From an uncultured Actinomycetes bacterium (lineage in GTDB: Bacteria > Actinomycetota > Thermoleophilia > Gaiellales > JAICJC01), in contig OY969568.1 of assembly GCA_963701125.1 (NCBI GenBank), positions 2,071,510 to 2,135,509 on the forward strand: a DNA stretch of 64,000 nucleotides, read 5' to 3'. Made by a program: the position numbers and the translations under genes. The notes beneath the pieces are model-generated. The model did no database searches, was not told the DNA's origin, and worked only from the letters and a program-made list of their open reading frames with translations. Each line of letters begins with the position of its first letter. Within the stretch, counting starts at the first letter, position 1. Shown piece by piece: positions 1 to 64,000 of the stretch.

Positions 1-174
1 GTCGGGGCGCAGCGTCAGGTTCGCCCCGACCCCCTGCCATCCCGCCAGCGTGCCCCGGCCGCCGGAGCCCTCGAATGTCCCGCTTTGCAGGAGGTTGTGC
101 GCCGTCGCGAAGGCATCTCCCGCGTTCGCCGCGAGCACGACCACGCACACGACGAGTGTTGTCAGCTTGGCCAT
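1..174 (-). CDS. Partial secreted protein (signal peptide + CBM4/9-like N-terminus), runs off window start
   Basis: Hand translation from ATG at 174: MAKLTTLVVCVVVLAANAGDAFATAHNLLQSGTFEGSG; NLL-x-x-G-x-FE resembles CBM4/9-like modules; probable 1-nt slip near 40 (LAG-WQGVGANLTL in the other frame). Confidence 0.5.
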   Translation of the reverse strand, partial: MAKLTTLVVCVVVLAANAGDAFATAHNLLQSGTFEGSGGRGTLAGWQGVGANLTLRPD

Positions 175-243
175 TGCATCGTCCCCCGCTCCAATGTGCG
201 GGCCGAACGGGGCACCGTCAAGGACGGGCCGCCGCACCTCTCT

Positions 244-259
244 ACATGTCTAGACAAGT
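244..259. promoter_or_regulatory. GntR/HutC-type operator upstream of phnD
   Basis: ACATGTCTAGACAAGT with perfect core palindrome TGTCTAGACA (247-256); fits HutC-family GT-N-TA-N-AC; second copy at 2942-2957. Confidence 0.75.
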
Positions 260-347
260 TCTCCGAATCGACACAGATCGTTCACCGGTTCGCATCCCCG
301 GCCGCTCGTACTCTGGCCGCGACAGGGACCATGCGGAAAGGACGATC

Positions 348-1310
348 ATGAGCTTTTTCAGGGGAGTCGCGGCGCTCGGTGGCCTGGCGGCCGCCAGCCT
401 CGCGCTCGCGGCATGCGGCGGCTCGAGCTCCGGCTCGAATACGACCGGGACATCGACGGGCTCCAACACGGCCGTCGCCACCACAACCTCCAACGTCTGC
501 CCGAACGGCCAGGTGCGCTTCGGCGTCGAGCCGTATGACGCGGGCGCGAAGTTCGAGGCGGCTTATAACTCGCTGACCTCAGCCCTCGCGGCGAACCTGC
601 ACTGCCCGGTGCACCTGTTCGTGACGCAGAACTACACCGCCGAGGTCGAGGCGATGCGCGCCGGCAAGCTCGACGTGGCCGAGTTCGGGCCGCTCGGGTA
701 CGTCTTCGCGCATTCGATGGCCGACGCCCAGCCGGTGGCCGCCTTCGGGCTGGCAAACGGCAAGCCGGTCACCTATACGGCCGCCATCTGGGTGCCGAAG
801 AGCTCGCCGATCCACACGGTCACGCAGCTCAAGGGCCACACGATCGCCTTCGCCGACCCGGCATCCACCTCGGGCAACCTCTACCCGCGCTACGCCATCA
901 TCCACGCGGGGCTCAACCCCGACAAGGACGTGAAGATCGAGTTCGCGGGCAGCCATCCCGCCTCGATGCTCGCGCTCGTCAACGGCAAGGTCGACGCCGC
1001 CGAGGTGAACAGCCAGCAGCAGGCGACCGGCGAGGCCGCCCACCAGTTCGACCCGTCCAAGTTCCGCCGGATCTGGGTCTCCCAGCCGATCGTGAACGAT
1101 CCGATCACGGTCTACGGTCAGCTCCCGGCGACGTTCCAGGCGGCGCTCAAGACGGCGCTGCTCGATCTCACGCCGTCGCAGCTGAACCTCGTCGACACCG
1201 AGCTCGGCGTGAACTCCGGTCCGATGATCCCGGCCTCGGACTCCTTCTACAACCCGATCCGGGCGGTGGCCACCTCCGAGCACCTCTCCTTCTCGAGCAT
1301 CAACAGCTGA
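348..1310 (+). CDS. phnD: Phosphonate ABC transporter substrate-binding lipoprotein
   Basis: AAAGGA RBS then ATG 348; lipobox LAAC; STSG and GSH motifs; followed by phnC, phnE. Confidence 0.9.
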   Translation: MSFFRGVAALGGLAAASLALAACGGSSSGSNTTGTSTGSNTAVATTTSNVCPNGQVRFGVEPYDAGAKFEAAYNSLTSALAANLHCPVHLFVTQNYTAEVEAMRAGKLDVAEFGPLGYVFAHSMADAQPVAAFGLANGKPVTYTAAIWVPKSSPIHTVTQLKGHTIAFADPASTSGNLYPRYAIIHAGLNPDKDVKIEFAGSHPASMLALVNGKVDAAEVNSQQQATGEAAHQFDPSKFRRIWVSQPIVNDPITVYGQLPATFQAALKTALLDLTPSQLNLVDTELGVNSGPMIPASDSFYNPIRAVATSEHLSFSSINS

Positions 1311-1312
1311 CC

Positions 1313-2125
1313 GTGAGCTCGACCCTGCCCATCCACACCGCCGGCATGCCCGCCGGCGCATCGCAGAACGACCCCGCCCTCGAGGTGCGCGGGCTCGAGA
1401 AGCGGTTCCACGGCGGGCCGCCGGTGCTGCGCGACATCAACCTGAGCGTCCGCTCCGGCGAGTGCGTGGCGGTGCTCGGTGCGAACGGCAGCGGCAAGTC
1501 GACCCTGATGCGATGCATCGTGCGGCTCGTCGATCCCGACGCCGGCCAGGTGTGGCTGGGCGGGGCCGATCTCACGTCCATGAACGGCCGCCGGTTGCGC
1601 GCGGCGCGGCGGCAGGCGGCCATGGTGTTCCAGCAGATCCACCTCGTGCGCAGGCGCAGCGCGGTGGACAACGTCTGCTTCGGGGCCCTCGGCCGCCTGC
1701 CGTCGCACCGGTCGTTCTCACGCGCCGTGTTCCCCTCCGACGTCCGCCTGCTGGCCATGGGCGCGCTCGGCCGGGTCGGTCTGGCCGACAAGGCGGCGCA
1801 ACGCGCCGACACGCTCTCGGGCGGCCAGGCCCAGCGGGTGGCGATCGCCCGGGCACTGTGCCAGCACGCCTCGGTGATCCTCGCCGACGAGCCGGTGGCG
1901 AGCCTCGACCCGCGCGCCGCCGAGACGGTGATGGCGCTCCTGCGCGACATCGCCCATATCGACCGGCTGGCGGTGGTGTCCGTGCTGCACCAGCCCGACC
2001 TGGCCCGGCGCTACGCCGACCGCCTGGTGGGCATGCGGTCGGGCGTGATCGTGTTCGACCGCCGCCCCGCCGAGGTCTCCGACGCTGACGTCGCCGGCCT
2101 GTACGAGGGCGAAGATGGCGACTGA
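1313..2125 (+). CDS. phnC: Phosphonate ABC transporter ATP-binding protein
   Basis: Walker A GANGSGKS, LSGGQAQRVAIARAL, ILADEPVASLDP. Confidence 0.9.
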   Translation: MSSTLPIHTAGMPAGASQNDPALEVRGLEKRFHGGPPVLRDINLSVRSGECVAVLGANGSGKSTLMRCIVRLVDPDAGQVWLGGADLTSMNGRRLRAARRQAAMVFQQIHLVRRRSAVDNVCFGALGRLPSHRSFSRAVFPSDVRLLAMGALGRVGLADKAAQRADTLSGGQAQRVAIARALCQHASVILADEPVASLDPRAAETVMALLRDIAHIDRLAVVSVLHQPDLARRYADRLVGMRSGVIVFDRRPAEVSDADVAGLYEGEDGD

Positions 2126-2921
2126 GGGCGCACCCCTTCCCGCCGGCATCGGCCGCATCCCCATCCGCCGCGCCGCCGTCACGACCGCGATCGCGGCCGC
2201 CGTCGCGGCGCTCTTCATCCATGCCTGGATCGACGTCGGCGCCTCGGTGTCGGAGTTCATCGCCGGCTACCACGGCATGGCGAACATCATCGGCCGCAGC
2301 TGGCCGCCGTCGTCCGACGTCCTGCACACCTCGATCTCCGACTCGGTGGTCACGTTCGACACCGCGCTGCTCGGGACGGCCGGTGCGATCATCCTCTCGA
2401 TCCTGCTCGTGCCGTTCGCGGCCCGCAACATCACCCCGCATCGCGCGGCGTACGAGCTCTCGCGAGCCCTGATCGCCGTCACGCGCGGGGTGCCCGACCT
2501 GATCTGGGCGCTGATCTTCGTGACCGCAGTCGGCCTCGGACCCTTCCCGGGCGTGCTGGCGCTGACGGTGCACTCGGTCGGCATCCTGGGCAAGCTCTGG
2601 TCGGAGGCGATCGAGGAGATGGACATGGGCCCGGTCGATGCCCTGCGCGTCGCCGGCGCGAACCGCTTCCAGGTCTTCATCCACGCCGTGCTTCCCGGCG
2701 TCGCCCCCACGATGATCGGGCTCGCCCTGTACCGGTTCGACGTGAACTTCCGCTCGGGGCTCGTGCTCGGCTTCGTCGGCGCCGGCGGGATCGGCTTCCT
2801 GATCTACAACTCGATGCAGCTCTTCCAGTACCAGCAGCTTCTGACCGAGCTCGGAGTCGTCGTCGTGTTCGTGCTCGTGCTCGAGCGTTTCTCGACGGTG
2901 CTGCGGGCGAGGATCCATTGA
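2115..2921 (+). CDS. phnE: Phosphonate ABC transporter permease
   Basis: VGLGPFPGVLAL, GKLWSEAIEE, LYRFDVNFRS..LGFVGAGGIG. Confidence 0.9.
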   Translation: MATEGAPLPAGIGRIPIRRAAVTTAIAAAVAALFIHAWIDVGASVSEFIAGYHGMANIIGRSWPPSSDVLHTSISDSVVTFDTALLGTAGAIILSILLVPFAARNITPHRAAYELSRALIAVTRGVPDLIWALIFVTAVGLGPFPGVLALTVHSVGILGKLWSEAIEEMDMGPVDALRVAGANRFQVFIHAVLPGVAPTMIGLALYRFDVNFRSGLVLGFVGAGGIGFLIYNSMQLFQYQQLLTELGVVVVFVLVLERFSTVLRARIH

Positions 2922-2941
2922 CGGCGCCGGCGGACGTGCCA

Positions 2942-2957
2942 ACTTGTCCAGTCATGT
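2942..2957. promoter_or_regulatory. Second GntR operator, upstream of the regulator gene
   Basis: ACTTGTCCAGTCATGT matches the reverse complement of the 244-259 site at 14/16. Confidence 0.65.
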
Positions 2958-2961
2958 TAGG

Positions 2962-3726
2962 GTGGACGCGGTGGAGGCCCGGCCGCTGTACGCACGTCTC
3001 GCCGACGAGCTGCGGGCATCGATCCGCGACGGGCGTCATCCCCCCGGCGCGCTCCTCCCGTCCGAGTCCGAGCTCGCCGTGCGTCACGGCGCGTCGCGCG
3101 GAACCGTCCGCCACGCGATCGCCCTGCTCGCCGCCGAGGGGTCGATCGCGAGCCGGCGGGGCGCACGCAGCGTCGTGCTCGCGCAGCCGCGCACCCAGAG
3201 CTTCGGCGAGCTGCTCAGCTTCTCGGCCTGGGCGCACGCGATCGGCGAGGTGCCGCGCGGCCGCATGGTCGAGCTGCGCCGGCGGCGGGCGGCTCCGGCC
3301 GAGGCCGAGCGGCTCGGGCTGCGGGCCGGCGCCGATGTGTACAAGCTCGTGCGGGTGCGTCTGCTCGGGGAGCGGCCGGTGATGATCGAGCGCACGACGT
3401 TCGTCGAGAGCGTGGGCGTGCTGCTCGGGTCGCTGCGGCTCGAGGTCGACTCGATCTACGAGCGCCTCGCCGAGCGCGGCGTGGTGTTCGCCCATGCCCG
3501 GCACGTCATCGAGGCGCTCGGCGCCGACGAGCGCGATGCGGCTCTGCTCGAGGTGCCCGCCGGCACGCCGCTCCTGCGCCAGCAGCGGCGCACGACCTCG
3601 CCCGACGGCAGCCCGCTCGAGCTCTCCGACGACCGATACCTGGGCAGCGCCGTCTCGTTCGTGATCGCGAACAGCGTCGTTCGCACGAGCCTCGAGCGCC
3701 TGCGCGGCGCGGGCGAGGAGCTCTGA
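2962..3726 (+). CDS. GntR/HutC (UTRA) regulator, PhnF/PhnR-like
   Basis: LPSESEL..HGASRGTVRHA wHTH plus C-terminal UTRA; GTG 2962 preferred over TTG 2944. Confidence 0.88.
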   Translation: MDAVEARPLYARLADELRASIRDGRHPPGALLPSESELAVRHGASRGTVRHAIALLAAEGSIASRRGARSVVLAQPRTQSFGELLSFSAWAHAIGEVPRGRMVELRRRRAAPAEAERLGLRAGADVYKLVRVRLLGERPVMIERTTFVESVGVLLGSLRLEVDSIYERLAERGVVFAHARHVIEALGADERDAALLEVPAGTPLLRQQRRTTSPDGSPLELSDDRYLGSAVSFVIANSVVRTSLERLRGAGEEL

Positions 3727-3731
3727 GGGCC

Positions 3732-5216
3732 ATGGCGGTCGCGAGCACCGCGGCCACCGCGGCCCGATGGGTGCAGGAGCGCGCCGTCGACGTGTGGCTC
3801 ACGTTCGCCGACACGGCCGATCTGGCCACCGCCGCGGCCGACGGCGCGGTGGTGGCCGGGCTCGAGCCTGGCACCGGGCTGTTCGAGCTGATCGAGGCGG
3901 TGCGCGCCGCCGGCGGCGACGACCTGCGCCGTGTCGGCGTCGTTGCCGAAACGGCCGAGCAGGTGACGGTGGCGCGCTGCGCCGGCGTCGCGGCGGTCGT
4001 CGGCGTGGCGGCGGATGCCGTCGCGGTGCGTGCGCTTCACACCGCGGAGCCCGACTGGGTGGTCGCGCCCGAACATCTGGGCCGTCTCGATGCCGGCCGC
4101 TACGGCTCGGCGCGATCGCTTCGCCCCGCCGTGCTGCTCAATCCCGGCCCGGCGCTCACGACCGAGCGCGTCAAGCGGGCGGCGGGCATCGTCGATCTGT
4201 GCCACCGTGAGCCCGAGTTCACGGCGCTCGAGCGGGGCGTGCGGCACAAGCTGCTCGCCGTGGCGGGCGATCCCGCGGGGTACGAGGTCGCGATGATGGC
4301 CGGGTCGGGAACCGCCGCCGACGAGCTCGCGCTTACGGCCGCGGTGCGGCCCGGGCGAAGCGCTGTGATCGTGCGAAACGGCGTCTACGGCGACCGCTTC
4401 GCCGCCATCGCCGCGCGCGCCGGGATCCCGGTGGTCGCCGTCGAGGCGGCGTGGACCGAGCCGATTGCGCCCGAGGCGGTCGCGGCGGCGCTCGCCGCCC
4501 ACCCCGAGGCCGACGCCGTGGCCGTCGTGCATCACGAGACGACCACGGGCCTGCTCAACCCCGTGCGCGAGATCGCCCGGATCGCGCGCGCCGCCGGCGT
4601 GCGCACCGTGGTCGACGCCGTCTCGTCGTTCGGCGTCGAGGAGCTCGACCCGGCGGCGTGGGGCATCGACCTGCTCGCCTGCAGCTCCAACAAGTGCCTC
4701 TCGGGGCTGCCGGGAGCCGCCTTCGTGCTCGTCTCGCCCGCGGGTGCGCAGCGTGCCGCCGAGGTGCCGCCGCGGTCGGTGTACCTCGATCTCCAGGCCT
4801 ACCTGCGCTCGGCCGCGTCGGGATCGGTGCCGTTCACCCCGGCGATCCCGGCCCTCGCGGCGCTCGACGCCGCCCTCGACGAGCTGCTCGAGGAGGGCTT
4901 CGCGCCGCGCGCCGCCCGCTACCGCTACCGCTGCGACGTGCTCGATGCCGAGCTCCACCGGCTCGATCTCGAGCAGCTGGTCGCCGCGCCGCACCGGTCG
5001 CTGACCGTCCGGTCGCTGCGCCTGCCCATCGGCGTCGACTACTCCGAGCTGCACGACCGCCTGCGGCGCGACGGCTACGTGATCTACGCCGGCCAGGGGT
5101 CGCTCGCGAGCGAGATCTTCCGCGTGTGCTGCATGGGTGCGATCGAGCCCGAGGCACTGGTCGGCTTCGCCGCCCGGCTCGAGGCGGCGCTGGCGGCGTT
5201 CGGAGTGTCGGCGTGA
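3732..5216 (+). CDS. phnW: 2-aminoethylphosphonate:pyruvate transaminase with N-terminal degenerate HAD-like domain
   Basis: LLNPGP, GSGT, NGVYGDR, HHETTTGLLNP, DAVSSFG, SSNKCL (PLP Lys), IYAGQG; about 130 extra N-terminal aa. Confidence 0.88.
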   Translation: MAVASTAATAARWVQERAVDVWLTFADTADLATAAADGAVVAGLEPGTGLFELIEAVRAAGGDDLRRVGVVAETAEQVTVARCAGVAAVVGVAADAVAVRALHTAEPDWVVAPEHLGRLDAGRYGSARSLRPAVLLNPGPALTTERVKRAAGIVDLCHREPEFTALERGVRHKLLAVAGDPAGYEVAMMAGSGTAADELALTAAVRPGRSAVIVRNGVYGDRFAAIAARAGIPVVAVEAAWTEPIAPEAVAAALAAHPEADAVAVVHHETTTGLLNPVREIARIARAAGVRTVVDAVSSFGVEELDPAAWGIDLLACSSNKCLSGLPGAAFVLVSPAGAQRAAEVPPRSVYLDLQAYLRSAASGSVPFTPAIPALAALDAALDELLEEGFAPRAARYRYRCDVLDAELHRLDLEQLVAAPHRSLTVRSLRLPIGVDYSELHDRLRRDGYVIYAGQGSLASEIFRVCCMGAIEPEALVGFAARLEAALAAFGVSA

Positions 5217-6430
5217 CGGCGGCCGTTGAGGTGAACGGCCGCCGCTACACCGCCCCCACGGCTCCCACGGCGGTCGTGTGCCTGGACGGCTGCGACCCGC
5301 GCTACCTCGACGACGCCTTCGAGCGCGCCATCGTGCCGCGGATGGCCGAGATGGCCGCGCAGGGGGCATACGCGCTCGGGCGCTCGCAGCTGCCGAGCTT
5401 CACGAACCCGAACAACCTCTCGATCGTGACCGGCGCGCCGCCGGACGTGCACGGCCTGCCGGGCAACCACTGCCTCGCCCCCGACGGCGGCGAGGTGCAG
5501 CTCGACGATCCGCGCTTCCTGCGCGCGCCGTCGATCCACGCGCGGCTGCACGCGGCGGGCGTGCCCGTGCTCGCCGTGACGACCAAGGACAAGCTGCGCC
5601 GGCTGCTCGCGGCGGGCGACGTTCCGTGCGTCTCGGTCGAGCGGGCCGGCGACGTCCCGATCGACGGGCTCGACCGCGCGAGCGACGCGCTGCCGCGGCC
5701 GGTGCCGGGGATCTACGACTGGGAGGCCTCTCCCTACGCGCTCGAGCTCGGCCTGGCCCTGGCCGAGCGGCTGGGCACACGGCTCCTGTACGTGTCGCTC
5801 ACCGACTTCGTCCAGCACACCGAGCCGCCCGGGAGCGAGCTCAGCGACCGGTTCCTGCGTCGTCTCGACCAGCTGGTCGGGGCGTTCCTCGACCGCGGCT
5901 GGCGGCTCGGCCTCGTCGCCGACCACGGCATGAACCGCAAGACCACCGCCGACGGCCGGCCGAACGTGCGCTACCTCTCCGACGCGCTCGCCGCGGCGGG
6001 CATCGAGGGGTCGCACGTGCTCCTTCCGATCACCGACCCGCACGTCGTCCACCACGCCGCGCTCGGATCGGCCTGCTGGGTGTACGTCCGCGACCCCGAC
6101 GACGTGCCCCGGGCCGCCGCCGCGATCGCGGCGCTCGACGGCGTCGAGGAGGTGCTCCGCGGCGATGCCGCCGCGCGCGATCTGCGGCTGCCGCGCGACC
6201 GCATCGGCGACCTCGTGGTGCTGGCCGACACCGACACCGTCCTCGGCAAGACGGCCGCCGAGCACGACCTCTCGGCGCTCGGCGCGCCGCTTCGCTCGCA
6301 CGGCGGCCGGCACGAGCAGGCGATCCCCCTGCTCCTGTCCGAGCGCCCCTCGCCTGAAGGCGCCCGCCTGCTCGCCGCGGGTGCGACCAACGCCGACGTG
6401 CACCACCTCCTGATCGGGGCCGGGGCATGA
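5213..6430 (+). CDS. phnA: Phosphonoacetate hydrolase
   Basis: GTGA overlap with phnW; VVCLDGC, PSFTNPNNLSIVTG, ADHGMN, LPITDP.VVHH.ALGS, LRSHGG. Confidence 0.92.
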   Translation: MTAAVEVNGRRYTAPTAPTAVVCLDGCDPRYLDDAFERAIVPRMAEMAAQGAYALGRSQLPSFTNPNNLSIVTGAPPDVHGLPGNHCLAPDGGEVQLDDPRFLRAPSIHARLHAAGVPVLAVTTKDKLRRLLAAGDVPCVSVERAGDVPIDGLDRASDALPRPVPGIYDWEASPYALELGLALAERLGTRLLYVSLTDFVQHTEPPGSELSDRFLRRLDQLVGAFLDRGWRLGLVADHGMNRKTTADGRPNVRYLSDALAAAGIEGSHVLLPITDPHVVHHAALGSACWVYVRDPDDVPRAAAAIAALDGVEEVLRGDAAARDLRLPRDRIGDLVVLADTDTVLGKTAAEHDLSALGAPLRSHGGRHEQAIPLLLSERPSPEGARLLAAGATNADVHHLLIGAGA

Positions 6431-7878
6431 CCACCGACGTGTCGGCCGGCATCGACCCGGCGGCGCTCTCGACGTGCCTGATCGGCGGGGCCGCGCACGC
6501 GGGCGCCGGCTGCTTTCCCGTCGTGCATCCGTACACCGGCGAGACGATCGGGCACGCCCCGCTGCTCGCGCGGTCGGAAGTCGCGGCGGCGCTCGACCGC
6601 GCCGCTGCGGCCGGCCCGCCGCCGTCACGCCACGAGCGCTCGCTCCAGCTCGAGGGCATCGCCGCTCGCATCGCCGCGAGCGCCGAGGCCGTCGCCCGGC
6701 TGATCACCTGGGAATCCGGCCTCGCGCTGCGCGACTCCCGCCACGAGGTCGACCGCGCCGTCGACGTGTTCCGGTCGGCGGCGAGCGAGGCGCTGCGCGA
6801 CGACGGCGGCAGCTTCGCGGGCGACATCTCGGCGCAGGGCCGGCGCCGCCGGGGCCACACGGTGCGCGAGCCGGTCGCGCTCGTCGCGGCGATCACGCCG
6901 TTCAACCATCCCCTGAACCAGGTCGCACACAAGGTCGCCCCCGCGATCGCGGCCGGCGCCGCCATGGTGCTGAAGCCGTCCGAGAAGACGCCGCTCACGG
7001 CGCTCTGGCTGGCGCGCGTCCTGATCGATGCCGGCGTCGCGTCCGACGCGGTCGCGATCGTGACCGGCGACCGCGAGCAGATCCTCGACGCGATGCTCTC
7101 GCACCCCGCGGTCGAGGTGGTGTCGTTCACGGGCGGGGTTGAGACCGGCAAGGCGATCGCCGCTCGGCTCGGCTACCGCCGGGCGGTGCTCGAGCTCGGC
7201 GGCAACGACCCGCTGATCGTCCTCGGCGACGCCGATCTCGACGAGGCGGCCGGCCTTGCGATCGACGGTGCGACCCGAAACAGCGGCCAGCGCTGCTCGG
7301 CGGTCAAGCGCGTGATCGTCGAGGAGCGTGTGGCCGGTGCGCTCGCCGAGCGGATGGTCGCCCGCTGCGAGGCGCTCGTCGCCGGCGACCCGTTCGCCGA
7401 GGGGACCGACGTCGGGACCGTGATCGACGAGCCCGCGGCGCGCACCATCGAGCGGCGCGTCGGCGCGGCCGTCGCCGAGGGCGCGCGGCTGCTCGCGGGC
7501 GGTGGCCGCACCGGCGCCCTGGTCGCGCCCGCGGTGCTCGACCACGTCTCGCCGGCATCCGAGCTCGTCGCCTCCGAGACGTTCGGCCCCATTGCCCCGA
7601 TCATCCGCGTGCGCGACCTCGATGCCGCCCTCGAGGTGGCCAACGGCACCGCCTACGGCCTCTCGGCCGGCGTGTGCACGAACGACCTTGAGGCGGCGCT
7701 GCGCTGCGTGCGCGAGCTGCGCTGCGGCACGGTCAACATCCGCGAGGTGCCGGGGTGGAGGACCGAGGTGACGCCGTTCGGCGGCATCCGCGACTCCGGG
7801 CTCGGCGTCAAGGAGGGCGTGGTCGAGGCGATCCGAGCGATGACGAACCAGAAGCTCTACACGCTGCCGTGGGGGTGA
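6427..7878 (+). CDS. phnY: Phosphonoacetaldehyde dehydrogenase
   Basis: ALDH motifs ITPFNHPLNQVAHK, KPSEKTP, LELGGND, NSGQRCSAVKR; PhnY-like tail KEGV..YTLPW; follows phnA. Confidence 0.9.
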   Translation: MTTDVSAGIDPAALSTCLIGGAAHAGAGCFPVVHPYTGETIGHAPLLARSEVAAALDRAAAAGPPPSRHERSLQLEGIAARIAASAEAVARLITWESGLALRDSRHEVDRAVDVFRSAASEALRDDGGSFAGDISAQGRRRRGHTVREPVALVAAITPFNHPLNQVAHKVAPAIAAGAAMVLKPSEKTPLTALWLARVLIDAGVASDAVAIVTGDREQILDAMLSHPAVEVVSFTGGVETGKAIAARLGYRRAVLELGGNDPLIVLGDADLDEAAGLAIDGATRNSGQRCSAVKRVIVEERVAGALAERMVARCEALVAGDPFAEGTDVGTVIDEPAARTIERRVGAAVAEGARLLAGGGRTGALVAPAVLDHVSPASELVASETFGPIAPIIRVRDLDAALEVANGTAYGLSAGVCTNDLEAALRCVRELRCGTVNIREVPGWRTEVTPFGGIRDSGLGVKEGVVEAIRAMTNQKLYTLPWG

Positions 7879-8999
7879 CCGCCGAGGCTCTCGTGACGGC
7901 GGCCGTCGATGCGGGCGGGACGGTCGAGCTGCGCGCCGCCGGGGTGACCGTGCGCCGCCTGATCCCGCTGTGGCTGCGCGAGAACTGCCCCTGCCCCGAG
8001 TGCGCGCACCCGGCCGGCACCCAGCGCATCGTGGACATCACGGCGATCCGCGCCGACGTCCGGCCGCGCGACGTGCGCATCGCGGCGGGCGCGATCGAGA
8101 TCGACTGGGACGACGGCCACGCAAGCGTCTACGACATCGCGGCGCTGCTGGCGGCCGGCGCCGCCGACGACCTGCCTGCGATCGAGCTCTGGGACGCCGC
8201 GAGCACCCTCCCCGGCCCGTTCTCGGCCGGCGGGATCGCTCGCGACCAGGCCGAGCTGCGCGGGTGTCTTGAAGCGGTTCACCGCTTCGGCGTCGCGCTC
8301 GTGCATGCCGCGCCGGTGAAGCCCGGTGCGCTCGAGGCGATCGTCGCGCTCTTCGGGCATATCCGCGAGACAAACTACGGCCGGCTCTTCGACGTGCGCC
8401 TGCAGGTGGGTGCGGCCAACCTGGCCTACTCCGGCCGGGCGCTCGGGCCGCACACCGACAACCCCTACCGTGACCCGACCCCGGGGCTGCAGCTGCTGCA
8501 CTGCATCCGCGCAGACGGCGACGGTGGCGAGTCGACCCTCGTCGACGGCTTCGCGGTCGCCGACCTGCTCGGCCGGGTCGATCCCGACGCCCACGACCTG
8601 CTCGCGACGACCGAGATCGGGTTCCGCTATCGCGATTCCGGCGTCGACCTGCGATCACGGTTCCCGGTGCTGCGGCTCGCGCGCGACGGGACGCTCGCCG
8701 AGGTGCGCTGGAACACGCGGTCGTGCGAGCCGTTCCCGTTCGAGCCCGGGCTCGCCGAGGCCTACTACGGCGCCTACCGCGCGTTCGGCCTGCTTGCGAT
8801 CGACGAGCTGCTCGTGCGCCGCATCCGCCTGCGGCCCGGCGACGTCGTGGTGATGGACAACCTGCGCGTACTGCACGGCCGCACCACGATCCGGTCGCCG
8901 GGCGACCGTCACCTGCAGGGCTGCTACGCCGACCGCGACGGTCTGCGCAGCCGCCTGCGCACGCTCCGCCGACACGACCATCGGGAGGCCGCTCCATGA
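7875..8999 (+). CDS. tmpA: Fe/2OG dioxygenase of gamma-butyrobetaine hydroxylase family, TmpA-like
   Basis: WLRENCPCPEC Zn site, RETNYG.LFDV, HTDNPYRDP, DN.RVLHGR, HLQGCY; coupled to downstream HD gene. Confidence 0.75.
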   Translation: MTAEALVTAAVDAGGTVELRAAGVTVRRLIPLWLRENCPCPECAHPAGTQRIVDITAIRADVRPRDVRIAAGAIEIDWDDGHASVYDIAALLAAGAADDLPAIELWDAASTLPGPFSAGGIARDQAELRGCLEAVHRFGVALVHAAPVKPGALEAIVALFGHIRETNYGRLFDVRLQVGAANLAYSGRALGPHTDNPYRDPTPGLQLLHCIRADGDGGESTLVDGFAVADLLGRVDPDAHDLLATTEIGFRYRDSGVDLRSRFPVLRLARDGTLAEVRWNTRSCEPFPFEPGLAEAYYGAYRAFGLLAIDELLVRRIRLRPGDVVVMDNLRVLHGRTTIRSPGDRHLQGCYADRDGLRSRLRTLRRHDHREAAP

Positions 9000-9544
9000 G
9001 CACGATCATCGACGACATCTTCGCCACGTTTCGCCGCAGCGGCGACTCGACGTACCTCGGTGAGCCCGTCTCGCTGACCGAGCACATGCTCCAGAGCGCG
9101 CGCGCCGCCGAGGACGACGCCGCCCCTGCCACGCTTGTCGCCGCCGCGGTGCTGCACGACTTCGGCCACATGGTGCACGACCTCGACCCCGACTGTGCCG
9201 CCGAGGGCGTCGACAGCATGCACGAGGATGTCGGCTCGCGGTTCCTCGAGCGGCACTTCCCGCCTGCCGTGACCGAGCCGATCCGGCTCCACGTCGCCTC
9301 GAAGCGCTACCTGTGCGCGGTCGAGCCCGAGTACCTCGATGAGCTGTCCGAGGCGTCGCGGCACAGCCTGGAGCTCCAGGGCGGGCCGTTCTCGCCCGCC
9401 GAGGTGGACGAGTTCCGCCGCGGCCCGTTCGCCGACGACGCGGTGCGGCTGCGCCGCTACGACGACATCGCGAAGGTGCCCGGTCTCGCGACGCCCCCGC
9501 TCGAGCACTACCGCACCGTGCTCGAATCGGTGCGCATGGGCTGA
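8996..9544 (+). CDS. tmpB: HD-domain phosphonate oxygenase, TmpB/PhnZ family
   Basis: YLGEPVS.EHMLQ, LHDFGH, HE, HVASKRY, SLELQGG, YDDIAK; ATGA overlap with tmpA. Confidence 0.75.
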   Translation: MSTIIDDIFATFRRSGDSTYLGEPVSLTEHMLQSARAAEDDAAPATLVAAAVLHDFGHMVHDLDPDCAAEGVDSMHEDVGSRFLERHFPPAVTEPIRLHVASKRYLCAVEPEYLDELSEASRHSLELQGGPFSPAEVDEFRRGPFADDAVRLRRYDDIAKVPGLATPPLEHYRTVLESVRMG

Positions 9545-9584
9545 GGCGTCTTCATCCACCTCCCCGGTCGCCGAACACCGGAGG

Positions 9585-11180
9585 GTGATCTCGATCGTCG
9601 CACAGAACCCCGTGCTCCTCCTTTTCGGAGTGTGCGCGGTCGGGTTCGTCGCGGGCCGGGTGACGATCGGGGGCTTCTCGCTCGGCGTGGCCGCGGTGCT
9701 CTTCGTCGCCATCGGCGCCGGAGCGGTCAGCGCGCGCTGGGTGGTGCCCGAGGATGTGTGGGTGCTGGGCCTCGCGACGTTCGTCTACACGACGGGGTTG
9801 GCCTCCGGCCCGGGGTTCGTCGCCGCGATCCGCCGCCGCGGCCTGCCGCTGAACGCAGCCGCGCTCGCGACGCTCGGGGTCGTGGGCGTGACCGTGATCG
9901 CCGCCGTCCACGCGATCGGGACGAGCGCCGGGGTCGGGGCCGGCATCTTCGCAGGCGCGGTCACGAGCACTCCCGCGCTGGCGGCGGCAGTCGGCTATCT
10001 GCAGGCGCACACCGGCGCCACGGCGTTTGCCACCGTCGGCGCGCAGCCGATCGTCGGCTACTCGCTGTGCTATCCGCTGGGCGTTCTCATCCCGTTGCTC
10101 TCGTGTCACGCGCTCCTGCGGCGCGATCGCTCGCCGCGGTGCGAGCAGCTTGTCGAGGAGACCGCGCGGGTCGAGTACTTCCCCGAGGTCACGATCGCCG
10201 AGCTGGCCGCCGAGCTCGAGAACCGGGTCAGCTTCGGGCGCATCCTGCACGGGGGCGCCGTGCACGCGGCCGAGCCGCATCACACCCTCCATCCCGGCGA
10301 CCTCGTCACCGTGGTCGGGTCGGTCACCGACGTCGCCGTCGCCGTCGACCTGGTCGGAGCGCGCACCTCGACCGAGCTGACGGATGACCGCTCCGACCTC
10401 GACTTCCGCCGCGTGCTCGTCTCGAATTCGGCCCTCGCGGGCCATCGGATCCACGACATCGGCCTCGAGCGGCTGGATGCGACGGCCACCCGCGTGCGCC
10501 GCGGCGACACCGACCTCGTCGCGCGGCCCGACTTCGTGCTCGAGCTCGGCGATCACGTCCGGGTCGTGGCGCCGCGCGACCGCCTCGCGCAGGTGAACGA
10601 GCTCTTCGGCGACTCCTACCGCAGCCTGCGCGAGCTCGACGTGCTCACCTTCTCGCTCGGGATCGCGGCGGGGCTCCTGCTCGGTCTCGTGCCGCTGCCG
10701 CTCCCCGGCGGCGGCGTCTTCACGCTGGGGTTCGCGGGCGGCCCGCTCATCGCCGGCCTCGTGCTCGGCGCGCGCGAGCGCACGGGTGCACTCGTCTGGC
10801 AGCTGCCCCACGCCGCCAACATGACCCTGCGCCAGTTCGGCACCGTGCTGCTCCTGGCCGGGATCGGCACGAAGGCGGGGCAGTCCTTTGCGCATACGGT
10901 CACGTCGCCGCAGGCCGTGGCGATCGTCCTCGCCGGGGCCGCGGTCACGATCGTGATGGTCGCGGTCACCGTGATGGCCGGCACCCGGCTGCTGCGGCTG
11001 CCCGCATCGCAGCTTGCGGGCATGGTCGCCGGCGTGTCGACGCAGCCCGCGGTGCTCGCATTCGCGTCGGCCCATGCCACCGACGAGGACCAGGTGCTGG
11101 TGGGCTACTCGACGGTCTATCCGCTCGTCATGATCGCGAAGATCGTCGCAGTCCAGATCCTGATCACGGCATTGCGGTAG
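9585..11180 (+). CDS. AspT/YbjL-family exchanger with TrkA-C domains
   Basis: SLGVAAVLFV, GAVTSTPAL, YPLG, GFAGGPL, TQPAVL, YSTVYP..MIAKI; GGAGG before GTG 9585. Confidence 0.85.
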   Translation: MISIVAQNPVLLLFGVCAVGFVAGRVTIGGFSLGVAAVLFVAIGAGAVSARWVVPEDVWVLGLATFVYTTGLASGPGFVAAIRRRGLPLNAAALATLGVVGVTVIAAVHAIGTSAGVGAGIFAGAVTSTPALAAAVGYLQAHTGATAFATVGAQPIVGYSLCYPLGVLIPLLSCHALLRRDRSPRCEQLVEETARVEYFPEVTIAELAAELENRVSFGRILHGGAVHAAEPHHTLHPGDLVTVVGSVTDVAVAVDLVGARTSTELTDDRSDLDFRRVLVSNSALAGHRIHDIGLERLDATATRVRRGDTDLVARPDFVLELGDHVRVVAPRDRLAQVNELFGDSYRSLRELDVLTFSLGIAAGLLLGLVPLPLPGGGVFTLGFAGGPLIAGLVLGARERTGALVWQLPHAANMTLRQFGTVLLLAGIGTKAGQSFAHTVTSPQAVAIVLAGAAVTIVMVAVTVMAGTRLLRLPASQLAGMVAGVSTQPAVLAFASAHATDEDQVLVGYSTVYPLVMIAKIVAVQILITALR

Positions 11181-11205
11181 ACGCGGCTACGCGCCCGCCG
11201 GAGGC

Positions 11206-11237
11206 CCGCCCGAAAGGGAGATCCCCTTTTCGCGGTA
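11206..11237. promoter_or_regulatory. Candidate palindromic operator(s) upstream of secreted-fibre operon
   Basis: CCGCCCGAAAGGGAGA then TCCCCTTTTCGCGGTA; similar 16-mers at 59280 and 61845. Confidence 0.35.
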
Positions 11238-11335
11238 TGCGCGCCTCACCGTCCGCGGCCGAATTGTAAAGACGAACGTCCGCCGACTCTGCCTGCGTCC
11301 GCGCGTTCGTCCTTCCCCCCTTCACAGAGGAACTC

Positions 11336-11815
11336 ATGACTCGCAAACGCATCGTGCGTACGACCGTGGCCGCGGCCGTCGGTCTGCTCGTCGCGGGATC
11401 GGTCGCCTATGCGGCCTGGACCGTGAACGGCGGCGGCACCGGCACGGCGTCCGCCACCAGCGCGGTCGCGCTCACGCTCTCCGCCGGTACGCCCTCGACC
11501 TCGCTCTATCCGGGTGGCTCCGCCGACGTCGACACGACCGCCGCGAACTCCAACCCGTTCGCCGTCGCGGTCTCGAGCGTCGACCTCGACACCACCCAGG
11601 GCACGAACGGCTTCTCGGTCGACGCCGGACACTCGGGCTGCAACCTGAGCTCGCTGTCGTTCACGACCGCCACCGACGGCTGGACCATCCCCGCCAACTC
11701 GTCGATCGACATCGACGCCGCCGGCGACATCGCGATGAGCACCGCCGCCAACGACTCTTGTCAGGGCGCCACGTTTACCGTGTACCTGACTGCCACTGCA
11801 GCCAGCGCGTCCTAG
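11336..11815 (+). CDS. Secreted TasA/camelysin-like putative fibre subunit (acidic)
   Basis: GAGGA RBS; signal peptide ending AYA-AW; LYPG, NxNP, two Cys, C-terminal CQGATF; mature part has 10 Asp and no Lys/Arg. Confidence 0.65.
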   Translation: MTRKRIVRTTVAAAVGLLVAGSVAYAAWTVNGGGTGTASATSAVALTLSAGTPSTSLYPGGSADVDTTAANSNPFAVAVSSVDLDTTQGTNGFSVDAGHSGCNLSSLSFTTATDGWTIPANSSIDIDAAGDIAMSTAANDSCQGATFTVYLTATAASAS

Positions 11816-11825
11816 GCGGGATCTG

Positions 11826-14063
11826 ATGCTCGCCCGTCTCCGGGGCACGCCGCGCATGCGGTGCGGACTCCTGGTCATCGCCGCCCTTCTGGGCGGCGCG
11901 ACCACCGCATCCGCGTCGTGGCATCTGCCCGGAGACGGGGTGGGCGTCGCCCAGGCGAGCGTCGACTTCCACGCGCCGGTCGTGACCGCCGCGACGGTGG
12001 CGCCGCCCGGCATGACCGCCGCCGGAGGCGCGGTTGCGTCCGGCGGCCAGTTCGTCGTCTACGCGAACGTGGTCGACGTCGGCGTCTCGGGCGTCGCCTG
12101 GGTGCAGGCGAACGTCTCGGGCATCGAGACCGGCGCAACCGCGCTCTCGCTCTCGCCGTGCATCTCCGGCTGTACCGTCGGTGGCACGACATACGGCTGG
12201 TCGACCGCGTCCCAGACCGCCACCGCAGGCCTTGCCCAGGGCACGAAGACGTACACGATCTGGGGCCAGGACAACGCCGGCAACACCGGCGCGCCGGCAT
12301 CGCACTCGGTCACCGTCGACTCCACCCCGCCGACCATCTCCGCCGCCGTCGTCGCCATGGCGGCGCCGGCCACCGCCGGGTTTGTGCACTCGTCGGGCAC
12401 GTATGCGGTGTACGCGAAGGCGACCGACGGCGGCTCGCCCGCGAGCGGCATCGCGACCATGACTGCGAACGTCTCGGCCATCACGCCGGGGCAGACGGCC
12501 GTCGCGCTCACGACCTGCACGGTGTCCTGCACCGCGGGCGGCGTCACCTACGCCTACAAGAGCGCGTCGCTCACCGCGGGCTCGCCGGCAGACGGCAGCA
12601 AGAGCTTCTCGCTCACCGCCACCGACCCCGCGGCGAACGTGCAGACGACGAGCTTCGCGGCGACCGCCGACAGCACCCCGCCCACCGTCACCGCAGCGGT
12701 CGTGGTCAACACCACGCCGAGCTACGTCGGCTACACCAAGCCGGGCGGCGCCTATGTCGTCTACGCCAACGCGGCCGATGCGAACGTCTCCACGGTCACC
12801 GCGAACGTCTCGGGCCTCACGTCCGGCCAGACGGCTCTCACCCTCTCGGCCTGCTCGAGCGGCTGCACCCAGGGCGGCGTCACCTATGCCTACAAGAGCG
12901 CGAGCCAGACCGCCGGAGCCTCGATCGCGCAGGGTGCAACGCCGTTCTCGGTGACGGCGACCGACAAGGCGGCCAACGCAACGACGGGCTCCTACTCGGT
13001 GACCGTCGACTCGACCGGGCCCACCGTCTCCGGTGTGGCCATCGCGAACACGACGACGAGCGTCTCGGGCCTGATCCGCAAGAGCGGCGCCTACATCGTG
13101 TACGCGAACGCCGCCGACGCCCTGGGTATCACGTCGGTCAAGGCCAACGTCTCGACGATCACGAGCGGGCAGACCGCGCTCGCGCTCTCGGCCTGCACGA
13201 CGTCGTGCACGGTGGGCGGCGTCACCTACGGCTACAAGAGCACCTCGAAGACCGCGTCATCGACGCTCGCCGCGGGCTCGGTGGCGTTCTCGGTCACGGC
13301 GACCGACGGCCTCTCCAACACGACCACGGCGAACGGCTCGGTCACGGTCGACAACACGGTGCCCGCGCTCTCGGCCGAGGCGATCGCAACCGTTGCGACC
13401 GGGGTCCCGGGCTACATGAGCCAGGGGCACACCTACCTCGTGTATGCGAGCGCAACCGATGCGAGCGGGGTCTACTCCGTGAGCGCAAACGTCAGGAATC
13501 TGACGACCGGCGCGACCGCCGTCGCGATGCCGGCATGTGCGACCGGCTGCACCGTCGGCGGCGTCACCTACGGCTACGCGAGCGCCGTCGAGACGGGCAA
13601 GGCCTCGATCACCGCGGGCAGCAAGGCCTACACCGTCACGGTGACCGACCGCGCGGGCAACACCGCCAGCATCTCGCCGACCGTGACCATCGACGACACG
13701 GCGCCGACGATCGCGATCACCTTCCCGACCGCGGCCTACAACGGCGGCTGGTCGGCGGGCTGCAGCACCCCGTCCACCGAGGACATCTGCGGCACGGTCA
13801 GCGACGCGACGAGCGGCGTCTCGGGCGTGCAGCTGAGCCTGCGCCAGGCCACGTCGCCGAGCCTCTACTGGAACCCGGGCACGAGCTCGTTCTCGTCGGC
13901 GAGCGAGGTGCTGATGTCCTCGCCGCTCGCGCTGCCGAACTGGACGTTCCCGGCGTCGGCCGCCTGGTTCACCAGCGGCTCGTCCTACACGATCCGGGCC
14001 GTCGCGACCGACGGCGCCGCGAACACCGCCACCACATCGACGACCTTTACCTTCAAGCCCTGA
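11826..14063 (+). CDS. Large secreted protein with five Ig-like repeats, putative tip adhesin
   Basis: Signal peptide ending ASA-SW; five ~115-aa Ser/Thr-rich repeats each with CxxxCTxGGxTY and D-x-T-x-P linkers; distinct last domain. Confidence 0.8.
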   Translation: MLARLRGTPRMRCGLLVIAALLGGATTASASWHLPGDGVGVAQASVDFHAPVVTAATVAPPGMTAAGGAVASGGQFVVYANVVDVGVSGVAWVQANVSGIETGATALSLSPCISGCTVGGTTYGWSTASQTATAGLAQGTKTYTIWGQDNAGNTGAPASHSVTVDSTPPTISAAVVAMAAPATAGFVHSSGTYAVYAKATDGGSPASGIATMTANVSAITPGQTAVALTTCTVSCTAGGVTYAYKSASLTAGSPADGSKSFSLTATDPAANVQTTSFAATADSTPPTVTAAVVVNTTPSYVGYTKPGGAYVVYANAADANVSTVTANVSGLTSGQTALTLSACSSGCTQGGVTYAYKSASQTAGASIAQGATPFSVTATDKAANATTGSYSVTVDSTGPTVSGVAIANTTTSVSGLIRKSGAYIVYANAADALGITSVKANVSTITSGQTALALSACTTSCTVGGVTYGYKSTSKTASSTLAAGSVAFSVTATDGLSNTTTANGSVTVDNTVPALSAEAIATVATGVPGYMSQGHTYLVYASATDASGVYSVSANVRNLTTGATAVAMPACATGCTVGGVTYGYASAVETGKASITAGSKAYTVTVTDRAGNTASISPTVTIDDTAPTIAITFPTAAYNGGWSAGCSTPSTEDICGTVSDATSGVSGVQLSLRQATSPSLYWNPGTSSFSSASEVLMSSPLALPNWTFPASAAWFTSGSSYTIRAVATDGAANTATTSTTFTFKP

Positions 14064-14065
14064 TC

Positions 14066-14506
14066 GTGCGCTTCTTCCTCTCCACAGCCGTCGTGCTCGC
14101 CGTCACCGCGGGCGTCGCCCTGTCGTCGGCCGCCCATCCCGGGCCCGCGCACACAGGCCGCCTCGAGCTGCTTGCCTCGACGAAGAAGCCGGTGACCGTC
14201 ACGGGCGTGCCGGTCACGGGCCTCTATCCGGGCGCCTCCAGATCGCTCACGGTGACGGTCAAGAACCCGAACACCATCAGGATCAAGATCGCGACCATCA
14301 AGACCAAGGTGACGAAGACCTCGGTCGCCGGCTGTTCGACCGTCGCCCAGAACCTGACCGTGACGCACCCCAAGGCGGGTCTCAAGATCGCGCCGAAGAA
14401 GAGCGCCAAGCTCGTCCTGACCGTGATGATGCCGACGAGCGTCGCAGACGCCTGTCAGGGCGCGAAGTTCTCGATCTCGATCTCGATCAGGGCGATCAAG
14501 GGCTGA
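14066..14506 (+). CDS. Basic paralogue of the TasA-like subunit
   Basis: GTG 14066; hydrophobic N-terminus; LYPG, KNPN, two Cys, CQGAKF; 14 Lys + 5 Arg vs 2 acidic residues. Confidence 0.7.
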   Translation: MRFFLSTAVVLAVTAGVALSSAAHPGPAHTGRLELLASTKKPVTVTGVPVTGLYPGASRSLTVTVKNPNTIRIKIATIKTKVTKTSVAGCSTVAQNLTVTHPKAGLKIAPKKSAKLVLTVMMPTSVADACQGAKFSISISIRAIKG

Positions 14507-16193
14507 CGCCCGCGGCCGCGGTGGCCGCGATGCGGCCGTCGCGCAGCTCGAGCACCTCGTCGGCGGCCTCGAGCCCGCCCGTGCGGTGGGTGATGATGAG
14601 GACGCCGATGCCGGCGCCGCGCGCCGTCTCGAGCAGCTCCCGGGTGAGCGCCGCCGCCGCCCGGGCGTCGAGGTGGGCGGCCGGCTCGTCGAGCACGAGG
14701 AGGCGCACGTCGGCCAGCAGCGCGCGGGCGAGCGAGAGCCGCTGGCGCTGGCCCCCGGAGACGCCCTCGCCGCCCTCGCCGAGCCGCGTGTCGAGGCCCT
14801 CGGGCAGCGCGGCCACCCAGTCGGCGGAGTGTGCGCGGCGCAGAGCGTCGGTGAGCTCCGCGTCGGTCGCGGCCTGCCGGGCAATGCGCAGGTTCTCGCG
14901 GATGCTCGTCGGGAACAGGTGGGCCTCCTGCCCGCCGAGGCCGACGATCGCGCGGACGTCCGCCTGGGCGTACCTGCGCAGGTCGATGCCGTCGAGCTCG
15001 ACGCAGCCGGCGTCAGGGTCGCGGAAGCGCACGAGCAGGTTCGCGAGCGTCGTCTTGCCGGCGCCGCTCGGCCCGGTGAGGGCCACGATCCGGCCGGGCC
15101 GCAGGTCGAGATCGATCCCGTCGAGCACCCACGGTCCGTCGCCGTAGCGGGCTCGTACGCCGCGCAGCCCGACGTGTCCAGCTCCCACCGGTGCGACCGG
15201 AGCCTCGGGATCGACGACCGGGGGCGTGCGATCGGTCAGCTCGAGCACCCGCCCGGCCGCGTGCGCCGTTGCGGCCAGGTGGGCGGCGGCGGCCGGGAGC
15301 GGGCGCACGGCCTCGAATGCCGCGAGGGCGAGCAGCGCGAGCATCCCCAGGTAGACGCCCGAGAGCGCGCCTCCCGACACGGCCGGGATCGACACGAGCA
15401 GCACGCCCGCCACGGCCAGGCCGGCGAGCGCCGTGACGACGCCCTCGGCGACGGCGGCGACGAGCGCGGTCCGGCGGCGATGGCCTCCGAGCTCTGCGTC
15501 GCAGGCGCCGACACGCGCGGCCGATCTGCCGGCGGCGCCGAACGCGGCCAGCTCGGGCGCGCAGTCAAGCGCCTCGACCAGCTCGGCCGACAGGCGCGCG
15601 CGGGCCGGCGCCTCGCGGTGCGCGCTCGAGCGGCCGGCCAGTGCCCCGGCGGCCGGCAGCGCCACCCCTGCGGCGAGCAGGAGCGCCGCGAGCACGAGGG
15701 CGGCGACCGGCAGGGCGAATGCGGAGACGCCGACGGCGATCGCCCCGGCGAGCAGCGCCACCGCCATCGGGCCCGCCGCCCGCAGCCACAGATTCTGGAG
15801 CTCGTCGACGTCGGCGACGAACCTGCTCAGGAGGTCGCCGGTGCGCACGCCGGGCAGGCCGGCCGGGACGAGCGGCTCAAGCCGGGTGAAGAGGCGCGCG
15901 CGGACCGTTCCGAGCGCGCGCAGCGTGGCGTCGTGCCCCGCCAGCCGCTCGAGATAGCGCAGCACCGCGCGGGAGACGCCGAAGAACCGGACGGCGACGA
16001 TCGCAACCGAGAGCTCGAGGATCGGGGGACGCTGCGCGGCGCGCGAGATCAGATATCCCGACGTCGCCAGCAGGCCGATGCCCGCGCCGATCGCGAGCGC
16101 GCCGAGCACCGCCGCCGCCAGCAGCCGGCCCGCGTGCGGGCGCGAGAGCGCGGCGATCCGAACGACCGGCGAGCGGGTCTGCGCCACGCTCAT
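14496..16193 (-). CDS. cydC: Thiol reductant ABC exporter CydC
   Basis: [39 protein letters not shown]; ATG 16193 overlaps cydD stop. Confidence 0.92.
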   Translation of the reverse strand: MSVAQTRSPVVRIAALSRPHAGRLLAAAVLGALAIGAGIGLLATSGYLISRAAQRPPILELSVAIVAVRFFGVSRAVLRYLERLAGHDATLRALGTVRARLFTRLEPLVPAGLPGVRTGDLLSRFVADVDELQNLWLRAAGPMAVALLAGAIAVGVSAFALPVAALVLAALLLAAGVALPAAGALAGRSSAHREAPARARLSAELVEALDCAPELAAFGAAGRSAARVGACDAELGGHRRRTALVAAVAEGVVTALAGLAVAGVLLVSIPAVSGGALSGVYLGMLALLALAAFEAVRPLPAAAAHLAATAHAAGRVLELTDRTPPVVDPEAPVAPVGAGHVGLRGVRARYGDGPWVLDGIDLDLRPGRIVALTGPSGAGKTTLANLLVRFRDPDAGCVELDGIDLRRYAQADVRAIVGLGGQEAHLFPTSIRENLRIARQAATDAELTDALRRAHSADWVAALPEGLDTRLGEGGEGVSGGQRQRLSLARALLADVRLLVLDEPAAHLDARAAAALTRELLETARGAGIGVLIITHRTGGLEAADEVLELRDGRIAATAAAGVSP

Positions 16194-17863
16194 GTGGACG
16201 CCCCTGCGAGCTCGCCCGCGCGGATGCGGCCCGCGTCCATGCGGACGATGCGGTCGGCGACGCGGGCCGCGAGCTGCTCGTCGTGGGTGATCACGATGAC
16301 GGTGCGGTCGCGCGGCATCGCCGCGAGCGACGCGGCGATCTCGGCGCAGGCGCCGGGGTCGAGGTTCGTCGTCGGCTCGTCGAGCAGCAGCAGCGGGGCG
16401 TCGCGCAAGAGCGCCCGCGCGAGCGCCACGCGGCGCAGCTGTCCGGCCGAGAGCCCCGCGCCGCCGTCGCCGACGCGCGTCGCGTATCCGGCCGGAAGCG
16501 CGCGGATGAACCCGTCGGCGGCTGCGGTGCGCGCGGCCGCGGCCACGTCTGCGTCGTTGGCCTCGGGCCGTCCGAGCCGGATGGCGTCGGCGATCGTCCC
16601 GGCCGGCAGGTGCGGCCGCTGCGGCAGCCATGCGACCTGTGCGCGCCACTGCTCGCGGTCGATCGACGAAAGGTCGCGGTCGCCGTAGAGCACGCGGCCG
16701 GCCTGCGCTCGCTCGCTGCCGAGCAGGAGCCGGACGAACGTCGTCTTGCCCGCACCCGAGGGGCCGACGATGGCCACCCGCTCGCCGGCGGCGACGGTCA
16801 GGTCGACGTCCGAGAGGGCCGGCGCGGTCCGCCCCGGATAGGTGAAACTCACGTCCACCAGGGTGATCGCGTGCATGCCTCGTGGCGGTGCCGCTCCCGT
16901 CGTCGCCTCGGGGTCCGGAAGCGCTTCGAGCTCGGCGAAGATCCGCTCCGCGGCCGCCATGCCGTCGGTGCTCGCGTGGAACTGCGTGGCGGCGGCGCGC
17001 AGCGGCAGGTAGAGCTCGGGCGCAAGCACGAGCACCGTGAGCGCCTGCGCAAGCGCGATGCCGCCGTCGTCGAGCCGGATGCCGATCTCGACCGCGACGA
17101 CCGCCGTGCCCAGCGTCGCCGCCAGCTCGAGCACGAGCGCCGAGAGAAACGCGATCCGAAGCGTCGCCATCGTCTCGCGGCGGTAGCCCTCGGAGGTCTC
17201 GGCGATCCGACCTGCCTGTGCCGTTCCGCGGTTGTACGCGCGCAGGGTCGGCAGACCTTGGACAACGCTCAGGAAGTGGCTTCCGAGCTCTGTGAGGGCC
17301 GCGTGCCGCGACCGTGCCCGACGGCCCGCCTCGCGCCCGACGAGCACGCCGAAGATCGGGATGAGCGGCAGCGTCGCCGCCATGATGAGCGCGGACTCGG
17401 CGTCGATGAATGCGACCCAGGCGAGGATCGAGAGGGGCACGACGGCGGCGAGCACAAGCTGGGGCAGATAGCGGCTGAAGTATGGGTCGAGCGCGTCGAT
17501 CCCGTCCACCGCGGCCGTGGCGATCGCCCCGGTCGACCGTCCCTCGGCGCCCGCACCGAGGATGGCGGCGACGAGCCTGCGGCGCAGCGCGCGCGTGGTG
17601 GCCGCGGCGGTCAGGTCTCCGCCGGCCTGGAAGGCCCAGGCCAGAAGGCCGCGCAGGACGGCTGCCGCCGCGAGCAGGGCCAGGGCCGGGCCGACCGCCC
17701 GCAGGGTGCGATGGCCGAGGAAGACGCGCGCGATCACGTCGCCGATGAGCGTCGCCTGGAGGATCACGACGACGGCGGTCGCGAGCGCGAGCAGCCCGCA
17801 GGCGGCCAGGAACCGCCGCACCGCGGGGGTGGCGGCCGTCAGGCGCGGATCAACGCCCCGCAC
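16190..17863 (-). CDS. cydD: Thiol reductant ABC exporter CydD
   Basis: [39 protein letters not shown]. Confidence 0.92.
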
Positions 17864-17866
17864 GCG

Positions 17867-18958
17867 TCAATCGCCCGTGGGGGCGCCTGTGGAGCCGTTG
17901 CTGGGGCCCGAGAGCATCTCGATCGGGCTCTTGATCGGCCCCATGTCTTCGCGGCCGATGCGGTGCCGGAACACGTAGTAGGTCCAGCCCTGGTACACGA
18001 GCACCACCGGGGTGAGCGAGAGCGCGACGACCGTCATGACCGCCAGCGTGTAGTGGCTCGACGAGGCGTTCCAGACCGTCAGGCTGTAGGCCGCCTTCGT
18101 GCTCGACACCATCACCCGCGGGTACATGTTCAGGAAGATCGTCGCGGTGATGAGGCCGATCGTGAGCGTCGTCGTCGCGAAGGCCAGCCCGTCGCGGCCC
18201 GCCCGCACCATGAACGGCAGCGCGAGCGCGAACCCGACCGCCGAAAGCGGGATGACGCCCGGGACGACGCCCTTGCCGTTGCCGGACACGGCGTTCCCGT
18301 ATGTCCATGCGAGGAACGCGAAGACGAGCACCGCCGAGAGGAGCGACAGCTGCCTCGCCGCCGACCGGGCGCGGTCGACGAGCTCGCCCTTCGTCTTGAT
18401 CGAGAGGTACACGGCGCCGTGCAGCGTGAACAGCGCGAGCGTCATCAGGCCGGCGACGAGCGAGTAGGGGTTCAGGAGCGTGAAGAAGTTCCCGGTGAAC
18501 TCCCCCGACCGGTCGATCGGGACGCCCTGCACGATGTTGCCGAACCCGACCCCCCAGAGCAGCGCGGGCAGCGCCGAGCCGAAGAAGATCGCCCGGTCCC
18601 ACCATGCCTTCCACGTCGGCGAGTCGTGCTTGCCGCGGTACTCGAAGGCGACCCCGCGGATGATCAGCGCGAACAGGATCAGGAACAGGGCCAGGTAGAA
18701 GCCGGAGAACAGGGTCGCGTACCAGTCGGGGAACGCGGCGAACGTGGCCCCGCCGGCGACGAGGAGCCAGACCTCGTTCCCGTCCCACACCGGTCCGATG
18801 GTGTTGACGATGACACGGCGGTCGGTCTCGTCGCGGCCGAGCAGGGGCAGCAGGATGCCGACGCCGAAGTCGAACCCCTCGAGGATGAAGTAGCCGATCC
18901 ACAGGACCGCGATCAGGCCGAACCAGAGCGTCTGCAGGTGCCAGTATCCGCTGTGCAT
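17867..18958 (-). CDS. cydB: Cytochrome bd oxidase subunit II
   Basis: LEGFDFGVG, IGPVWDGNEVW, RGVAFEYR, YQGWTYYVFR. Confidence 0.95.
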   Translation of the reverse strand: MHSGYWHLQTLWFGLIAVLWIGYFILEGFDFGVGILLPLLGRDETDRRVIVNTIGPVWDGNEVWLLVAGGATFAAFPDWYATLFSGFYLALFLILFALIIRGVAFEYRGKHDSPTWKAWWDRAIFFGSALPALLWGVGFGNIVQGVPIDRSGEFTGNFFTLLNPYSLVAGLMTLALFTLHGAVYLSIKTKGELVDRARSAARQLSLLSAVLVFAFLAWTYGNAVSGNGKGVVPGVIPLSAVGFALALPFMVRAGRDGLAFATTTLTIGLITATIFLNMYPRVMVSSTKAAYSLTVWNASSSHYTLAVMTVVALSLTPVVLVYQGWTYYVFRHRIGREDMGPIKSPIEMLSGPSNGSTGAPTGD

Positions 18959-18970
18959 CGCGTCCTCCTC

Positions 18971-20365
18971 TCAGTACGCCATCGCGAGGTTGCCAGAGCC
19001 GGCCGCCTCGTCATCGGTGGGCTCGGGCGGAACCTCCTTGGCGTAACGGAACATCAGCCATCCGTCGATCACGCCGAGCACCGTGTAGAGCAGCGTGAAC
19101 CCGATCAGCGACGTCGCCACCTCCCACGCGGGCACGCTCGGCGACACGGCGTTCTTCGTCAGGAGCAGGCCCTGGACGACCCACGGCTGGCGCCCCATCT
19201 CGGTGAAGATCCAACCGGCGGTGTTGGCGATGATCGGAAGCGCGATCGCCCAGGTGGTCAGGCGCAGGAACCGGCGCGAGGTCTCGAGCGTGCCTCGCCA
19301 CAGCAGCCACATCCCGTAGGCGCAGATCAGGATCAGGACGACGGCGATCCCGGTCATGATCCGGAACGCCCAGTAGGTGACGCCGATGACGGGCCGGTAG
19401 TCGCCGGGGCCGTACTTGGCCTGATCCTGGGCGTTCAGCGTGTTGATGCCGTCCACCTTCCCGCCGAGCGAGTTCGTGGCGAGCACGGAGAGCAGGTCGG
19501 GGATGCGGATGTCGAACGACGATCGGCCGGGATGCTCCGAGAACGGCGCGACGGCGAAGAGCGAGAACGACGCGTGCGAGGTCGTGTTGTAGAGCGCCTC
19601 GGCGGCGGCCATCTTCATCGGCTGCTGCCTGGTCATCAGCTGGGCCTGGCCGTGGCCGACAAGCGAGGTGAAGAGCGACGCCGCCAGCACGATCGGCAGG
19701 GCGAGGCGGATCGCCTTGCCGAAGAGCTCGGTCTCCGATCCGCGGGCGAGGTGCCATGCCGACACCCCGGCGACGAGCATGCCGGCGGTCATCACGGCGG
19801 CGCCGATCGTATGCGGGAAGGCGTAGAGCAGCGTCGAGTTGGTCAGCACCTCGAGGATGCTCGTCAGGTGGGCGTGGCCGGTGGCCGGATCGATCTTGTA
19901 GCCGACCGGATGCTGCATCCACGAGTTGGCGGCGAGGATGAAGTACGCCGACAGGTTGGTGCCGATGGCGACCGTGTAGATGGTCGCCAGGTGGACGCGC
20001 TTGCCGAGCCGGCCCCACCCGAAGATCCACAGGCCCAGGAACGTCGACTCGAGGAAGAAGGCCGCCAGGCCCTCCATCGCCAGCGGCGCGCCGAACACGT
20101 CGCCGACGTAGCGCGAGTAGGCCGACCAGTTCATGCCGAACTGGAACTCCTGCACGATTCCCGTGACGACGCCGATCGCGAAGTTGATCAGCATCAGCTT
20201 GCCGAAGAACCGGGTCAGACGCAGGTAGGCGGGGTCGCCGCTTCGGTGCCAGAGGGTCTGGAACACGGCCACGAGCCAGGTGATCCCGATCGTGATCGGG
20301 ACGAAGATGAAGTGGTAGATGGTGACATCGCCGAACTGCAGGCGGGCGAGCTGGAGGGCGCTCAC
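18971..20365 (-). CDS. cydA: Cytochrome bd oxidase subunit I
   Basis: LARLQF..YHFIF, QEFQFGMNW, ANSWMQHP, QPMKMAAAE, GWIFTEMGRQPW. Confidence 0.95.
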   Translation of the reverse strand: MSALQLARLQFGDVTIYHFIFVPITIGITWLVAVFQTLWHRSGDPAYLRLTRFFGKLMLINFAIGVVTGIVQEFQFGMNWSAYSRYVGDVFGAPLAMEGLAAFFLESTFLGLWIFGWGRLGKRVHLATIYTVAIGTNLSAYFILAANSWMQHPVGYKIDPATGHAHLTSILEVLTNSTLLYAFPHTIGAAVMTAGMLVAGVSAWHLARGSETELFGKAIRLALPIVLAASLFTSLVGHGQAQLMTRQQPMKMAAAEALYNTTSHASFSLFAVAPFSEHPGRSSFDIRIPDLLSVLATNSLGGKVDGINTLNAQDQAKYGPGDYRPVIGVTYWAFRIMTGIAVVLILICAYGMWLLWRGTLETSRRFLRLTTWAIALPIIANTAGWIFTEMGRQPWVVQGLLLTKNAVSPSVPAWEVATSLIGFTLLYTVLGVIDGWLMFRYAKEVPPEPTDDEAAGSGNLAMAY

Positions 20366-21192
20366 CGGACGACCAGCACGGAGCAGCCGGCGTCGTGGGC
20401 GACGCGCTCGCTGACGCTGCCGAGCGATCGCACCCCGTGCAGGCCACGGCTTCCGATCACGAGCAGGTCGGGGGCGGCCATGGTCAGCGCCTCGATGGGG
20501 GTCTGCGGATCCTCGCGCAGCGGGATGTCGGTGCCGCCCGCCTCGTCCAGGCTGCGCCGCACCGCACCGACGTCGGCCTCCGACTGACCGCCGGTCGCGA
20601 CCACGGCGTCGAGCTCGGCTCCAAGCCTCTGGGCCAGCGCGACGGCGACGTGGATTGCGCGCACCGACTCGGCCGAGCCGTCGGCGGCCACAGTCACCGT
20701 CGCCGGGAACGTGCCCTCGCCCGCAGGGCGTGCCATCAGCACCGAGCAGGGGGCGTCGTGCAGGAGCTGGGTGGCGACGCTTCCGAGCAGGATCCCGGTC
20801 AGTCGATTGTGGTCGTGCGATCCGACGGCGACCAGCGTGGCCTTCTGGCGGCCGATCTCGGTCAGGAGCATCGGGCCGGGAGGGCCCTCGACCACCGACG
20901 TCGAGACGACCAGCGACTTCGGCAGCCGCGGCCGGGCCGAATCGACGGCGGCCTGCAGCTCGTCACGGGGGAACGATGCGGTGCGCGACACCGGGGGCGA
21001 CCAGCCGACCGCGAGCGATGCGCCGGTGTTCCAGACGCTGCAGAGGACGACGTGCGCCGCCTCCGGCGCGAGGCGCGCCGCCTGGCTCACGGCCTCGTAG
21101 CTCTCGTCGGTGCCATCCAGGCCGCACACGATCCGGTCGAAGATCGCGGCCACCCCTGTGCGAGCCGCGCCGAGCGTCGATTCGGTATCCAT
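20362..21192 (-). CDS. Tandem-domain universal stress protein
   Basis: IVCGLDG..LLGSVA..APCSVL and VAADGS..GSRG..LGSVSERV; overlaps cydA start. Confidence 0.88.
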   Translation of the reverse strand: MDTESTLGAARTGVAAIFDRIVCGLDGTDESYEAVSQAARLAPEAAHVVLCSVWNTGASLAVGWSPPVSRTASFPRDELQAAVDSARPRLPKSLVVSTSVVEGPPGPMLLTEIGRQKATLVAVGSHDHNRLTGILLGSVATQLLHDAPCSVLMARPAGEGTFPATVTVAADGSAESVRAIHVAVALAQRLGAELDAVVATGGQSEADVGAVRRSLDEAGGTDIPLREDPQTPIEALTMAAPDLLVIGSRGLHGVRSLGSVSERVAHDAGCSVLVVR

Positions 21193-21215
21193 GTCGTTTG
21201 CTCCCGTCTCCCGAT

Positions 21216-23879
21216 TCACCATGTCTTGAGCGCCGTTGGCGCGGCCGAGTCCTCGACCCGGATCCGCGCGTCGACGGCGAGGCAGCCGTTCGGTCGGGCC
21301 ATGACCGGGTTCAGGTCGAGCTCGACGATCTGATGGAAGTCGGACGCAAGCTGGGCCAGGCGCCGCACGAGATCGGCCAGGGCGCGCGAGTCTGCCGGAG
21401 CCGCGCCGCGCATGCCGGCCAGGAGCGCCCCCGCCTTGCCGGCGGCGACGAGCTGGTCGGCGTCGACATCGGTCAGCGGCGCCGGCGCGAACCGGATCTC
21501 GCCCAGGAGCTCGGCCATCGTGCCGCCCATCCCGAACGCCACGACCGGCCCGAACACCGGGTCCTGCATCGCCCCCGCCATCACCTCGACGCCCCCGCGC
21601 ACCATCGGCTGGATGACGGCCGGGAAGCCGACGGTCGTGGTGGCCGCCGCGAGCTCGGCGGGCGTGCGCACGTCGAGCACGACGCCCCCCTTCTCGGTCT
21701 TGTGCACGCCCGCGGCGCCGGCTTTCACGACGACGGGGAACCCGAGCGCCTCGGCCGCCGCGAGCGCCTGCGAGCCGGTCTGCACGAGCTGCTGCGCCGC
21801 GGTCGGGATGCCGTATGCGGCCAGGAGCCTCTCGACCGCATCGGGGTCGAGCCAGCCCTCTCCGCCGGCCGCGAGCGTGGCGGCGACGATCTCCTCGCCG
21901 GCAGCCCGATCGACCTCGGCGTCGCGCACGCGCCCGATGGGCTGGCGCAGCCATTCGGCCCGCTCCGCCACCCGGCCGAGCACGCGGGCCGCCGTCTCGG
22001 GATACGCGAAGCACGGCAGGCCCGCCGCGATCCGCGTGCCCGCGCCGCCGGTCACCACGATCAGCACCGGCTTCTCCGCGTCGGTGGCCTTCGCCGCCGC
22101 GGCGATCGCGGCGATCACGTCGTCGGGATCGGCGACGGCGGTCGCGGTCACGAGCACGATCAGCGCATCGACGTCCGGGTCGCCGAGCACGAAGGGCGTC
22201 ACCGCGCCGAACACCTCCGGGGTCGCCGATCCGATGATGTCGACCGGGTTCAGCACGGTCGCCTCGCCGGACACGAGCTGGCTGATGTGCTCGCGCGTGT
22301 GCTGCGCAAGCTCCGAGAGCTCGAGGCCCGCGTTCGAGCAGGCGTCGCCGCACAGGATTCCGAGGCCGCCGGCATTCGTCAGGATCGCGGTGCGGCGGCC
22401 GTGAGGAAGCGGCTGCGAGGCGAGCACGTCGGTCAGGTCGAGCAGCTCCTCGAGCGTCGCGGCCCGAAGCACACCGGACTGGCGGAACAGGGCCTCGACC
22501 GCGGCATCCGAGCCCGCCAGCGCGGCGGTATGCGACTGGGCGGCGCGCGACCCGATCGGCGTGCTGCCGCCCTTGAGCGCGACGATCGGCTTGGTGCGCG
22601 ACACGCGCCGGGCGATCCGCCCGAACCGGCGCGGGTTGCCGAACGACTCCAGATAGAGGGCGATCGTGCCGGTCGGCTCGTCGTCCTCCCAGTGCTCGAG
22701 CAGGTCGTTCGACGACACGTCGGCCTTGTTGCCGACCGAGACGAACGACGAGACGCCCAGGCCGCGCCGCTCGAGGCCCTCGAGCACCGCGAGCCCGACG
22801 GCGCCGCTCTGCGAGGAGACGGCGACCCGCCCGGGCGCGAAGCCGGCCTGCGAGAAGGTCGCGTTCAGGTGCACGTCGCTCGAGGCGAGGCCGAGGCAGT
22901 TCGGGCCGATCATCCGCGCGCCGTAGCTGCGCACGAGCGCGAGCAGCTCGCGCTCGGCCCGCGCGCCCTCGAGACCGGTCTCGGCAAAGCCGGCGGTGAT
23001 CACGCAGACCGCCCGCACGCCGGCGGTGAGAGCCGACGCGACGGCAGCCTGCACCGCCGGTGCGGGGACGCAGATGACGACCAGGTCGACCTTCTCGGGC
23101 AGCTCCTCGATCGCGTGCGCCGCGGGGACGCCCGCGACCGGCTCACCTGACCTGTTGATGGGAAAGGCGCGCCCGGTGAAGCCGCCCTCGACGATGTTGC
23201 GGAAGACCGCTCCCCCGATTGCACCCGGCCGGGCGGACGCGCCGATGACGGCGACCGTCTTGGGCCGGAAGAACGCTCCGAGCGACTGGTCGATGGCGGA
23301 GTGGTCGCGCCTGTCGACCGCCTCCAGGAAGCGGTCGCTCGCCGCGATCTGCAGGCGCACCTGGATCTCGCCGCCCTCGAATGTCCGCTCCACGTCGTAG
23401 CCGGTGTCGGCGAACACCTGCAGCATGGCGTCGTTGTCCGCCATCACGTCGGCCACGAGCGTCTCGACGCCCGCGCGCGCGGCGGCGGCGGCGAGCTGCT
23501 CGACGAGCCGGGTGCCGACGCCGAGCCCCTGCATGTCCGTGGCGACGGCGAACGCCGCCTCCGCGAGACGGGGATCGCGGAGCCGGGCGTAGCTTGCCAC
23601 CGCCACCACCGCCTCGGCGCCGTCCTCGCCGCGCAGCACGCCGATCAGCGCGCCGCGGGTCGCCCAGTCGGGTTCGAGCAGGCCGTCGAGGATGTCGGGC
23701 CCGATCCGGCGCGTCCCGTGGAAGCGCAGATAGCGGCTCTCCTCGTCGAGCGCCGCGAAGAAGGCGAGCACGGCGCCGGCGTCGGCCGGTGCCGGCGGTC
23801 GCAGGCGCAGCGTCCGGCCATGACGAAGAATGACGTCGCGGACATGCGAACCGGTCGGTGAGTCGGGGGGACTCGACAT
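21216..23879 (-). CDS. GNAT + NDP-forming acyl-CoA ligase-like fusion (Pat-type)
   Basis: N-terminal GNAT (YLRF, AEAAFAV..QGLGVG), VAVIGAS, GPNCLG, SVGNKAD, SHTAAL, TNAGG, ATP-grasp HKTEKGGV, ELDLNP. Confidence 0.88.
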   Translation of the reverse strand: MSSPPDSPTGSHVRDVILRHGRTLRLRPPAPADAGAVLAFFAALDEESRYLRFHGTRRIGPDILDGLLEPDWATRGALIGVLRGEDGAEAVVAVASYARLRDPRLAEAAFAVATDMQGLGVGTRLVEQLAAAAARAGVETLVADVMADNDAMLQVFADTGYDVERTFEGGEIQVRLQIAASDRFLEAVDRRDHSAIDQSLGAFFRPKTVAVIGASARPGAIGGAVFRNIVEGGFTGRAFPINRSGEPVAGVPAAHAIEELPEKVDLVVICVPAPAVQAAVASALTAGVRAVCVITAGFAETGLEGARAERELLALVRSYGARMIGPNCLGLASSDVHLNATFSQAGFAPGRVAVSSQSGAVGLAVLEGLERRGLGVSSFVSVGNKADVSSNDLLEHWEDDEPTGTIALYLESFGNPRRFGRIARRVSRTKPIVALKGGSTPIGSRAAQSHTAALAGSDAAVEALFRQSGVLRAATLEELLDLTDVLASQPLPHGRRTAILTNAGGLGILCGDACSNAGLELSELAQHTREHISQLVSGEATVLNPVDIIGSATPEVFGAVTPFVLGDPDVDALIVLVTATAVADPDDVIAAIAAAAKATDAEKPVLIVVTGGAGTRIAAGLPCFAYPETAARVLGRVAERAEWLRQPIGRVRDAEVDRAAGEEIVAATLAAGGEGWLDPDAVERLLAAYGIPTAAQQLVQTGSQALAAAEALGFPVVVKAGAAGVHKTEKGGVVLDVRTPAELAAATTTVGFPAVIQPMVRGGVEVMAGAMQDPVFGPVVAFGMGGTMAELLGEIRFAPAPLTDVDADQLVAAGKAGALLAGMRGAAPADSRALADLVRRLAQLASDFHQIVELDLNPVMARPNGCLAVDARIRVEDSAAPTALKTW

Positions 23880-23995
23880 TCGCGAGAGGCTAAGCCGGGA
23901 TGCCGACCCGAGCATCCGTGGCATCGCCTAACCCTGTTTCGGGCAACTACCGAGCAGGAGACTAGACGGGTCCGGCCGAATGCGAAAGCGCGGGT

Positions 23996-24100
23996 CAGCT
24001 CGAACACCAGCCGCGCCGGGACGCCGCCCGCGACCCCCTCGGCGATCGACTCGATCACCGTCTCGAGCGGCCCACGAGCACGAGAGTGCCGCCGCCGGCT
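23996..24100 (-). pseudogene. Probable C-terminal remnant of an AdhP-type alcohol dehydrogenase
   Basis: Reads GPLETVIESIAEGVAGGVPARLVFEL, resembling actinobacterial AdhP C-termini as I recall them; rest of gene absent. Confidence 0.45.
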
Positions 24101-24118
24101 CTTACGGAGCCGCGGCGC

Positions 24119-24331
24119 TCACGCGGCCGACCGTTCCGCTGCGGCTTCCCGCAGGCTGATCGCGCCCACGGGGCACGCCGCGCAGATCCGCTCCGCCCGC
24201 GCCTGCTCGAGCGTGGCGACGCGGGCGCGTGCACAGCCGCCCCCGTCGAGCTCGACCGCCTCGGAGTCCTCCGCGACGCACTCTCCGTAGCCCACGCAGA
24301 CGTCGGGGTCGATGATCAGCTGCACGTTCAT
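24119..24331 (-). CDS. Small ferredoxin, probably 3Fe-4S
   Basis: CVGYGEC...ACPVGAI; AGAAGGAG RBS. Confidence 0.88.
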   Translation of the reverse strand: MNVQLIIDPDVCVGYGECVAEDSEAVELDGGGCARARVATLEQARAERICAACPVGAISLREAAAERSAA

Positions 24332-24375
24332 TGTCTATCTCCTTCTGCTGTGTGATGGTGGGGTGGTGGTCCTGC

Positions 24376-25491
24376 TCATGCCGCGAGCATGCGGCGGGCC
24401 TCGTTCAGCCGGGCCGGGGCGTCCAGCAGCACGACGCACGCCGGACGCCCCGTGTCGTCGTGGCCGACACGGAGGTCGTCGCGGCGCGACCATTCGCATA
24501 CGGCCGGCGCGAACCCGACCTGCTGGATGCGCAGGCTGCCGATGTCCGAGAACCAGTACGGATCGCGGACGTACGGATCGGCTGCTCCCAGCGCCGAGTC
24601 GGCCGCATGCACGCCGCTCGCGCGGGCGTTGTCCCAGTGGGGGACGGCGATCCGCCCGTAGCGCGGGTGCGGGAAGGCCGCCACGTCGCCGCACGCCCAG
24701 ACATCCTGCACGTCCGGCACCCGCAGGCGCTCGTCCGTGGCGACGGTCAGGCCGCCACCGAGGGCCGCGGGGAGCGTCGCGCTCACGCCGGTGGCGGCGA
24801 GGACGACGTCGGCCGCCAGGTCGCCGTGGGTCGACGTGCGCACCAACCACCCGCCGCGGGCGGGCTCCATGCCCGTGACCGCACACATTCGCAGAACCTG
24901 CACGCCCAGGCCGGCGAGGACGTGTTCGGTTGCGGCGCCGACCTCGGGGTGGTGGCGCTCGAGCACCCGGGATCCCCGGTCGAGCAGGACGACCCGATGG
25001 CGGCGGCCGAGCGTGGCAGCCGTCTCGCACCCGATCAGGCCTGCGCCGACGACGACGATCCTGCGACCAGGTAGGGCCAGCCGGGGCAGCAGGCGCTCGA
25101 TCGACGCGGCGTCGACATTCTGGTGGGCGGCGTCCAGCCCGGGCACCGACGGCCGGGCGATCCGCAGGCCGGTCGCCCAGACGAGCCGGTCGAACGCAAG
25201 CTGCCGGGGGGGCGAGCCGTGCCGCAGGCGTACGACCATGCGCCGGTGCTCGAGGTCGAGCGCCCCGGCCCAGCCGTCAACGTGATCGATCCCCATGCGC
25301 ACGAGCTCATCGGCGCCGGCCAGGTAGGGCACGGCGCCACGAACCAGGGCGCGCTTCGAGAGCGGCGGGCGGTCGCACGGCAGGCCGGGCCCGACGAGGA
25401 TCACCCTCGATCCGCGCTCGGCCAGGCGCCGCGCGCACGCATAGCCGGCGACGCCGTTTCCGACCACCGTGACCGGGTCGGCGCCGGGCAT
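24376..25491 (-). CDS. FAD/NAD(P)H ferredoxin reductase-like oxidoreductase
   Basis: VVGNGVAG, DRPPLSK, WATG, GAGLIGCE, ACGD, PYFWSD. Confidence 0.85.
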   Translation of the reverse strand: MPGADPVTVVGNGVAGYACARRLAERGSRVILVGPGLPCDRPPLSKRALVRGAVPYLAGADELVRMGIDHVDGWAGALDLEHRRMVVRLRHGSPPRQLAFDRLVWATGLRIARPSVPGLDAAHQNVDAASIERLLPRLALPGRRIVVVGAGLIGCETAATLGRRHRVVLLDRGSRVLERHHPEVGAATEHVLAGLGVQVLRMCAVTGMEPARGGWLVRTSTHGDLAADVVLAATGVSATLPAALGGGLTVATDERLRVPDVQDVWACGDVAAFPHPRYGRIAVPHWDNARASGVHAADSALGAADPYVRDPYWFSDIGSLRIQQVGFAPAVCEWSRRDDLRVGHDDTGRPACVVLLDAPARLNEARRMLAA

Positions 25492-26069
25492 CAGCCGCCC
25501 CCGTCCGGGTCGGTCGCGACGGACGCCACGGGCGTCCGGGCCGGAGCCGGCCGCACTCGCGATGCGGGCAGTGGGCGATCGAGCCAGCGGTACCAGGCGG
25601 CACCGGCGACGATCGCTGCGGAACACCCGTAGAAGCCGAGCGCCCACGCGGAGCGGGAGTCGGTGCCCGTCATCACGCCGTGGGCGAGCGCGGCGCCCCA
25701 GAACGCGTAGCCGAGGTAGTGCAGCGCCCGCCAGGCGCGCTGGCTCAGCCACCGTGCCTGCTTGAGCCGAAACGACGCGGGCAGCGCGATCGCCAGCCAC
25801 AGCGCCACGGCTCCGACGACGACGCCGGGACGTGGATCGCGCCCGACCAGCGAGCCGACGCCGACCCGCGCGAAGGGGTCGAGCATGAGCGTCGAGATGT
25901 GGGTGGCGAGCGCGACCAGGCCGAGCGAGGCCAGGAAGCGGTGGAAGCCGAGCGCCGCGGCCGGCGGCCGCCAGGCGCGCGCCGAGAGGCCGATGCCCCA
26001 CGCGACGACGAGCGTGTAGCAGGCGAACGCGACAAGGGCGCTGGCCCGGGCGATGTCCCAGAGCATCAT
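25491..26069 (-). CDS. Ferric reductase-like (MsrQ-type) heme membrane protein
   Basis: Five hydrophobic segments; FHRFL, THI, WRALHY, AHG..GTD His pattern. Confidence 0.85.
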   Translation of the reverse strand: MMLWDIARASALVAFACYTLVVAWGIGLSARAWRPPAAALGFHRFLASLGLVALATHISTLMLDPFARVGVGSLVGRDPRPGVVVGAVALWLAIALPASFRLKQARWLSQRAWRALHYLGYAFWGAALAHGVMTGTDSRSAWALGFYGCSAAIVAGAAWYRWLDRPLPASRVRPAPARTPVASVATDPDGGG

Positions 26070-26995
26070 TGCTGCACCATCTGCTCCCAGCGCGGCGTCG
26101 TCCGCGCGCGGCCGTCGATCGAGACCATGGCCGCCTCGGTGACGGCCTCGATGCGCTCGGGGCGCAGGGCGAGCACCTTGGCGAGCACGTCCGCGGCGAC
26201 GGGGTCGTCGCTGACGACGGTCGCGTGCGCCAGCGGCCCGGGCTGGCCGGTGTCAGGGTCGATCAGGTGGTGGGCCTCGCGGCCGTCCCCGTTGCGCCAC
26301 CTGCGCCGCCCGAACCCGGACGTGGCAACGCCCTGGCCGGCCCGCACGAGCACGTGCGCGACGATCGGAAGCTCGGGTGCGTCCTCGATCCGCAGGGCCG
26401 CGGCCCCGGGCGCCTCGACGGCGACGATGTGATCGCCGCGGGCCGCCACCAGGTCGCCGCCGGCGTCGACGAGGATGCTGGCGTCGTCGCACCGGCCGCA
26501 CAGCAGCGCGGCCGCCCGCCCGGCCATCCAGCTCTTCGCGATGCCGCCGAGGTCGACTCGCGTGCCGCGCGGGATCCGGGCCGTGCCGCGGCCGCGGTCG
26601 ACCTCGATCCGCGCGTGCAGCGGGCGGGCTCCCGGGCTCTGCGCGGCGTAGGCCGAGGTCTCGAGCAGACTGCGCCGGTAGCCCCACGCCGCGAGGGTGC
26701 CGCCGACGAGAGGCTGGAACACCCCGCCGGTCCGCTCCGCCCAGGTCACGCACGCCTCCAGGACGCGGAGCGTGTCCGCCGAGACGGTGACCGGCGCGCC
26801 TGCTGCGGTGTTCATTCGCGAGACCTCGCTCGCAGGCCGGAAGCGCGACCAGCGAGCCTCGTCGTGCTCGACCGCCGCCGCGACGACCCGGGCGAGCTCC
26901 GGTGTGACGCCGCCGCTGTGGTGGATGCGCCAGGTGGTGCCGGTCGCCCGCCACTCCCAGGCCGCTGATGTGGTTGGTGCGTGCGCGGTCGTCAT
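26066..26995 (-). CDS. apbE: FAD:protein FMN transferase
   Basis: WSRFRPASEVSR, DLGGIAKS, DAGGD, ATSG, HHLIDP.TG, ADVLAK. Confidence 0.9.
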   Translation of the reverse strand: MTTAHAPTTSAAWEWRATGTTWRIHHSGGVTPELARVVAAAVEHDEARWSRFRPASEVSRMNTAAGAPVTVSADTLRVLEACVTWAERTGGVFQPLVGGTLAAWGYRRSLLETSAYAAQSPGARPLHARIEVDRGRGTARIPRGTRVDLGGIAKSWMAGRAAALLCGRCDDASILVDAGGDLVAARGDHIVAVEAPGAAALRIEDAPELPIVAHVLVRAGQGVATSGFGRRRWRNGDGREAHHLIDPDTGQPGPLAHATVVSDDPVAADVLAKVLALRPERIEAVTEAAMVSIDGRARTTPRWEQMVQQ

Positions 26996-27399
26996 GGCGC
27001 GGGGCTCGTGTGCGTCGTGGGCGCCGGAGCCGGCGTGACGGGCGCCGGGGCGGGTGCCGAGGCCACGGGCAGCGAGACGGTCGCCGCGCTTGGGGACGGC
27101 GACGGGACCGTCGCCGTGGCCGCGGCGCCGGCGCGCTGGGCCTTCGCGATCGCAACGAGCAGCGTGTGCTGCGATCGCCGGGTGCGCACCACGAGCCGGT
27201 CGTACCGGACGACCAGACCGCGCATGCTGCGGGTCGTGTGCTGGTCGTGGGCGACTGCCTGCGCCGCCAGAGCGTGCCACGAGCGGGCATCGGCCTGCCA
27301 TGCGCTCGCGATCGAGCTCTGGTGGATCGACCACGCCAGCGCACCCCCGCAGATCAGCGCGATGGCCGTCGTGTAGATGCGAAGCGCGGTGCTAGTCAT
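26992..27399 (-). CDS. Small membrane-anchored protein with Pro/Ala/Thr tail
   Basis: N-terminal TM, helical middle, tail ending PTTHTSPAP; overlaps both neighbours. Confidence 0.7.
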   Translation of the reverse strand: MTSTALRIYTTAIALICGGALAWSIHQSSIASAWQADARSWHALAAQAVAHDQHTTRSMRGLVVRYDRLVVRTRRSQHTLLVAIAKAQRAGAAATATVPSPSPSAATVSLPVASAPAPAPVTPAPAPTTHTSPAP

Positions 27400-27766
27400 C
27401 GCCGCCTCCGTCTCCGCCGCCGTCGCCGCCGGCCGGGCTCGTTCGGGTGACGGGTGCCGTGGTCGCGGTCGCCACCGGCGCGGGGGCCGCGGCGGCCACG
27501 ACGACCGGAGCCGCGACGACTGCCACCTGCGGCGGCCGGTGGTGCACGTGGATCTTCGGCACGTGTGGCGGCCGCCATGTCAGCACGTGCAGCGCCGGGT
27601 GGGCTTCATGCCCGACCTGCAGCTCCCTCTGGAGCGTGGCGCGGGCGGCCGCCGACACCGGCAGGCCGGCTCCCAGCCCGATGTCGTGGCGCGCGGCGTA
27701 CGTGCCGCCGGCCACCATCAGGCCTGCGAGCACAGCCGCCCCGGCGACGGACGGATGGCTGATCAC
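27392..27766 (-). CDS. Small exported protein with Pro/Ala/Thr linker and Gly/Asp tail
   Basis: AGAAGGAG RBS + GTG; hydrophobic N-terminus; ends PVTRTSPAGGDGGGDGGGDD. Confidence 0.7.
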   Translation of the reverse strand: MISHPSVAGAAVLAGLMVAGGTYAARHDIGLGAGLPVSAAARATLQRELQVGHEAHPALHVLTWRPPHVPKIHVHHRPPQVAVVAAPVVVAAAAPAPVATATTAPVTRTSPAGGDGGGDGGGDD

Positions 27767-27838
27767 GGGTTCTCCTTCTGGTCGGGATAAGGGGGAGCGG
27801 GTCGCTCCCTCAACTCCACGGTAAGGAGGTCGCGTGAG

Positions 27839-29575
27839 CTAGACGTGAGCCGGCGGTGAGACTGCTCTCACCATGCCGTCGCGCGGAACGCCGGAGCGCG
27901 TCCGTGGCAGCTCGACGACGAAGGTCGCTCCCTCGCCGGGAGGGCTCTGCGCCGAGATCGTGCCTCCGCAGGCGTCAACGATCGCGTGGCAGATCGCGAG
28001 CCCCAGGCCGGCGCCGCCGGTGTCGCGGCTGCGCGCGCTGTCGGCGCGGGTGAACCGATCGAAGAGCGACGGCAGGAGGACCGGATCGATGCCCTCGCCG
28101 GTGTCGGCCACCTCGATGCGAACGCGGTCGCCCCGAACCGCGGTGGTCACGCGGATCGTGTCGCCTGCCACGGTGTGGCGCACGGCGTTCGAGAGCAGGT
28201 TCAGGAAGACCTGCTCGAGCGCGCCCGCGTCGCCGTCGACGGCCGCGCCGGGCGCCGTTTGGAGCTGCCACGTGCGCTCACCGAGGACGCGGCAGCGGTC
28301 GACTGTCGCCGCTGCCAGCGCCGAGACGTCCACGGGCCGGCGATCGCCGCCGCCGCGGTCGCCGGCCCGTGCCAGCCGCAGCAGGCTGTCGACGAGCTGG
28401 CCCATCCGATCGAGCTCCCCGATCGCGATCTCCACGGCCTGGCGCAGCTCGTCCGACCCCCCCTCGCCGGGGAGCGCCACCTCGAGATGGCCGCGGGCGA
28501 TGGTCAGTGGCGTGCGCAGCTCGTGCGACGCGTCGTGCACGAACTGGCGCTGGGCGGCGAACGCGACCTCGAGCCGGTCGAGCATGGCGTCGATCGCGGT
28601 TGCGACCTCGCCGATCTCGTCGCGGGTCGCGACCGGTCCCATCCGCACCGACAGGTCACCGGCGGTCACGCGGGATGCCCGGTGGGCGATGCGCGAGAGC
28701 GGGGAGAGCGCACGCCGTGCCGCCCACCAGGCCGCCGCGGTGGCCGGCACAAGGCCGATCAGGCACACGATCATCATGGCGTCGAGCAGCCGGTTCACGG
28801 CGGCGTCGGCTTCGGCGACGGGCAGCCCGGCCATCACGATGCCCGTGCCGCGGGCGGCGGTCGCGACGATGTAGCCGTCACCGTCGATGGAGACGGTGCG
28901 AACGAGGCCGGGCTGCGGGCGGCCCAGACGGGCGAGCCTCGTCGCCAGCGGCCGGTTCGCGTACGGCACGCCGTGCCGCGGCAGATAGACGAGCAGCTCG
29001 TTCGAGCCGCTGCGTGCGCCGAGGTACGTCCGCAGCGCCTCCAGCTCGCCGGCGTCGTCGCTCTCCTGGCCGGTCGAGCGGCGCAGATACGAGACGTCGG
29101 TGCGGCCCGGCCCGGCCGCCGAGTCGCCGCTCTCGCCGCCGCCGCTGCTGCCACCACCCCATCCGCTGCTGTTCCCGCCGCCGTCATCGCCCGTGCCGTC
29201 GTCGCTGCCGGTCGTCGGGGGCGTCCACGTCGACCCGCCGCCGCCCGCCGACGAGCTGTCCGTCGCACCCGTAACCGGCGGCGGCACGATCGGGCTCGTC
29301 GATCCACCCGCCCGCGAGCGGTGGCGTTTGGCATGTGCGTGGCTCGTGGTCGGCGTGCCCGGCGTCGAGGGCGTCGGCGCCGCGCCCTGCCCCGCCGGCC
29401 GCTCGCCGGCGAGCGCCAGATCGCGTGCCGCGGCCCGTGCGTTTGCGACGAGCGACTGGTGCACCTGATGGGCCTCGATCAGGTAGACGGTCAGGAGCCC
29501 GGCCGCCAGGACGCCTGCGGCGAGCCCCGCGCTCACGAACGCGAGCCGCGTTCGGATGGGGATGCGGCTGATCAC
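27839..29575 (-). CDS. HAMP sensor histidine kinase with low-complexity sensor insert
   Basis: Two TMs, HAMP, DASHELRTPL, NLLSNA, DTGEG, GAGLGL. Confidence 0.92.
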   Translation of the reverse strand: MISRIPIRTRLAFVSAGLAAGVLAAGLLTVYLIEAHQVHQSLVANARAAARDLALAGERPAGQGAAPTPSTPGTPTTSHAHAKRHRSRAGGSTSPIVPPPVTGATDSSSAGGGGSTWTPPTTGSDDGTGDDGGGNSSGWGGGSSGGGESGDSAAGPGRTDVSYLRRSTGQESDDAGELEALRTYLGARSGSNELLVYLPRHGVPYANRPLATRLARLGRPQPGLVRTVSIDGDGYIVATAARGTGIVMAGLPVAEADAAVNRLLDAMMIVCLIGLVPATAAAWWAARRALSPLSRIAHRASRVTAGDLSVRMGPVATRDEIGEVATAIDAMLDRLEVAFAAQRQFVHDASHELRTPLTIARGHLEVALPGEGGSDELRQAVEIAIGELDRMGQLVDSLLRLARAGDRGGGDRRPVDVSALAAATVDRCRVLGERTWQLQTAPGAAVDGDAGALEQVFLNLLSNAVRHTVAGDTIRVTTAVRGDRVRIEVADTGEGIDPVLLPSLFDRFTRADSARSRDTGGAGLGLAICHAIVDACGGTISAQSPPGEGATFVVELPRTRSGVPRDGMVRAVSPPAHV

Positions 29576-30255
29576 GCCGCCCGCTCGCGGATGAGCCGGT
29601 ATCCCATCCCACGGACGGTCTCGATCGGGGAGCGCCCCTCGGTCGCCAGCTTCCGGCGCAGGTACCCGATGTAGACGTCCACCAGGTTCGAGCGCGGATC
29701 GAACGTGTAGCCCCAGACGCCGTCCAGGATCTGCTGGCGCGAGAGCACCTGGCCCGGGTGCCGCATGAGGAAGGCGAGCAGCGCGAACTCCCGGGCCGAG
29801 AGCTGCACGCGGGCACCGTCCACCTCGGCCTCGCGCGCGAGCAGGTCGAGCATGAGCGGCCCGACCTCGATCGTCGCGGCGCTCCGGGGCTGGTCGGCCG
29901 GCCGGCGAGTGTGGGCGCGCAGCCGCGCAGCCAGCTCGGCGAATGCAAACGGCTTGACGAGGTAGTCCGTCGCTCCCAGGTCGAGGCCGCGCACGCGGTC
30001 GGCGATCTCGCCGCGTGCGGTCAGCATGATCACCGGCAGGTACGGATCGATCGCCCGGATTGCGGCAAGGACGTCGAACCCGTCGATGCCGGGCAGCATC
30101 ACATCGAGAACAACGACGTCCGGCTGGCCGTCGCGCAGGCGGTCAAGCCCCTCCTCCCCGCGGGTGGCCGTGTCGACGACGTGCCCCTCGGCCGCGAGCC
30201 CTCGTGCGAGGAAGGCCAGGATCAGCGTCTCGTCCTCGATGACGAGGATCTTCAT
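29572..30255 (-). CDS. OmpR/PhoB-family response regulator
   Basis: LVIEDE, LDVMLP, KPF, NLVDVYIGYLRRK, ETVRGMGY. Confidence 0.93.
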   Translation of the reverse strand: MKILVIEDETLILAFLARGLAAEGHVVDTATRGEEGLDRLRDGQPDVVVLDVMLPGIDGFDVLAAIRAIDPYLPVIMLTARGEIADRVRGLDLGATDYLVKPFAFAELAARLRAHTRRPADQPRSAATIEVGPLMLDLLAREAEVDGARVQLSAREFALLAFLMRHPGQVLSRQQILDGVWGYTFDPRSNLVDVYIGYLRRKLATEGRSPIETVRGMGYRLIRERAA

Positions 30256-30493
30256 CTCTCCCCAGTCTGGTGCCTGGAAATAAGGGCGCTCTCACCCTAG
30301 ATCCGCGTGGCGTGCGGCACATGAGGGCCGAATACGAGAGCCCGCCGCGTAGGAACTACGGATTGTTCCGGCGGAGAACTGCGGGTCTCGATGCAGCCCG
30401 TCCCCGGATGCGACCGGCGCGCCCGCGCGGGCAAGCTGTGTGGGCGAGCCTCGGCGGCTCGTCATCGACCCTCCCAAGGAGACCATCGTACCA

Positions 30494-30910
30494 ATGGCCA
30501 ACGCACCGAATGGAATCAGATCGGCGACCCGTGAGGATCTGCTGACGGCGATGCACAGCGAGGCGTTCGCCCACGCCTCCTACATGCTCTTCGCAGCCCG
30601 AGCGCGGGCGGATGGGCGCACGGAGGTCGCGGAGCTCTTCGAGGCGGTCGCGCAGGCCGACCTGCACCGGCACTTCGCAGCGCTTGCGACCGAGGCCGGG
30701 CTGGCCGGAGGCGACGACGAGAATCTGCGGGCCGCGATCGAGGCGGCGTCCTACGCCGTCGAGGTCATGTACCCGTCCTTCGCCGAGCATGCCGCGGCGG
30801 CGGGCGACACCGGGGCGGCGGACGCCTTCACGGCCGCGCGCGCCGCCGGCATCGGCCACCTCGAGTCGTTCCGCGAGGCCCTGCTCGACGTGACCGCCGA
30901 CGGAGCCTGA
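30494..30910 (+). CDS. Rubrerythrin/ferritin-like protein, degenerate
   Basis: AAGGAG RBS; EAFAHASY..FA..A, ENLRAAI, MYPSFA; no rubredoxin domain. Confidence 0.7.
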   Translation: MANAPNGIRSATREDLLTAMHSEAFAHASYMLFAARARADGRTEVAELFEAVAQADLHRHFAALATEAGLAGGDDENLRAAIEAASYAVEVMYPSFAEHAAAAGDTGAADAFTAARAAGIGHLESFREALLDVTADGA

Positions 30911-30911
30911 G

Positions 30912-31283
30912 TCAGCGCCGCTCGATGAGGACGAACCTCCGCATGACCAGGATCCCCTCCGGGTGCGGGGTGTAGCTGCGGCCGTAGTGCTCGAACAGGC
31001 GCCGCTCCTCGTCGGGGCTCAGATCGTCGTCCGCGGGCACCGACGGCGCGCCCTCGATGGCGGCCTTCGAGACCGCCACCTGCACGCGCTCGTCCGACCG
31101 GGTCGCCCCCTCAGCCGGTACGAGATGCAGGCTGTGGCCGAGGAACCCGCTCGAGACGAGCAGGAATTCGGGCTCCCCCGTGCCCGTCGCGACGTAGACG
31201 TCGACGAGCTTGCCGACGTGCTCCCCGTCCTGCGACACGACCTCGAGCTCGTGCCAGTCCTGTACCTCGAGTGGTGATGGCAT
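30912..31283 (-). CDS. PRC-barrel domain protein
   Basis: DGEHVGKLVDVY..TGEPEFL.V.SGFLG, LSPDEERRLFEHYG. Confidence 0.8.
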   Translation of the reverse strand: MPSPLEVQDWHELEVVSQDGEHVGKLVDVYVATGTGEPEFLLVSSGFLGHSLHLVPAEGATRSDERVQVAVSKAAIEGAPSVPADDDLSPDEERRLFEHYGRSYTPHPEGILVMRRFVLIERR

Positions 31284-31398
31284 CTGTGGTCCCCCGTGAC
31301 GGTGTGCGGAATCGGCGCCGATCCTACCGATAAGGACGGTGCGGGGTAGACTCCGCGCGCAGTCGAAGGGGTTTGCCGGGTGGAACGGCCGCGCCTGG

Positions 31399-33102
31399 AT
31401 GACGGGATCCGACAAGCACACCACGGTAGGAGCAGCAGCCTCCGGCGGCGCCACCGCGTCAGCGCGAGTCGGCGAAGCGCGGCTGCGTGACGTGATCGAG
31501 GCGACGCGCGGGCTGCACCGCTCGCGATCGCTCGAGACCCTCCTGCGCGACGTGGCCGAGACGGCGGCGACCCTTGTGGGCTCGCGCTATGCGGCCCTCG
31601 GCGTGATCGACCCGACCGGGATCTATCTCGAGCAGTTCATCACCGTCGGGATCGACGACGCCACCCGGGCGCGCATCGGCGACCTGCCGCGCGGGCAGGG
31701 CATCCTCGGCGTCCTGATCCACGGAGCGGCCTCGCTGCGCCTGCACGACATGAGCGAGGATCCACGCTCGGTCGGCTTCCCGCCAGGCCATCCACCGATG
31801 AAGAGCTTCCTGGGCGTGCCGATCATGCTGCGCGGCCACGCGTTCGGCAACCTCTACCTGACCGAGAAGGAGCAGGGCGACTTCACCGAGGAGGACCAGG
31901 AGGTCGTCGAGCTGCTGGCCTCCCAGGCGGCGGTCGCGATCGAGAACGCGCGTCTCTACGACGCCTCCCGCAGGTGGGCCAGACAGCTTGACTCGCTGAA
32001 CGAGATCGGCTCGGCGCTTGTCACGGAGCTCGACATCGACCGCCTGCTGGGCGTGGTCGCCGACCGGCTGCGCGAGCTGCTCGGAGCACGGGTCGTCCTC
32101 ATCGACCTGCTCCACTCCGACGGCAGCCTGCGCGTCGAGGGCGCGTCGGGCGAAGGTGCTGCGGAGCTGATCGGCTCGATCAGCCCGGAGGGCTCGAAGA
32201 GCCATCACGTGCTGCGGAGGATGAGCAGCGAGCGGGTCGACTCCGCCCTCGAGGATCCCGAGATCCATCCCGAGGGCGAGGCCGAGCGGCTTGACGTGCA
32301 GGCGGGGCTGTGGGTGCCGCTGGTCGTGCGCGGCGAGCCGATCGGCGTGATCGCGGCGGCCGACAAGCTGGGCCGCGACCCGCGGTTCACCGACGGCGAT
32401 CTGCGCCTGGCGGAGGCATTCGGGTCGCGTGCCGCCGGGGCGGTCGAGCTCACCCGCCGCGTCAGCCGGGAGACGGTCCGGTCGATGCTCCAGGCCCAGG
32501 AGGCCGAGCGCTCGCGGCTCTCGCGCGACCTGCACGATCAGACCGGCCAGTCGCTGACCGCCCTCCTGCTCGGCCTGAACGCCGCCCAGCGCGCCGGAAC
32601 CCTCGAGGAGGCGAGGAGCGCGCTTGCAGAGCTCGACGGGCTGGTGCGCGAGGCGCTCGCCGACGTCCGCAGCATCGCCGTACGGCTGCGTCCGGCGGCG
32701 CTCGACGAGCATGGGCTCGCCGCCGCGCTCGAGCGCATCGCGGCGACGATCCGGGGAGGCGAGGATGTCGAGGTCGTGGTCACGACGACGCTTCGCGACG
32801 ACCGGCGTCTACCCGCCGAGATCGAGACGGCGGTCTACCGGATCGTGCAGGAGGCGGCCACGAACGCCGTCCGCCACGGCGGCGCCCGGCGAGTCGATGT
32901 GACCGTCGTGACTCGACCGGACGCGGTCGTCGCCTCGATCGAGGACAACGGGGCGGGCTTCGACACCGGGGGCGTGGACGAGGGCCGGCTCGGCCTGGTC
33001 GGGATGCGCGAGCGGGCAGGCCTCTTCGACGGACACCTGCGAGTCGAGTCCACGCCCGGCCGGGGCACCACAGTCACGGCCGAGCTGCCCCTCGGCGGGT
33101 AG
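31399..33102 (+). CDS. DosS/DevS-like GAF-GAF-HisKA_3 sensor kinase
   Basis: YAALGV, GILGVL, SVGFPPGHPPMKSFLGVP, RDLHDQTGQ, QEAATN, EDNGAGF. Confidence 0.88.
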   Translation: MTGSDKHTTVGAAASGGATASARVGEARLRDVIEATRGLHRSRSLETLLRDVAETAATLVGSRYAALGVIDPTGIYLEQFITVGIDDATRARIGDLPRGQGILGVLIHGAASLRLHDMSEDPRSVGFPPGHPPMKSFLGVPIMLRGHAFGNLYLTEKEQGDFTEEDQEVVELLASQAAVAIENARLYDASRRWARQLDSLNEIGSALVTELDIDRLLGVVADRLRELLGARVVLIDLLHSDGSLRVEGASGEGAAELIGSISPEGSKSHHVLRRMSSERVDSALEDPEIHPEGEAERLDVQAGLWVPLVVRGEPIGVIAAADKLGRDPRFTDGDLRLAEAFGSRAAGAVELTRRVSRETVRSMLQAQEAERSRLSRDLHDQTGQSLTALLLGLNAAQRAGTLEEARSALAELDGLVREALADVRSIAVRLRPAALDEHGLAAALERIAATIRGGEDVEVVVTTTLRDDRRLPAEIETAVYRIVQEAATNAVRHGGARRVDVTVVTRPDAVVASIEDNGAGFDTGGVDEGRLGLVGMRERAGLFDGHLRVESTPGRGTTVTAELPLGG

Positions 33103-33167
33103 TCCTCCGGTTCCGGTTCCGCACATTCCCCGATGCCCCGGCAGCCGGCCGCGGGCAGGCTGTGTGC

Positions 33168-33551
33168 ATGGCTGTCCCTCCATCCGCCGACCACCACGAG
33201 CCGGTAACGGTCTTCGTCGTCGACGATCACCCCGCCGTTCGCGCGGCGATCTGCCGGCTGCTCGAGTCGCAGCCGGGGGTGCGCGTCGTCGGCACCGCCG
33301 TGTCGGTCGCCGAAGCGACATCGGCGGTGACGGCGCTTCGCCCGGAGGTCACGCTGCTCGACATCTCCATGCCGGGAACGAATGGCCTCGAAGCGGTGCC
33401 GCAGCTGAAGCAGCTGAACCCGGGTGGCCGCGTCGTGATGTACTCGCTGCACGACGAGCCGGCCTATCTGCGGGCGGCCATGCGCGGTGGAGCCGACGGC
33501 TACGTCGTCAAGGACGACCCGAACGCCCTGCTCGACGCGGTGTCGGTCTGA
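33168..33551 (+). CDS. Stand-alone NarL-type receiver-domain protein
   Basis: VVDDHP, LLDISMP, YVVK then stop; no output domain. Confidence 0.8.
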   Translation: MAVPPSADHHEPVTVFVVDDHPAVRAAICRLLESQPGVRVVGTAVSVAEATSAVTALRPEVTLLDISMPGTNGLEAVPQLKQLNPGGRVVMYSLHDEPAYLRAAMRGGADGYVVKDDPNALLDAVSV

Positions 33552-33557
33552 CAGCGC

Positions 33558-33989
33558 TCAGCGCACGATGACGACAGGGCACGTTGCCCGCTGTGCGGAC
33601 TGATGCCCGACCGATCCGAGCAGGAGCTCCTTGAAGCCGCCCAGGCCGCGCGATCCGACGACGAGCATATCGGCGCCCTCGGCCGCCTCGGTCAGCACCA
33701 GTGCGGCCGATCCCTCGCCGACCTGGCGCTCGACCTCGATCCCGGCGAGCAGATCCTTCGCCCCATCGAGCGCGCGGTCGAGGCCGGCCTTCGCCGCCGC
33801 CTCGAGGTCGTCCTCCCAATCGATCCCCACGGGCGGCACGAAGCCGCCGCTGCCATAGGCCGCCGCCGGCATGTGCCAGGCATGCACCGCCCGCAAACGG
33901 GCCCCGCGCAGCCGGGCTTCCGCCGCAGCCCACTCGAGCGCCGCCTGTGCGCCCTTCGAGCCGTCCACGCCTACGACGATCAGTGCCAT
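33558..33989 (-). CDS. Universal stress protein
   Basis: IVVGVDGS, VVGSRGLGGF..LLGSV, CPVVIVR. Confidence 0.92.
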   Translation of the reverse strand: MALIVVGVDGSKGAQAALEWAAAEARLRGARLRAVHAWHMPAAAYGSGGFVPPVGIDWEDDLEAAAKAGLDRALDGAKDLLAGIEVERQVGEGSAALVLTEAAEGADMLVVGSRGLGGFKELLLGSVGHQSAQRATCPVVIVR

Positions 33990-34137
33990 CGCCGGAACCC
34001 TATCGCGCTCCCGCCCTCACCGCCCTGGATGCGTACTTCCCCGATCCCACGAAACGGCCTCTCCCCGATGCGCCCCGCCCGTCGCGTCGCTGCAATTTGA
34101 GGGTAGACATTTTTGTCATGATCGGAAAGGAGTTTTC

Positions 34138-35600
34138 ATGGCAACGCAGGAAGGGGTTCCCAACCGCCCCAAGCTCAAGCGCTCGCTCGGCCTGTCGATG
34201 GCCACGGCGCTCGTGATCGGCAACATGGTCGGCTCGGGGGTCTTCGGACTGCCGTCGTCGCTCGCCTCGACCGGACCGATCTCGCTGCTCGCCTGGGTGT
34301 TCACCGGCGCCGGCGCGATCCTGCTGGCACTGGTGTTCGCGAACCTGGGCCGGGCCTACCCGCAGACGGGCGGGCCGTACGCCTACGCGCGGCGGGCGTT
34401 CGGCGACTTCGCCGGCTTCTGGACGGCGTGGGGCTACTGGATCGCCGCGTGGGCCGGAAACGCCGCCATCGCGGTGATCTTCGTCAGCTACGCGACCGTG
34501 TTCTGGCCCAGGCTGGGCACGAACAACGTGCTCGCCTTCGCGGTCGGCCTGGGAGTGATCTGGCTGCTGACGCTCGTGAACATCGTCGGCGTACGCGAGT
34601 CCGGGCTGATGCAGCTCGTGACGACCGTGCTCAAGTTCGTGCCGCTGATGCTGATCGGCCTGATCGGGCTCTTCTACATGCACGCCGGCAACTTCACGCC
34701 GTTCGATCCGCAATCACATCTCGCCTGATCGGTCACTGGCACGCGATCTCGTTCGCGGCCACGCTGACCCTGTGGGCGTTCATCGGCCTCGAGTCGGCGA
34801 CGATGCCGGCCGAGGAGCTCAAGGATCCCGAGCGGACGCTGCCGCGCGCCACGATGTTCGGCACCGTCGTGCACCACCGTGATGTACGTGCTTGCGACCG
34901 TCGCCGATCATGGGCGTGATCCCGGCAGCGGCGCTCGCGCAACTCGAACGCGCCGTTCGCCGACGCTGCCCGGCAGATCTTCGGCTCCTCGGTGCTCGGG
35001 ATGTCCCCGGCCAAGCTCGTCGCCGCCGTCGCGATGATCTCGACGTTCGGCGCCCTCAACGGCTGGATCCTGATCCAGGGACGCGTCCCGCTTGCGGCAG
35101 CCCAGGACGGGCTCTTCCCGAAGGCCTTCGCTCAGGTGAGCGGCACCCGCAAGACCCCGGTCGTCGGCCTGGTCGCCTCGTCGGTGCTGCTTGAGCTTCC
35201 TGATGGGCATGAACTACCAGTCGTCCCTGACCGACACGTTCACGAAGATCATCATCCTGGCGACGATCACGACGCTGGTGCCCTACGCCTTCGCGGCCGC
35301 GGCCCAGCTGATGCTGATGTTCAGGGAGCCGGAGCGCTTCAGCGGCCGGCGCCTGGCCGTCGATGCGACCGTCGCCATCCTCGCGTTCGCCTACTCGTTC
35401 TGGATGATCTACGGCGCCGGCCAGGAGTACATCGCCCAGGGGTTCCTGCTCCTGCTGGCCGGCATCCCCGTCTACGTCTACCTGAAGTGGCGCCAGGCGG
35501 TCGCAGCGCTGAGTCGCCGGTCGAGGCCACGCCTCCGGCCGCGCGCCCCGCGATCGCCATCCGGCATGGTGCACTGTCGGAAGCAGGGCCGAAGTCGAAC
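34138..35600 (+). CDS. arcD: APC amino-acid permease, ArcD-like antiporter; frameshifted, 3' end approximate
   Basis: AAGGAG + ATG; GNMVGSG, GGPYAY, WAFIGLESA, GALNGW, LVPY pieces in different frames; precedes arcA. Confidence 0.75.
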
Positions 35601-35601
35601 C

Positions 35602-36906
35602 ATGCCGCAGACGCACGCCATCAGCAGCCGTCCGGACGGGGAGCGCCTCAGGCGCTCCCCTCACGGGGCGTGCACTCCGAGGTCGGGACGCTGCGGACGG
35701 GTGCTGCTGCACCGGCCCGGCCTCGAGCTCAAGCGGCTGACCCCGCGAACAAGGACGAGCTGCTCTTCGACGACGTGCTCTGGGTCAAGCGCGCCCGCCA
35801 GGAGCACGACGTCTTCGCCGACGCCCTGGCCGAGCGGGGCGTCGAGGTGCTCTACCTCCAGGCAGCTGCTCGCCGAGACGCTCGAGAGCGAGGCGGCGCA
35901 CGCGTCGCTGCTCGAGCGCACGACTCGCGGCCGCGCCCCTTGGGCCGCGGCTGGCCGGCGAGCGTCGGGAGTGGCTCGCCGGCGATGCCCCCGGCTGAGT
36001 CTGGCCGAGACCGCTGATCGGCGGCATCGCCTACGACGAGCTGCCCTTCCACAGCCACGTCGCTTCCGGCGCGCACTGCGGCGCCGCGGCGACTTCGTGC
36101 TGCGCGCCGCTGCCCAACCACCTGTTCACGCGCGACACGTCGGCCTGGGTCTACGCCGGCGTGTGCGTCAACCACATGGCCAAGCCGGCCCGTGTGCGCG
36201 AGGCGATCAACCTCGACGCTCATCTACCGCGCACCACCCGATCTTCGCCGAGCACGACGTTCCCGGTCTGGAGCGACTGGCTCGCCTGCGCCCGCGATCG
36301 CTCGAGGGCGGCGACGTCCTCGTGATCGGCAACGGGTGCGTGCTCATCGGCATGGGCGAGCGCACGCGGCCGTCGGCGGTCGAGGAGCTCGCCCGAGCGG
36401 CTGTTCGCGGCCGAGGCGGCCCGGCAGGTGATCGCGGTCGATGCTGCCCGAGCGGCGCTCCGCGATGCACCTCGACACGGTCATGACGATGGTCGACCGC
36501 GATGCGTTCACCATCTATCCGGAGGTGCGCGACGAGCCTGACCGCGTACGTGGTCACGCCGGACGGCGACGGGCTGGCCGATCGCATCAGGCGGTCGACG
36601 TGTTCGACGCCATCGCCGCAGCCCTCGACCTCGATCGAGCTGCGGCTGTTCGAGACCGGCGGCGACCGCTACGAGGCCGAGCGCGAGCAGTGGGACGACG
36701 GAAACAACGTGCTCGCCGTCGCACCCGGAGTGGTCGTCGCCTACGAGCGCAACGTCGACGACCAACACCCGTCTGCGGCAGCGCACGGCATCGAGGTGAT
36801 CACGATCGCCGGCTTCGAGCTCGGGCGCGGTCGCGGAGGGCCACGCTGCATGTCCTGCCCGATCGTGCGCGAGCCGATCGACCCCTCAGACGCTCACGAG
36901 GAGTGA
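35602..36906 (+). CDS. arcA: Arginine deiminase; frameshifted
   Basis: [58 protein letters not shown] across frames. Confidence 0.85.
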
Positions 36907-36911
36907 TCGCG

Positions 36912-37871
36912 ATGAATCCTGAACTCTCCACACTCACGGTCCCGGCGGACTTCCTCACCGTCGGGGATCTCGGCGAGGCCCAGTTCGCGGCAGCGCTCGA
37001 CTTAGCCGAGGCGATGAAGCACACGCCCGCCGGCTGGCTCGATGCGTTCCCCTCCGAGACCCTGGCGTGCTTCTTCGAGAAGCCCTCCACCCGTACCCGC
37101 GTCTCGTTCGCGGCGGCAGCCCACCGGCTGGGCATGCTGCCGCTCGTCCTGCGACCGGACGAGCTGCAGCTGGGTCGCGGCGAGACGGTTGCCGACACCG
37201 CGCGGACGCTGGCCGGATTCTGCGCAGCGATCGTGATCCGCACGTTCGCCCAGGCGACGGTCGCGGAGCTCGCCGCCCACTCCAAGGTGCCGGTGATCAA
37301 CGCGCTCACCGACGACCACCACCCCTGCCAGGCGCTGGCCGACTTCCTCACGCTGCGTGAGGTGTTCGGGCGCCTCGAAGGGCTGAAGCTGGCCTACATC
37401 GGGGATAGCGACAACGTCGCCCGCTCCCTGATGGAGGCCGGAGCGCTCTCCGGTGTCGAGGTCGTCGTCGCGTCGCCGCCGGCGTATCAGGCCGAGGCGG
37501 CCGCCCGGCGCGAGCTGCTCGACTTCGTTGCCCGCCACCACGGCCACGTCGGGGTGGTCGTGGATCCGCGCGAGGCGGTCGCGGGCGCCCATGCGATCTA
37601 CACCGACGTCTGGGTGTCGATGGGCGCCGAGGCCGACGCCGAGCGCCGCCGGCGCGAGCTGGCGCCGTATCAGGTGACGACCGAGCTGATGGCCGTCGCA
37701 CGGCCGGATGCGGTGTTCATGCACTGCCTTCCCGCCCACCGTGGCGAGGAGATGACCGCCGACGTCATCGACGGGCCTGCGTCGGTCGTCTGGCAGCAGG
37801 CCGCCAACCGGCTGCCGACCGAGCAGGCGATCGTGTACGCGCTCATCTCGGGTGGCTGGAGCCGGCCGTGA
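36912..37871 (+). CDS. arcB: Ornithine carbamoyltransferase (catabolic context)
   Basis: FEKPSTRTR, HPCQALAD, DVWVSMG, HCLPAHRG; intact. Confidence 0.92.
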   Translation: MNPELSTLTVPADFLTVGDLGEAQFAAALDLAEAMKHTPAGWLDAFPSETLACFFEKPSTRTRVSFAAAAHRLGMLPLVLRPDELQLGRGETVADTARTLAGFCAAIVIRTFAQATVAELAAHSKVPVINALTDDHHPCQALADFLTLREVFGRLEGLKLAYIGDSDNVARSLMEAGALSGVEVVVASPPAYQAEAAARRELLDFVARHHGHVGVVVDPREAVAGAHAIYTDVWVSMGAEADAERRRRELAPYQVTTELMAVARPDAVFMHCLPAHRGEEMTADVIDGPASVVWQQAANRLPTEQAIVYALISGGWSRP

Positions 37872-38815
37872 CGGGCCCGTCCGGATGCCCGGTCGTCGTC
37901 GCCCTCGGCGGCAATGCGCTGCTCAAGCGCGGGGAGCCGCCCGATGTCGCCCGCCAGCGGATGAACGTCGAGGTCGCCGCGGATGCGCTTGCGGCCATCG
38001 CGCGTGACCACCGCCTGGTGATCACGCACGGCAACGGCCCCCAGGTGGGGGTGCTCGCGCTCCAGTCCGAGGCGTCGGCGACGCCCTCGCCGCTCGACGT
38101 GCTCGGAGCCGAGACCGAGGGGATGATCGGGTATCTGATCGAGCAGGCGCTCGGCAACCGGCTCGGTGGGTCGTCGGTCGCGACGCTGCTCACCCAGGTC
38201 GTCGTCGCCGCGGCGGACCCGGCGTTCGGCGCGCCGACCAAGCCCATCGGCCCGATCTACTCCGAGGCCGAAGCCCGCAGGCTCGCCGCCGAGCGCGGCT
38301 GGACGGTGGCCGCCGACGGGACGAGCTTCCGGCGGGTGGTGGCCTCGCCGCAGCCCCTGGACGTCGTCGAGCTGCGCACGATCCGGCTTCTGCTCGACGC
38401 CGGTGTGACGGTGGTCTGCGCGGGCGGCGGCGGCGTGCCCGTCGTCGCCGATGCCGCCGGCCACCTGCACGGCGTCGAGGCCGTGATCGACAAGGACCTC
38501 TCGGCCGCGCTCCTCGCCGAGCGCCTGGGAGCGTCACAGCTCGTGATGCTCACGGACGTCGAGGCCGTCTCGAAGGATTGGGGCACGCCTGCGGCGGCGC
38601 CGATCCGCACGATCGATGTCGCGACGCTGCGCTCGATCCCGTTCGCCGCCGGATCGATGGGGCCGAAGGTCGAAGCCGCCTGCCGGTTCGTCGAGGCGAC
38701 CGGTGGAACGGCCGCCATCGGATCGCTGGCCGACGCCGCCCGCGTCGTCGCCGGAGCCGCGGGGACGGTTGTCGTCCCCGCGACGGGCGGCGCCGCCACG
38801 GCCGTCGCCGTCTGA
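37868..38815 (+). CDS. arcC: Carbamate kinase
   Basis: ALGGNAL, THGNGPQVG, RRVVASP, GGGGVPV, EAVIDKD, GSMGPK. Confidence 0.95.
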   Translation: MTGPSGCPVVVALGGNALLKRGEPPDVARQRMNVEVAADALAAIARDHRLVITHGNGPQVGVLALQSEASATPSPLDVLGAETEGMIGYLIEQALGNRLGGSSVATLLTQVVVAAADPAFGAPTKPIGPIYSEAEARRLAAERGWTVAADGTSFRRVVASPQPLDVVELRTIRLLLDAGVTVVCAGGGGVPVVADAAGHLHGVEAVIDKDLSAALLAERLGASQLVMLTDVEAVSKDWGTPAAAPIRTIDVATLRSIPFAAGSMGPKVEAACRFVEATGGTAAIGSLADAARVVAGAAGTVVVPATGGAATAVAV

Positions 38816-38956
38816 ACGCTTCGGCCGGGCCGCATGTGCGTGGGCATGACAAGCGGGTTTCGCCGAGCGCAGGATCAGCGAAAACCCCGATGTCCGGCCC
38901 ATGGCGGGCACGGGAGACTCACCCTGACAACCCACGAATTTGCAGGAGGTGGCATC

Positions 38957-39427
38957 GTGTTCAAGACAATCGTGCTCGCCGTCGACGGCTCGGAGTCGTC
39001 CGACCGCGCGGTGTCCTACGCCGGCGACCTGGCCCGGGAATCGGGCGGGCGCATCGTCGCCGTCCACATCAAGGAGCTGATTGCGGGCCGCTTCGCGGGC
39101 CCCGTCCACGTCGACGAGGACGACCTGCAGGCCAAGATCCGCAAGCAGGTCAAGGACTTGACCGACGCCGGCGTGAACATCACCGTCGAGATGCACTCGA
39201 CGATGACCGGAGGTCCCGCTCCCGTGATCGCCGACACGGCGACGCGTGAGGGCGCCGATGTGATCGTCACGGGCACCCGTGGCCATACCGCGCTTGCAGG
39301 CGTGATCGTCGGGAGCGTCGCACAGCGCCTGCTGCACGTGGCCCCGTGCCCCGTGCTCGTCGTCCCGCCGCCGCACGGCCCGCAGGGACATGCCGCGAAG
39401 CAGGCCGAGCAGGTCGCAGCCGGCTGA
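38957..39427 (+). CDS. Universal stress protein
   Basis: AGGAGG + GTG; IVLAVDGS, GTRG..GSVAQRLLH.APCPVL. Confidence 0.9.
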   Translation: MFKTIVLAVDGSESSDRAVSYAGDLARESGGRIVAVHIKELIAGRFAGPVHVDEDDLQAKIRKQVKDLTDAGVNITVEMHSTMTGGPAPVIADTATREGADVIVTGTRGHTALAGVIVGSVAQRLLHVAPCPVLVVPPPHGPQGHAAKQAEQVAAG

Positions 39428-39441
39428 ACGCAGCGTCCGCC

Positions 39442-39477
39442 ACGCATGTCCGCCTCCTCGGGGGCGGACATGCGTTT
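39442..39477 (+). terminator. Intrinsic terminator-like hairpin
   Basis: 13-bp stem ACGCATGTCCGCC/GGCGGACATGCGT, short T run, just after usp stop. Confidence 0.65.
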
Positions 39478-39506
39478 GCGGGTGCCTGCGGGAAACGGCG
39501 TTTGGG

Positions 39507-41240
39507 ATGACGGCCGGAACACCAGATGTGCCCGCGACGGATGATCCGCGCCTCGCCGCGCTCATCGAGGCCGGGACGGTCGTCGCGAGCGGCCTCGATC
39601 TCGAGGCCGTGCTTACGCGCCTGCTCGATCACGCCCGGGCGCTGACCGGTGCGCGCTACGCGGCGGTCGGCGTCCTCGACGACACGGGCGCGCGGATCGA
39701 GCGGTTCGTCACGGTCGGGATCTCCGACCAGGAGCGCGCGGCACTCGGTGCCCCGCCCACCGGACTCGGCATCCTCGGTGTGCTCATCACCGATCCGCGC
39801 CCGCTGCGGCTCGCCGACCTCGGAAGCGACCCCAGGGCGGCCGGCTTCCCGCCCGGGCATCCGCCGATGCGCTCGTTCCTGGGCGTGCCCGTCGTCGCGG
39901 GCGGCGCCGTGTTCGGGAACCTGTACCTGACCGACAAGTCCGGCGGCGAGTTCACCGCCGACGACGAGCATCTGATCGTCACCCTCGCGGCGTATGCGGG
40001 CGTCGCCGTCCAGAACGCCAGGCTCTATGCGCTTGAGCGCGCCCGCGCGGCCGAGCTCGAGGCCGCGGTGCGTGAGCTCTCGTCGATCCACGACATCGCC
40101 GATTCCGTGCTCGGCGGCGGCTCGCGTGACGACATGATGGTCCTGATCGCCGAGCGCGCCCGGGCCGCCCTGGGCTGCAGCCTCGTGACGATCGCGCTGC
40201 CCGGCTCCTCGGGCGACGGCCTCGAGGTGGTGGCGGCGGCGGGTGCGCGCGCCGCCAACGTCCTCGGCGCGCAGCTGCCCGCGGCCGCGTCGAAGATCGG
40301 CACCGCGATGCGCGCCCGCCGCAGCGTCCGCGTCGAGAACCTCGCCGACGACCCCGACGCACACCAGCCCACCGTGGCGCTCCTCGGCGTGAAGAGCCAG
40401 CTGATCGTTCCGCTCGTGCACCGGGCGGAGGCGCTCGGAGCAATCACCGCGGGGGCCGATGCCGACGGCAGCCCCCTCACGGCGGACGACGAGCGCATCC
40501 TCGCGACGTACGCGACGCGGGCGGTGCTCGCGCTCGTGATCGCGCGTGTGATCGGCGCCGAGCGCGATCGGGTCGAGGCCGAGGGGCGTCTGCGCGCGGC
40601 CGAGCTGCGGGCGAGCGAGCGACGCGAGATGCTGCGCAGGGTGGTCGACGCCCAGGAGCACGAGCGGCGCCGGATCGCCCGCGAGCTGCACGACGAGACC
40701 GGCCAGGCGCTCACGTCGGTGCTGCTCGGCCTGCGCCTGATCGAGCAGGTGAGCCCGGAGGTCTCAGCGGCCGTGGCCGACCTGCGCGAGACCATCACCA
40801 ACGCGATCCGGGAGCTGCGCGCGCTCGCAGTCGAGCTGCGGCCCAAGGCGCTCGACGACTTCGGGCTCGGTGCGGCGATCGAGCGTCTGGCCGACACGTA
40901 CTCGCGGCGAACCGGGATCGCGATTGACGTCCACGTGACCGGCGTGACCGAGCGGCTGCCGGAGGACATCGAGACCGCGCTCTACAGGATCGTCCAGGAG
41001 AGCCTGACGAACGTGGCCAAGCATGCGGGGGCGGCCCGCGCGAGCGTGACCGTGCATCGCGGGCCGCACTCGGTCGCCGCCGTCGTCGAGGACGACGGCA
41101 CCGGCTTTGACCCTGCCACGATCACGCCCGGCCTCGGGCTCTCATCGATGCTCGAGCGGGCCGAGCTCGTGTCGGGGACGGTCAGGGTCGAGTCCCGTCC
41201 GGATGGAGGGACTACCATCGCGGCGGAGGTGCCACTGTGA
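39507..41240 (+). CDS. Second DosS-like GAF-GAF-HisKA_3 sensor kinase
   Basis: GILGVL, GFPPGHPPMRSFLGVP, RELHDETGQ, QESLTN, EDDGTGF; paralogue of 31399 gene. Confidence 0.88.
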   Translation: MTAGTPDVPATDDPRLAALIEAGTVVASGLDLEAVLTRLLDHARALTGARYAAVGVLDDTGARIERFVTVGISDQERAALGAPPTGLGILGVLITDPRPLRLADLGSDPRAAGFPPGHPPMRSFLGVPVVAGGAVFGNLYLTDKSGGEFTADDEHLIVTLAAYAGVAVQNARLYALERARAAELEAAVRELSSIHDIADSVLGGGSRDDMMVLIAERARAALGCSLVTIALPGSSGDGLEVVAAAGARAANVLGAQLPAAASKIGTAMRARRSVRVENLADDPDAHQPTVALLGVKSQLIVPLVHRAEALGAITAGADADGSPLTADDERILATYATRAVLALVIARVIGAERDRVEAEGRLRAAELRASERREMLRRVVDAQEHERRRIARELHDETGQALTSVLLGLRLIEQVSPEVSAAVADLRETITNAIRELRALAVELRPKALDDFGLGAAIERLADTYSRRTGIAIDVHVTGVTERLPEDIETALYRIVQESLTNVAKHAGAARASVTVHRGPHSVAAVVEDDGTGFDPATITPGLGLSSMLERAELVSGTVRVESRPDGGTTIAAEVPL

Positions 41241-41869
41241 TCCGAGTGCTGATCGTGGATGACCATCCCGTCGTGCGGGCGGGATTGCGGCTGCTGCTCG
41301 AGCGGGAGGACGACATGGAGCCCGTCGGCGAGGCCGGCGATGCCCAGGAGGCCCTGCGCGAGGCCCAGAAGCTCGAGCCCGACGTCATCCTCATGGACGT
41401 CGTCATGCCCGGCGCAACCGGCGTCGACGCGGCGGCCGAGATCCGCCACGTCGTGCCGTCGGCGCGCATCCTCATGCTCTCGATGCAGGACGACCCCTCC
41501 TACGTGCGCCAGGCCTTCACGAACGGTGCCATCGGCTACGTGCTGAAGGAGGCCGCCGATTCCGAGCTCGTCACGGCGATCCGGCGGGTCGCGGCAGGCG
41601 AGCAGTACGTCCATCCGACGCTCGGGGCCAAGCTCGTCGCCGGCGCGCCGTCGTCCCGCCCGACCGACGATCCGCTGTCCGATCGCGAGCGTGAGGTGCT
41701 CTCGCTGCTCGCGCTCGGCCACACGAACCAGGAGATCGCCGACCGGCTCGTCGTGAGCGTCCGCACGGTCGAGGCGCATCGCGCGCACATCCTGACCAAG
41801 CTGCGCCTCTCGACCCGGGCCGATCTCGTCCGCTACGCGATCGACGCCGGCCTGCTCGAGACGCGGTAG
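41237..41869 (+). CDS. NarL/NreC-like response regulator
   Basis: VDDHP, MDVVMP, YVLK, LSDREREV..GHTNQEIA..SVRTVEAHR. Confidence 0.92.
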   Translation: MIRVLIVDDHPVVRAGLRLLLEREDDMEPVGEAGDAQEALREAQKLEPDVILMDVVMPGATGVDAAAEIRHVVPSARILMLSMQDDPSYVRQAFTNGAIGYVLKEAADSELVTAIRRVAAGEQYVHPTLGAKLVAGAPSSRPTDDPLSDREREVLSLLALGHTNQEIADRLVVSVRTVEAHRAHILTKLRLSTRADLVRYAIDAGLLETR

Positions 41870-41904
41870 CGCTCGAGACGCGGTAGCGCTCGAGCCGCGC
41901 TAGC
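41854..41904 (+). repeat. Triple 17-bp tandem repeat over the regulator stop codon
   Basis: GCTCGAGACGCGGTAGC x2 exact plus GCTCGAGCCGCGCTAGC (2 mismatches). Confidence 0.9.
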
Positions 41905-42003
41905 CGTACTTTCCCGACACATGGTTCGGTGGGCTCACCGATGCTCCCGCGGCCGTGTCCCGCGATGCTGGACCCACCAAACCACCGATTGGGGGTGCCT
42001 TCC

Positions 42004-42306
42004 ATGCCCGACAAGATTTCCGTCATCGCAAAGATCCGCCCCGGCAAGCGTGAGGATCTCGAACGGCTGCTCGAGAAGGGGCCGCCGTTCGACCTCGACG
42101 CCGAGGGGTTCGAGCGCCACGAGGTGTTCCTGGGTGACACGGACGTCGTGTTCATCTTCACCGGCCCCGGCGCGGTCGCGCATCTCGAGCGCATGGCTGC
42201 GTCGCGCGCGCTGTTCAGCCACGTCCTCAAGATGACGGGGCTCGTTTCGGCGCCGCGGGTGCTGAACCAGATGTACGAGTGGCACCGCGAGGCGCAGCCC
42301 AGCTAG
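42004..42306 (+). CDS. Hypothetical small protein
   Basis: Protein-like 100-aa ORF (GPPFDL..FERHEVFL..VVFIF.G) with normal codon usage. Confidence 0.65.
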   Translation: MPDKISVIAKIRPGKREDLERLLEKGPPFDLDAEGFERHEVFLGDTDVVFIFTGPGAVAHLERMAASRALFSHVLKMTGLVSAPRVLNQMYEWHREAQPS

Positions 42307-44054
42307 CCGGCGGCGGTACCGACCTGAGCGTTTCGGTCGCGCACGGTGACGTCGAATCCGAGCTCCTCGGGGGCATGCAGCGCGAGGAGCTGCGAGTCGG
42401 TGCCCTCGAGGCCGCGCGGGCGCAGCAGCGAGACGGCCACCATCGTCGTGAAGGCGATCGGCACCGTGACGACCGCGGGCTGTGCGAGCAGCGCGCCGAT
42501 CGACCCCGAGCCGCCCACGTGCGCGAGGTCGAGGAAGATCGCGGTGGTGGCGAGCGTGCCGCCGAGCACGAGCCCTGCGATCGCGCCGGGCGCCGTGAGC
42601 CGGCTCCACCAGATGCCGAGCAGGAAGAGCGGGCAGAACGTGCTCGCCGCGAGCGCGAATGCCCATCCGACGAGCAGGCTGATGTCGAGGTTCTCGGCGA
42701 CGAGTGCGAGCGCGACCGGGATGAGGATTCCCAGCGGCGCGGCGATCCGGAACTGCGCCTGCCGTGCGCGCGTCCCGGTCGCGTGGGCGCGGCGCAGCCG
42801 CGGCCAGACGTCGTACGAGAGCGTGCCGGCGATCGACACCAGCAGCCCGGATGAGGTTGACATGAATGCCGCGAACGCCCCGGCCGCGACGACGCCTCCG
42901 AGCAGCTCGCCGGGCAGGCCCGGCCACGCGGCCCGCGGCACCTGCAGCACCACGGCGTCCGTCTGCCCCGTGACGTAGAGGCCGGGGGTGACCGCGCGGC
43001 CGAGCAGGCCGTAGATGCCGGGGAAGAGGTAGAAGACGCCGAGCAGGCTGAGGACGCTGACGGTCGTTCGCCGCGCCGCCGGGCCGTCCGGGTTCGTGTA
43101 GAACCGCACAAGGATGTGCGGCAGGCCCATCGTGCCCAGGAACGTCGCGAGCAGGAGCGAGTACAGGAAGAGCGGCGAGGAGTCGCCGCTCGACGACACG
43201 GGCCGTGCCCAGTCGATGCCCCGCTGGGCCGTCACTCCCGGGCCGGCCGGCAGCACCGCCCCGGCGGCGAACCGCACCCGGCCCGCCGGCAGCGTCCGGT
43301 GCTCCCCCGCGCCTGCCCGGTGGGGGCCGTGGGCGTCGACATACGCCGAGGCGGCCGGGAAGCGCACGGGCGTCGGCGCCGTGAGGATGAGCGACACGCC
43401 GCTCGCAGGGGCGCGGGCGTAGGAGTGGCCGAAGAGCGCCGGGCCGGTGGGCATGCCGCCGAGGTGGATCACGATCAGCACGGCCGGCACGGCGATTGCG
43501 GTGAGCTTCACCCAGAACTGGAACGCCTGCACGTAGGTGATGCCGCGCATCCCGCCGAGCGCCACGCCGAGCGGGACGATCGCCCCCACCACGACCACGC
43601 CGACCCAGTAGGGCAGGTTGGTGAGCTCGTCCAGAGCGAGGCCGGCGCCCTTCAGCTGCGGCACCAGGTAGAAGCCGCTGATCACGAGCACGACCACCGA
43701 GGACAGGAGCCGCAGGGCCGGGCTGCCGAGCCGGGCCTCCGCGAAGTCGGCGATCGTGTAGGAGCCGTAGCGGCGCAGCGGTGCCGCCACGAACAGGAGC
43801 AGCGCCAGGTATCCGGCGGCAAAGCCCACCGCCTGCCACAGCGCGCCGGCGCCGACCTTGAGGGTGAGGCCGGCGATGCCCAGGAAGCTCGCGGCCGACA
43901 GGTACTCGCCCGAGATCGCGCCCGCGTTCCACCACGTCGACACCGAGCGCGACGCCACGAAGAGGTCGGACGTCGTGCGGGCCACGCGAACGCCCGAGAC
44001 GCTCAGGCGGACGGCGACGAGCACCACCGCCGCCACCATCACAAGCGCGATCAT
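42303..44054 (-). CDS. Cation/acetate symporter (ActP-like, SSS family)
   Basis: ISGEYLSAASFLG, YTIADF, GTMGLPHILVRFYTNPDG, AFAAFMSTSSG. Confidence 0.88.
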   Translation of the reverse strand: MIALVMVAAVVLVAVRLSVSGVRVARTTSDLFVASRSVSTWWNAGAISGEYLSAASFLGIAGLTLKVGAGALWQAVGFAAGYLALLLFVAAPLRRYGSYTIADFAEARLGSPALRLLSSVVVLVISGFYLVPQLKGAGLALDELTNLPYWVGVVVVGAIVPLGVALGGMRGITYVQAFQFWVKLTAIAVPAVLIVIHLGGMPTGPALFGHSYARAPASGVSLILTAPTPVRFPAASAYVDAHGPHRAGAGEHRTLPAGRVRFAAGAVLPAGPGVTAQRGIDWARPVSSSGDSSPLFLYSLLLATFLGTMGLPHILVRFYTNPDGPAARRTTVSVLSLLGVFYLFPGIYGLLGRAVTPGLYVTGQTDAVVLQVPRAAWPGLPGELLGGVVAAGAFAAFMSTSSGLLVSIAGTLSYDVWPRLRRAHATGTRARQAQFRIAAPLGILIPVALALVAENLDISLLVGWAFALAASTFCPLFLLGIWWSRLTAPGAIAGLVLGGTLATTAIFLDLAHVGGSGSIGALLAQPAVVTVPIAFTTMVAVSLLRPRGLEGTDSQLLALHAPEELGFDVTVRDRNAQVGTAAG

Positions 44055-44377
44055 TCGCTCTGCACCAGCTCGCGGAACGCGTCGTCGATCGCGTCGGCGC
44101 GGCGGCGGTAGATCCACCCGATCACGACGAAGAGCGGGAACGGGGGCACGGCCACGAGCAGATCTGCGACCGGGATCCCCCCGAGCGTCAGCCGTTGCAG
44201 CCGGCCCACGAGGAGCAGCAGCGGCAGCGACCCGAGCAGGCCGCCGAACGCCACGAGCGCCACGAGCGACAGCGCGAGCTGCGCGCGCACCAGCCGGCGC
44301 AGGTAGACGCCTCCGTGCGCGGTTGCGTCCGCGAGCTCGTCGCCGGGCGTGCGCGACCGCGGCCGCGACTGGCTCAA
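44051..44377 (-). CDS. DUF485-like small membrane protein
   Basis: TTG overlapping LytTR stop; YLRRLVRAQL, two TMs; usual position before ActP-like genes. Confidence 0.7.
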   Translation of the reverse strand: MSQSRPRSRTPGDELADATAHGGVYLRRLVRAQLALSLVALVAFGGLLGSLPLLLLVGRLQRLTLGGIPVADLLVAVPPFPLFVVIGWIYRRRADAIDDAFRELVQSE

Positions 44378-45117
44378 AGGCGCAGGCTCCGCAGCAGGTC
44401 GGGCAGGTTCCGGCGGGCGACCGGCACCTCGCTCGAGTCGGCCAGGACGAGCGTCGCCGTGCCGTTCAGCTGCGGCCGCACCTCGACGGCGCGGCGCAGA
44501 TTCACGAGATAGCGGCGGTGCACGCGCACGAACCCGTGCGCCTCCCACCGGACGGCCAGGTCACCGAGGCTCGAGCGCAGCAGATAGCGGCCGCCGCCCT
44601 CACTCACGATGCGCACGAAATCGCCCTGCGCCTCCAGGTAGAGCACCTCCGAGCGGGGGAGCAGCCGCGTCCCGCCGCCGCGCAGGTTCGACACCGGGAT
44701 CAGACCGGCGCTCGGTGACTCCTCGGCGTCCGGCGCGGTCCGGCGGCCGGTCTCGGCCGCGACGCGGCGGATGGCCTCCTCGATGCGCTGGCGGCTGACC
44801 GGCTTCACCAGGTAGTCGAGCACGTGCAGCTCGAATGCCTCGACGGCCGCATTCTCGTATGCGCTCACGAACACCACGGCGGGCGGATCGCCGAACCGGC
44901 GCACGACTCCCGCCAGCTCGAGGCCGTCGACCCCGGGCATGCGCACGTCCAGAAAGACGCCGTCGTACCGCCGCCGCGCAAGCTTGCCGAGCGCGTCCTC
45001 GCCGCTCGCCGAGGCGTCGACGTGGGCAACGGCGGCCGACGCCCGCAGCATCCGGGCGAGGTCGTGCAGCGCGGGCAGCTCGTCGTCGACGGCGAGCAGC
45101 GAGAGGCCTTCGCTCAC
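44374..45117 (-). CDS. LytTR-family response regulator
   Basis: AVDDE, FLDVRMP, DYLVKP, FVRVHRRYLVN, VPVARR. Confidence 0.92.
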   Translation of the reverse strand: MSEGLSLLAVDDELPALHDLARMLRASAAVAHVDASASGEDALGKLARRRYDGVFLDVRMPGVDGLELAGVVRRFGDPPAVVFVSAYENAAVEAFELHVLDYLVKPVSRQRIEEAIRRVAAETGRRTAPDAEESPSAGLIPVSNLRGGGTRLLPRSEVLYLEAQGDFVRIVSEGGGRYLLRSSLGDLAVRWEAHGFVRVHRRYLVNLRRAVEVRPQLNGTATLVLADSSEVPVARRNLPDLLRSLRL

Positions 45118-46295
45118 GCGACCACCCTCACTCCGGCGCGGCCCTTGGGCAGGGTCATCAGCACCGAGGTTCCGTCACCCGGCTGCGACCGGATCTCGAG
45201 GCCGTACCGCTCGCCGAACGTCGTCTGCAGCCGGCGGTGGACGTTGGCGAGCCCGATCCCGTCCGTCCGCCCCTCGAGCGCCGCCGCCGCGCGCTCGGGC
45301 GGCATGCCGGCGCCGTCATCCGTGACCCGCAGCTCGACCTCGCGGTCGAAGTCGGCGGCGATGATCTGCACGTTGCCTCCGATACCCATCTCGAGACCGT
45401 GCCGAATCGCGTTCTCGACGAGCGGCTGCACCGAGAGCGCCGGGATGCGCGTGTGCAGCACCTCGGGCGCGACCTGGACACGCACGTGCAGGCGGTCGCC
45501 AAAGCGGGCCTGCTCGAGCCGCAGGTACTTCTCGACGTAGCGCAGCTCGTCGGCGAGCGTCACGTAGGGGCGCTCGCGGGCGAAGGCGTAGCGGATGAAC
45601 TCCGAGAACTCGGTGAGGAGCTCGCGCGCCTCCTCGGGGCTCGTGTGGATCGAGTTTGCGACCGCCGTGAGCGCGTTGTAGACGAAGTGCGGCGAGATCT
45701 GGGCCCGGAGCGCCCGCAGCTCGGCGCGCGCGAGCAGCTCGCCCTGCGTCTCGAGCGCCGCCAGCGCCACCTGGGCGCCGACGAGGCTGGCCGCCTCCTG
45801 CACGACGCGCATGTCCTCGGGCCGGATCCGGCCCGGGCTCGTGTAGAACGCGATCAGGCTGCCGACCGAGGCGTTCTGCACCGTGATGGGCACGATCACG
45901 GCGGCGCGCAGCGGGCAGTCGGGATGGCCGCACTCGAACCGGGGCTCGACCTCCACCCGGTCGCCGGCGCCTCCGGTGCGGAGGCTCGCGATGGGATCGC
46001 CGGCGGCGTGGTGGCGGTCACCGGCGCCGACGAAGGCGAGGACGCGCTCGCCGTCTGCGAGTGCGATCGCCGCCGCCTGCGTCAGCTCGAGCAGATGCGG
46101 CGCCGCGCGCGACGCGGTCTCGGCCGTCAGCCCGCGCCGCAGGTGCGGGAGCGTCGCGGCGGCGGCATGGAGGGCCGCCTGCATCGCGTGGCCTTCCGGA
46201 GAGAGCACGCGCTTGGGCGTGCGCAGAAGGCGCACCGCCGCCACGCTCGAGGCTGCCACTCCGAGCCCGACGACGAATCCCAGAATCACATCCAT
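45114..46295 (-). CDS. LytS/YehU-family histidine kinase
   Basis: LRAQISPHFVYNAL, LEQARFGDRL, QPLVENAIRHG, GIGLANV. Confidence 0.9.
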   Translation of the reverse strand: MDVILGFVVGLGVAASSVAAVRLLRTPKRVLSPEGHAMQAALHAAAATLPHLRRGLTAETASRAAPHLLELTQAAAIALADGERVLAFVGAGDRHHAAGDPIASLRTGGAGDRVEVEPRFECGHPDCPLRAAVIVPITVQNASVGSLIAFYTSPGRIRPEDMRVVQEAASLVGAQVALAALETQGELLARAELRALRAQISPHFVYNALTAVANSIHTSPEEARELLTEFSEFIRYAFARERPYVTLADELRYVEKYLRLEQARFGDRLHVRVQVAPEVLHTRIPALSVQPLVENAIRHGLEMGIGGNVQIIAADFDREVELRVTDDGAGMPPERAAAALEGRTDGIGLANVHRRLQTTFGERYGLEIRSQPGDGTSVLMTLPKGRAGVRVVA

Positions 46296-46347
46296 GGCGG
46301 CGCGATCCTCCTCCTGCCGGACAGCATAACCCTGCGCCGGGCGGCGT

Positions 46348-46399
46348 CCGTTCGGCGCGTCAGAACGGCCGCTCACCGTCCCCTGGGCGCCGTTCATCG
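46348..46399 (+). promoter_or_regulatory. LytTR-type direct repeats upstream of satP
   Basis: CCGTTCGGCG (46348), CCGCTCACCG (46369), CCGTTCATCG (46390): 21-bp period. Confidence 0.7.
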
Positions 46400-46476
46400 A
46401 TGTCCGATAGCGGACGAGTGGCGGTGGGAATACCTTCATGTGCCAGATCGCACACATCGACGAAGGAGGGAGTCCC

Positions 46477-47133
46477 ATGTCGGTTCAGAATCCCACCGCT
46501 GCGGGCGCCGTCGGCCGCGAGGCGGCCACGTCGTCCGAAGTGGTGGACTCGCGTTCGGGGGGCGGGATCAAGATCGCCGACCCGGGCCCGCTCGGGTTGG
46601 CGGGCTTCGCGATGACCACGTTCGTGCTCAGCATGTTCAACGCCGACATCGTGTCGCGCAACGGCGAGGCGATCGTCTTCGGGCTGGCGCTCACCTACGG
46701 CGGCCTCGCGCAGCTCTTGGCCGGCATGTGGGAGTTCCGCACCGGCAACACGTTCGGCGCGGTCGCGTTCACCTCGTACGGCGCGTTCTGGCTCTCGTTC
46801 TGGGCATTCGTCCAGTTCTACGCGTCGAGCGTCCCGGCGGCCGACGCGGGTCACGCGGTCGGGCTGTACCTGATCGCGTGGGGCATCTTCACGGCCTACA
46901 TGTTCATCGCGTCGCTGCGTACGACCGGCGCGATTGCGACCGTGTTCATCCTGCTTGCGGTCACGTTCTTCGTGCTCGGCACGGGCGACGCCAGAGGCAG
47001 CAACACGCTGGTCAAGACCGCGGGCTACCTCGGCCTGGCGACGGCCGTCGCAGCCTGGTACGCGTCGTTCGCGGCTGTGACGAACTCCACATTCGGACGC
47101 ACCGTCCTGCCGGTGTTCCCGCTCACGCGGTAG
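46477..47133 (+). CDS. satP: Acetate uptake channel, GPR1/FUN34/YaaH family
   Basis: ADPGPLGLAGFAMTT, YGGLAQLLAG, NTFG..FTSYGAFW; AAGGAGG RBS. Confidence 0.9.
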   Translation: MSVQNPTAAGAVGREAATSSEVVDSRSGGGIKIADPGPLGLAGFAMTTFVLSMFNADIVSRNGEAIVFGLALTYGGLAQLLAGMWEFRTGNTFGAVAFTSYGAFWLSFWAFVQFYASSVPAADAGHAVGLYLIAWGIFTAYMFIASLRTTGAIATVFILLAVTFFVLGTGDARGSNTLVKTAGYLGLATAVAAWYASFAAVTNSTFGRTVLPVFPLTR

Positions 47134-47169
47134 GCGCGTCCTCGCGGCGCCGGCATTTCAGAATCACGG

Positions 47170-47200
47170 TCCGCCCCGCCCGTTCACCGGGTGGGGCGGA
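47170..47200 (+). other. Intergenic stem-loop between satP and acs
   Basis: TCCGCCCCGCCCG-TTCAC-CGGGTGGGGCGGA, no T tail. Confidence 0.5.
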
Positions 47201-47221
47201 CACGGCATTGGAGGTTGACTT

Positions 47222-49351
47222 ATGAGCGTGGAGGAAGAGGCTCGAGCGGCGGCGGAAGCGGGGCTATCGGAGGCGCAGATCGCCGTCCACTGGCGCGAGG
47301 AGGAGTACTACCCGCCGCCCCCGGCGTTCGTCGCCCAGGCCAACGCGGCCGACCCTGCCATCCGGGAGCGGTTCAGCGAGGAGCACTTCCCCGAGTGCTT
47401 CACGGAGTATGCCGACCTGCTCACCTGGGACAGGGGCTGGGACACGATCCTCGATACGAGCAGGCCCCCGTTCTGGAAGTGGTTCGTGGGCGGGAAGCTG
47501 AATGCGTGCGTGAACTGCGTCGACCGCCATCTCGAGGCAAGGGGAACGCAGAACGCGCTGATCTGGGTGCCCGAGCCGGAGGAGGACGAAGTCGTCGGCG
47601 TCACCTACCAGGAGCTGCACCGGCGCGTGAACGAGTTCGCCGCGCTCCTGCAGGACTTCTGCGGCGTGAAGGCGGGCGACCGGATCACCTTCCACCTGCC
47701 CATGCTGCCCGACCTGCCGGTGTCGATGCTCGCGTGTGCTCGCCTCGGCGTGATCCACTCGGAGGTGTTCGGCGGGTTCAGCGGCACCGCCTGCGGCCAG
47801 CGGATGGCCGACGCGCGCAGCACGATCCTCGTCACCATGGACGCCTACTACCGAAATGGCGAGCTGATCGACCACAAGGTGAAGGCCGACGCGGCGATCG
47901 AGGCGGCCCGCAAGGACGGCATCGAGGTCGAGAAGGTGCTGGTCTGGCGGCGCATTCCGGGCGAGTACCACTCCGCGAGCCCCATGGTCGAGGGCCGCGA
48001 CTTCTTCGTCGACGAGCTGCTCGAGGACTATCGGGGGCATGAGGTCGAGCCCGTCTCGATGCGGGCCGAGGACACGCTGTTCCTCATGTACACGAGCGGG
48101 ACGACCGGCCGCCCGAAGGGCGCACAGCATTCGACGGGCGGATACCTCGCCTACGTCGCCGGCACCGCGAAGTACTACCAGGACATCCATCCCGACGACA
48201 CGTACTGGTGCTTCGCCGACATCGGCTGGATCACCGGCCACTCCTACATCGTCTACGGGCCGCTGGCGCTCGGCACGACCAGCGTGATGTACGAGGGCGT
48301 CCCCACGTACCCGGACGCGGGCCGGCCGTGGCGGATCGCCGAGAAGCTCGGCGTGAACATCTTCCACACCGCGCCGACGACGGTGCGGATGCTGCGCAAG
48401 CTGGGCCCGGGCGAACCGGCGAAGTACGACTACCACTTCAAGACCATGACGACGGTCGGCGAGCCGATCGAGCCCGATGTCTGGCGCTGGTACTACAACA
48501 CGGTCGGCAAGGGCGAGGCGGCGATCACCGACACGTGGTGGCTGACCGAGACCGGCGGCTTCCTCGGCTCCACGCTGCCCGGGCTCGAGCAGATGAAACC
48601 GGGGAGCTGCGGCCCGACCGTGCTCGGCCTCTTCGGCGTGATCTACGACGAGAACGGCGAGGAGGTCCCGAAGGGCTCCGGCAAGGCGGGCAACATCTGC
48701 ATGCGAAACCCGTGGCCGGGCCGGATGCTGACCATCTGGGGACAGGACGAGCGGTTCGTCGACACCTACTACGCGAAGTACTGCCGCGACCGCGAGAGCA
48801 CCGACTGGCACGACTGGCCGTTCCTGTGCGGCGACGGCGCCGTTCAGGCCGAGGACGGCTACTACCGGATCCTCGGCCGGATCGACGACGTGATCAACGT
48901 CGCCGGCCACCGGCTGGGCACGAAGGAGCTCGAATCGGCCGCGATCCAGGTCGAGGAGGTGGCCGAGGCGGCGGCGGTCCCGGTGATCGACGACGTCCGC
49001 GGCCGGGCGGTCGAGATGTACGTCTCGCTGAAGCCCGGCTTCGACAGCACCGGCGTCGACCGGAAGGTGTCGCTGATGATCGAGCGCGACATCGGCAAGA
49101 TCGCCCGTCCGAAGAACGTCTGGATCGTCGCGGACATGCCCAAGACCCGGTCCGGCAAGATCATGCGCCGGGTGATCGCGAGCATCTCCAACTTCGCCGA
49201 CGTCGGCGACGTGACGACGCTCGCCAACCCCGAGATCGTCGAGGCGATCCGCCAGAAGGTGCAGAGCGAGAAGATGGCCCGTGGCGACGAGCCGCGCGAG
49301 CTCTCCGAGCAGGAGCGCGCCGAGATCGCCGCCTTCGGCCACGCCGAGTAG
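47222..49351 (+). CDS. acs: Acetyl-CoA synthetase (AMP-forming)
   Basis: YTSGTTGRPKG, DIGWITGHSY, GEPI, DTWW.TETG, GHRLGT.E, PKTRSGKIMRR. Confidence 0.95.
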   Translation: MSVEEEARAAAEAGLSEAQIAVHWREEEYYPPPPAFVAQANAADPAIRERFSEEHFPECFTEYADLLTWDRGWDTILDTSRPPFWKWFVGGKLNACVNCVDRHLEARGTQNALIWVPEPEEDEVVGVTYQELHRRVNEFAALLQDFCGVKAGDRITFHLPMLPDLPVSMLACARLGVIHSEVFGGFSGTACGQRMADARSTILVTMDAYYRNGELIDHKVKADAAIEAARKDGIEVEKVLVWRRIPGEYHSASPMVEGRDFFVDELLEDYRGHEVEPVSMRAEDTLFLMYTSGTTGRPKGAQHSTGGYLAYVAGTAKYYQDIHPDDTYWCFADIGWITGHSYIVYGPLALGTTSVMYEGVPTYPDAGRPWRIAEKLGVNIFHTAPTTVRMLRKLGPGEPAKYDYHFKTMTTVGEPIEPDVWRWYYNTVGKGEAAITDTWWLTETGGFLGSTLPGLEQMKPGSCGPTVLGLFGVIYDENGEEVPKGSGKAGNICMRNPWPGRMLTIWGQDERFVDTYYAKYCRDRESTDWHDWPFLCGDGAVQAEDGYYRILGRIDDVINVAGHRLGTKELESAAIQVEEVAEAAAVPVIDDVRGRAVEMYVSLKPGFDSTGVDRKVSLMIERDIGKIARPKNVWIVADMPKTRSGKIMRRVIASISNFADVGDVTTLANPEIVEAIRQKVQSEKMARGDEPRELSEQERAEIAAFGHAE

Positions 49352-49383
49352 GCGACGCCCGACCAGAGGATCGGCGAGGAAGC

Positions 49384-49411
49384 GGGGACTGTCCCCACGG
49401 GGACAGTCCCC
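49384..49411. repeat. REP-like inverted palindrome pair
   Basis: GGGGACTGTCCCC-AC-GGGGACAGTCCCC; each arm is itself near-palindromic. Confidence 0.75.
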
Positions 49412-49449
49412 ATCGCGCTCCACGCGGCGGCATCGCTAGGCTGCCCGCC

Positions 49450-50118
49450 GTGCCCTGCCGTGCCGTCATCTTCGACTTCAACGGCACGCTGTCGGACGAC
49501 GAGCCCATCCTGTACTCGATCTACGCCCGGCTCTTCGCCGAGCACGGCCGGCCGCTGGCCGAGGCCGAGTACTACGACCAGCTGGCAGGCCTGTCCGACC
49601 CCGAGATCGTGCACCGCTGGCTCGGCGTCCGCGACGACGCCGAGGGCGTCGTGCACCAGCGCGTACGCCGCTACCGCGAGGCGGTGGCCGACGGTTCGAC
49701 GGTGCATCCGCCGGTGCGCCGCGCGGTCGCCTATGCCGCAGCGCGTGTGCCGGTCGCCATCGTCTCGGGCGCGGCGGCGGCCGAGATCGCGCCGGTCGTT
49801 GCGGCGGCGGGCCTCACCCAGCTCTTCACGGCGGTCGTGACGGCCGACGACGTCACGCAGGGGAAGCCCCACCCGGAGGGCTATCTGCGCGCGCTGGGTC
49901 TGCTGGCCGAGCGGGCGCCGGGGCTGCTGCCGGCCGAGGTGACCGCGTTCGAGGACACCGAGGCGGGCGTCCTCTCGGCCAAGGCGGCGGGCCTGCGGTG
50001 CATCGCCGTGTCGCGCACGCTCGCTCCGGAGCGGCTCGCCGCCGCCGACGAGCTCATCCCGAGCGTGGACGAAGCCGTGATCAGGCGCGAGCTCGAGGGG
50101 TCACTCGAGCGCGAGTGA
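49450..50118 (+). CDS. HAD-family phosphatase
   Basis: IFDFNGT, IVSG, GKPHPEGY, FEDTEAG. Confidence 0.85.
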   Translation: MPCRAVIFDFNGTLSDDEPILYSIYARLFAEHGRPLAEAEYYDQLAGLSDPEIVHRWLGVRDDAEGVVHQRVRRYREAVADGSTVHPPVRRAVAYAAARVPVAIVSGAAAAEIAPVVAAAGLTQLFTAVVTADDVTQGKPHPEGYLRALGLLAERAPGLLPAEVTAFEDTEAGVLSAKAAGLRCIAVSRTLAPERLAAADELIPSVDEAVIRRELEGSLERE

Positions 50119-50892
50119 GATCTCGTGCGCGGCGCGCAGCGCCATGCGGCCGAGCGTCCCCAGCCGCCGCTCGGTGAGCCGCTGGCTCGGCCCCCACACG
50201 TTCAGGATCACCGCCGGCCGGGCGCGATGATCGAGGACGGCGGCCGAGACGCCGTTTGAGAACTCCTCGAACTCGCCGAGGCAGACGCCGTAGCCGTCGC
50301 GGCGCACGTCCGGAAGCGTCGCGAACAGACGGGCGCGGTCGGTCACCGTGTTCTCGGTGTAGCGCTCGAGCACCGAGGGGAGCACCGCATCACGCTCCTC
50401 GGAGGGCAGCCAGGCCAGGAAGACCTTTCCGGCCGAGGTCGCGTGCAGGGGCAGCTGGCGGCCGAGCCAGTTCGCTGTCGGGATCGTCGGCGGATCGACC
50501 TGGTCGACGTACACGAGCGTGAACGTCCGCGCGGCGGCCAGCATGACGCTCTCGCCGGCCTCGAGCGCGAGCCGCTGCAGGATCGGCCGCGCTCTGCGGG
50601 CGAGCCCGTCATAGCCCGCCGATGCGGCCACCTCGAGCGCGGTGTAGCCGATCGAGTAGCGCTGGGTGGCCTCGTCACGCTCGACGAGCGCGTGATGCTC
50701 GAGCGTCTGCAGGAGCCGCCAGGCGGTCGAGCGGTTGACCCCGCAGGCGCGGGCGAGCTCCCAGGCGGTGAGCGGCCGCTCGCTCGCCGAGATGGCGCGC
50801 AGGAGCATCACCGCACGGTCGACGGACTGCACGCGGTAGGCCTCCCGTCCCGCTCCCGGCGCGGCTGCACGGTCTGAATCGACTGCTCGCAT
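50101..50892 (-). CDS. IclR-family regulator
   Basis: VQSVDRA, NRSTAWRLL.TL, LHATSAGK, YTENT. Confidence 0.9.
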   Translation of the reverse strand: MRAVDSDRAAAPGAGREAYRVQSVDRAVMLLRAISASERPLTAWELARACGVNRSTAWRLLQTLEHHALVERDEATQRYSIGYTALEVAASAGYDGLARRARPILQRLALEAGESVMLAAARTFTLVYVDQVDPPTIPTANWLGRQLPLHATSAGKVFLAWLPSEERDAVLPSVLERYTENTVTDRARLFATLPDVRRDGYGVCLGEFEEFSNGVSAAVLDHRARPAVILNVWGPSQRLTERRLGTLGRMALRAAHEISLALE

Positions 50893-50978
50893 CGTGAACT
50901 CGTACACCCCTGGTCGGTCGGCCGCTGCCCTCAACTATATCGATGCCGATTGTCCTGTCGAGCCCGCCGCCGGAGCCC

Positions 50979-51052
50979 TTGACACGAGGTTTCGCCACGT
51001 TCTAGTATCGCCGCGCCGTTGCATCATGCGGACGATGGTTCGCATTGTGAAC
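50979..51052 (+). promoter_or_regulatory. Housekeeping-sigma promoter and candidate IclR operator
   Basis: TTGACA (50979)-18 nt-TAGTAT (51003); palindrome GTTCGCATTGTGAAC (51038-51052). Confidence 0.65.
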
Positions 51053-51161
51053 GGTGTTGAGCTCGCCGCCGCGCGGTTTGACACTCCGCGGGTGACGATG
51101 GATCATCGTGGCCGCGTCGTCGGCCCGACGCTCCGCGACTGTCCCAAAAAAGGAGACGACG

Positions 51162-52827
51162 ATGGTGGATCAGTCCAGCGACCGTCCCGAAGGACGCGAC
51201 GGGGGCCTTTCCCGGCGCGATCTCCTCGTAGGTGCGGGCACCGTCCTGCTCGCCGGCGGCCTTGCAGCATGCGGCGGCAGCGGTGGAGGCTCGTCATCCG
51301 CGGCGGGTGGAACGACGTCGGCGGGCACGCCCAAGCGCGGCGGGAACTTCCGCCTCGGCGTAACCGGCGGCGGCGCGAGCGACATCATCGACGGCCAGAC
51401 GATCATCACCAAGCCCGACCAGGCCCGGCTCGCGGCGAGCTGGGAGACGCTCGTCAACTACGACGACCAGTACAAGCTGACGGTCGGTGGGGCGAACGGC
51501 GGTCTGGCGCAGGAGCTGACCCAGGACAACCCCGACACAGTGGACGATCGTGCTGCGCAAGGGGATCGAGTTCAACAACGGCAAGACGCTCACGTCCGCC
51601 GACGTCAAGTACTCGCTGCAGCGCATCCTCGATGCCAAGGAGGGCCTGTTCGGCGGCCGCCGGCCTGGCCTCGATCGACGCGAACAACATCCAGATCATG
51701 GATCCGCAGACGGTGCGCCTGCACCTGACCGCGGGCGACTCGACGATCGGCGAGCAGCTCGGCCAGTACTACAACGGCATCGTCCCGGTCGGCTACAACC
51801 GCACCGGCCCGCTCAAGTGGGTCGGCACCGGCCCGTACATCACCAAGAGCTTCACGCCCGGCCAGCAGAGCGTCGCACACCCGCAACGCCGAACTACTGG
51901 CGCACCGGCGAGCCGTACTTCGACCAGGTCACGGTCATCGACTTCTCCGACCAGACCGCGCAGGTCAACGCGCTCCTATCGGGCCAGGTCGACGCGATCA
52001 CGGACATCCCGTTCGCGCAGATCGACGTGGCCAAGCAGAACGGCGGCCTGGCGGTCCTGGTCACAAACGGCGGCGGCTGGCTGCCGCTGTGCATGGCCAT
52101 CGACATGCCGCCCTTCACCGACAACCGCGTCCGCCAGGCGATGCGCCTGATCGTCGACCGCCCGGCCATGCTCGAGCAGGTGCTGTCGGGCTACGGGCGG
52201 GTCGCCAACGACCTGTACTCGCCGTTCGACGCCTGCTACGACACGTCGCTGCCGCAGCGCGAGCAGGACATCGACAAGGCCAAGTCGCTGCTCAAGGCGG
52301 CGGGCATGGACGGCGTCACGATCGATCTGCACACGACCAACGGCGCCGCCGGCATGGTCGACTCGGCCAACATCTTCGCCTCGCAGGCCAAGGCGGCCGG
52401 GCGTCACGATCAACGTCCACAACGATCCCAACTACTACGGCAACCAGTACCTGAAGCTGGCCTTCTCGGTCGACTTCTGGGGCACGCGCAACTACCTGCC
52501 GCAGGTGTCCAACAGCATGCTGCCGGCGGCGGCCCCGTACAAGGCGCCGTACAACGAGACGCACTGGCCGCCGAAGTCCGGCACCGGCTCGAACTACATC
52601 AGCCTCTACCAGCAGGCCCGTGCCGAGGTCGACCGTCCAAGCGCTGCGATCTCATCCACGAGATGCAGATGCGTGGAGTACAACTACGGCGGCTACATCA
52701 TCCCGTTCTTCAACAACCTGGTCGACGCCTACAGCAGCAAGGTGGCCGGGTGGATTCCGAGCACAGCAGGTCAACACTGAACCTCAACTCGTTCGGCCAT
52801 GGCTACCGCACAATCTGGTTCACCTAG
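51162..52827 (+). CDS. Family-5 ABC substrate-binding lipoprotein, Tat-exported; frameshifted
   Basis: SRRDLL, LAAC, LRKGIEF..GK.LTSADV, VGTGPY, DNRVRQAMRL across frames. Confidence 0.8.
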
Positions 52828-52844
52828 CGGCAAGCGCAAGGAGC

Positions 52845-53810
52845 TGGGCGGCCTCGGCGAGCTTCATCGTCCGCCGCCTGCTCCTTGGGCTGCTGGTGCT
52901 CGCGCTCGTCTCGGTGGTCGTCTTCGCGGCCACCCAGGCGCTGCCGGGCGACCCGGCCCGGGCGATCCTCGGCCGCACCGCCACGCCGGCGAGCCTGAAG
53001 GCGCTGCGCGACCAGCTGCACCTGAACCGCCCCGTGCTCACGCAGTACACGAGCTGGGTGACGGGGCTCCTGCACGGCGACCTGGGCACCTCGCTCGCGG
53101 CGCGCGAGCCCGTGTCGACCTACCTGCACGACCGTCTGATCAACTCGGCGTTCCTGGTCATCGTCGCGGGCATCATCTCGATCCCGCTCTCGATCGCGAT
53201 CGGCGCCTACGCCGCGCTGAAGCGGGACGGCATCTTCGACGTCACCTCCTCGATCGGGACGCTGCTCCTGGCCGCGCTGCCCGAGTTCGTCGTCGGGCGT
53301 CACGCTGGTCGTCCTGTTCGCGACGACCGTGTTCCCCCACGTCTTCCCGGCGGTCTCCTACCTGGCGCCGGGCGCGCGGCCGTGGAACCACCTGAAGGAG
53401 ATGGTGCTGCCGATCGCTGACGCTCGTGATCGCGGTGACGCCGTACGTGGCCCGCATCATGCGCGCGTCGATGATCGAGGTGCTCGAGTCCGAGTACGTC
53501 GAGATGGCGCGGCTCAAGGGCCTCCCCGAGCGGATCGTGATCATGCGCCACGCGCTGCCGAACGCGCTCGGGCCGACGTTCCAGGTGATCGCGATCAATC
53601 TCGCCTACCTGGCCGGCGGCGTGATCGTGGTCGAGTACGTCTTCAACTACGCCGGCATCGGCGGCGCGCTCCAGAACGCCGTCATCGAACCGCGACCTGC
53701 CCGTGGTCCAGGCGCTCGCGATGCTGATCGCGGCCGTCTACGTCGTGCTGAACCTGATCGCCGACATCGCCACCATCCTCGTCACCCCGCGGCTGCGGAC
53801 GCGGCTGTGA
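52845..53810 (+). CDS. DppB-like ABC permease; frameshifted, start uncertain
   Basis: IVRRL, LPGDPA..ILG, GDLGTS, MARLKGL..HALPNA. Confidence 0.8.
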
Positions 53811-54721
53811 GCGTCGCCGAGGTCGCAGGGTCACGCCCGAGCCCGCCTCCGTCTCGGTGCGCGCGCCCGCGGGCGCGCTGTTCCGTGTGCGCGATCCGCC
53901 TGTGGCGCACGCGGATCGGCCTCGCGCTCGTCGTCGTGCTCGTGCTCATCGCAGCGGTTCGGCCCGTTCTTCGCCCGTTTCAGCCCGACGGCGTTCGTCG
54001 GGCTGCCTCCGAACTCGCCTCCCGGCGGCAAGGCGCTCTTCGGCACCGACCACCTCGGCCAGGACGTGCTGGAGCCGGTTCCTCTGGGGCGGCCGCGAGA
54101 TCCTTGTCATGGCGGCGCTCGCGACCATCGTCGGCCTCGTCCTGGGCGGCGCCGTCGGCCTGACGGCCGCCTACGTCGCGAAACGTCCTCGACGACGTGC
54201 TGATGCGGGCGATGGACGTGATCCTGGCCTTCCCCCCGATCATGCTCGCGCTCGTCGCAATCGCGACCGTCGGGCCGAAGCCCTGGCTGATCGTGGTCGC
54301 CGTCGGGCCTGACGACGATGCCGCGCGTCGCCCGGGTGACCCGCGGCGCCGCGCAGCCGATCGTCGAGCGCGACTTCGTGCTCGGCGGCCGAGGCGCTCG
54401 GGCTGCCGCGCGCCCGCATCCTCCTGCGCGAGGTGCTGCCGAACATCCTCGCGCCGCTGATGGTCGAGGCCAGCCTACGGCTCACCTACGCCATCGGGCT
54501 GATCGCGGCGCTCGCCTTCCTCGGCTTCACGCCGAGCCCCAACGGCGCCGACTGGGGCACTGATGATCCAGGAGAACCAGCTCGCGCTCGGCACCAACCA
54601 GCCGTGGGGCGTCGTGCTGCCGATCATCGCGATCGCGCTGCTCACGATCGGCACGGGCCTGGTCGGCGACGGCTTCGCCCGCGCGGCGGCGGGCATCGAC
54701 CGCTCTCGGAGCGCCGAATGA
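53807..54721 (+). CDS. DppC-like ABC permease; frameshifted
   Basis: FGTDHLGQD, MDVILAFP, LPNI.APL.VE, FLG..P..ADWG. Confidence 0.8.
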
Positions 54722-56541
54722 GCGCCGCCCCCACGCCGACCCCCACTTCCATCCCCGCGCCCACGCTCGTCGTCGAGCGGCTGCGCGTCGAGGTGTCGGG
54801 GACGGGCAACGACATCGTCGACGACGTCTCGTTCACGATCGCGCCGGGCGAGGTGCTCGGGCTCGTCGGCGAGTCCGGCTCGGGCAAGACCACCGTCGGC
54901 GCTCGCCCTGCTCGGCCACACCCGCCGCGGCGCCGAGATCGCCGGCGGCGAGGTGCGGATCGGCGACTCCGACGTCCTCAAGCTCGACCGGGCGGCGCAG
55001 GCGGCGGCTGCGCGGGCGCGTGATCTCCTACGTCCCGCAGGATCCGGCCGCCGCGCTCAACCCCGCCCTGCGCATCGGCACCCAGCTGATGGAGGCGCTC
55101 GAGGTGCACGGCGTCGGCTCCGGCGGCGAGGAGCGGCGGGCACGCGTCGCCGAGATGATGCGCGAGGTCGCACTGCCCGACGACGCCCACTATCTGCGCC
55201 GCTATCCGCACGAGCTCTCCGGCGGCCAGCAGCAGCGCGTCGGCCTCGCCATGGCCTTCGCCTGCCGGCCGCGGGTGATCGTGCTCGACGAGCCGACCAC
55301 CGGCCTCGACGTGACGACGCAGGCCCACGTCCTCGGCACCGTCCGCGACCTGGCGGCGGCCCACAGCGTCGCTGCGCTCTACGTCAGCCACGACCTGGCG
55401 GTCGTCGGCTCGCTCGCGGCGCGCGTCGCCGTCATGTACGCCGGGCGCGTGGTCGAGCTCGCGCCCGCCGAGGAGCTGTTCCGGACGGCCGCGCATCCGT
55501 ACACGCGCCGGCTGGTGGCCGCGATGCCGCACCTGAAGGGCCGCCGTGAGCTCGTCGGCATCCCTGGACGTGCGCCGTCGCCCGGCCAGCGTCCCGCCGG
55601 CTGCGCGTTTGCGCTGCGCTGCACGATGGTCGAGGAGCGCTGCACCGTTGCGATGCCGGAGCTCCGCTCGATCGCCGCCGCCCACAGCGCCCGCTGCGTG
55701 CGTGCCGAAGAGGTGCGTGCGCAGGCCGAGATCATCAGCGGCTCGGTGGGCGAGATGGCCGAGCCCGGCCCGGCCGACGCGGTGCTCGAGCTCGTGGGCG
55801 TGAACGCCGGCTACCTCGGCGTGACCGTCGTGCACGACATCAACCTCAAGCTCGCCCCGCACGAGTGCCTCGCGCTCGTCGGCGAGTCGGGATCGGGCAA
55901 GACGACGCTCGCACGGTCGATCGTCGGCCTGCACCGTGAGCGCACCGGCGAGATCCTGCTGCGACGGGACGGCGCTCGCAGAGGCCGCGCGCGGGCGCCC
56001 GCGCGACGTGCGCCGGTCGATCCAGTACGTGTTCCAGAACCCGTACGGATCGCTCAACCCGCGCCGTACGATCGGCCAGATCGTGCGCCAGCCGCTCGAG
56101 CTCTTCGGCGTCGGCGACGGCCGCGACGTCGATCGCCGGGTGAGCGAGATGCTCGAGCGCGTGTCGCTCAACGCCGGCTACGCCCGTCAGTACCCGGATC
56201 AGCTCTCCGGCGGCGAGCGCCAGCGGGTCGCAATCGCCCGAGCGCTGGTCTGCGACCCGGACGTGCTGATCTGCGACGAGGTCACCTCCGCCCTGGACGT
56301 CAGCGTGCAGGCCGCCATCGTCGACCTGCTCGGCCAGCTGCAGCGCGATCTGGGCCTGGCGATGCTGTTCGTCACCCACAACCTGCCGCTGGTGCGCTCG
56401 ATCGCCCAGCGGGTGGCGGTGATGAGCCACGGGAGCATCGTCGAGCTGGGCGTCGTCGACCACGTCCTGAAGTCCCCGACCGACGAGTACACCCGCCGGC
56501 TCCTGGCCGACACGCCGTCGCTCGAGTCCACGCCGGCGTGA
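54718..56541 (+). CDS. Dual-domain DppD/F-like ABC ATPase; frameshifted
   Basis: Two GESGSGKT, YPHELSGGQQQR, YPDQLSGGERQR, HPYT and Cys-rich linker. Confidence 0.85.
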
Positions 56542-57652
56542 CCCTCGCGGTGCCCGGCCCCGGCGGCAGCGTCGCGCCCGGGTACGGGCGGGTGCGCGAC
56601 GCGTTTGCGCGGGCGGCCGGCGGCGGTGCGAGCGCCTTTGCGGCCGAGGTCGACGGCGAGCGTGTCTGCGATCTGTGGGCCGGAGACGGATTCGGCGGAG
56701 ATTCGGCGACGGTGCTCTACTCCGGCACCAAAGGCGTGGTCGCAACGGCGCTGCTCCTGCTGGTGGAGCGCGGCGAGCTCGACCTCGATGCCCCGGTGAG
56801 CAGCCTCTGGCCCGAGTTCGCGGCCCGGGGCAAGGGCGCGGTCACCGTCACCGACCTGCTGGCGCACGGCGCGGGGCTGCCGGCGGTCGAGCGGCCGCTC
56901 GAGCGCGCCGATCTCGGCCGCCCGCGCTTCCTGGCCGCCGAGCTGGCCGCTCAGGCGCCGCTGGTGCCGCCGGGCGCGCCGACCTACCACGCGGTCACCT
57001 GGGGCTGGCTCGCGGGCGAGCTGGTGCTGCGGGCGAGCGGCCTCACGGCGGGCGCGTACGTGCGCGAGCACCTGGCCGGGCCGCTGCGGCATCGACCTGC
57101 GGATCGGGCTTGCGCCCGGCGATCCGCTGGCGGCGGCGCCTGGTACGGCCGCGCGCCGCCCCGGCTACCGGCTGACGGCGTTCATGGCGGCGGAGCCGGA
57201 TCCGCGGCTGACGCTCGTCTACGGCAACCCGGCGCTTCGCGGTCGAGGACTGGGCCGATCCCGATCTGCGTGCCATCGAGGCGCCGGCCGTGAACGGCAT
57301 TGCGACGGCGCGGGCCATGGCGACGCTCTACGGCCGCGCTCGCCGGCGGCCTGCTCGCGCCCGCGACGGTCCGCCGCGGCTGCGCAGCCGGCGCGCGAAG
57401 GCGCCGATCCGCTCACCGGGCGGGCCCTGCGTTACGGGCCGACGGGCTACGAGCTCTTCGGAACGCCGAGCGCGCTCGGGCCGGCCGCCGACGCCTTCGG
57501 CCACACGGGCGCGGGCGGCGGATCGCACGGCGCGTGGCCCTCGCTTCGCACCGGATTCTCGTTCCTCACGGCCGATCTGCGGTCTCAGGACGCCGACAGC
57601 CGCGCCGCCGACGTGCTCGCGGCGCTTCACGACGGCGGTGACGGGCGCATGA
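56538..57652 (+). CDS. Beta-lactamase-fold serine hydrolase/esterase; frameshifted
   Basis: YSGTK (SxxK), WPEF..GK, LL.HGAGL, YHAVTWG, FGHTGAGG. Confidence 0.8.
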
Positions 57653-59202
57653 GCGCGCGCAGGCCGAACATCGTGCTGCTGATGGCCGACCAGCTCGCGG
57701 CCTCGTTCCTGCCCGGCCACGGCCATCCGGTGGTGCAGGCGCCGCACCTGACGGCGCTCGCGCGCGCGGGCATGGCGTTCGAGAGCGCCTACTGCGCCTC
57801 GCCGCTGTGCGCGCCCTCGCGCTCGGCGATGCTGGCGGGGCGGCGGGCGTCGGCGATCGGCGTCTTCGACAACGCCGCCGAGCTGCCCGCCGAGACGCCG
57901 ACGATCGCCCATCTGCTGCGTGCGAGCGGCTACCACACCGTCCTCGCGGGCAAGATGCACTTCGTCGGGCCCGATCAGCTGCACGGGTTCGAGGAGCGTC
58001 TGACCACCGACGTCTACCCGGCCGGATTCGACTGGACGCCGGATTGGCGCCTGACCGCCGGCGAGCGGCTCCCGTGGTACCACAACCTGTCCGGCATCCT
58101 CGACGCCGGCGTGCACGAGGCGGCCAACCAGACCGACTACGACGACGAGGTCTGCTTCCGCGCCGTCCAGCGCATCGGCGAGCTGCGCGCGGCGGACCGA
58201 TCGGCAGCCGTTCTTCCTCGTCGTCTCGTTCACGAACCCCGCACGACCCGTGGGAGGTGCGCGCCCGGCACTGGGACATGTACGCCGACGGCGCCATCGA
58301 TCCGCCGGTCGTGCCCGCGATCCCCCGCGGCGCAGGCCGATCCGCACAGCCTGCGCCTGCGCGACATGTGCGGCCTGGACGACGCGGCCGCTCTCGCAGG
58401 CCGAGATCCTGCGCGGCCGGCACGGCTACTACGCGGCGATCAGCTACATGGACGAGCGCGTCGGCGAGGTGCTCGACGCGCTCTCGCGCACCGGCCTGCG
58501 CGACGACACGGTGGTCGCGTTCACGGCGGATCACGGCGAGATGGGCGGTGAGCGCGGCCTCTGGTTCAAGATGTCGTTCTTCGAGGGCTCGGCGCGGGTG
58601 CCGCTGATCGTCGCCGGCCCCGGCGTCGCGGCGGGGCGGGTCTCCGAGCCCGTCTCGCACCTCGACCTCGCCCCGACGCTGGCCGAGATCGCGGGCGCGG
58701 GCGCCGTGGATGCCGAATTCGAGGGCCGAAGCCTCACCGCTGCGCTGCGCACCGGGGCGATCGCGCCCGCGACGGTGATCTCGGAGTATCTGGCCGAGGG
58801 CGTCACCGCCCCGGCCGTGATGCTCCGGCGCGGCGCGCACAAGTACATTCGCTGCCCCGGCGACCCCGATCAGCTGTTCGATCTGGCGGCCGATCCGCAG
58901 GAGATTGCGCAATCTGGCGGCCGATCCGGCCCATGCCGCTGCCTGCGCGGAGCTTCGTGCCGAGACCGACGCGCGCTGGGACCTCGACGGCCTGCGCGAG
59001 CGCGTCCTGCAGCAGCCAGGCGGCGCGGCGGCTCGTGAGCGCCGCGCTTGCGACCGGCGCGCACACGCCGTGGGATCACGAGCCGCGGTTCGACGCCTCG
59101 CGCCAGTACGTGCGCGGGCCGGCCGCCGGCCACCCCCGCCCCGGCGTGCCGCTCGTGCCCGGGACGCTCCCCGAAGGGCCGGAAACGGCCCCGCCAGGCT
59201 GA
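57649..59202 (+). CDS. betC: Choline-sulfatase; frameshifted
   Basis: PNIVLLMADQL, SPLCAPSR, GKMHFVGPDQLHGFEERLTTDVYP.FDWTPDW, WYHN, GERGLWFKMSF.EGS, SEYLAEG. Confidence 0.85.
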
Positions 59203-59279
59203 CCGTTTCTTGTTCAGGTGCGGCCATTTTGCAGTATGTCGCACACGCTCGGGGCACCTTAGTGCAGCAGGTGGGACGC

Positions 59280-59320
59280 TCCCCAAAAAGGGGGATGCGT
59301 TATCGGCACGAATGCCGATA
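59280..59320. promoter_or_regulatory. Palindromes upstream of secreted Ig-repeat gene
   Basis: TCCCCAAAAAGGGGGA (59280-59295); TATCGGCA-CGAA-TGCCGATA (59301-59320). Confidence 0.45.
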
Positions 59321-59355
59321 CAGTGCTGCAGCTATGAGGAGGGGGTCAGCAGTAC

Positions 59356-61788
59356 ATGCGGTGGGGAGAACCTAAAAAGGCGCCCCCGTTGACGCGGAGT
59401 CGGGGCATGATTGCGGCGAGTTCGCTCGTCGTCGCGGTACTGGCGGCATACGCCGGTCTCGCCATGCTGTCCGTGTCCGCCGTCACGCCTCTCGGCCCCT
59501 TCGTGCGCCTCCCCGGCGTCTCGCAGATCGTCTCGGGCATCGGCTGGAGCAAGCCGGATCTCGCCAAGGTGATCAAGGTGAAGGACCCGACCACCGGCCT
59601 GTCGACGCTCCCGGTCGCCGGCGGCCAGTTTGTCGACTTCACCAAGACCCATGGCGCTCCGGTGAGCGTGACGATCACGAACAGCTCGTCGACGCCGCTC
59701 ACGCTCGTCGTCTCGGTTCCGGACAACCAGAATCTGACGGCGCGCTTCAGCAACGGCCTTTCCAAAGCGACACTCGGCGCGCATCAGCCCGCCATGGTGA
59801 CCGTGTCGAACAACAATCCGCTCGCTGCCGGCCCGATCACGGGCCAGCTGACGTTCACCGCATCGGGCCTCACGTCCTTCAGTGTTCCGATCATCGGGGC
59901 GCAAGCGCCGATGCCTCCGGGCGCCGTCACCGCCACTCCGGTCGCCGGAGGGGCGGTCGATCTGTCCTGGGCCCCGTCGACGTCGACCTCGGGCGTGCTC
60001 GGGTACATCGTCGAGCGCAGCACCGACGGGACGACGTGGTCGCAGGTGGGCGACCTCACTACGGGAACCACCTTGGTCGACCAGACGCCGAGCGACAACA
60101 CGTACACCTACGAGGTCAAGACGGTTGCCGTCGGCTCGCCCGGGCTCGTGAGCGCTCCCGGCCCGACGGCCACGGCGACGTCCGACGCCACCGCGCCCGA
60201 TCCGCCGTCCATGGTGACAGCCCCGGCGATCACTGCGAAGAACGTGGCCAACCTGTCGGTCACCGTTGCGCTGGATCCGACCACCTCACCCTCTGACACG
60301 ATCACGGTCACCCTGACCGGACCGAGCGGACGCACGGCGACCGGGACGGCGCCCGGCGGCTCGCCCACAGTGGTCGTGCCGGTGCAAAATGCGTCCGCCC
60401 TCTCCGAGAGCGCGGACGATCAGATCCCGACGATCGCCGTCTCGGCGACCGCCACGGACAGCCTCGGGAACGTCAGCAAGCCGGTGTCGGGCGCGCCGGT
60501 GGTCAAGGACACGATTGCCCCGGGCGCGCCGTCGTTGCTCTCCCTGCCGGAAATCACGCAGCAGAACGACAGGGCGTACCCAGTGGCCTTCGAGCCTTCG
60601 GCGCCCAGCGACCCGACCTACGACACGATCCATGTGTCGGCGCAGGCGGTGGACGCGGACGGCCAGCCGATCGGCCAGCCAGTCCAGCAGTTCGGCTCTG
60701 TGGGCGACGGTCCCGTGCCGATTGACCTCTCCGGGCTCCCGGACGGGAATGTGCAGGTGACGGCGTGGATCACCGACCAGGTGGGCAACAAGTCGACAAT
60801 CACTCTGCCCACGACCGTCGCCAAAGATACCGGTTCGCCCGCACCGACCGAGTTCGAAGTCGCGCCCGGCCCGAGCAATCCCGCGGGCGTCGTCACGCCG
60901 CAGTCTGCGCACAGCGTCTACATCACCGCGACGTTCGCCCAGGCGCCGACGGCTGACGACGAGATCAAGGTGTTCGCGAATCAGCACACGCTCGTCGACC
61001 AGCCCGGAGACGGCCAAACGACAGACTTCACGTTCGGCCCCTTCGACTTCTCGGATGTCGGTCCCGGTCAGCACAAGCTCGGGATGATGCAGATCGACGG
61101 TCTTGGCAACAAGACGTGGTTCCAGACACAGTTCACCGTCGACACCGGCGCCACCGGGCCAACCAGCGTCGGCGTCCCGGCAGGCCCGAACAACCCCGCC
61201 GGCTACGTGAACGCGGCGACGCAGACCGCCGCGACCATCGTGGCGAGCTTCGCGGGCCCGACCGACCCGGCCGACACGATCGCGCTCTCGGTCGACGGCC
61301 TCACGCTCGCCACCGAGTCGGGCGGAAGCGACCAGAACAGCTGGACGGCCGACCTCTCGAGCCTCCCCGACGGCACGCTGCAGATCCTGGGCACGCTCAC
61401 CGACCCGAACGGCGTCTCCACCACCTTCACCGGCACGCTGATCAAGGACACGCAGGCGCCGCCGGCGCCGGCCGCTGCCAACGTGATCAGCACGCCGCCC
61501 GACACGATCGACAACAGCAACGTCTCGTGCGTGAACGTCGGGGTCGAGTTCAACCAGGCTCCCGACCCGTCCGACACGGTCACGGTCACGCTCTCGGACG
61601 GCACGACGAGCGTCCAGGGATCCGCCCAGGCCGGCAACGGTCAGGTGACGGTGCCGTGTATGGACGCCAGCTCGCTGGCGGACGGGCCGATCTCGATGAG
61701 CGTCACGGTCACCGATGTGGCCGGCAACAGCGTCACCGTGGCGGGCACCCCCGCCACCAAGCTGAGCTGCCAGAACCAGGGCGGGTAG
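59356..61788 (+). CDS. Secreted/membrane-anchored Fn3 + Ig-like repeat protein
   Basis: Hydrophobic N-terminus; Fn3 pattern LSW..GY.VER..YTYEV; repeats L.DG..TD..GN and GP.NPAG. Confidence 0.8.
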   Translation: MRWGEPKKAPPLTRSRGMIAASSLVVAVLAAYAGLAMLSVSAVTPLGPFVRLPGVSQIVSGIGWSKPDLAKVIKVKDPTTGLSTLPVAGGQFVDFTKTHGAPVSVTITNSSSTPLTLVVSVPDNQNLTARFSNGLSKATLGAHQPAMVTVSNNNPLAAGPITGQLTFTASGLTSFSVPIIGAQAPMPPGAVTATPVAGGAVDLSWAPSTSTSGVLGYIVERSTDGTTWSQVGDLTTGTTLVDQTPSDNTYTYEVKTVAVGSPGLVSAPGPTATATSDATAPDPPSMVTAPAITAKNVANLSVTVALDPTTSPSDTITVTLTGPSGRTATGTAPGGSPTVVVPVQNASALSESADDQIPTIAVSATATDSLGNVSKPVSGAPVVKDTIAPGAPSLLSLPEITQQNDRAYPVAFEPSAPSDPTYDTIHVSAQAVDADGQPIGQPVQQFGSVGDGPVPIDLSGLPDGNVQVTAWITDQVGNKSTITLPTTVAKDTGSPAPTEFEVAPGPSNPAGVVTPQSAHSVYITATFAQAPTADDEIKVFANQHTLVDQPGDGQTTDFTFGPFDFSDVGPGQHKLGMMQIDGLGNKTWFQTQFTVDTGATGPTSVGVPAGPNNPAGYVNAATQTAATIVASFAGPTDPADTIALSVDGLTLATESGGSDQNSWTADLSSLPDGTLQILGTLTDPNGVSTTFTGTLIKDTQAPPAPAAANVISTPPDTIDNSNVSCVNVGVEFNQAPDPSDTVTVTLSDGTTSVQGSAQAGNGQVTVPCMDASSLADGPISMSVTVTDVAGNSVTVAGTPATKLSCQNQGG

Positions 61789-61904
61789 GCCGCTTCGGCT
61801 CACCGCGCCCCGCTCGGGTACGGCGAGCCGCGCTCGCGGTCAAGCCCCCTGTTTGGGTGACATCTTTGTGGACCGTTCCGGATGATCGTGAGTAGTACGC
61901 CGCT

Positions 61905-64000
61905 GTGCGCACATACTCGTCCCGTACTGCAAGGAGCATCACGATCGTTCCGTTTCGCCGAATCCCGCGTCCCGTCGTCATCGTCTCCGCCGTCCTGGCA
62001 CTGCTCGTCTTCGTCGCGCCGACCTACGCGGCGCTCGCCGCTCCGGCTCTGACCGGCCCTGCACAGAACGCTACGGCGAACGGCCTGCCCGAGTTCACGT
62101 GGTCGGCGGTGTCTGGCGCGGACCACTACGCCTTCCAGCTCGGCGGCTCGACCGGCTTCAACCCGTCGCAGTACTCGACGAGCACGCGGAACACCCGTCT
62201 GGCGCTGCCCACGCGGATCGTGAACGGCACCTACACGTGGCGCGTGGCCGCGGTGACCGCGGCCGGCATCCAGGGGGCGTGGTCGGCGACGCGCACCTTC
62301 ACCGAGAACTGGACGGACACTGCGAACCCCCAGTCGCCCGCCGACGGCACGACGCTCACGTACCCGCAGCCGCTGCTGCTCGATTGGACGCCGGTCACCG
62401 GAGCGCAGGAGTACCAGCTCTCGGTGTCCAACGGCGATCCGGGCCAGAACGCGACCAACATCCTCACGGGCTACCCGATCACGACGGCAGCGAGCGCCTA
62501 CTCGATCCCCACACGGCTCCCCGACGGCGAGTACTGGTGGCAGGTGACCCCGATCGACGCCGAGGGCGATACCGGCACGCCGTCGGCCTGGTTCTCGTTC
62601 ACCTGGTCGTGGCCGAACACAACGACGCTCACCCTGAACGACCTCGATCCGAGCTCGCAGGTGTTCGACCCGCAGTTCTCGTGGACGCCGATCGCCGGCG
62701 CGGCCTACTACAAGGTCGAGGTGAGCACCGATCCCAACTTCCCCAGCGGCTCGAACGTGTGCTGCGCGGGCTACACCGTGGCGACCTCGCTGGCGCCGAC
62801 GACGCTCCTGCCTGCCGCCCAGAACTACTACTGGCGTGTGACTCCGTACGACTCCTCGCTCAAGGCGGGTGAGCCGACGGTCTACGAGGACAACGGCGGC
62901 AGCCCCAAGACGTTCACGACGACCTACGACGCGGGCCTCAGCGCGGTCACCAACCTGAGCATGCGCGACGACCAGGACAACCCGATCACCTGGACACCGA
63001 GCGGCGTCGACACTGACGACCCGATCGTGTCATGGGATCCCGTCCCCGGCGCGGCCTCGTATGAGGTCGAGGTGGCAGGGTTCAGCGGGTCGGCATGCGA
63101 CTGGAGCTCGAAGGTGTGGGACGTGACGACGGTGTCCACCAGCTGGACGCCGCTCGGCGCCAACCACGGCTCCGCGAACCCCTGGCCGAACCCGCAGTCG
63201 GTTTCGACCGACAGCAGCCCGCTCACCCCCGGCGCCTCCTACTGCGTTCGCGTCCGCGCGCAGCGCAACACGGACACGGCGAACCACGTCGTCTCGGGCA
63301 CACCGATCGATGTCGGTGACGACACGCATCCGTCGTTCAACTTCACCGGCTACCCGACGGGCGGCAGCTGCTCGTCCTGCACGACCGGATACCTCGGCGC
63401 CGCCGACTACGAGCTCCCGGAGACGGGTCAGGTCTCGAGCGGCATGCCGCTCTTCACCTGGGAGCCGATCGCCGGCGACCAGAGCTACTACGTGGTGATC
63501 GCGACCGACGCCTCGTTCCAGAACGTGATCGACTACGCCTTCACGCAGACGCCCGCGTACGCGCCGCGGACGGGCTCGGGCGTGACCGACTATCCCGACG
63601 GCACGTACTACTGGGCGGTGCTGCCGGCGACCGGCGCAGACGGCACCGGCGTGGTGGCGCGGCCCGACTTCGCCCCCGCCGAGACGTTCCAGAAGCAGTC
63701 GGCGGCGCCGACCCTGACCGCGCCCGCCGACAACGCGTCGATCTCGACGTGGCCGGTGTTCCAGTGGACGCCCGTCGACGGCGCGTTCTTCTACCACATC
63801 CAGGTGGCGACCGACGCGAACTTCTCGAACGTCGTCGACGACACGACGGTGGACGAGACGTCCTACACCGCAGCGTCCACATATCCGGCGGGGCAGAGGC
63901 TCTACTGGCGCGTGCAGGCCGAGGCCAAGGGGCCGTCGCAGCCGGTCGGTTTGGCGTGGTCGGCCGTCGGGCATTTCACGAAGACGCTGCCCGTGCCGAG
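61905..64000 (+). CDS. Large secreted Fn3-like repeat protein, partial
   Basis: Absent from ORF track (no stop in window); same frame at both ends; signal peptide then repeated P.F.W.PV.GA..Y..YYW.V modules. Confidence 0.8.
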   Translation, partial: MRTYSSRTARSITIVPFRRIPRPVVIVSAVLALLVFVAPTYAALAAPALTGPAQNATANGLPEFTWSAVSGADHYAFQLGGSTGFNPSQYSTSTRNTRLALPTRIVNGTYTWRVAAVTAAGIQGAWSATRTFTENWTDTANPQSPADGTTLTYPQPLLLDWTPVTGAQEYQLSVSNGDPGQNATNILTGYPITTAASAYSIPTRLPDGEYWWQVTPIDAEGDTGTPSAWFSFTWSWPNTTTLTLNDLDPSSQVFDPQFSWTPIAGAAYYKVEVSTDPNFPSGSNVCCAGYTVATSLAPTTLLPAAQNYYWRVTPYDSSLKAGEPTVYEDNGGSPKTFTTTYDAGLSAVTNLSMRDDQDNPITWTPSGVDTDDPIVSWDPVPGAASYEVEVAGFSGSACDWSSKVWDVTTVSTSWTPLGANHGSANPWPNPQSVSTDSSPLTPGASYCVRVRAQRNTDTANHVVSGTPIDVGDDTHPSFNFTGYPTGGSCSSCTTGYLGAADYELPETGQVSSGMPLFTWEPIAGDQSYYVVIATDASFQNVIDYAFTQTPAYAPRTGSGVTDYPDGTYYWAVLPATGADGTGVVARPDFAPAETFQKQSAAPTLTAPADNASISTWPVFQWTPVDGAFFYHIQVATDANFSNVVDDTTVDETSYTAASTYPAGQRLYWRVQAEAKGPSQPVGLAWSAVGHFTKTLPVP

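Follow-up and report, generated by a model that had tools for sequence, protein, structure and literature searches.

Three genes in a 64,000-nucleotide stretch of an uncultured actinomycete genome (the window, C1:2071510-2135509) encode secreted proteins with the appearance of a shaft, a tip, and a base for a cell-surface fiber, and they belong to an undescribed family that is widespread in Actinomycetota. The specific reading that we favor, which we regard as about equally likely to hold or to fail, is that they encode a strand-donation fiber assembled without a chaperone, with gene 3 as anchored base, gene 1 as shaft, and gene 2 as a cap carrying Ig-like repeats. The genes would act as an operon, their products would be exported as fiber subunits through the Sec pathway, and assembly would proceed by N-terminal strand donation without a chaperone, usher, or dedicated peptidase. 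A stretch at the mature N-terminus of one subunit would dock as a β-strand on the body of its cellward neighbor, giving the order base B <- A(n) <- C, where A, B, and C are the classes to which genes 1, 3, and 2, respectively, belong. Attachment to the wall or membrane would fall to B, which in this lineage would rely on its strong positive charge or on an N-terminal hydrophobic segment; the shaft would consist of A; and C would close the free acceptor end and present its five Ig-like repeats. With an acceptor-only anchored end, the fiber would grow at its distal end and stop upon the addition of C.

The three genes and their parts

The genes and their coordinates are as the original prediction gave them; their parts are listed in Table 1. 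They are co-directional and tightly packed, with spacers of 10 nt and 2 nt. A consensus scan upstream of gene 1 gave no sigma-70-like promoter match, and scans for promoters, terminators, and DNA tandem repeats yielded nothing useful. Gene 3 most likely starts at the GTG at 14066, 2 nt past the gene 2 stop; its orthologues begin MRFFLST.

Table 1. Coordinates of the three genes and their features within the window.
Feature	Position	Strand	Remarks
Shine-Dalgarno-like AGAGGA	11326..11331	+	4 nt upstream of gene 1 start, read from sequence
Gene 1, class A subunit, 159 aa	11336..11815	+	Signal peptide, N-terminal stretch, beta-sandwich body; proposed shaft
Gene 1 signal peptide, aa 1-26	11336..11413	+	C-terminal end AxA
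Gene 1 N-terminal stretch, aa 27-41 (A-W-T-V-N-G-G-G-T-G-T-A-S-A-T)	11414..11458	+	Proposed donor strand
Gene 1 body, aa 46-157, beta-sandwich	11471..11806	+	LYPG, N71, C102, C142-Q-G-A
Gene 2, class C subunit, 745 aa	11826..14063	+	Signal peptide, N-terminal stretch, Ig-like repeats; proposed distal cap/adhesin
Gene 2 N-terminal stretch, aa 31-46 (S-W-H-L-P-G-D-G-V-G-V-A-Q-A-S-V)	11916..11963	+	Directly follows ASA
Gene 2 Ig-like repeats x5, 113-118 aa each, aa 47-622	11964..13691	+	Pfam Big_13
Gene 2 C-terminal Ig-like domain, distinct, aa 623-745	13692..14060	+	Big_3_3 E 4e-7
Gene 3, class B subunit, 146 aa	14066..14506	+	Hydrophobic N-terminus aa 1-23, body aa 34-146; proposed cell-proximal base

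The signal cleavage site of gene 1 is well conserved (A24 in 86/92 and A26 in 80/92 relatives), and the AF2 model has a helix at residues 3-29. In the stretch that follows, the alignment of relatives shows conservation of alternate residues (W28, G32, G34, G36, and A38): G32 is kept in 88/92 and G34 in 91/92, position 36 is glycine in 63 and alanine in 19, and position 38 is alanine in 58 and glycine in 16. This period-2 conservation spans 11 positions and, judged from the alignment, would fit an extended strand that is closely packed on one side. The body, in which P59, N71, C102, C142, and Q143 are invariant among relatives, is a β-sandwich in the AF2 model (pLDDT 92.6 overall, 94-98 in the body) and a candidate acceptor domain, and the stretch is left unpaired with its own domain. 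There is co-variation between positions 30 and 29 of the stretch and positions 124 and 127 of the body (z 5.9 and 4.8; 5th and 23rd among all pairs). Gene 1 has no twin-arginine motif, and its mature product contains ten aspartates and no glutamate, lysine, or arginine.

Gene 2 shares the stretch and lacks the class A body. Its repeats have 47-67 identities per repeat pair, each with a CxxxC pair, and Pfam matches Big_13 in four stretches (E 2.7e-13). Pairwise alignment of genes 1 and 2 is limited to the post-signal N-terminus and is weak (E 0.17, 14/38), and a signal-plus-stretch HMM made from gene-1 relatives missed gene 2. The pattern AS|W-x-x-P-G-x-G-x-G-x-A-x-A-S is nevertheless kept in every gene-2 orthologue seen within the genus, which upholds the predicted W-x3-G-x-G-x-G-x-A stretch common to genes 1 and 2 in the 15 residues past the AxA. 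The motif is also found on a large third protein of distant loci, and the payloads that follow it in class C vary, being Ig-like, Fn3-like, or lectin. A conserved mature-N-terminal extension separable from the globular domain, the feature expected of a donor strand, is thus present in genes 1 and 2.

Gene 3 has the complementary composition, with a body and no stretch. The LYPG/CQGA.F body that had been noticed in both genes 1 and 3 is confirmed by BLASTP (E 6e-11; 28/107 identities including LYPG, the Cys pair, and CQGA.F) and by comparison of class A and class B profiles (Prob 99.1%, E 6.8e-19), in which residues 37-158 of gene 1 align with 34-146 of gene 3; by these alignments, genes 1 and 3 are paralogues. 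The predicted charge difference also holds: opposite the acidic, Lys/Arg-free mature gene 1, the whole gene 3 product has 19 K+R, and its mature form has 14 K, 4 R, 1 D, and 1 E (pI 10.8). By motif presence, the proposed terminal subunits would be donor only in class C and acceptor only in class B. The stretch is modular, occurring on two unrelated bodies (A and C) and missing from the paralogue B.

Recurrence of the module and the anchored end

Gene order is identical in 8/9 same-genus loci (12-kb loci), in keeping with the synteny that the original prediction had called for, and the division into three part types, with gene 2 lacking the body and gene 3 the stretch, recurs well beyond the genus. 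Scripted classification found all three classes in 11/20 distant loci and in 35/52 named Actinomycetota loci, with cultured strains among the sources. In many loci, class A is represented by two paralogues, and the order A-B-A-C occurs in 12/52 named loci. A second cluster of the same kind, also in the order A-B-A-C, is present in this genome: among its 36,508 stop-to-stop ORFs, the signal-plus-stretch HMM matched only four at E<0.01, gene 1 and three genes of that one cluster, a rarity that speaks against a chance resemblance. The gene 1 family, for which neither Pfam nor NCBIfam has a model, comprises 1449 clusters at 50% identity (E<=1e-3) and occurs in 36/401 sampled Actinomycetota genomes. 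Carrier lineages, found with a 12-sequence alignment as the query for related loci, include Gaiellales, Thermoleophilia, Microbacteriaceae, Micromonosporaceae, and Nocardioides, and cultured carriers include Pseudolysinimonas yzui CGMCC 1.16548, Cryobacterium spp., Actinoplanes sp. NPDC049265, and Nocardioides endophyticus JCM 18532.

The features that could attach a subunit to the cell point to the gene-3 class. In one class B subclass, 41/43 clusters end in an LPFTG+TM+RRRS tail and none has the stretch; genome G303 carries the same A-B(LPFTG)-C locus together with two sortases. Other class B members, including some from cultured Microbacteriaceae, have an N-terminal TM segment that looks uncleaved, and in the lineage of the window the class B net charge has a median of +15 (85 matches). 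These sequence features support class B as the site of cell anchoring and the gene-3 class as the anchored end, the position that had been predicted for gene 3.

The same modular logic and anchoring evidence would also serve for a fixed, non-polymeric surface complex, in which anchored B docks a single partner, A or C, through the shared stretch and displays Ig-like repeats without forming a fiber; moreover, the acceptor role of class A is deduced solely from motifs that it has in common with B. We nevertheless consider such a complex unlikely. Class A retains the stretch together with a body carrying B's invariant motifs, so there is no visible barrier to A-A joining, and the frequent presence of two class A paralogues, with A-B-A-C in 12 of the 52 named loci, is a pattern typical of major and adapter pilins.

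Further evidence on the stretch comes from comparison within and between loci. In 11 loci, the stretches of A and C are more similar within the same locus than between loci (BLOSUM 37.9 vs 29.5), a difference matched by 15/20,000 permutations. This similarity is also compatible with a lineage-specific enzyme acting on the stretch, and hence with the three proteins being independent, co-regulated secreted or wall β-sandwich proteins (for example, glycan- or surface-binding) whose stretch is a processing, export-quality, or linker element for a common enzyme. The body does model as a complete generic sandwich, with LEA_2/TMEM106B-like proteins as best matches, and the conserved face of the stretch consists of Gly/Ala. 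However, the window locus is flanked by a transporter and cydDCBA, flanks vary among loci, and no conserved enzyme gene accompanies the module, nor is there a link to SipW (see below). Strict period-2 conservation over 11 residues is also not what a flexible linker would show, and the location of the anchors on the stretch-less paralogue would be left unexplained. Independence of the three proteins therefore seems to us improbable.

Comparison with known fiber systems

Recent work has revealed strand-donation fibers in Bacillota (TasA, Elr/WxL), in CPR bacteria (Pam), and in several archaea. In the literature searched, none is reported for Actinomycetota and none for the gene 1 family. The original prediction compared the genes to TasA/CalY, and there are likenesses: the TasA-TapA-SipW system of Bacillus subtilis and CalY are also Gram-positive, with a Sec-exported β-sandwich subunit, no chaperone or usher, and a donor strand that is the mature N-terminus with an aromatic residue at +2. 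In AlphaFold-Multimer models, the TapA helper has only the N-terminal strand in common with TasA (PMC9674648). Genes 1-3 could be divergent members of TasA/CalY (Peptidase_M73), with processing by the SipW-type peptidase of the genome and a TasA-style assembly aided by a TapA-like helper. Profile comparison over the full length against 15 actinobacterial TasA-like proteins gave Prob 83.6% (E 8e-6), in an alignment that pairs Ala at -1, the aromatic at +2, a Pro, and an Asn 12 residues later. Among 92 relatives there are weak matches to TIGR04088 (2/92) and PF12389 (1/92, E 0.088). Apart from clusters of 'hypothetical protein', an Atlas search with a homologue of gene 1 gave a single weak pointer to PF12389, a look-alike cluster (score 0.85) with PF12389 on 27% of its members that serves as a lead only.

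The kinship did not survive closer comparison. With signal peptides trimmed, the profile similarity drops to Prob 1.3% (E 0.042), and on this collapse we do not assign the family to TasA. PF12389 does not match genes 1 and 3 at E<=1, and a genome-wide search of G000 found none at E<=1e-8. The gene 1 body, at ~110 residues, is roughly half as large as that of TasA, its stretch has a conserved Gly/Ala face, and it is accompanied by a paralogue, gene 3, proposed as a dedicated acceptor-only anchor. No solved chain matched the family profile at E<=10 (PDB sequences), and Foldseek gave no PDB match at E<=1e-3, with PapD-like chaperones as weak generic fold matches. TasA is absent among the fold matches listed, and the 50 wide-search matches listed are all generic sandwiches, none of them a known donor-strand pilin, TasA, or Taf pilin.

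SipW gives a similar picture. The genome does encode a SipW-type peptidase, and a search for sipW and stretch proteins returned one SipW-type gene and three further stretch ORFs, but the former (C1:3709121), the only one of the genome, lies 1.6 Mb from the locus. As predicted, the window contains no SipW or sortase gene; elsewhere in the genome are a sortase (C1:2778407) and LepB-type genes (C1:4224572 and C1:2061914). Across genomes, a SipW-type match (E<=1e-14) is found in ~10/36 family-positive genomes vs 124/401 over the cut-off overall, the same share, and is wholly absent in two family-positive genomes, whereas true PF12389 TasA-like genes have sipW <=2 kb away in 12/14 genomes. On this distribution we reject a dependence of the gene 1 family on SipW, and a TasA-like identity for genes 1-3 is highly improbable.

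A close likeness to the proposed strand-donation fiber is archaeal. Published accounts describe Tafi as a linear strand-donation fiber without chaperone or usher, built from the pilins TafA/TafE, the tip TafC, and the anchor TafF, with the peptidase TafD and the DUF5305 protein TafG; its tip combines an N-terminal strand donor with an outward laminin-G-like payload, its shaft subunits both donate and accept, and its anchor joins a pilin-like acceptor region to a membrane segment (PMC11821415, PMC12337348). The subunit order modeled there is the order proposed here for genes 1-3 (PMC11821415, PMC12337348), and the layout reported for TafC, with stretch, body, and laminin-G (PMC11821415), is seen in five gene-1 relatives, which carry the stretch, the body, and Laminin_G_3. 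The claim of an undescribed architecture thus stands for the family and for Actinomycetota and falls as a general statement, the same tip-donor/base-acceptor layout having been modeled for haloarchaeal Tafi (PMC11821415). Tafi differs in being archaeal, in its Tat export in haloarchaea (gene 1 lacks the twin-arginine motif), and in the SipW-like peptidase and DUF5305 protein of its loci, neither of which is in the window locus; the anchors of the gene-3 class are instead LPFTG, an N-terminal TM segment, or charge. A SipW-DUF5305 fusion is encoded elsewhere in the genome.

Among Gram-positive bacteria, the Elr/WxL pilus of Enterococcus faecalis is likewise a donor-strand exchange fiber, in which the base is sortase-anchored and the tip adhesins are modular (bioRxiv 10.64898/2026.10.17.759780). 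However, Elr requires a membrane-anchored DUF916/DUF3324 chaperone, has the opposite polarity (acceptor-only tip and donor-only LPxTG base), and is reported from Bacillota alone, apart from a small satellite of Actinomycetota sequences among the chaperones (bioRxiv 10.64898/2026.10.17.759780). Pfam scans found no WxL or chaperone domain in genes 1-3, and no PapD-like or DUF916/DUF3324 domain in these genes and eight neighbors.

Chaperone-usher pili have a period-2 N-terminal extension, incomplete or complemented Ig-like subunits, and caps without one of the two functions. The present module resembles them in the period-2 conserved extension and in terminal subunits that would miss donor or acceptor function. 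It differs in that neither a chaperone nor an usher gene accompanies it, in the absence of an outer membrane, and in a polarity that would be reversed. Sortase-assembled pili are matched in one lineage by the LPFTG signal of class B, like that of a basal pilin. In contrast to such pili, shaft and tip have no sorting signal (none is found at the C-terminal ends of genes 1-3), the locus has no sortase, and mature gene 1 lacks lysine, which excludes sortase-type isopeptide polymerization.

Placed among these systems, the genes may represent an undescribed family of self-assembling strand-donation pili in Actinomycetota, with thousands of members and without chaperone, usher, dedicated peptidase, or pilin sortase, an idea to which we give slightly less than even credence. 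Such pili would run opposite in polarity to the chaperone-usher and Elr types; their acceptor-only base would be fixed to the cell in at least three interchangeable ways (LPFTG, an N-terminal membrane segment, or a polycationic surface); and growth would continue distally until a donor-only payload cap is added, making the family the bacterial counterpart of archaeal Tafi.

A surface-fiber kit in soil actinobacteria

If this is true, soil actinobacteria, which are abundant, carry a minimal three-gene surface-fiber kit that would matter for how cells adhere and aggregate in soil, and the module would offer a simple system in which to study chaperone-free assembly and polarity. The cultured carriers make the fiber reading directly testable, and the reading would, if correct, provide a function for thousands of 'hypothetical proteins'.

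The three genes and the gene 1 family

Genes 1, 2 and 3 are co-directional, with spacers of 10 and 2 nt (the start of gene 3 was placed at a GTG because its orthologues begin MRFFLST). They are flanked by an Asp-Al_Ex/TrkA_C transporter gene on one side and convergent cydDCBA genes on the other. The genome is a single contig of 4.28 Mb, and its nearest named relatives are metagenome-assembled genomes from Gaiellales and Thermoleophilia. Third-codon-position G+C is 0.90-0.94 in the three genes (window G+C about 72%), and their Ala/Thr/Ser/Gly-rich products raise second-position G+C. Further along the window, a fusion of GNAT acetyltransferase, CoA-binding, succinyl-CoA-ligase-like and ATP-grasp domains has what we take to be the layout of Pat-type protein lysine acetyltransferases.

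Coordinates of the genes and other features discussed (window positions unless a genome contig or locus is named)
Feature	Location	Strand	Product
Gene 1	11336-11815		159 aa
Gene 2	11826-14063		745 aa
Gene 3	GTG start 14066, stop 14504-14506		146 aa
Longest reverse-strand ORF, overlapping the gene 3 stop	14496-16649	-	contains first ABC gene
cydDC and cytochrome bd genes, convergent to gene 3	14508-20365	-	ABC-transporter pair; oxidase subunits II and I
GNAT/ATP-grasp fusion	21216-23924	-	902 aa
Second cluster, source genome	G000:C1:3462084-3464108		four genes
SipW-type/DUF5305 fusion, source genome	G000:C1:3708587-3710764 (locus L001:967-3141)		566 aa
Gene 1-family match, genome G215	C4:12657-13121
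SipW-type gene, genome G215	C4:14225-14713
Type IV pilin-like gene, related genome	L032:5183-5704	-
Type IV pilin-like gene, related genome	L036:5428-5925	-

Gene 1 has 339 word-indexed relatives, and its family comprises 1449 representative clusters at E<=1e-3 (395 at E<=1e-10). It is present in 36 of 401 sampled Actinomycetota genomes, with named carriers, some of them cultured strains, that include Microbacteriaceae, Micromonosporaceae, Nocardioides, Solirubrobacterales and Thermoleophilia. All 120 relatives listed bear the source name "hypothetical protein", no convincing Pfam or NCBIfam match was found for genes 1 and 3 or for 92 aligned gene 1 relatives, and a literature search of main article texts found no description of the family or of an Actinomycetota strand-donation fibre. 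Invariant in the 92-relative alignment are P59, N71, C102, C142 and Q143. The AlphaFold2 model built on it (mean pLDDT 92.6) has a signal helix (residues 3-29) and a beta-sandwich, the body (47-157, pLDDT 94-98), with residues 30-46 (pLDDT 72-76) unpaired between them. An AxA site (A24 in 86 and A26 in 80 of the 92) precedes the stretch at residues 27-41, which is conserved at every second residue: W28 (64 W, 17 F), G32 (88), G34 (91), G36 (63 G, 19 A) and A38 (58 A, 16 G), with polar residues between. This alternation fits an extended strand with one face tightly packed rather than a loose linker.

The likenesses on which the original prediction was built are borne out. Genes 1 and 3, said to have motifs in common, are paralogues (BLASTP E 6e-11, 28 of 107 residues identical, spanning LYPG, the Cys pair and CQGA.F), and their class profiles match at 99.1% (E 6.8e-19; gene 1 37-158 against gene 3 34-146 in profile-profile comparison), leaving gene 1 residues 27-36 unmatched, in keeping with the claim that gene 3 lacks the strand. 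Genes 1 and 2 indeed have only the post-signal N-terminus in common: pairwise similarity is weak (E 0.17) and an HMM of signal plus stretch built from gene 1 relatives misses gene 2, but every gene 2 orthologue seen within the genus keeps the motif, as does the large third protein at distant loci. Recomputed composition also agrees with the acidic and basic character given to genes 1 and 3. In gene 2 the signal peptide (1-30) and the stretch (31-46) are followed by five Ig-like repeats, each 113-118 residues long and containing a CxxxC pair, and then by a C-terminal Ig-like domain of a different kind. Repeat number differs within the genus; orthologue frames in two relatives (L018 of G020 and L016 of G013), counted from first start codon to stop, are 863 and 909 aa.

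Conservation of the three part types

The three genes, predicted to be syntenic, keep the same order in eight of nine same-genus 12-kb loci, with no gene 3 match in L018; in two of the nine, L016 and L021, the coding sequence of gene 3 or gene 2 is spread over more than one frame, through either frameshifts or assembly errors. Beyond the genus we defined class A as stretch plus body, B as body only, and C as stretch plus at least 250 further residues without body. By script, which was wrong for at least L034 and L049, 20 distant loci contain all three classes in 11 cases and the order A-B-C in eight. Among 52 named loci, chosen by the class A motif and with overlap with same-genus genomes counted separately, the script called class A in 49 loci, class B in 47 and class C in 41, and the full set in 35; the commonest orders were A-B-A-C (12) and A-C-B (11, the window's kin). 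Two related genomes have a gene for a type IV pilin-like protein (N-terminus ...GFTLIELMVV...) immediately next to their A-B-C module; this may be coincidence or may reflect a connection of the two surface systems.

Further WxxxGxGxG proteins, sought on the original prediction, were found in the same genome, where the signal-plus-stretch HMM matches only four of 36,508 ORFs at E<0.01: gene 1 and three genes of a second cluster, which repeats the three part types in the order A-B-A-C. That order is the commonest in Microbacteriaceae; the cluster's class B protein is Arg-rich and without stretch, and its class C protein has about 240 aa. Class C payloads differ among loci (Big_13, Big_3, PKD, CHB_HEX_C_1/Fn3_assoc, or none matched in Pfam), and five relatives are class A proteins with an added Laminin_G_3.

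Gene 3 orthologues have a median net charge of +15 (85 matches), and the stretch motif occurs in only five of the 85, of which the four read are gene 1-like tail matches. Class B is strongly basic in some lineages only, its net charge in A-B-A-C loci ranging from -18 to +31. The class B protein of L047 (like L041, a locus of a genome flagged unpublished; also public as P0356) has 43 relatives of near-zero net charge, none with the stretch; 41 fit LP[FT]TG (one LPFSG) followed by a hydrophobic segment and a basic tail, and the other two are near-variants. Genome G303, with two sortase genes, has the same A-B(LPFTG)-C locus. Class B proteins of cultured Pseudolysinimonas and Cryobacterium carry at the N-terminus a long hydrophobic segment that lacks an AxA site and can be read as a membrane anchor. 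With these LPFTG signals and membrane-type segments, the acceptor-only paralogue is therefore the part with cell anchors. What the loci show directly is that there are three part types, that these occur together and that class B bears the anchors.

Relation to TasA and SipW

The proposed kinship with TasA/CalY was not supported. Full-length profiles of the gene 1 family and 15 TasA-like proteins match at 83.6% (E 8e-6), falling to 1.3% (E 0.042) once signal peptides are trimmed. A distant common origin may still be entertained, since the proteins line up at the -1 Ala, at the aromatic residue in position +2 and in their Pro-x11-Asn spacing. Genes of the TasA/camelysin family PF12389 occur in 14 of 151 actinobacterial genomes, within 2 kb of a SipW-type gene in 12 of the 14, and none was found in the window genome. 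A similar link to SipW was rejected for the gene 1 family: about 10 of 36 positive genomes have a SipW-type peptidase (best E-value <=1e-14, an approximation to the cut-off) against 124 of 401 overall over the cut-off, and positive genomes G198 and G250 have no SipW-type match.

The one SipW-type peptidase of the window genome (TIGR02228, 66.9 bits), sought on the original prediction, lies outside the window and is fused to DUF5305, uniting the counterparts of TafD and TafG of haloarchaeal Tat-fimbriae (Tafi). Directly upstream is a 135-aa secreted protein with a signal ending AYA|FT, and the two may form a separate Tafi/TasA-like system. The only family/SipW-type adjacency seen is in the small genome G215, where a weak family match (E 2.8e-9) and a strong SipW-type gene (E 2.5e-33) are 1.1 kb apart; the pair may be intermediate between the gene 1 family and SipW-dependent families.

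A candidate strand-donation assembly

We infer an assembly B <- A(n) <- C, in which the stretch of each subunit would dock, by putative strand insertion, on the body of the next subunit towards the cell. Gene 3 would then form the base and gene 1 the shaft, with gene 2 as a cap that stops growth and displays its Ig-like repeats. We give this mechanism roughly even chances. Across 11 loci, A and C stretches are more alike within than between loci (mean BLOSUM 37.9 against 29.5; 6.45 against 5.71 identities of 16), a likeness reached by only 15 of 20,000 permutations, and an analysis of 133 non-redundant sequences of class A shows covariation of positions 30 and 29 in the stretch with positions 124 and 127 in the body (z 5.9 and 4.8, ranking 5th and 23rd among all pairs); the two body positions sit on the long strand 122-134. 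Both are weak hints that the stretch meets a body; a shared processing enzyme would also fit, being compatible with the same-locus likeness and with the covariation alike.

Sortase-type polymerisation of gene 1 is excluded, because the mature protein lacks lysine. Among known systems, the Elr/WxL pilus of Enterococcus faecalis has the reverse polarity, with a donor-only LPxTG base, and requires a membrane chaperone (bioRxiv 10.64898/2026.10.17.759780). The priming of TasA by TapA resembles the assembly proposed for genes 1-3 (PMC9674648). For Tafi, polymerisation of TafE by strand donation was demonstrated by cryo-EM (PMC12337348), and the modelled order of TafC tip donor, TafE/TafA shaft and TafF anchor (PMC11821415) is the same as that which genes 1-3 would adopt.

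Follow-up and report, generated by a model that had tools for sequence, protein, structure and literature searches.

The two small anchored proteins encoded beside apbE in this Gaiellales genome, small1 and small2, may be domain-less ApbE substrates, in effect natural “flavin tags” on tethers, fed by the chain NAD(P)H, ferredoxin reductase (FdR), ferredoxin (Fd) and two haems; we put the probability of this reading at about 0.45. The window, the whole stretch of DNA that was analysed, is 64,000 nucleotides long, and the cluster consists of eight genes at 24119..30255, all on the minus strand. The genes and the motifs discussed below are as follows.

29572..30255, minus strand: RR, OmpR-type response regulator (Pfam Response_reg 104.9 bits, Trans_reg_C 98.2 bits)
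27839..29575, minus strand: HK, sensor histidine kinase (Pfam HAMP, HisKA, HATPase_c)
29261..29272, minus strand: TGAT (within PPVTGATD), a canonical [S/T]GA[S/T] string in the HK loop, read from the sequence
27392..27766, minus strand: small1, 124 aa, anchored (GTG start behind GAAGGAG)
27437..27454, minus strand: small1 motif P-V-T-R-T-S (T[RS]TS kept in 17 of 25 loci)
26992..27399, minus strand: small2, 135 aa, N-anchored (long helix and disordered Pro/Ala tail)
27004..27021, minus strand: small2 motif P-T-T-H-T-S, candidate FMN attachment site, on Ser (kept in 25 of 25 loci)
26066..26995, minus strand: ApbE-family FAD:protein FMN transferase, 309 aa (PF02424 148.8 bits)
25491..26069, minus strand: FRD protein (MsrQ-like), 192 aa (PF01794 18.6 bits, under the 28-bit cut-off)
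24376..25491, minus strand: FdR, ferredoxin-NAD(P)+ reductase-type flavoprotein (Pyr_redox_2 143 bits)
24119..24331, minus strand: Fd, small single-cluster ferredoxin (Fer4_15 28.6 bits, Fer4_19 23 bits)

The initial annotation had described these genes as co-oriented and mostly overlapping, and all eight were found in that arrangement. RR and HK overlap by 4 nt, small1 and small2 by 8 nt, small2 and ApbE by 4 nt, ApbE and FRD by 4 nt, and FRD and FdR by 1 nt; gaps of 72 nt and 44 nt separate HK from small1 and FdR from Fd, and a Shine-Dalgarno-like GAAGGAG precedes the ATG of Fd. Both the gene cluster and the tail motifs are confirmed as real. The genome searched is a Gaiellales MAG, a single contig of 4.28 Mb with a completeness of 86.88% by marker count. 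The Gaiellales are an abundant lineage of soil bacteria with hardly any cultured members.

Small1 and small2 have no match to any Pfam or NCBIfam profile, FMN_bind (PF04205) included. The AF2 models give small1 a TM helix (7-26), a second helix (35-51) and otherwise no regular structure (mean pLDDT 61), and small2 a single helix from 2 to 97 (block pLDDT 87-97) followed by a disordered tail (98-135); neither model contains an FMN_bind fold, and there is no domain to hold or tune a flavin. By the positive-inside rule the tails are predicted to be extracytoplasmic. They run to the stop as ...APAPTTHTSPAP in small2 and ...APVTRTSPAGGDGGGDGGGDD in small1, just the P-x-T-x-T-S-P-A endings that had been noticed at first.

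Among the apbE-linked homologues the tail motif is kept. In 25 of 25 GTDB loci, one of which (L102) is readable only in another frame, P-x-T-[HRK]-T-S stands at the C-terminus of small2 or 3 residues from it, with ApbE directly downstream, and the Pro/Ala linker ahead of the motif varies freely while the motif stays. Small1 is present in 25 of 61 relatives, in all 25 immediately before small2. Its motif lies 13 codons ahead of the stop, and the loci that do not keep T[RS]TS show [ST][AS]GSS (4), HTS (1), no motif (1) or frame problems that make it unreadable (2); in all, 5 of the 25 loci have an altered motif and 1 lacks it. Thr and Arg codons of the motif vary synonymously, which points to selection at the protein level, and for Ser nearly every copy uses AGC. 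As a rough background, T[HRKS]TS occurs within the last 25 residues of 11 of the 4243 proteins of this genome, in a crude gene call that missed several small ORFs. The shared TxTS tail motif is conserved, more than by chance, and this short Thr/Ser stretch is the one feature of the two small proteins that is conserved.

The wider small2 family, counted as 97 clusters in a first protein collection and as 91 representatives in a second, consists of unnamed or “hypothetical” proteins. It turned out that [ST]-x-[TA]-S is the exact C-terminal end of 49 of the 91 representatives and lies 1-3 residues from the end in 8 more. Among the 49, P occupies position -6 in 46, and the variable position is G in 8 ([ST]-G-T-S: PTSGTS, PSSGTS and similar), near the canonical [S/T]GA[S/T]. 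Distant relatives carry TSGTS, TTGSS and, in one cluster, TSGAS at the same C-terminal position, and a short clade has an internal [VI][VI]TG[AS][TAP][IVL]VSY, including TGAT, and also TGST. Strings of the form [ST]G[AST][ST] can arise by chance in tails rich in S, T, G and A.

The canonical ApbE substrates FMN_bind (NqrC, RnfG, PplA, NosR), DUF2271 and DUF3570 carry D-x-x-[S/T]-G-A-[S/T], as described in PMC8238504 and PMC12052999. Compared with that description, the small proteins share a core that ends in Ser or Thr ([ST]-x-x-[ST]), a gene next to apbE, a membrane anchor and a predicted extracytoplasmic place, and in some relatives the second position is G, or TGAT or SGAS occurs in full. 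Unlike the canonical substrates so described, they have no folded flavin-binding domain, and the site is at the C-terminus or at most 3 residues from it. The window tails APTTHTS and APVTRTS do not match the substrate motif, since THTS and TRTS are without the G-A core and the upstream Asp, having H or R for G, T for A and Pro for the Asp; the near-canonical forms occur in relatives only. According to the review PMC12052999, the changes G>A and A>V in the motif each cut flavinylation to about 50%.

The initial annotation had proposed TxTS as a non-canonical flavinylation site. This proposal is partly supported: as a site TxTS gains from the conservation of the motif, from the near-canonical variants and from three further tail families, but FMN is probably not attached to its “TxT” part. 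The likely acceptor is the invariant Ser, a candidate that aligns with the last residue of [S/T]GA[S/T]. The tails are best seen as derived from the canonical motif, not as wholly unrelated to it.

The three further families accompany other ApbE genes. There are six ApbE genes in the genome, none with a signal peptide, and all six adjoin a membrane cytochrome b, which is of the FRD type in four cases and of the cytochrome-b561 type in two. The other three FRD-linked paralogues each adjoin their own unrelated small anchored protein with a conserved Ser/Thr end: a 93-aa family that ends in S in 24 of 24 rows (e.g. TTSQS, ASGVS, NAGAS, VSGTS), a 68-aa family with ATTRTSPV[GA]AG in 10 rows and T[ST]RSS in 5, and a 103-aa family with [ST]S[SG]GS in 8 of 10 rows. 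Beside the remaining two paralogues, L009 and L011, no small-tail partner was found. In a quick tree each partner family pairs with its own ApbE clade (SH-aLRT 99-100); the orthologues are kin, and neither this match nor the conservation counts are independent events.

The window ApbE scores 148.8 bits against PF02424 (cut-off 25.6 bits, residues 19-285), and its PDB relatives are 1vrm, 4xdt, 4ifu and 6nxi, the best being TM1553 (1vrm, E 2.5e-18). Its ATSG, HHLIDP and AADVLA align with ATSG, HHILDP and ADALS of TM1553, and these stretches may supply the catalytic Ser, His and Asp. In V. cholerae ApbE the catalytic residues are Ser241, His257 and Asp285, according to the review PMC12052999. With its core motifs conserved, the window ApbE looks active, and its start overlaps the small2 stop (ATGA). 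Its N-terminus, MTTAHAPTTSAAWEW..., has no hydrophobic signal, and the same holds for 22 of 22 orthologues, in agreement with the first impression that a clear signal peptide was lacking; ApbE is thus without an export signal, whereas the tails are predicted to be outside, which counts against their being its substrate. In canonical clusters of the same order, an anchored FMN_bind protein (SGATYTS) is encoded directly upstream of an equally signal-less ApbE, and small2 holds the position of this FMN_bind gene. Since a signal-less ApbE is the norm of the order even beside a canonical anchored FMN_bind protein, it does not specifically weaken the idea of tail flavinylation; cytosolic ApbEs are also on record (review PMC12052999).

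We searched the genome for conventional substrates as well. FMN_bind (PF04205), already noted as absent from the cluster, gave 0 matches in the whole 4.28-Mb genome, and profile searches for DUF2271, DUF3570, RnfD/NqrB and Flavodoxin_4 found none. The three FMN_red genes are all unlinked to ApbE, and their proteins have neither a tail extension nor the motif, which leaves no canonical substrate family in the genome to explain ApbE. In the order, ApbE occurs in 114 of 151 genomes and FMN_bind in 31 of 151; in the genus the numbers are 18 of 23 and 1 of 23.

It is possible, although we consider it less likely, that the small proteins are instead structural or regulatory membrane partners (scaffolds or assembly factors of the FRD protein, or ligands of the sensor kinase), that their Ser/Thr end is an O-glycosylation site or docking peptide, and that ApbE modifies another target, either the FRD protein or an unlinked one. 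Such an unlinked target could be P0184, an exported protein of 466 aa without a Pfam family, which carries the canonical DLASGATYS and could be a conventional ApbE substrate; it is encoded about 520 kb from the nearest ApbE, and strings of this kind number 10 genome-wide against about 12 by rough chance expectation. As for the FRD protein, its C-terminal tail, including the candidate Thr, is not conserved among orthologues. In exported actinobacterial proteins, O-glycosylation typically occurs on tails rich in Ser, Thr and Pro, and the Pro/Ala/Thr/Ser-rich, predicted extracytoplasmic tails fit this view; so do the missing ApbE signal peptide, the non-canonical window motif and the likeness in composition of the HK loop and the small1 tail. 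An exact terminal hexapeptide with P at -6, however, is rarely seen for glycosylation sequons, and two further points speak against this explanation: relatives show near-canonical [ST]G[AT]S and TGAT in the corresponding position, and four separate small-tail families each stand beside their own ApbE clade.

A clearly less probable explanation is that the signal-less ApbE paralogues transfer no FMN to protein and instead work in the cytoplasm, in flavin trafficking or as FAD pyrophosphatases like T. pallidum Ftp, providing the membrane cytochromes or reductases next to them with FMN or FAD. The cytochrome b beside every one of the six genes and the lack of a small-tail partner at L009 and L011 are consistent with it, and Ftp-type pyrophosphatase activity is on record (as reported in PMC4767422 and PMC4436053). 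Against it, the pairing of signal-less ApbE with canonical FMN_bind in the same order leads us to expect transferase activity in this lineage, and the conserved tail motifs and their canonical-like variants would be left unexplained. That the small ORFs are not genes, the motif being a by-product of high-GC Pro/Ala-rich frames or a translational-coupling signal, is largely refuted and very improbable: many long spurious ORFs do occur in high-GC DNA, the small2 motif adjoins the downstream start codon and the Ser codon hardly varies, but both ORFs keep order and frame across genera, other motif codons change synonymously, the small1 motif is well ahead of its stop, HMM searches return 91-97 relatives of the same architecture, and AF2 models small2 as a confident long helix.

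Under the preferred reading, that of the tails as flavin tags, the remaining genes would supply the electrons and the control. The FRD protein is below the PF01794 cut-off (E 0.002), but its paralogues in the genome score up to 35.7 bits. It has about five TM helices, with H43, H57, H117 and H130 invariant in 18 sequences, and in this four-His, two-haem TM core it resembles MsrQ(YedZ)/Fre and NOX/STEAP. In MsrQ, NOX and STEAP such a core takes electrons from a cytosolic donor, flavin or NAD(P)H, and conducts them outward. Unlike them, the window system has an FdR and Fd pair as donor and contains ApbE and the tail proteins, and unlike E. coli MsrQ it has no MsrP-type periplasmic partner in the cluster. 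The FRD protein is the TM core only, followed by a separate Pyr_redox_2 reductase, whose best NCBIfam matches are dioxygenase ferredoxin reductases far below their cut-offs, and by the ferredoxin. RR and HK are best matched by the NCBIfam heavy-metal response regulator subfamily (211 bits, under the 279-bit cut-off) and heavy-metal sensor kinase subfamily (233 bits, under the 292.55-bit cut-off). HK has a long loop rich in Gly, Ser, Thr, Asp and Pro between TM1 and HAMP, with the composition of the small1 tail. Its PPPVTG[A/S][S/T]D is confined to the nearest subclade, with TGAS and TGSS as variants and VTGTD or VTGSG in others, and more distant HK orthologues do not have it.

We therefore picture, as a proposal, a two-component-regulated, MsrQ-like transmembrane electron conduit in which two small N-anchored proteins, whose flexible tails end in a short flavinylation tag, would replace the FMN-binding-domain subunit. 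Electrons would pass from NAD(P)H to FdR, from FdR to Fd, and from Fd into the minimal FRD protein, first to its inner haem b and then to the outer one. The outer haem would reduce FMN that ApbE would have esterified to small2, at the invariant Ser within P-x-[TS]-x-[TA]-S, and likewise to small1, at the related TRTS-P site. The tethered FMN would pass the electrons beyond the membrane, to an acceptor that may be Fe(III) or Cu(II). The tether would consist of a helical stalk of about 70 residues and a floppy tail of about 38. We infer the flavinylation of the tails, the modified residue and the closeness of the tail to the outer haem, as well as the acceptor and the direction in which electrons would flow.

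We rate the cluster as a variant of the MsrQ-like flavinylation system, whose textbook form is carried by relatives in the same order. As in the MsrQ-like systems of Actinobacteria described by Meheust et al. (2021, eLife, PMC8238504), which also names E. coli MsrQ(YedZ)/Fre and NOX/STEAP as ferric-reductase-domain proteins, apbE stands beside a putative PF01794-type two-haem membrane protein, with a cytosolic NAD(P)H-linked donor and in an actinobacterial lineage. It differs from the systems of that description, in which an FMN-binding-domain gene is typical, by having none; the FRD protein is a minimal one of 192 aa without a fused FAD/NAD domain (PF00175), with separate FdR and Fd instead, two domain-less anchored tail proteins take the FMN_bind place, and a two-component system is attached. 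Huang et al. (preprint 10.1101/2024.03.13.584918) report FMN_red substrates in which the flavin is attached to a disordered C-terminal extension, and the candidate site here is likewise on a flexible terminal peptide; unlike the small proteins, FMN_red keeps a fold that binds flavin and takes up the tethered FMN. Terminal tags are good ApbE substrates, as the engineered 7-residue “flavin-tag” indicates (Tong et al. 2021, as cited in the review PMC12052999), and according to that review such seven-residue tags work best at a protein terminus. That tag is artificial, whereas the one in the window would be natural and without a binding domain.

More broadly, we tentatively suggest that Gaiellales, and possibly other “orphan apbE” bacteria, use families of anchored domain-less peptides that receive Ser-linked FMN at the C-terminus from a dedicated ApbE, the tethered flavin carrying electrons from the FRD protein into the cell wall or across it. 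A tag of its own (THTS, TRTS, TSQS, SGGS) would have evolved in each ApbE lineage, and if so, ApbE specificity would be far broader than [S/T]GA[S/T]. If the tails are flavinylated, they would provide a class of substrates for orphan apbE genomes, which the 2021 survey (PMC8238504) did not explain and puts at 4% of apbE genomes, and which make up most of this order here. A redox cofactor would then be workable on a bare flexible tether without a binding domain, and the recognised ApbE motif would widen, which matters for genome annotation and for protein engineering with flavin tags. It would also offer a first entry to the study of extracytoplasmic electron transfer in Gaiellales.

Positions 24119-30255 of the window (G+C about 74% over the whole window) hold eight co-oriented minus-strand genes, and everything that the initial annotation saw there is confirmed:

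29572-30255, minus strand, response regulator, OmpR-type
27839-29575, minus strand, histidine kinase (HK) with HAMP, HisKA and HATPase_c domains
27392-27766, minus strand, small1, 124 aa
26992-27399, minus strand, small2, 135 aa
26066-26995, minus strand, ApbE, 309 aa, PF02424 148.8 bits
25491-26069, minus strand, ferric-reductase-domain membrane protein (FRD), 192 aa, PF01794 at 18.6 bits, short of the cut-off of 28 bits
24376-25491, minus strand, ferredoxin reductase (FdR), Pyr_redox_2
24119-24331, minus strand, single-cluster ferredoxin (Fd)

Of the seven junctions, five are overlaps of 1-8 nt; at the remaining two, gaps of 72 and 44 nt separate the genes, and a Shine-Dalgarno-like GAAGGAG stands ahead of each start codon. 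A scan of window 23800-30600 found no promoters or terminators. The eight-gene order is intact in 16 of the 20 loci compared (L056-L071). The tails of the two small proteins read APAPTTHTSPAP and APVTRTSPAGGDGGGDGGGDD.

Both small ORFs are genuine genes. At E <= 0.01, small2 is present in 32 of 61 genomes and small1 in 25 of 61, forming an adjacent pair in relatives, and strong matches come from the same genus and three to four further genera of the family; these counts and the linker comparison below include G016, a genome flagged as unpublished, on which no claim rests. The AF2 model of small2 is a single continuous helix at residues 2-97 (block pLDDT 87-97) with residues 98-135 as a disordered tail, and that of small1 has a TM helix and a short helix, the rest being of low confidence. 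Because the N-termini of distant small2 relatives are strongly basic (e.g. KRRKRLQR ahead of the TM segment), these sequences would place the N-terminus of small2 inside and its tail outside. Paralogy of small1 and small2 is not claimed, as the single BLAST match between them (E 9.5e-07, composition statistics off) may be compositional.

The initial annotation had proposed that ApbE attaches FMN to TxTS tails of both small proteins, and had named conservation of the motif in apbE-linked homologues as a check. It turned out that the small2 tail P-x-T-[HRK]-T-S occurs in 25/25 GTDB loci, either C-terminal or followed by PAP or PVP, with ApbE starting at or over the small2 stop codon. The Pro/Ala linker ahead of the motif differs between loci in both length and sequence, and the Thr and Arg codons of the motif vary synonymously, which indicates that selection acts on the peptide. 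In locus L102, an apparent small2-ApbE-FRD fusion (3501-5360, a 619-aa frame) was rejected since another frame has PTTHTS-stop and a normal stop and start; the fused frame most likely reflects indel errors in the MAG assembly, and L108, L109 and L146 have similar frame problems. For small1, T[RS]TS-P-x-GG-acidic is retained in 17 of 25 loci, the exceptions being [ST][AS]GSS in 4, HTS in 1, no motif in 1 and unreadable sequence in 2.

Across 5.8 billion proteins, a word-indexed search with small2 matched 97 clusters, which have no Pfam domain and are all named "hypothetical" bar one evidently mislabelled (the ESM Atlas clusters are all "hypothetical protein"); T[HRKS]TS stands at most 3 residues from the end in 73 of them. 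When 1.84 billion representatives were searched in full by HMM, 91 matched. Of these, 49 have an exact C-terminal [ST]-x-[TA]-S, 8 more have the motif 1-3 residues before the end, 7 belong to a short clade whose members have an internal [VI][VI]TG[AS][TAP][IVL]VSY, and the remaining 27 are mostly fragments or frameshifted reads. Within the 49, P occupies position -6 in 46 and T position -2 in 41; the residue at the variable position is K in 11, G in 8, H in 8, R in 6, Q in 5, A in 4, S in 4 and T in 3. The related-loci search used an 8-row alignment, a 12-row version having no sufficiently conserved stretch, and the genome-wide control of the tail motif gives a rough background only, because its crude GC3 gene caller overlooked small2 as well as two ORFs described below, of 68 and 103 aa.

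The canonical ApbE motif is described as D-x-x-[S/T]-G-A-[S/T] with the last residue modified; D>A effects are small, G>A or A>V lowers activity to about 50%, and seven-residue flavin tags perform best at a terminus (PMC12052999). Aligned on its invariant terminal Ser, T-H-T-S matches [S/T]-G-A-[S/T], and relatives have intermediates such as PTSGTS, PSSGTS and PTTGTS (8 of 49), further near-canonical tails (TTGSS, TSGAS) and, in the short clade, internal TGAT and TGST. In G057, a distant genome, one TGST-type protein overlaps the ApbE start, a second lies directly ahead of another FRD-FdR-Fd set, and a TSGTS-type protein stands between the two. Our verdict is that the window motif would be a derived form of the canonical one, with the invariant tail Ser as the likely flavin attachment site. 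The original proposal is partly supported, by the conserved tail and by parallel families, and sharpened from TxTS as a whole to this Ser. As a side observation, locus L075 of G057 (G057:C1:40000-53000) carries two near-identical FRD genes about 5 kb apart (2110-2685 and 7062-7640), one after ApbE and the other ahead of FdR and Fd, and in front of both stands a small2-like gene of the short clade; the Pro/Gly-run ORFs on the opposite strand between them are probably non-coding.

Parallel families were found in the window's own genome, where each of the three other FRD-linked ApbE loci has a small N-anchored ORF without Pfam family. The 93-aa protein of L010 lies directly upstream of ApbE, and its family is Ser-terminated in 24/24 rows (TTAQS, TTSQS, TTSVS, ASGVS, NAGAS, STGVS, VSGTS), with ApbE as neighbour in 23/24 and FRD in 24/24. 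The 68-aa protein of L007 overlaps the FRD start; its family ends in ATTRTSPV[GA]AG in 10 rows, and 5 rows that form a sister group combine HATT[QS][ST]SP with C-terminal T[ST]RSS (15 of 17 loci yielded a row). The 103-aa protein of L008 lies upstream of ApbE, and its family has C-terminal [ST]S[SG]GS in 8 of 10 rows, the copy in this genome also having an internal SGAT that is not conserved. A quick maximum-likelihood tree built from 65 ApbE sequences assigns each partner family an ApbE clade of its own (SH-aLRT 99-100); since kin share neighbours, the match indicates long-standing linkage, not proven co-evolution. L007 (G000:C1:2901000-2917000) holds a paralogous module at 5208-9254, with Fd (61 aa) and FdR (375 aa) on one strand. 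The other strand carries two anchored ORFs, one of 73 aa and one of 68 aa that ends in ATTRTSPVAAG, as well as FRD (204 aa), ApbE (323 aa) and an ORF of 144 aa that resembles a lipoprotein.

This genome (G000; one contig, 4.28 Mb, completeness 86.88% by marker count) contains six ApbE genes and, in its whole length, zero matches to FMN_bind, DUF2271, DUF3570, RnfD/NqrB or Flavodoxin_4, so the absence of an FMN_bind protein noted for the cluster extends across the genome. Its three FMN_red genes are of ordinary length, none is linked to ApbE, and none of their proteins has [ST]G[AS][ST] near the end. A membrane cytochrome b adjoins every ApbE gene (6 of 6), four being of Ferric_reduct type, which are all such genes of the genome, and two of cytochrome-b561 type. 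The ApbE paralogues beside the latter (L009 7162-8645, L011 7599-9028) neighbour Ni_hydr_CYTB rather than FRD proteins and fall in or beside the small2-type ApbE clade; no small-tail ORF was found near these 2 of 6 loci. Among 151 genomes sampled at order level, ApbE is present in 114 and FMN_bind in 31, and at genus level in 18/23 versus 1/23, that one a partial match; both counts take in G088, flagged as unpublished, on which no claim rests. The 2021 flavinylation survey describes apbE as "orphan" in 4% of genomes and says that more substrates await identification (PMC8238504), and the window lineage is such a case. G092, a genome of the same family, has 15 ApbE matches in 4.1 Mb, an unusual expansion, as in several order members with 7-9.

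The window ApbE, whose conserved core stretches align with TM1553, has no hydrophobic N-terminus, nor have 22/22 orthologues, in agreement with the initial annotation, which saw no clear signal peptide. Textbook MsrQ-like clusters in relatives, which combine ApbE with an FRD-FAD/NAD domain fusion and an anchored FMN_bind protein bearing SGATYTS or GGASYTS, likewise have a signal-less ApbE (4 complete examples), so the absence of a signal is a lineage property and no objection to exported substrates here. ApbE could meet its substrate if the modification precedes export or if an export route has gone unrecognised.

Several points count against tail flavinylation, among them the two cytochrome-b561-type ApbE loci near which no small-tail partner was found. 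Neither G-A nor the upstream Asp is present in the window motifs, small1 and small2 have no domain to hold a flavin, and in tails rich in Ser and Gly chance can produce [ST]G[AST][ST]. Ser/Thr/Pro-type tails are also typical O-glycosylation targets in Actinobacteria. A possible conventional substrate, judged by its motif, is P0184 (G000:C1 about 676.5 kb; L168 996-2396, plus strand), an exported 466-aa protein with signal peptide and no Pfam family that has DLASGATYS in its N-terminal beta-rich region; no apbE is linked to it. D..[ST]GA[ST] strings number 10 in the genome versus about 12 by rough chance expectation, with 0 within 15 kb of ApbE. The HK sensor loop might be flavinylated, as residues 102-105 (window 29261-29272, minus strand) form the canonical [S/T]GA[S/T] string of PPVTGATD in a long Gly/Ser/Thr/Asp/Pro-rich loop; as a conserved site it was set aside, being kept in the nearest subclade only (nearest orthologues TGAS or TGSS, others VTGTD or VTGSG, distant ones loop-less). 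The FRD C-terminal tail was discarded as a flavin site, since the P-x-R-T-P/A common to the window protein and two paralogues loses its Thr among 21 orthologues.

Tail flavinylation is kept as the preferred reading. The system would work like the actinobacterial MsrQ-like flavinylation systems and is best filed with them, but it lacks their usual FMN_bind gene and fused NAD domain and has, in addition, tail proteins without a domain and an FdR/Fd pair encoded separately. As precedents for a tail site, the C-terminal extensions of FMN_red (preprint 10.1101/2024.03.13.584918) and the engineered flavin-tag (PMC12052999) come closest. We found no literature linking ApbE with Gaiellales and none on orphan apbE past the 2021 eLife survey (PMC8238504), whose supplementary tables may list these genomes or clusters; broader searches for an earlier description added nothing relevant to the known ApbE papers.

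Four His are invariant in FRD (H43, H57, H117, H130). Prediction of FRD with small2 residues 1-100 and two haems scored 0.00 in both runs, which had no controls and speak neither for nor against binding. The FRD paralogue of L010 (G000:C1:1219000-1235000, 6997-7992, minus strand; 331 aa) has a sixth TM helix and an additional C-terminal domain of about 120 residues, without Pfam match, that would lie outside the membrane.

The flanks (window 20362-21150, 21216-23924, 30440-33102 and 33558-33989) hold two universal stress proteins (the one at 33558-33989 recognised by eye), a rubrerythrin-like protein, a PRC-barrel protein, a 902-aa fusion of GNAT with an ADP-forming acyl-CoA synthetase, and a GAF-GAF-HisKA_3 kinase of DosS/DosT architecture, which looks like a redox or dormancy-type neighbourhood.

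In conclusion, we infer an electron path in which NAD(P)H would reduce the ferredoxin reductase, which would pass electrons to ferredoxin and then to the inner and outer haems of FRD, from where they would reach FMN bound as an ester to the tail Ser of both small proteins and finally an acceptor outside. The best NCBIfam matches of HK and response regulator are heavy-metal (Czc/Sil/Cop-type) subfamilies, below cut-offs, and thus hint weakly that a metal may be the acceptor or the signal of this system.
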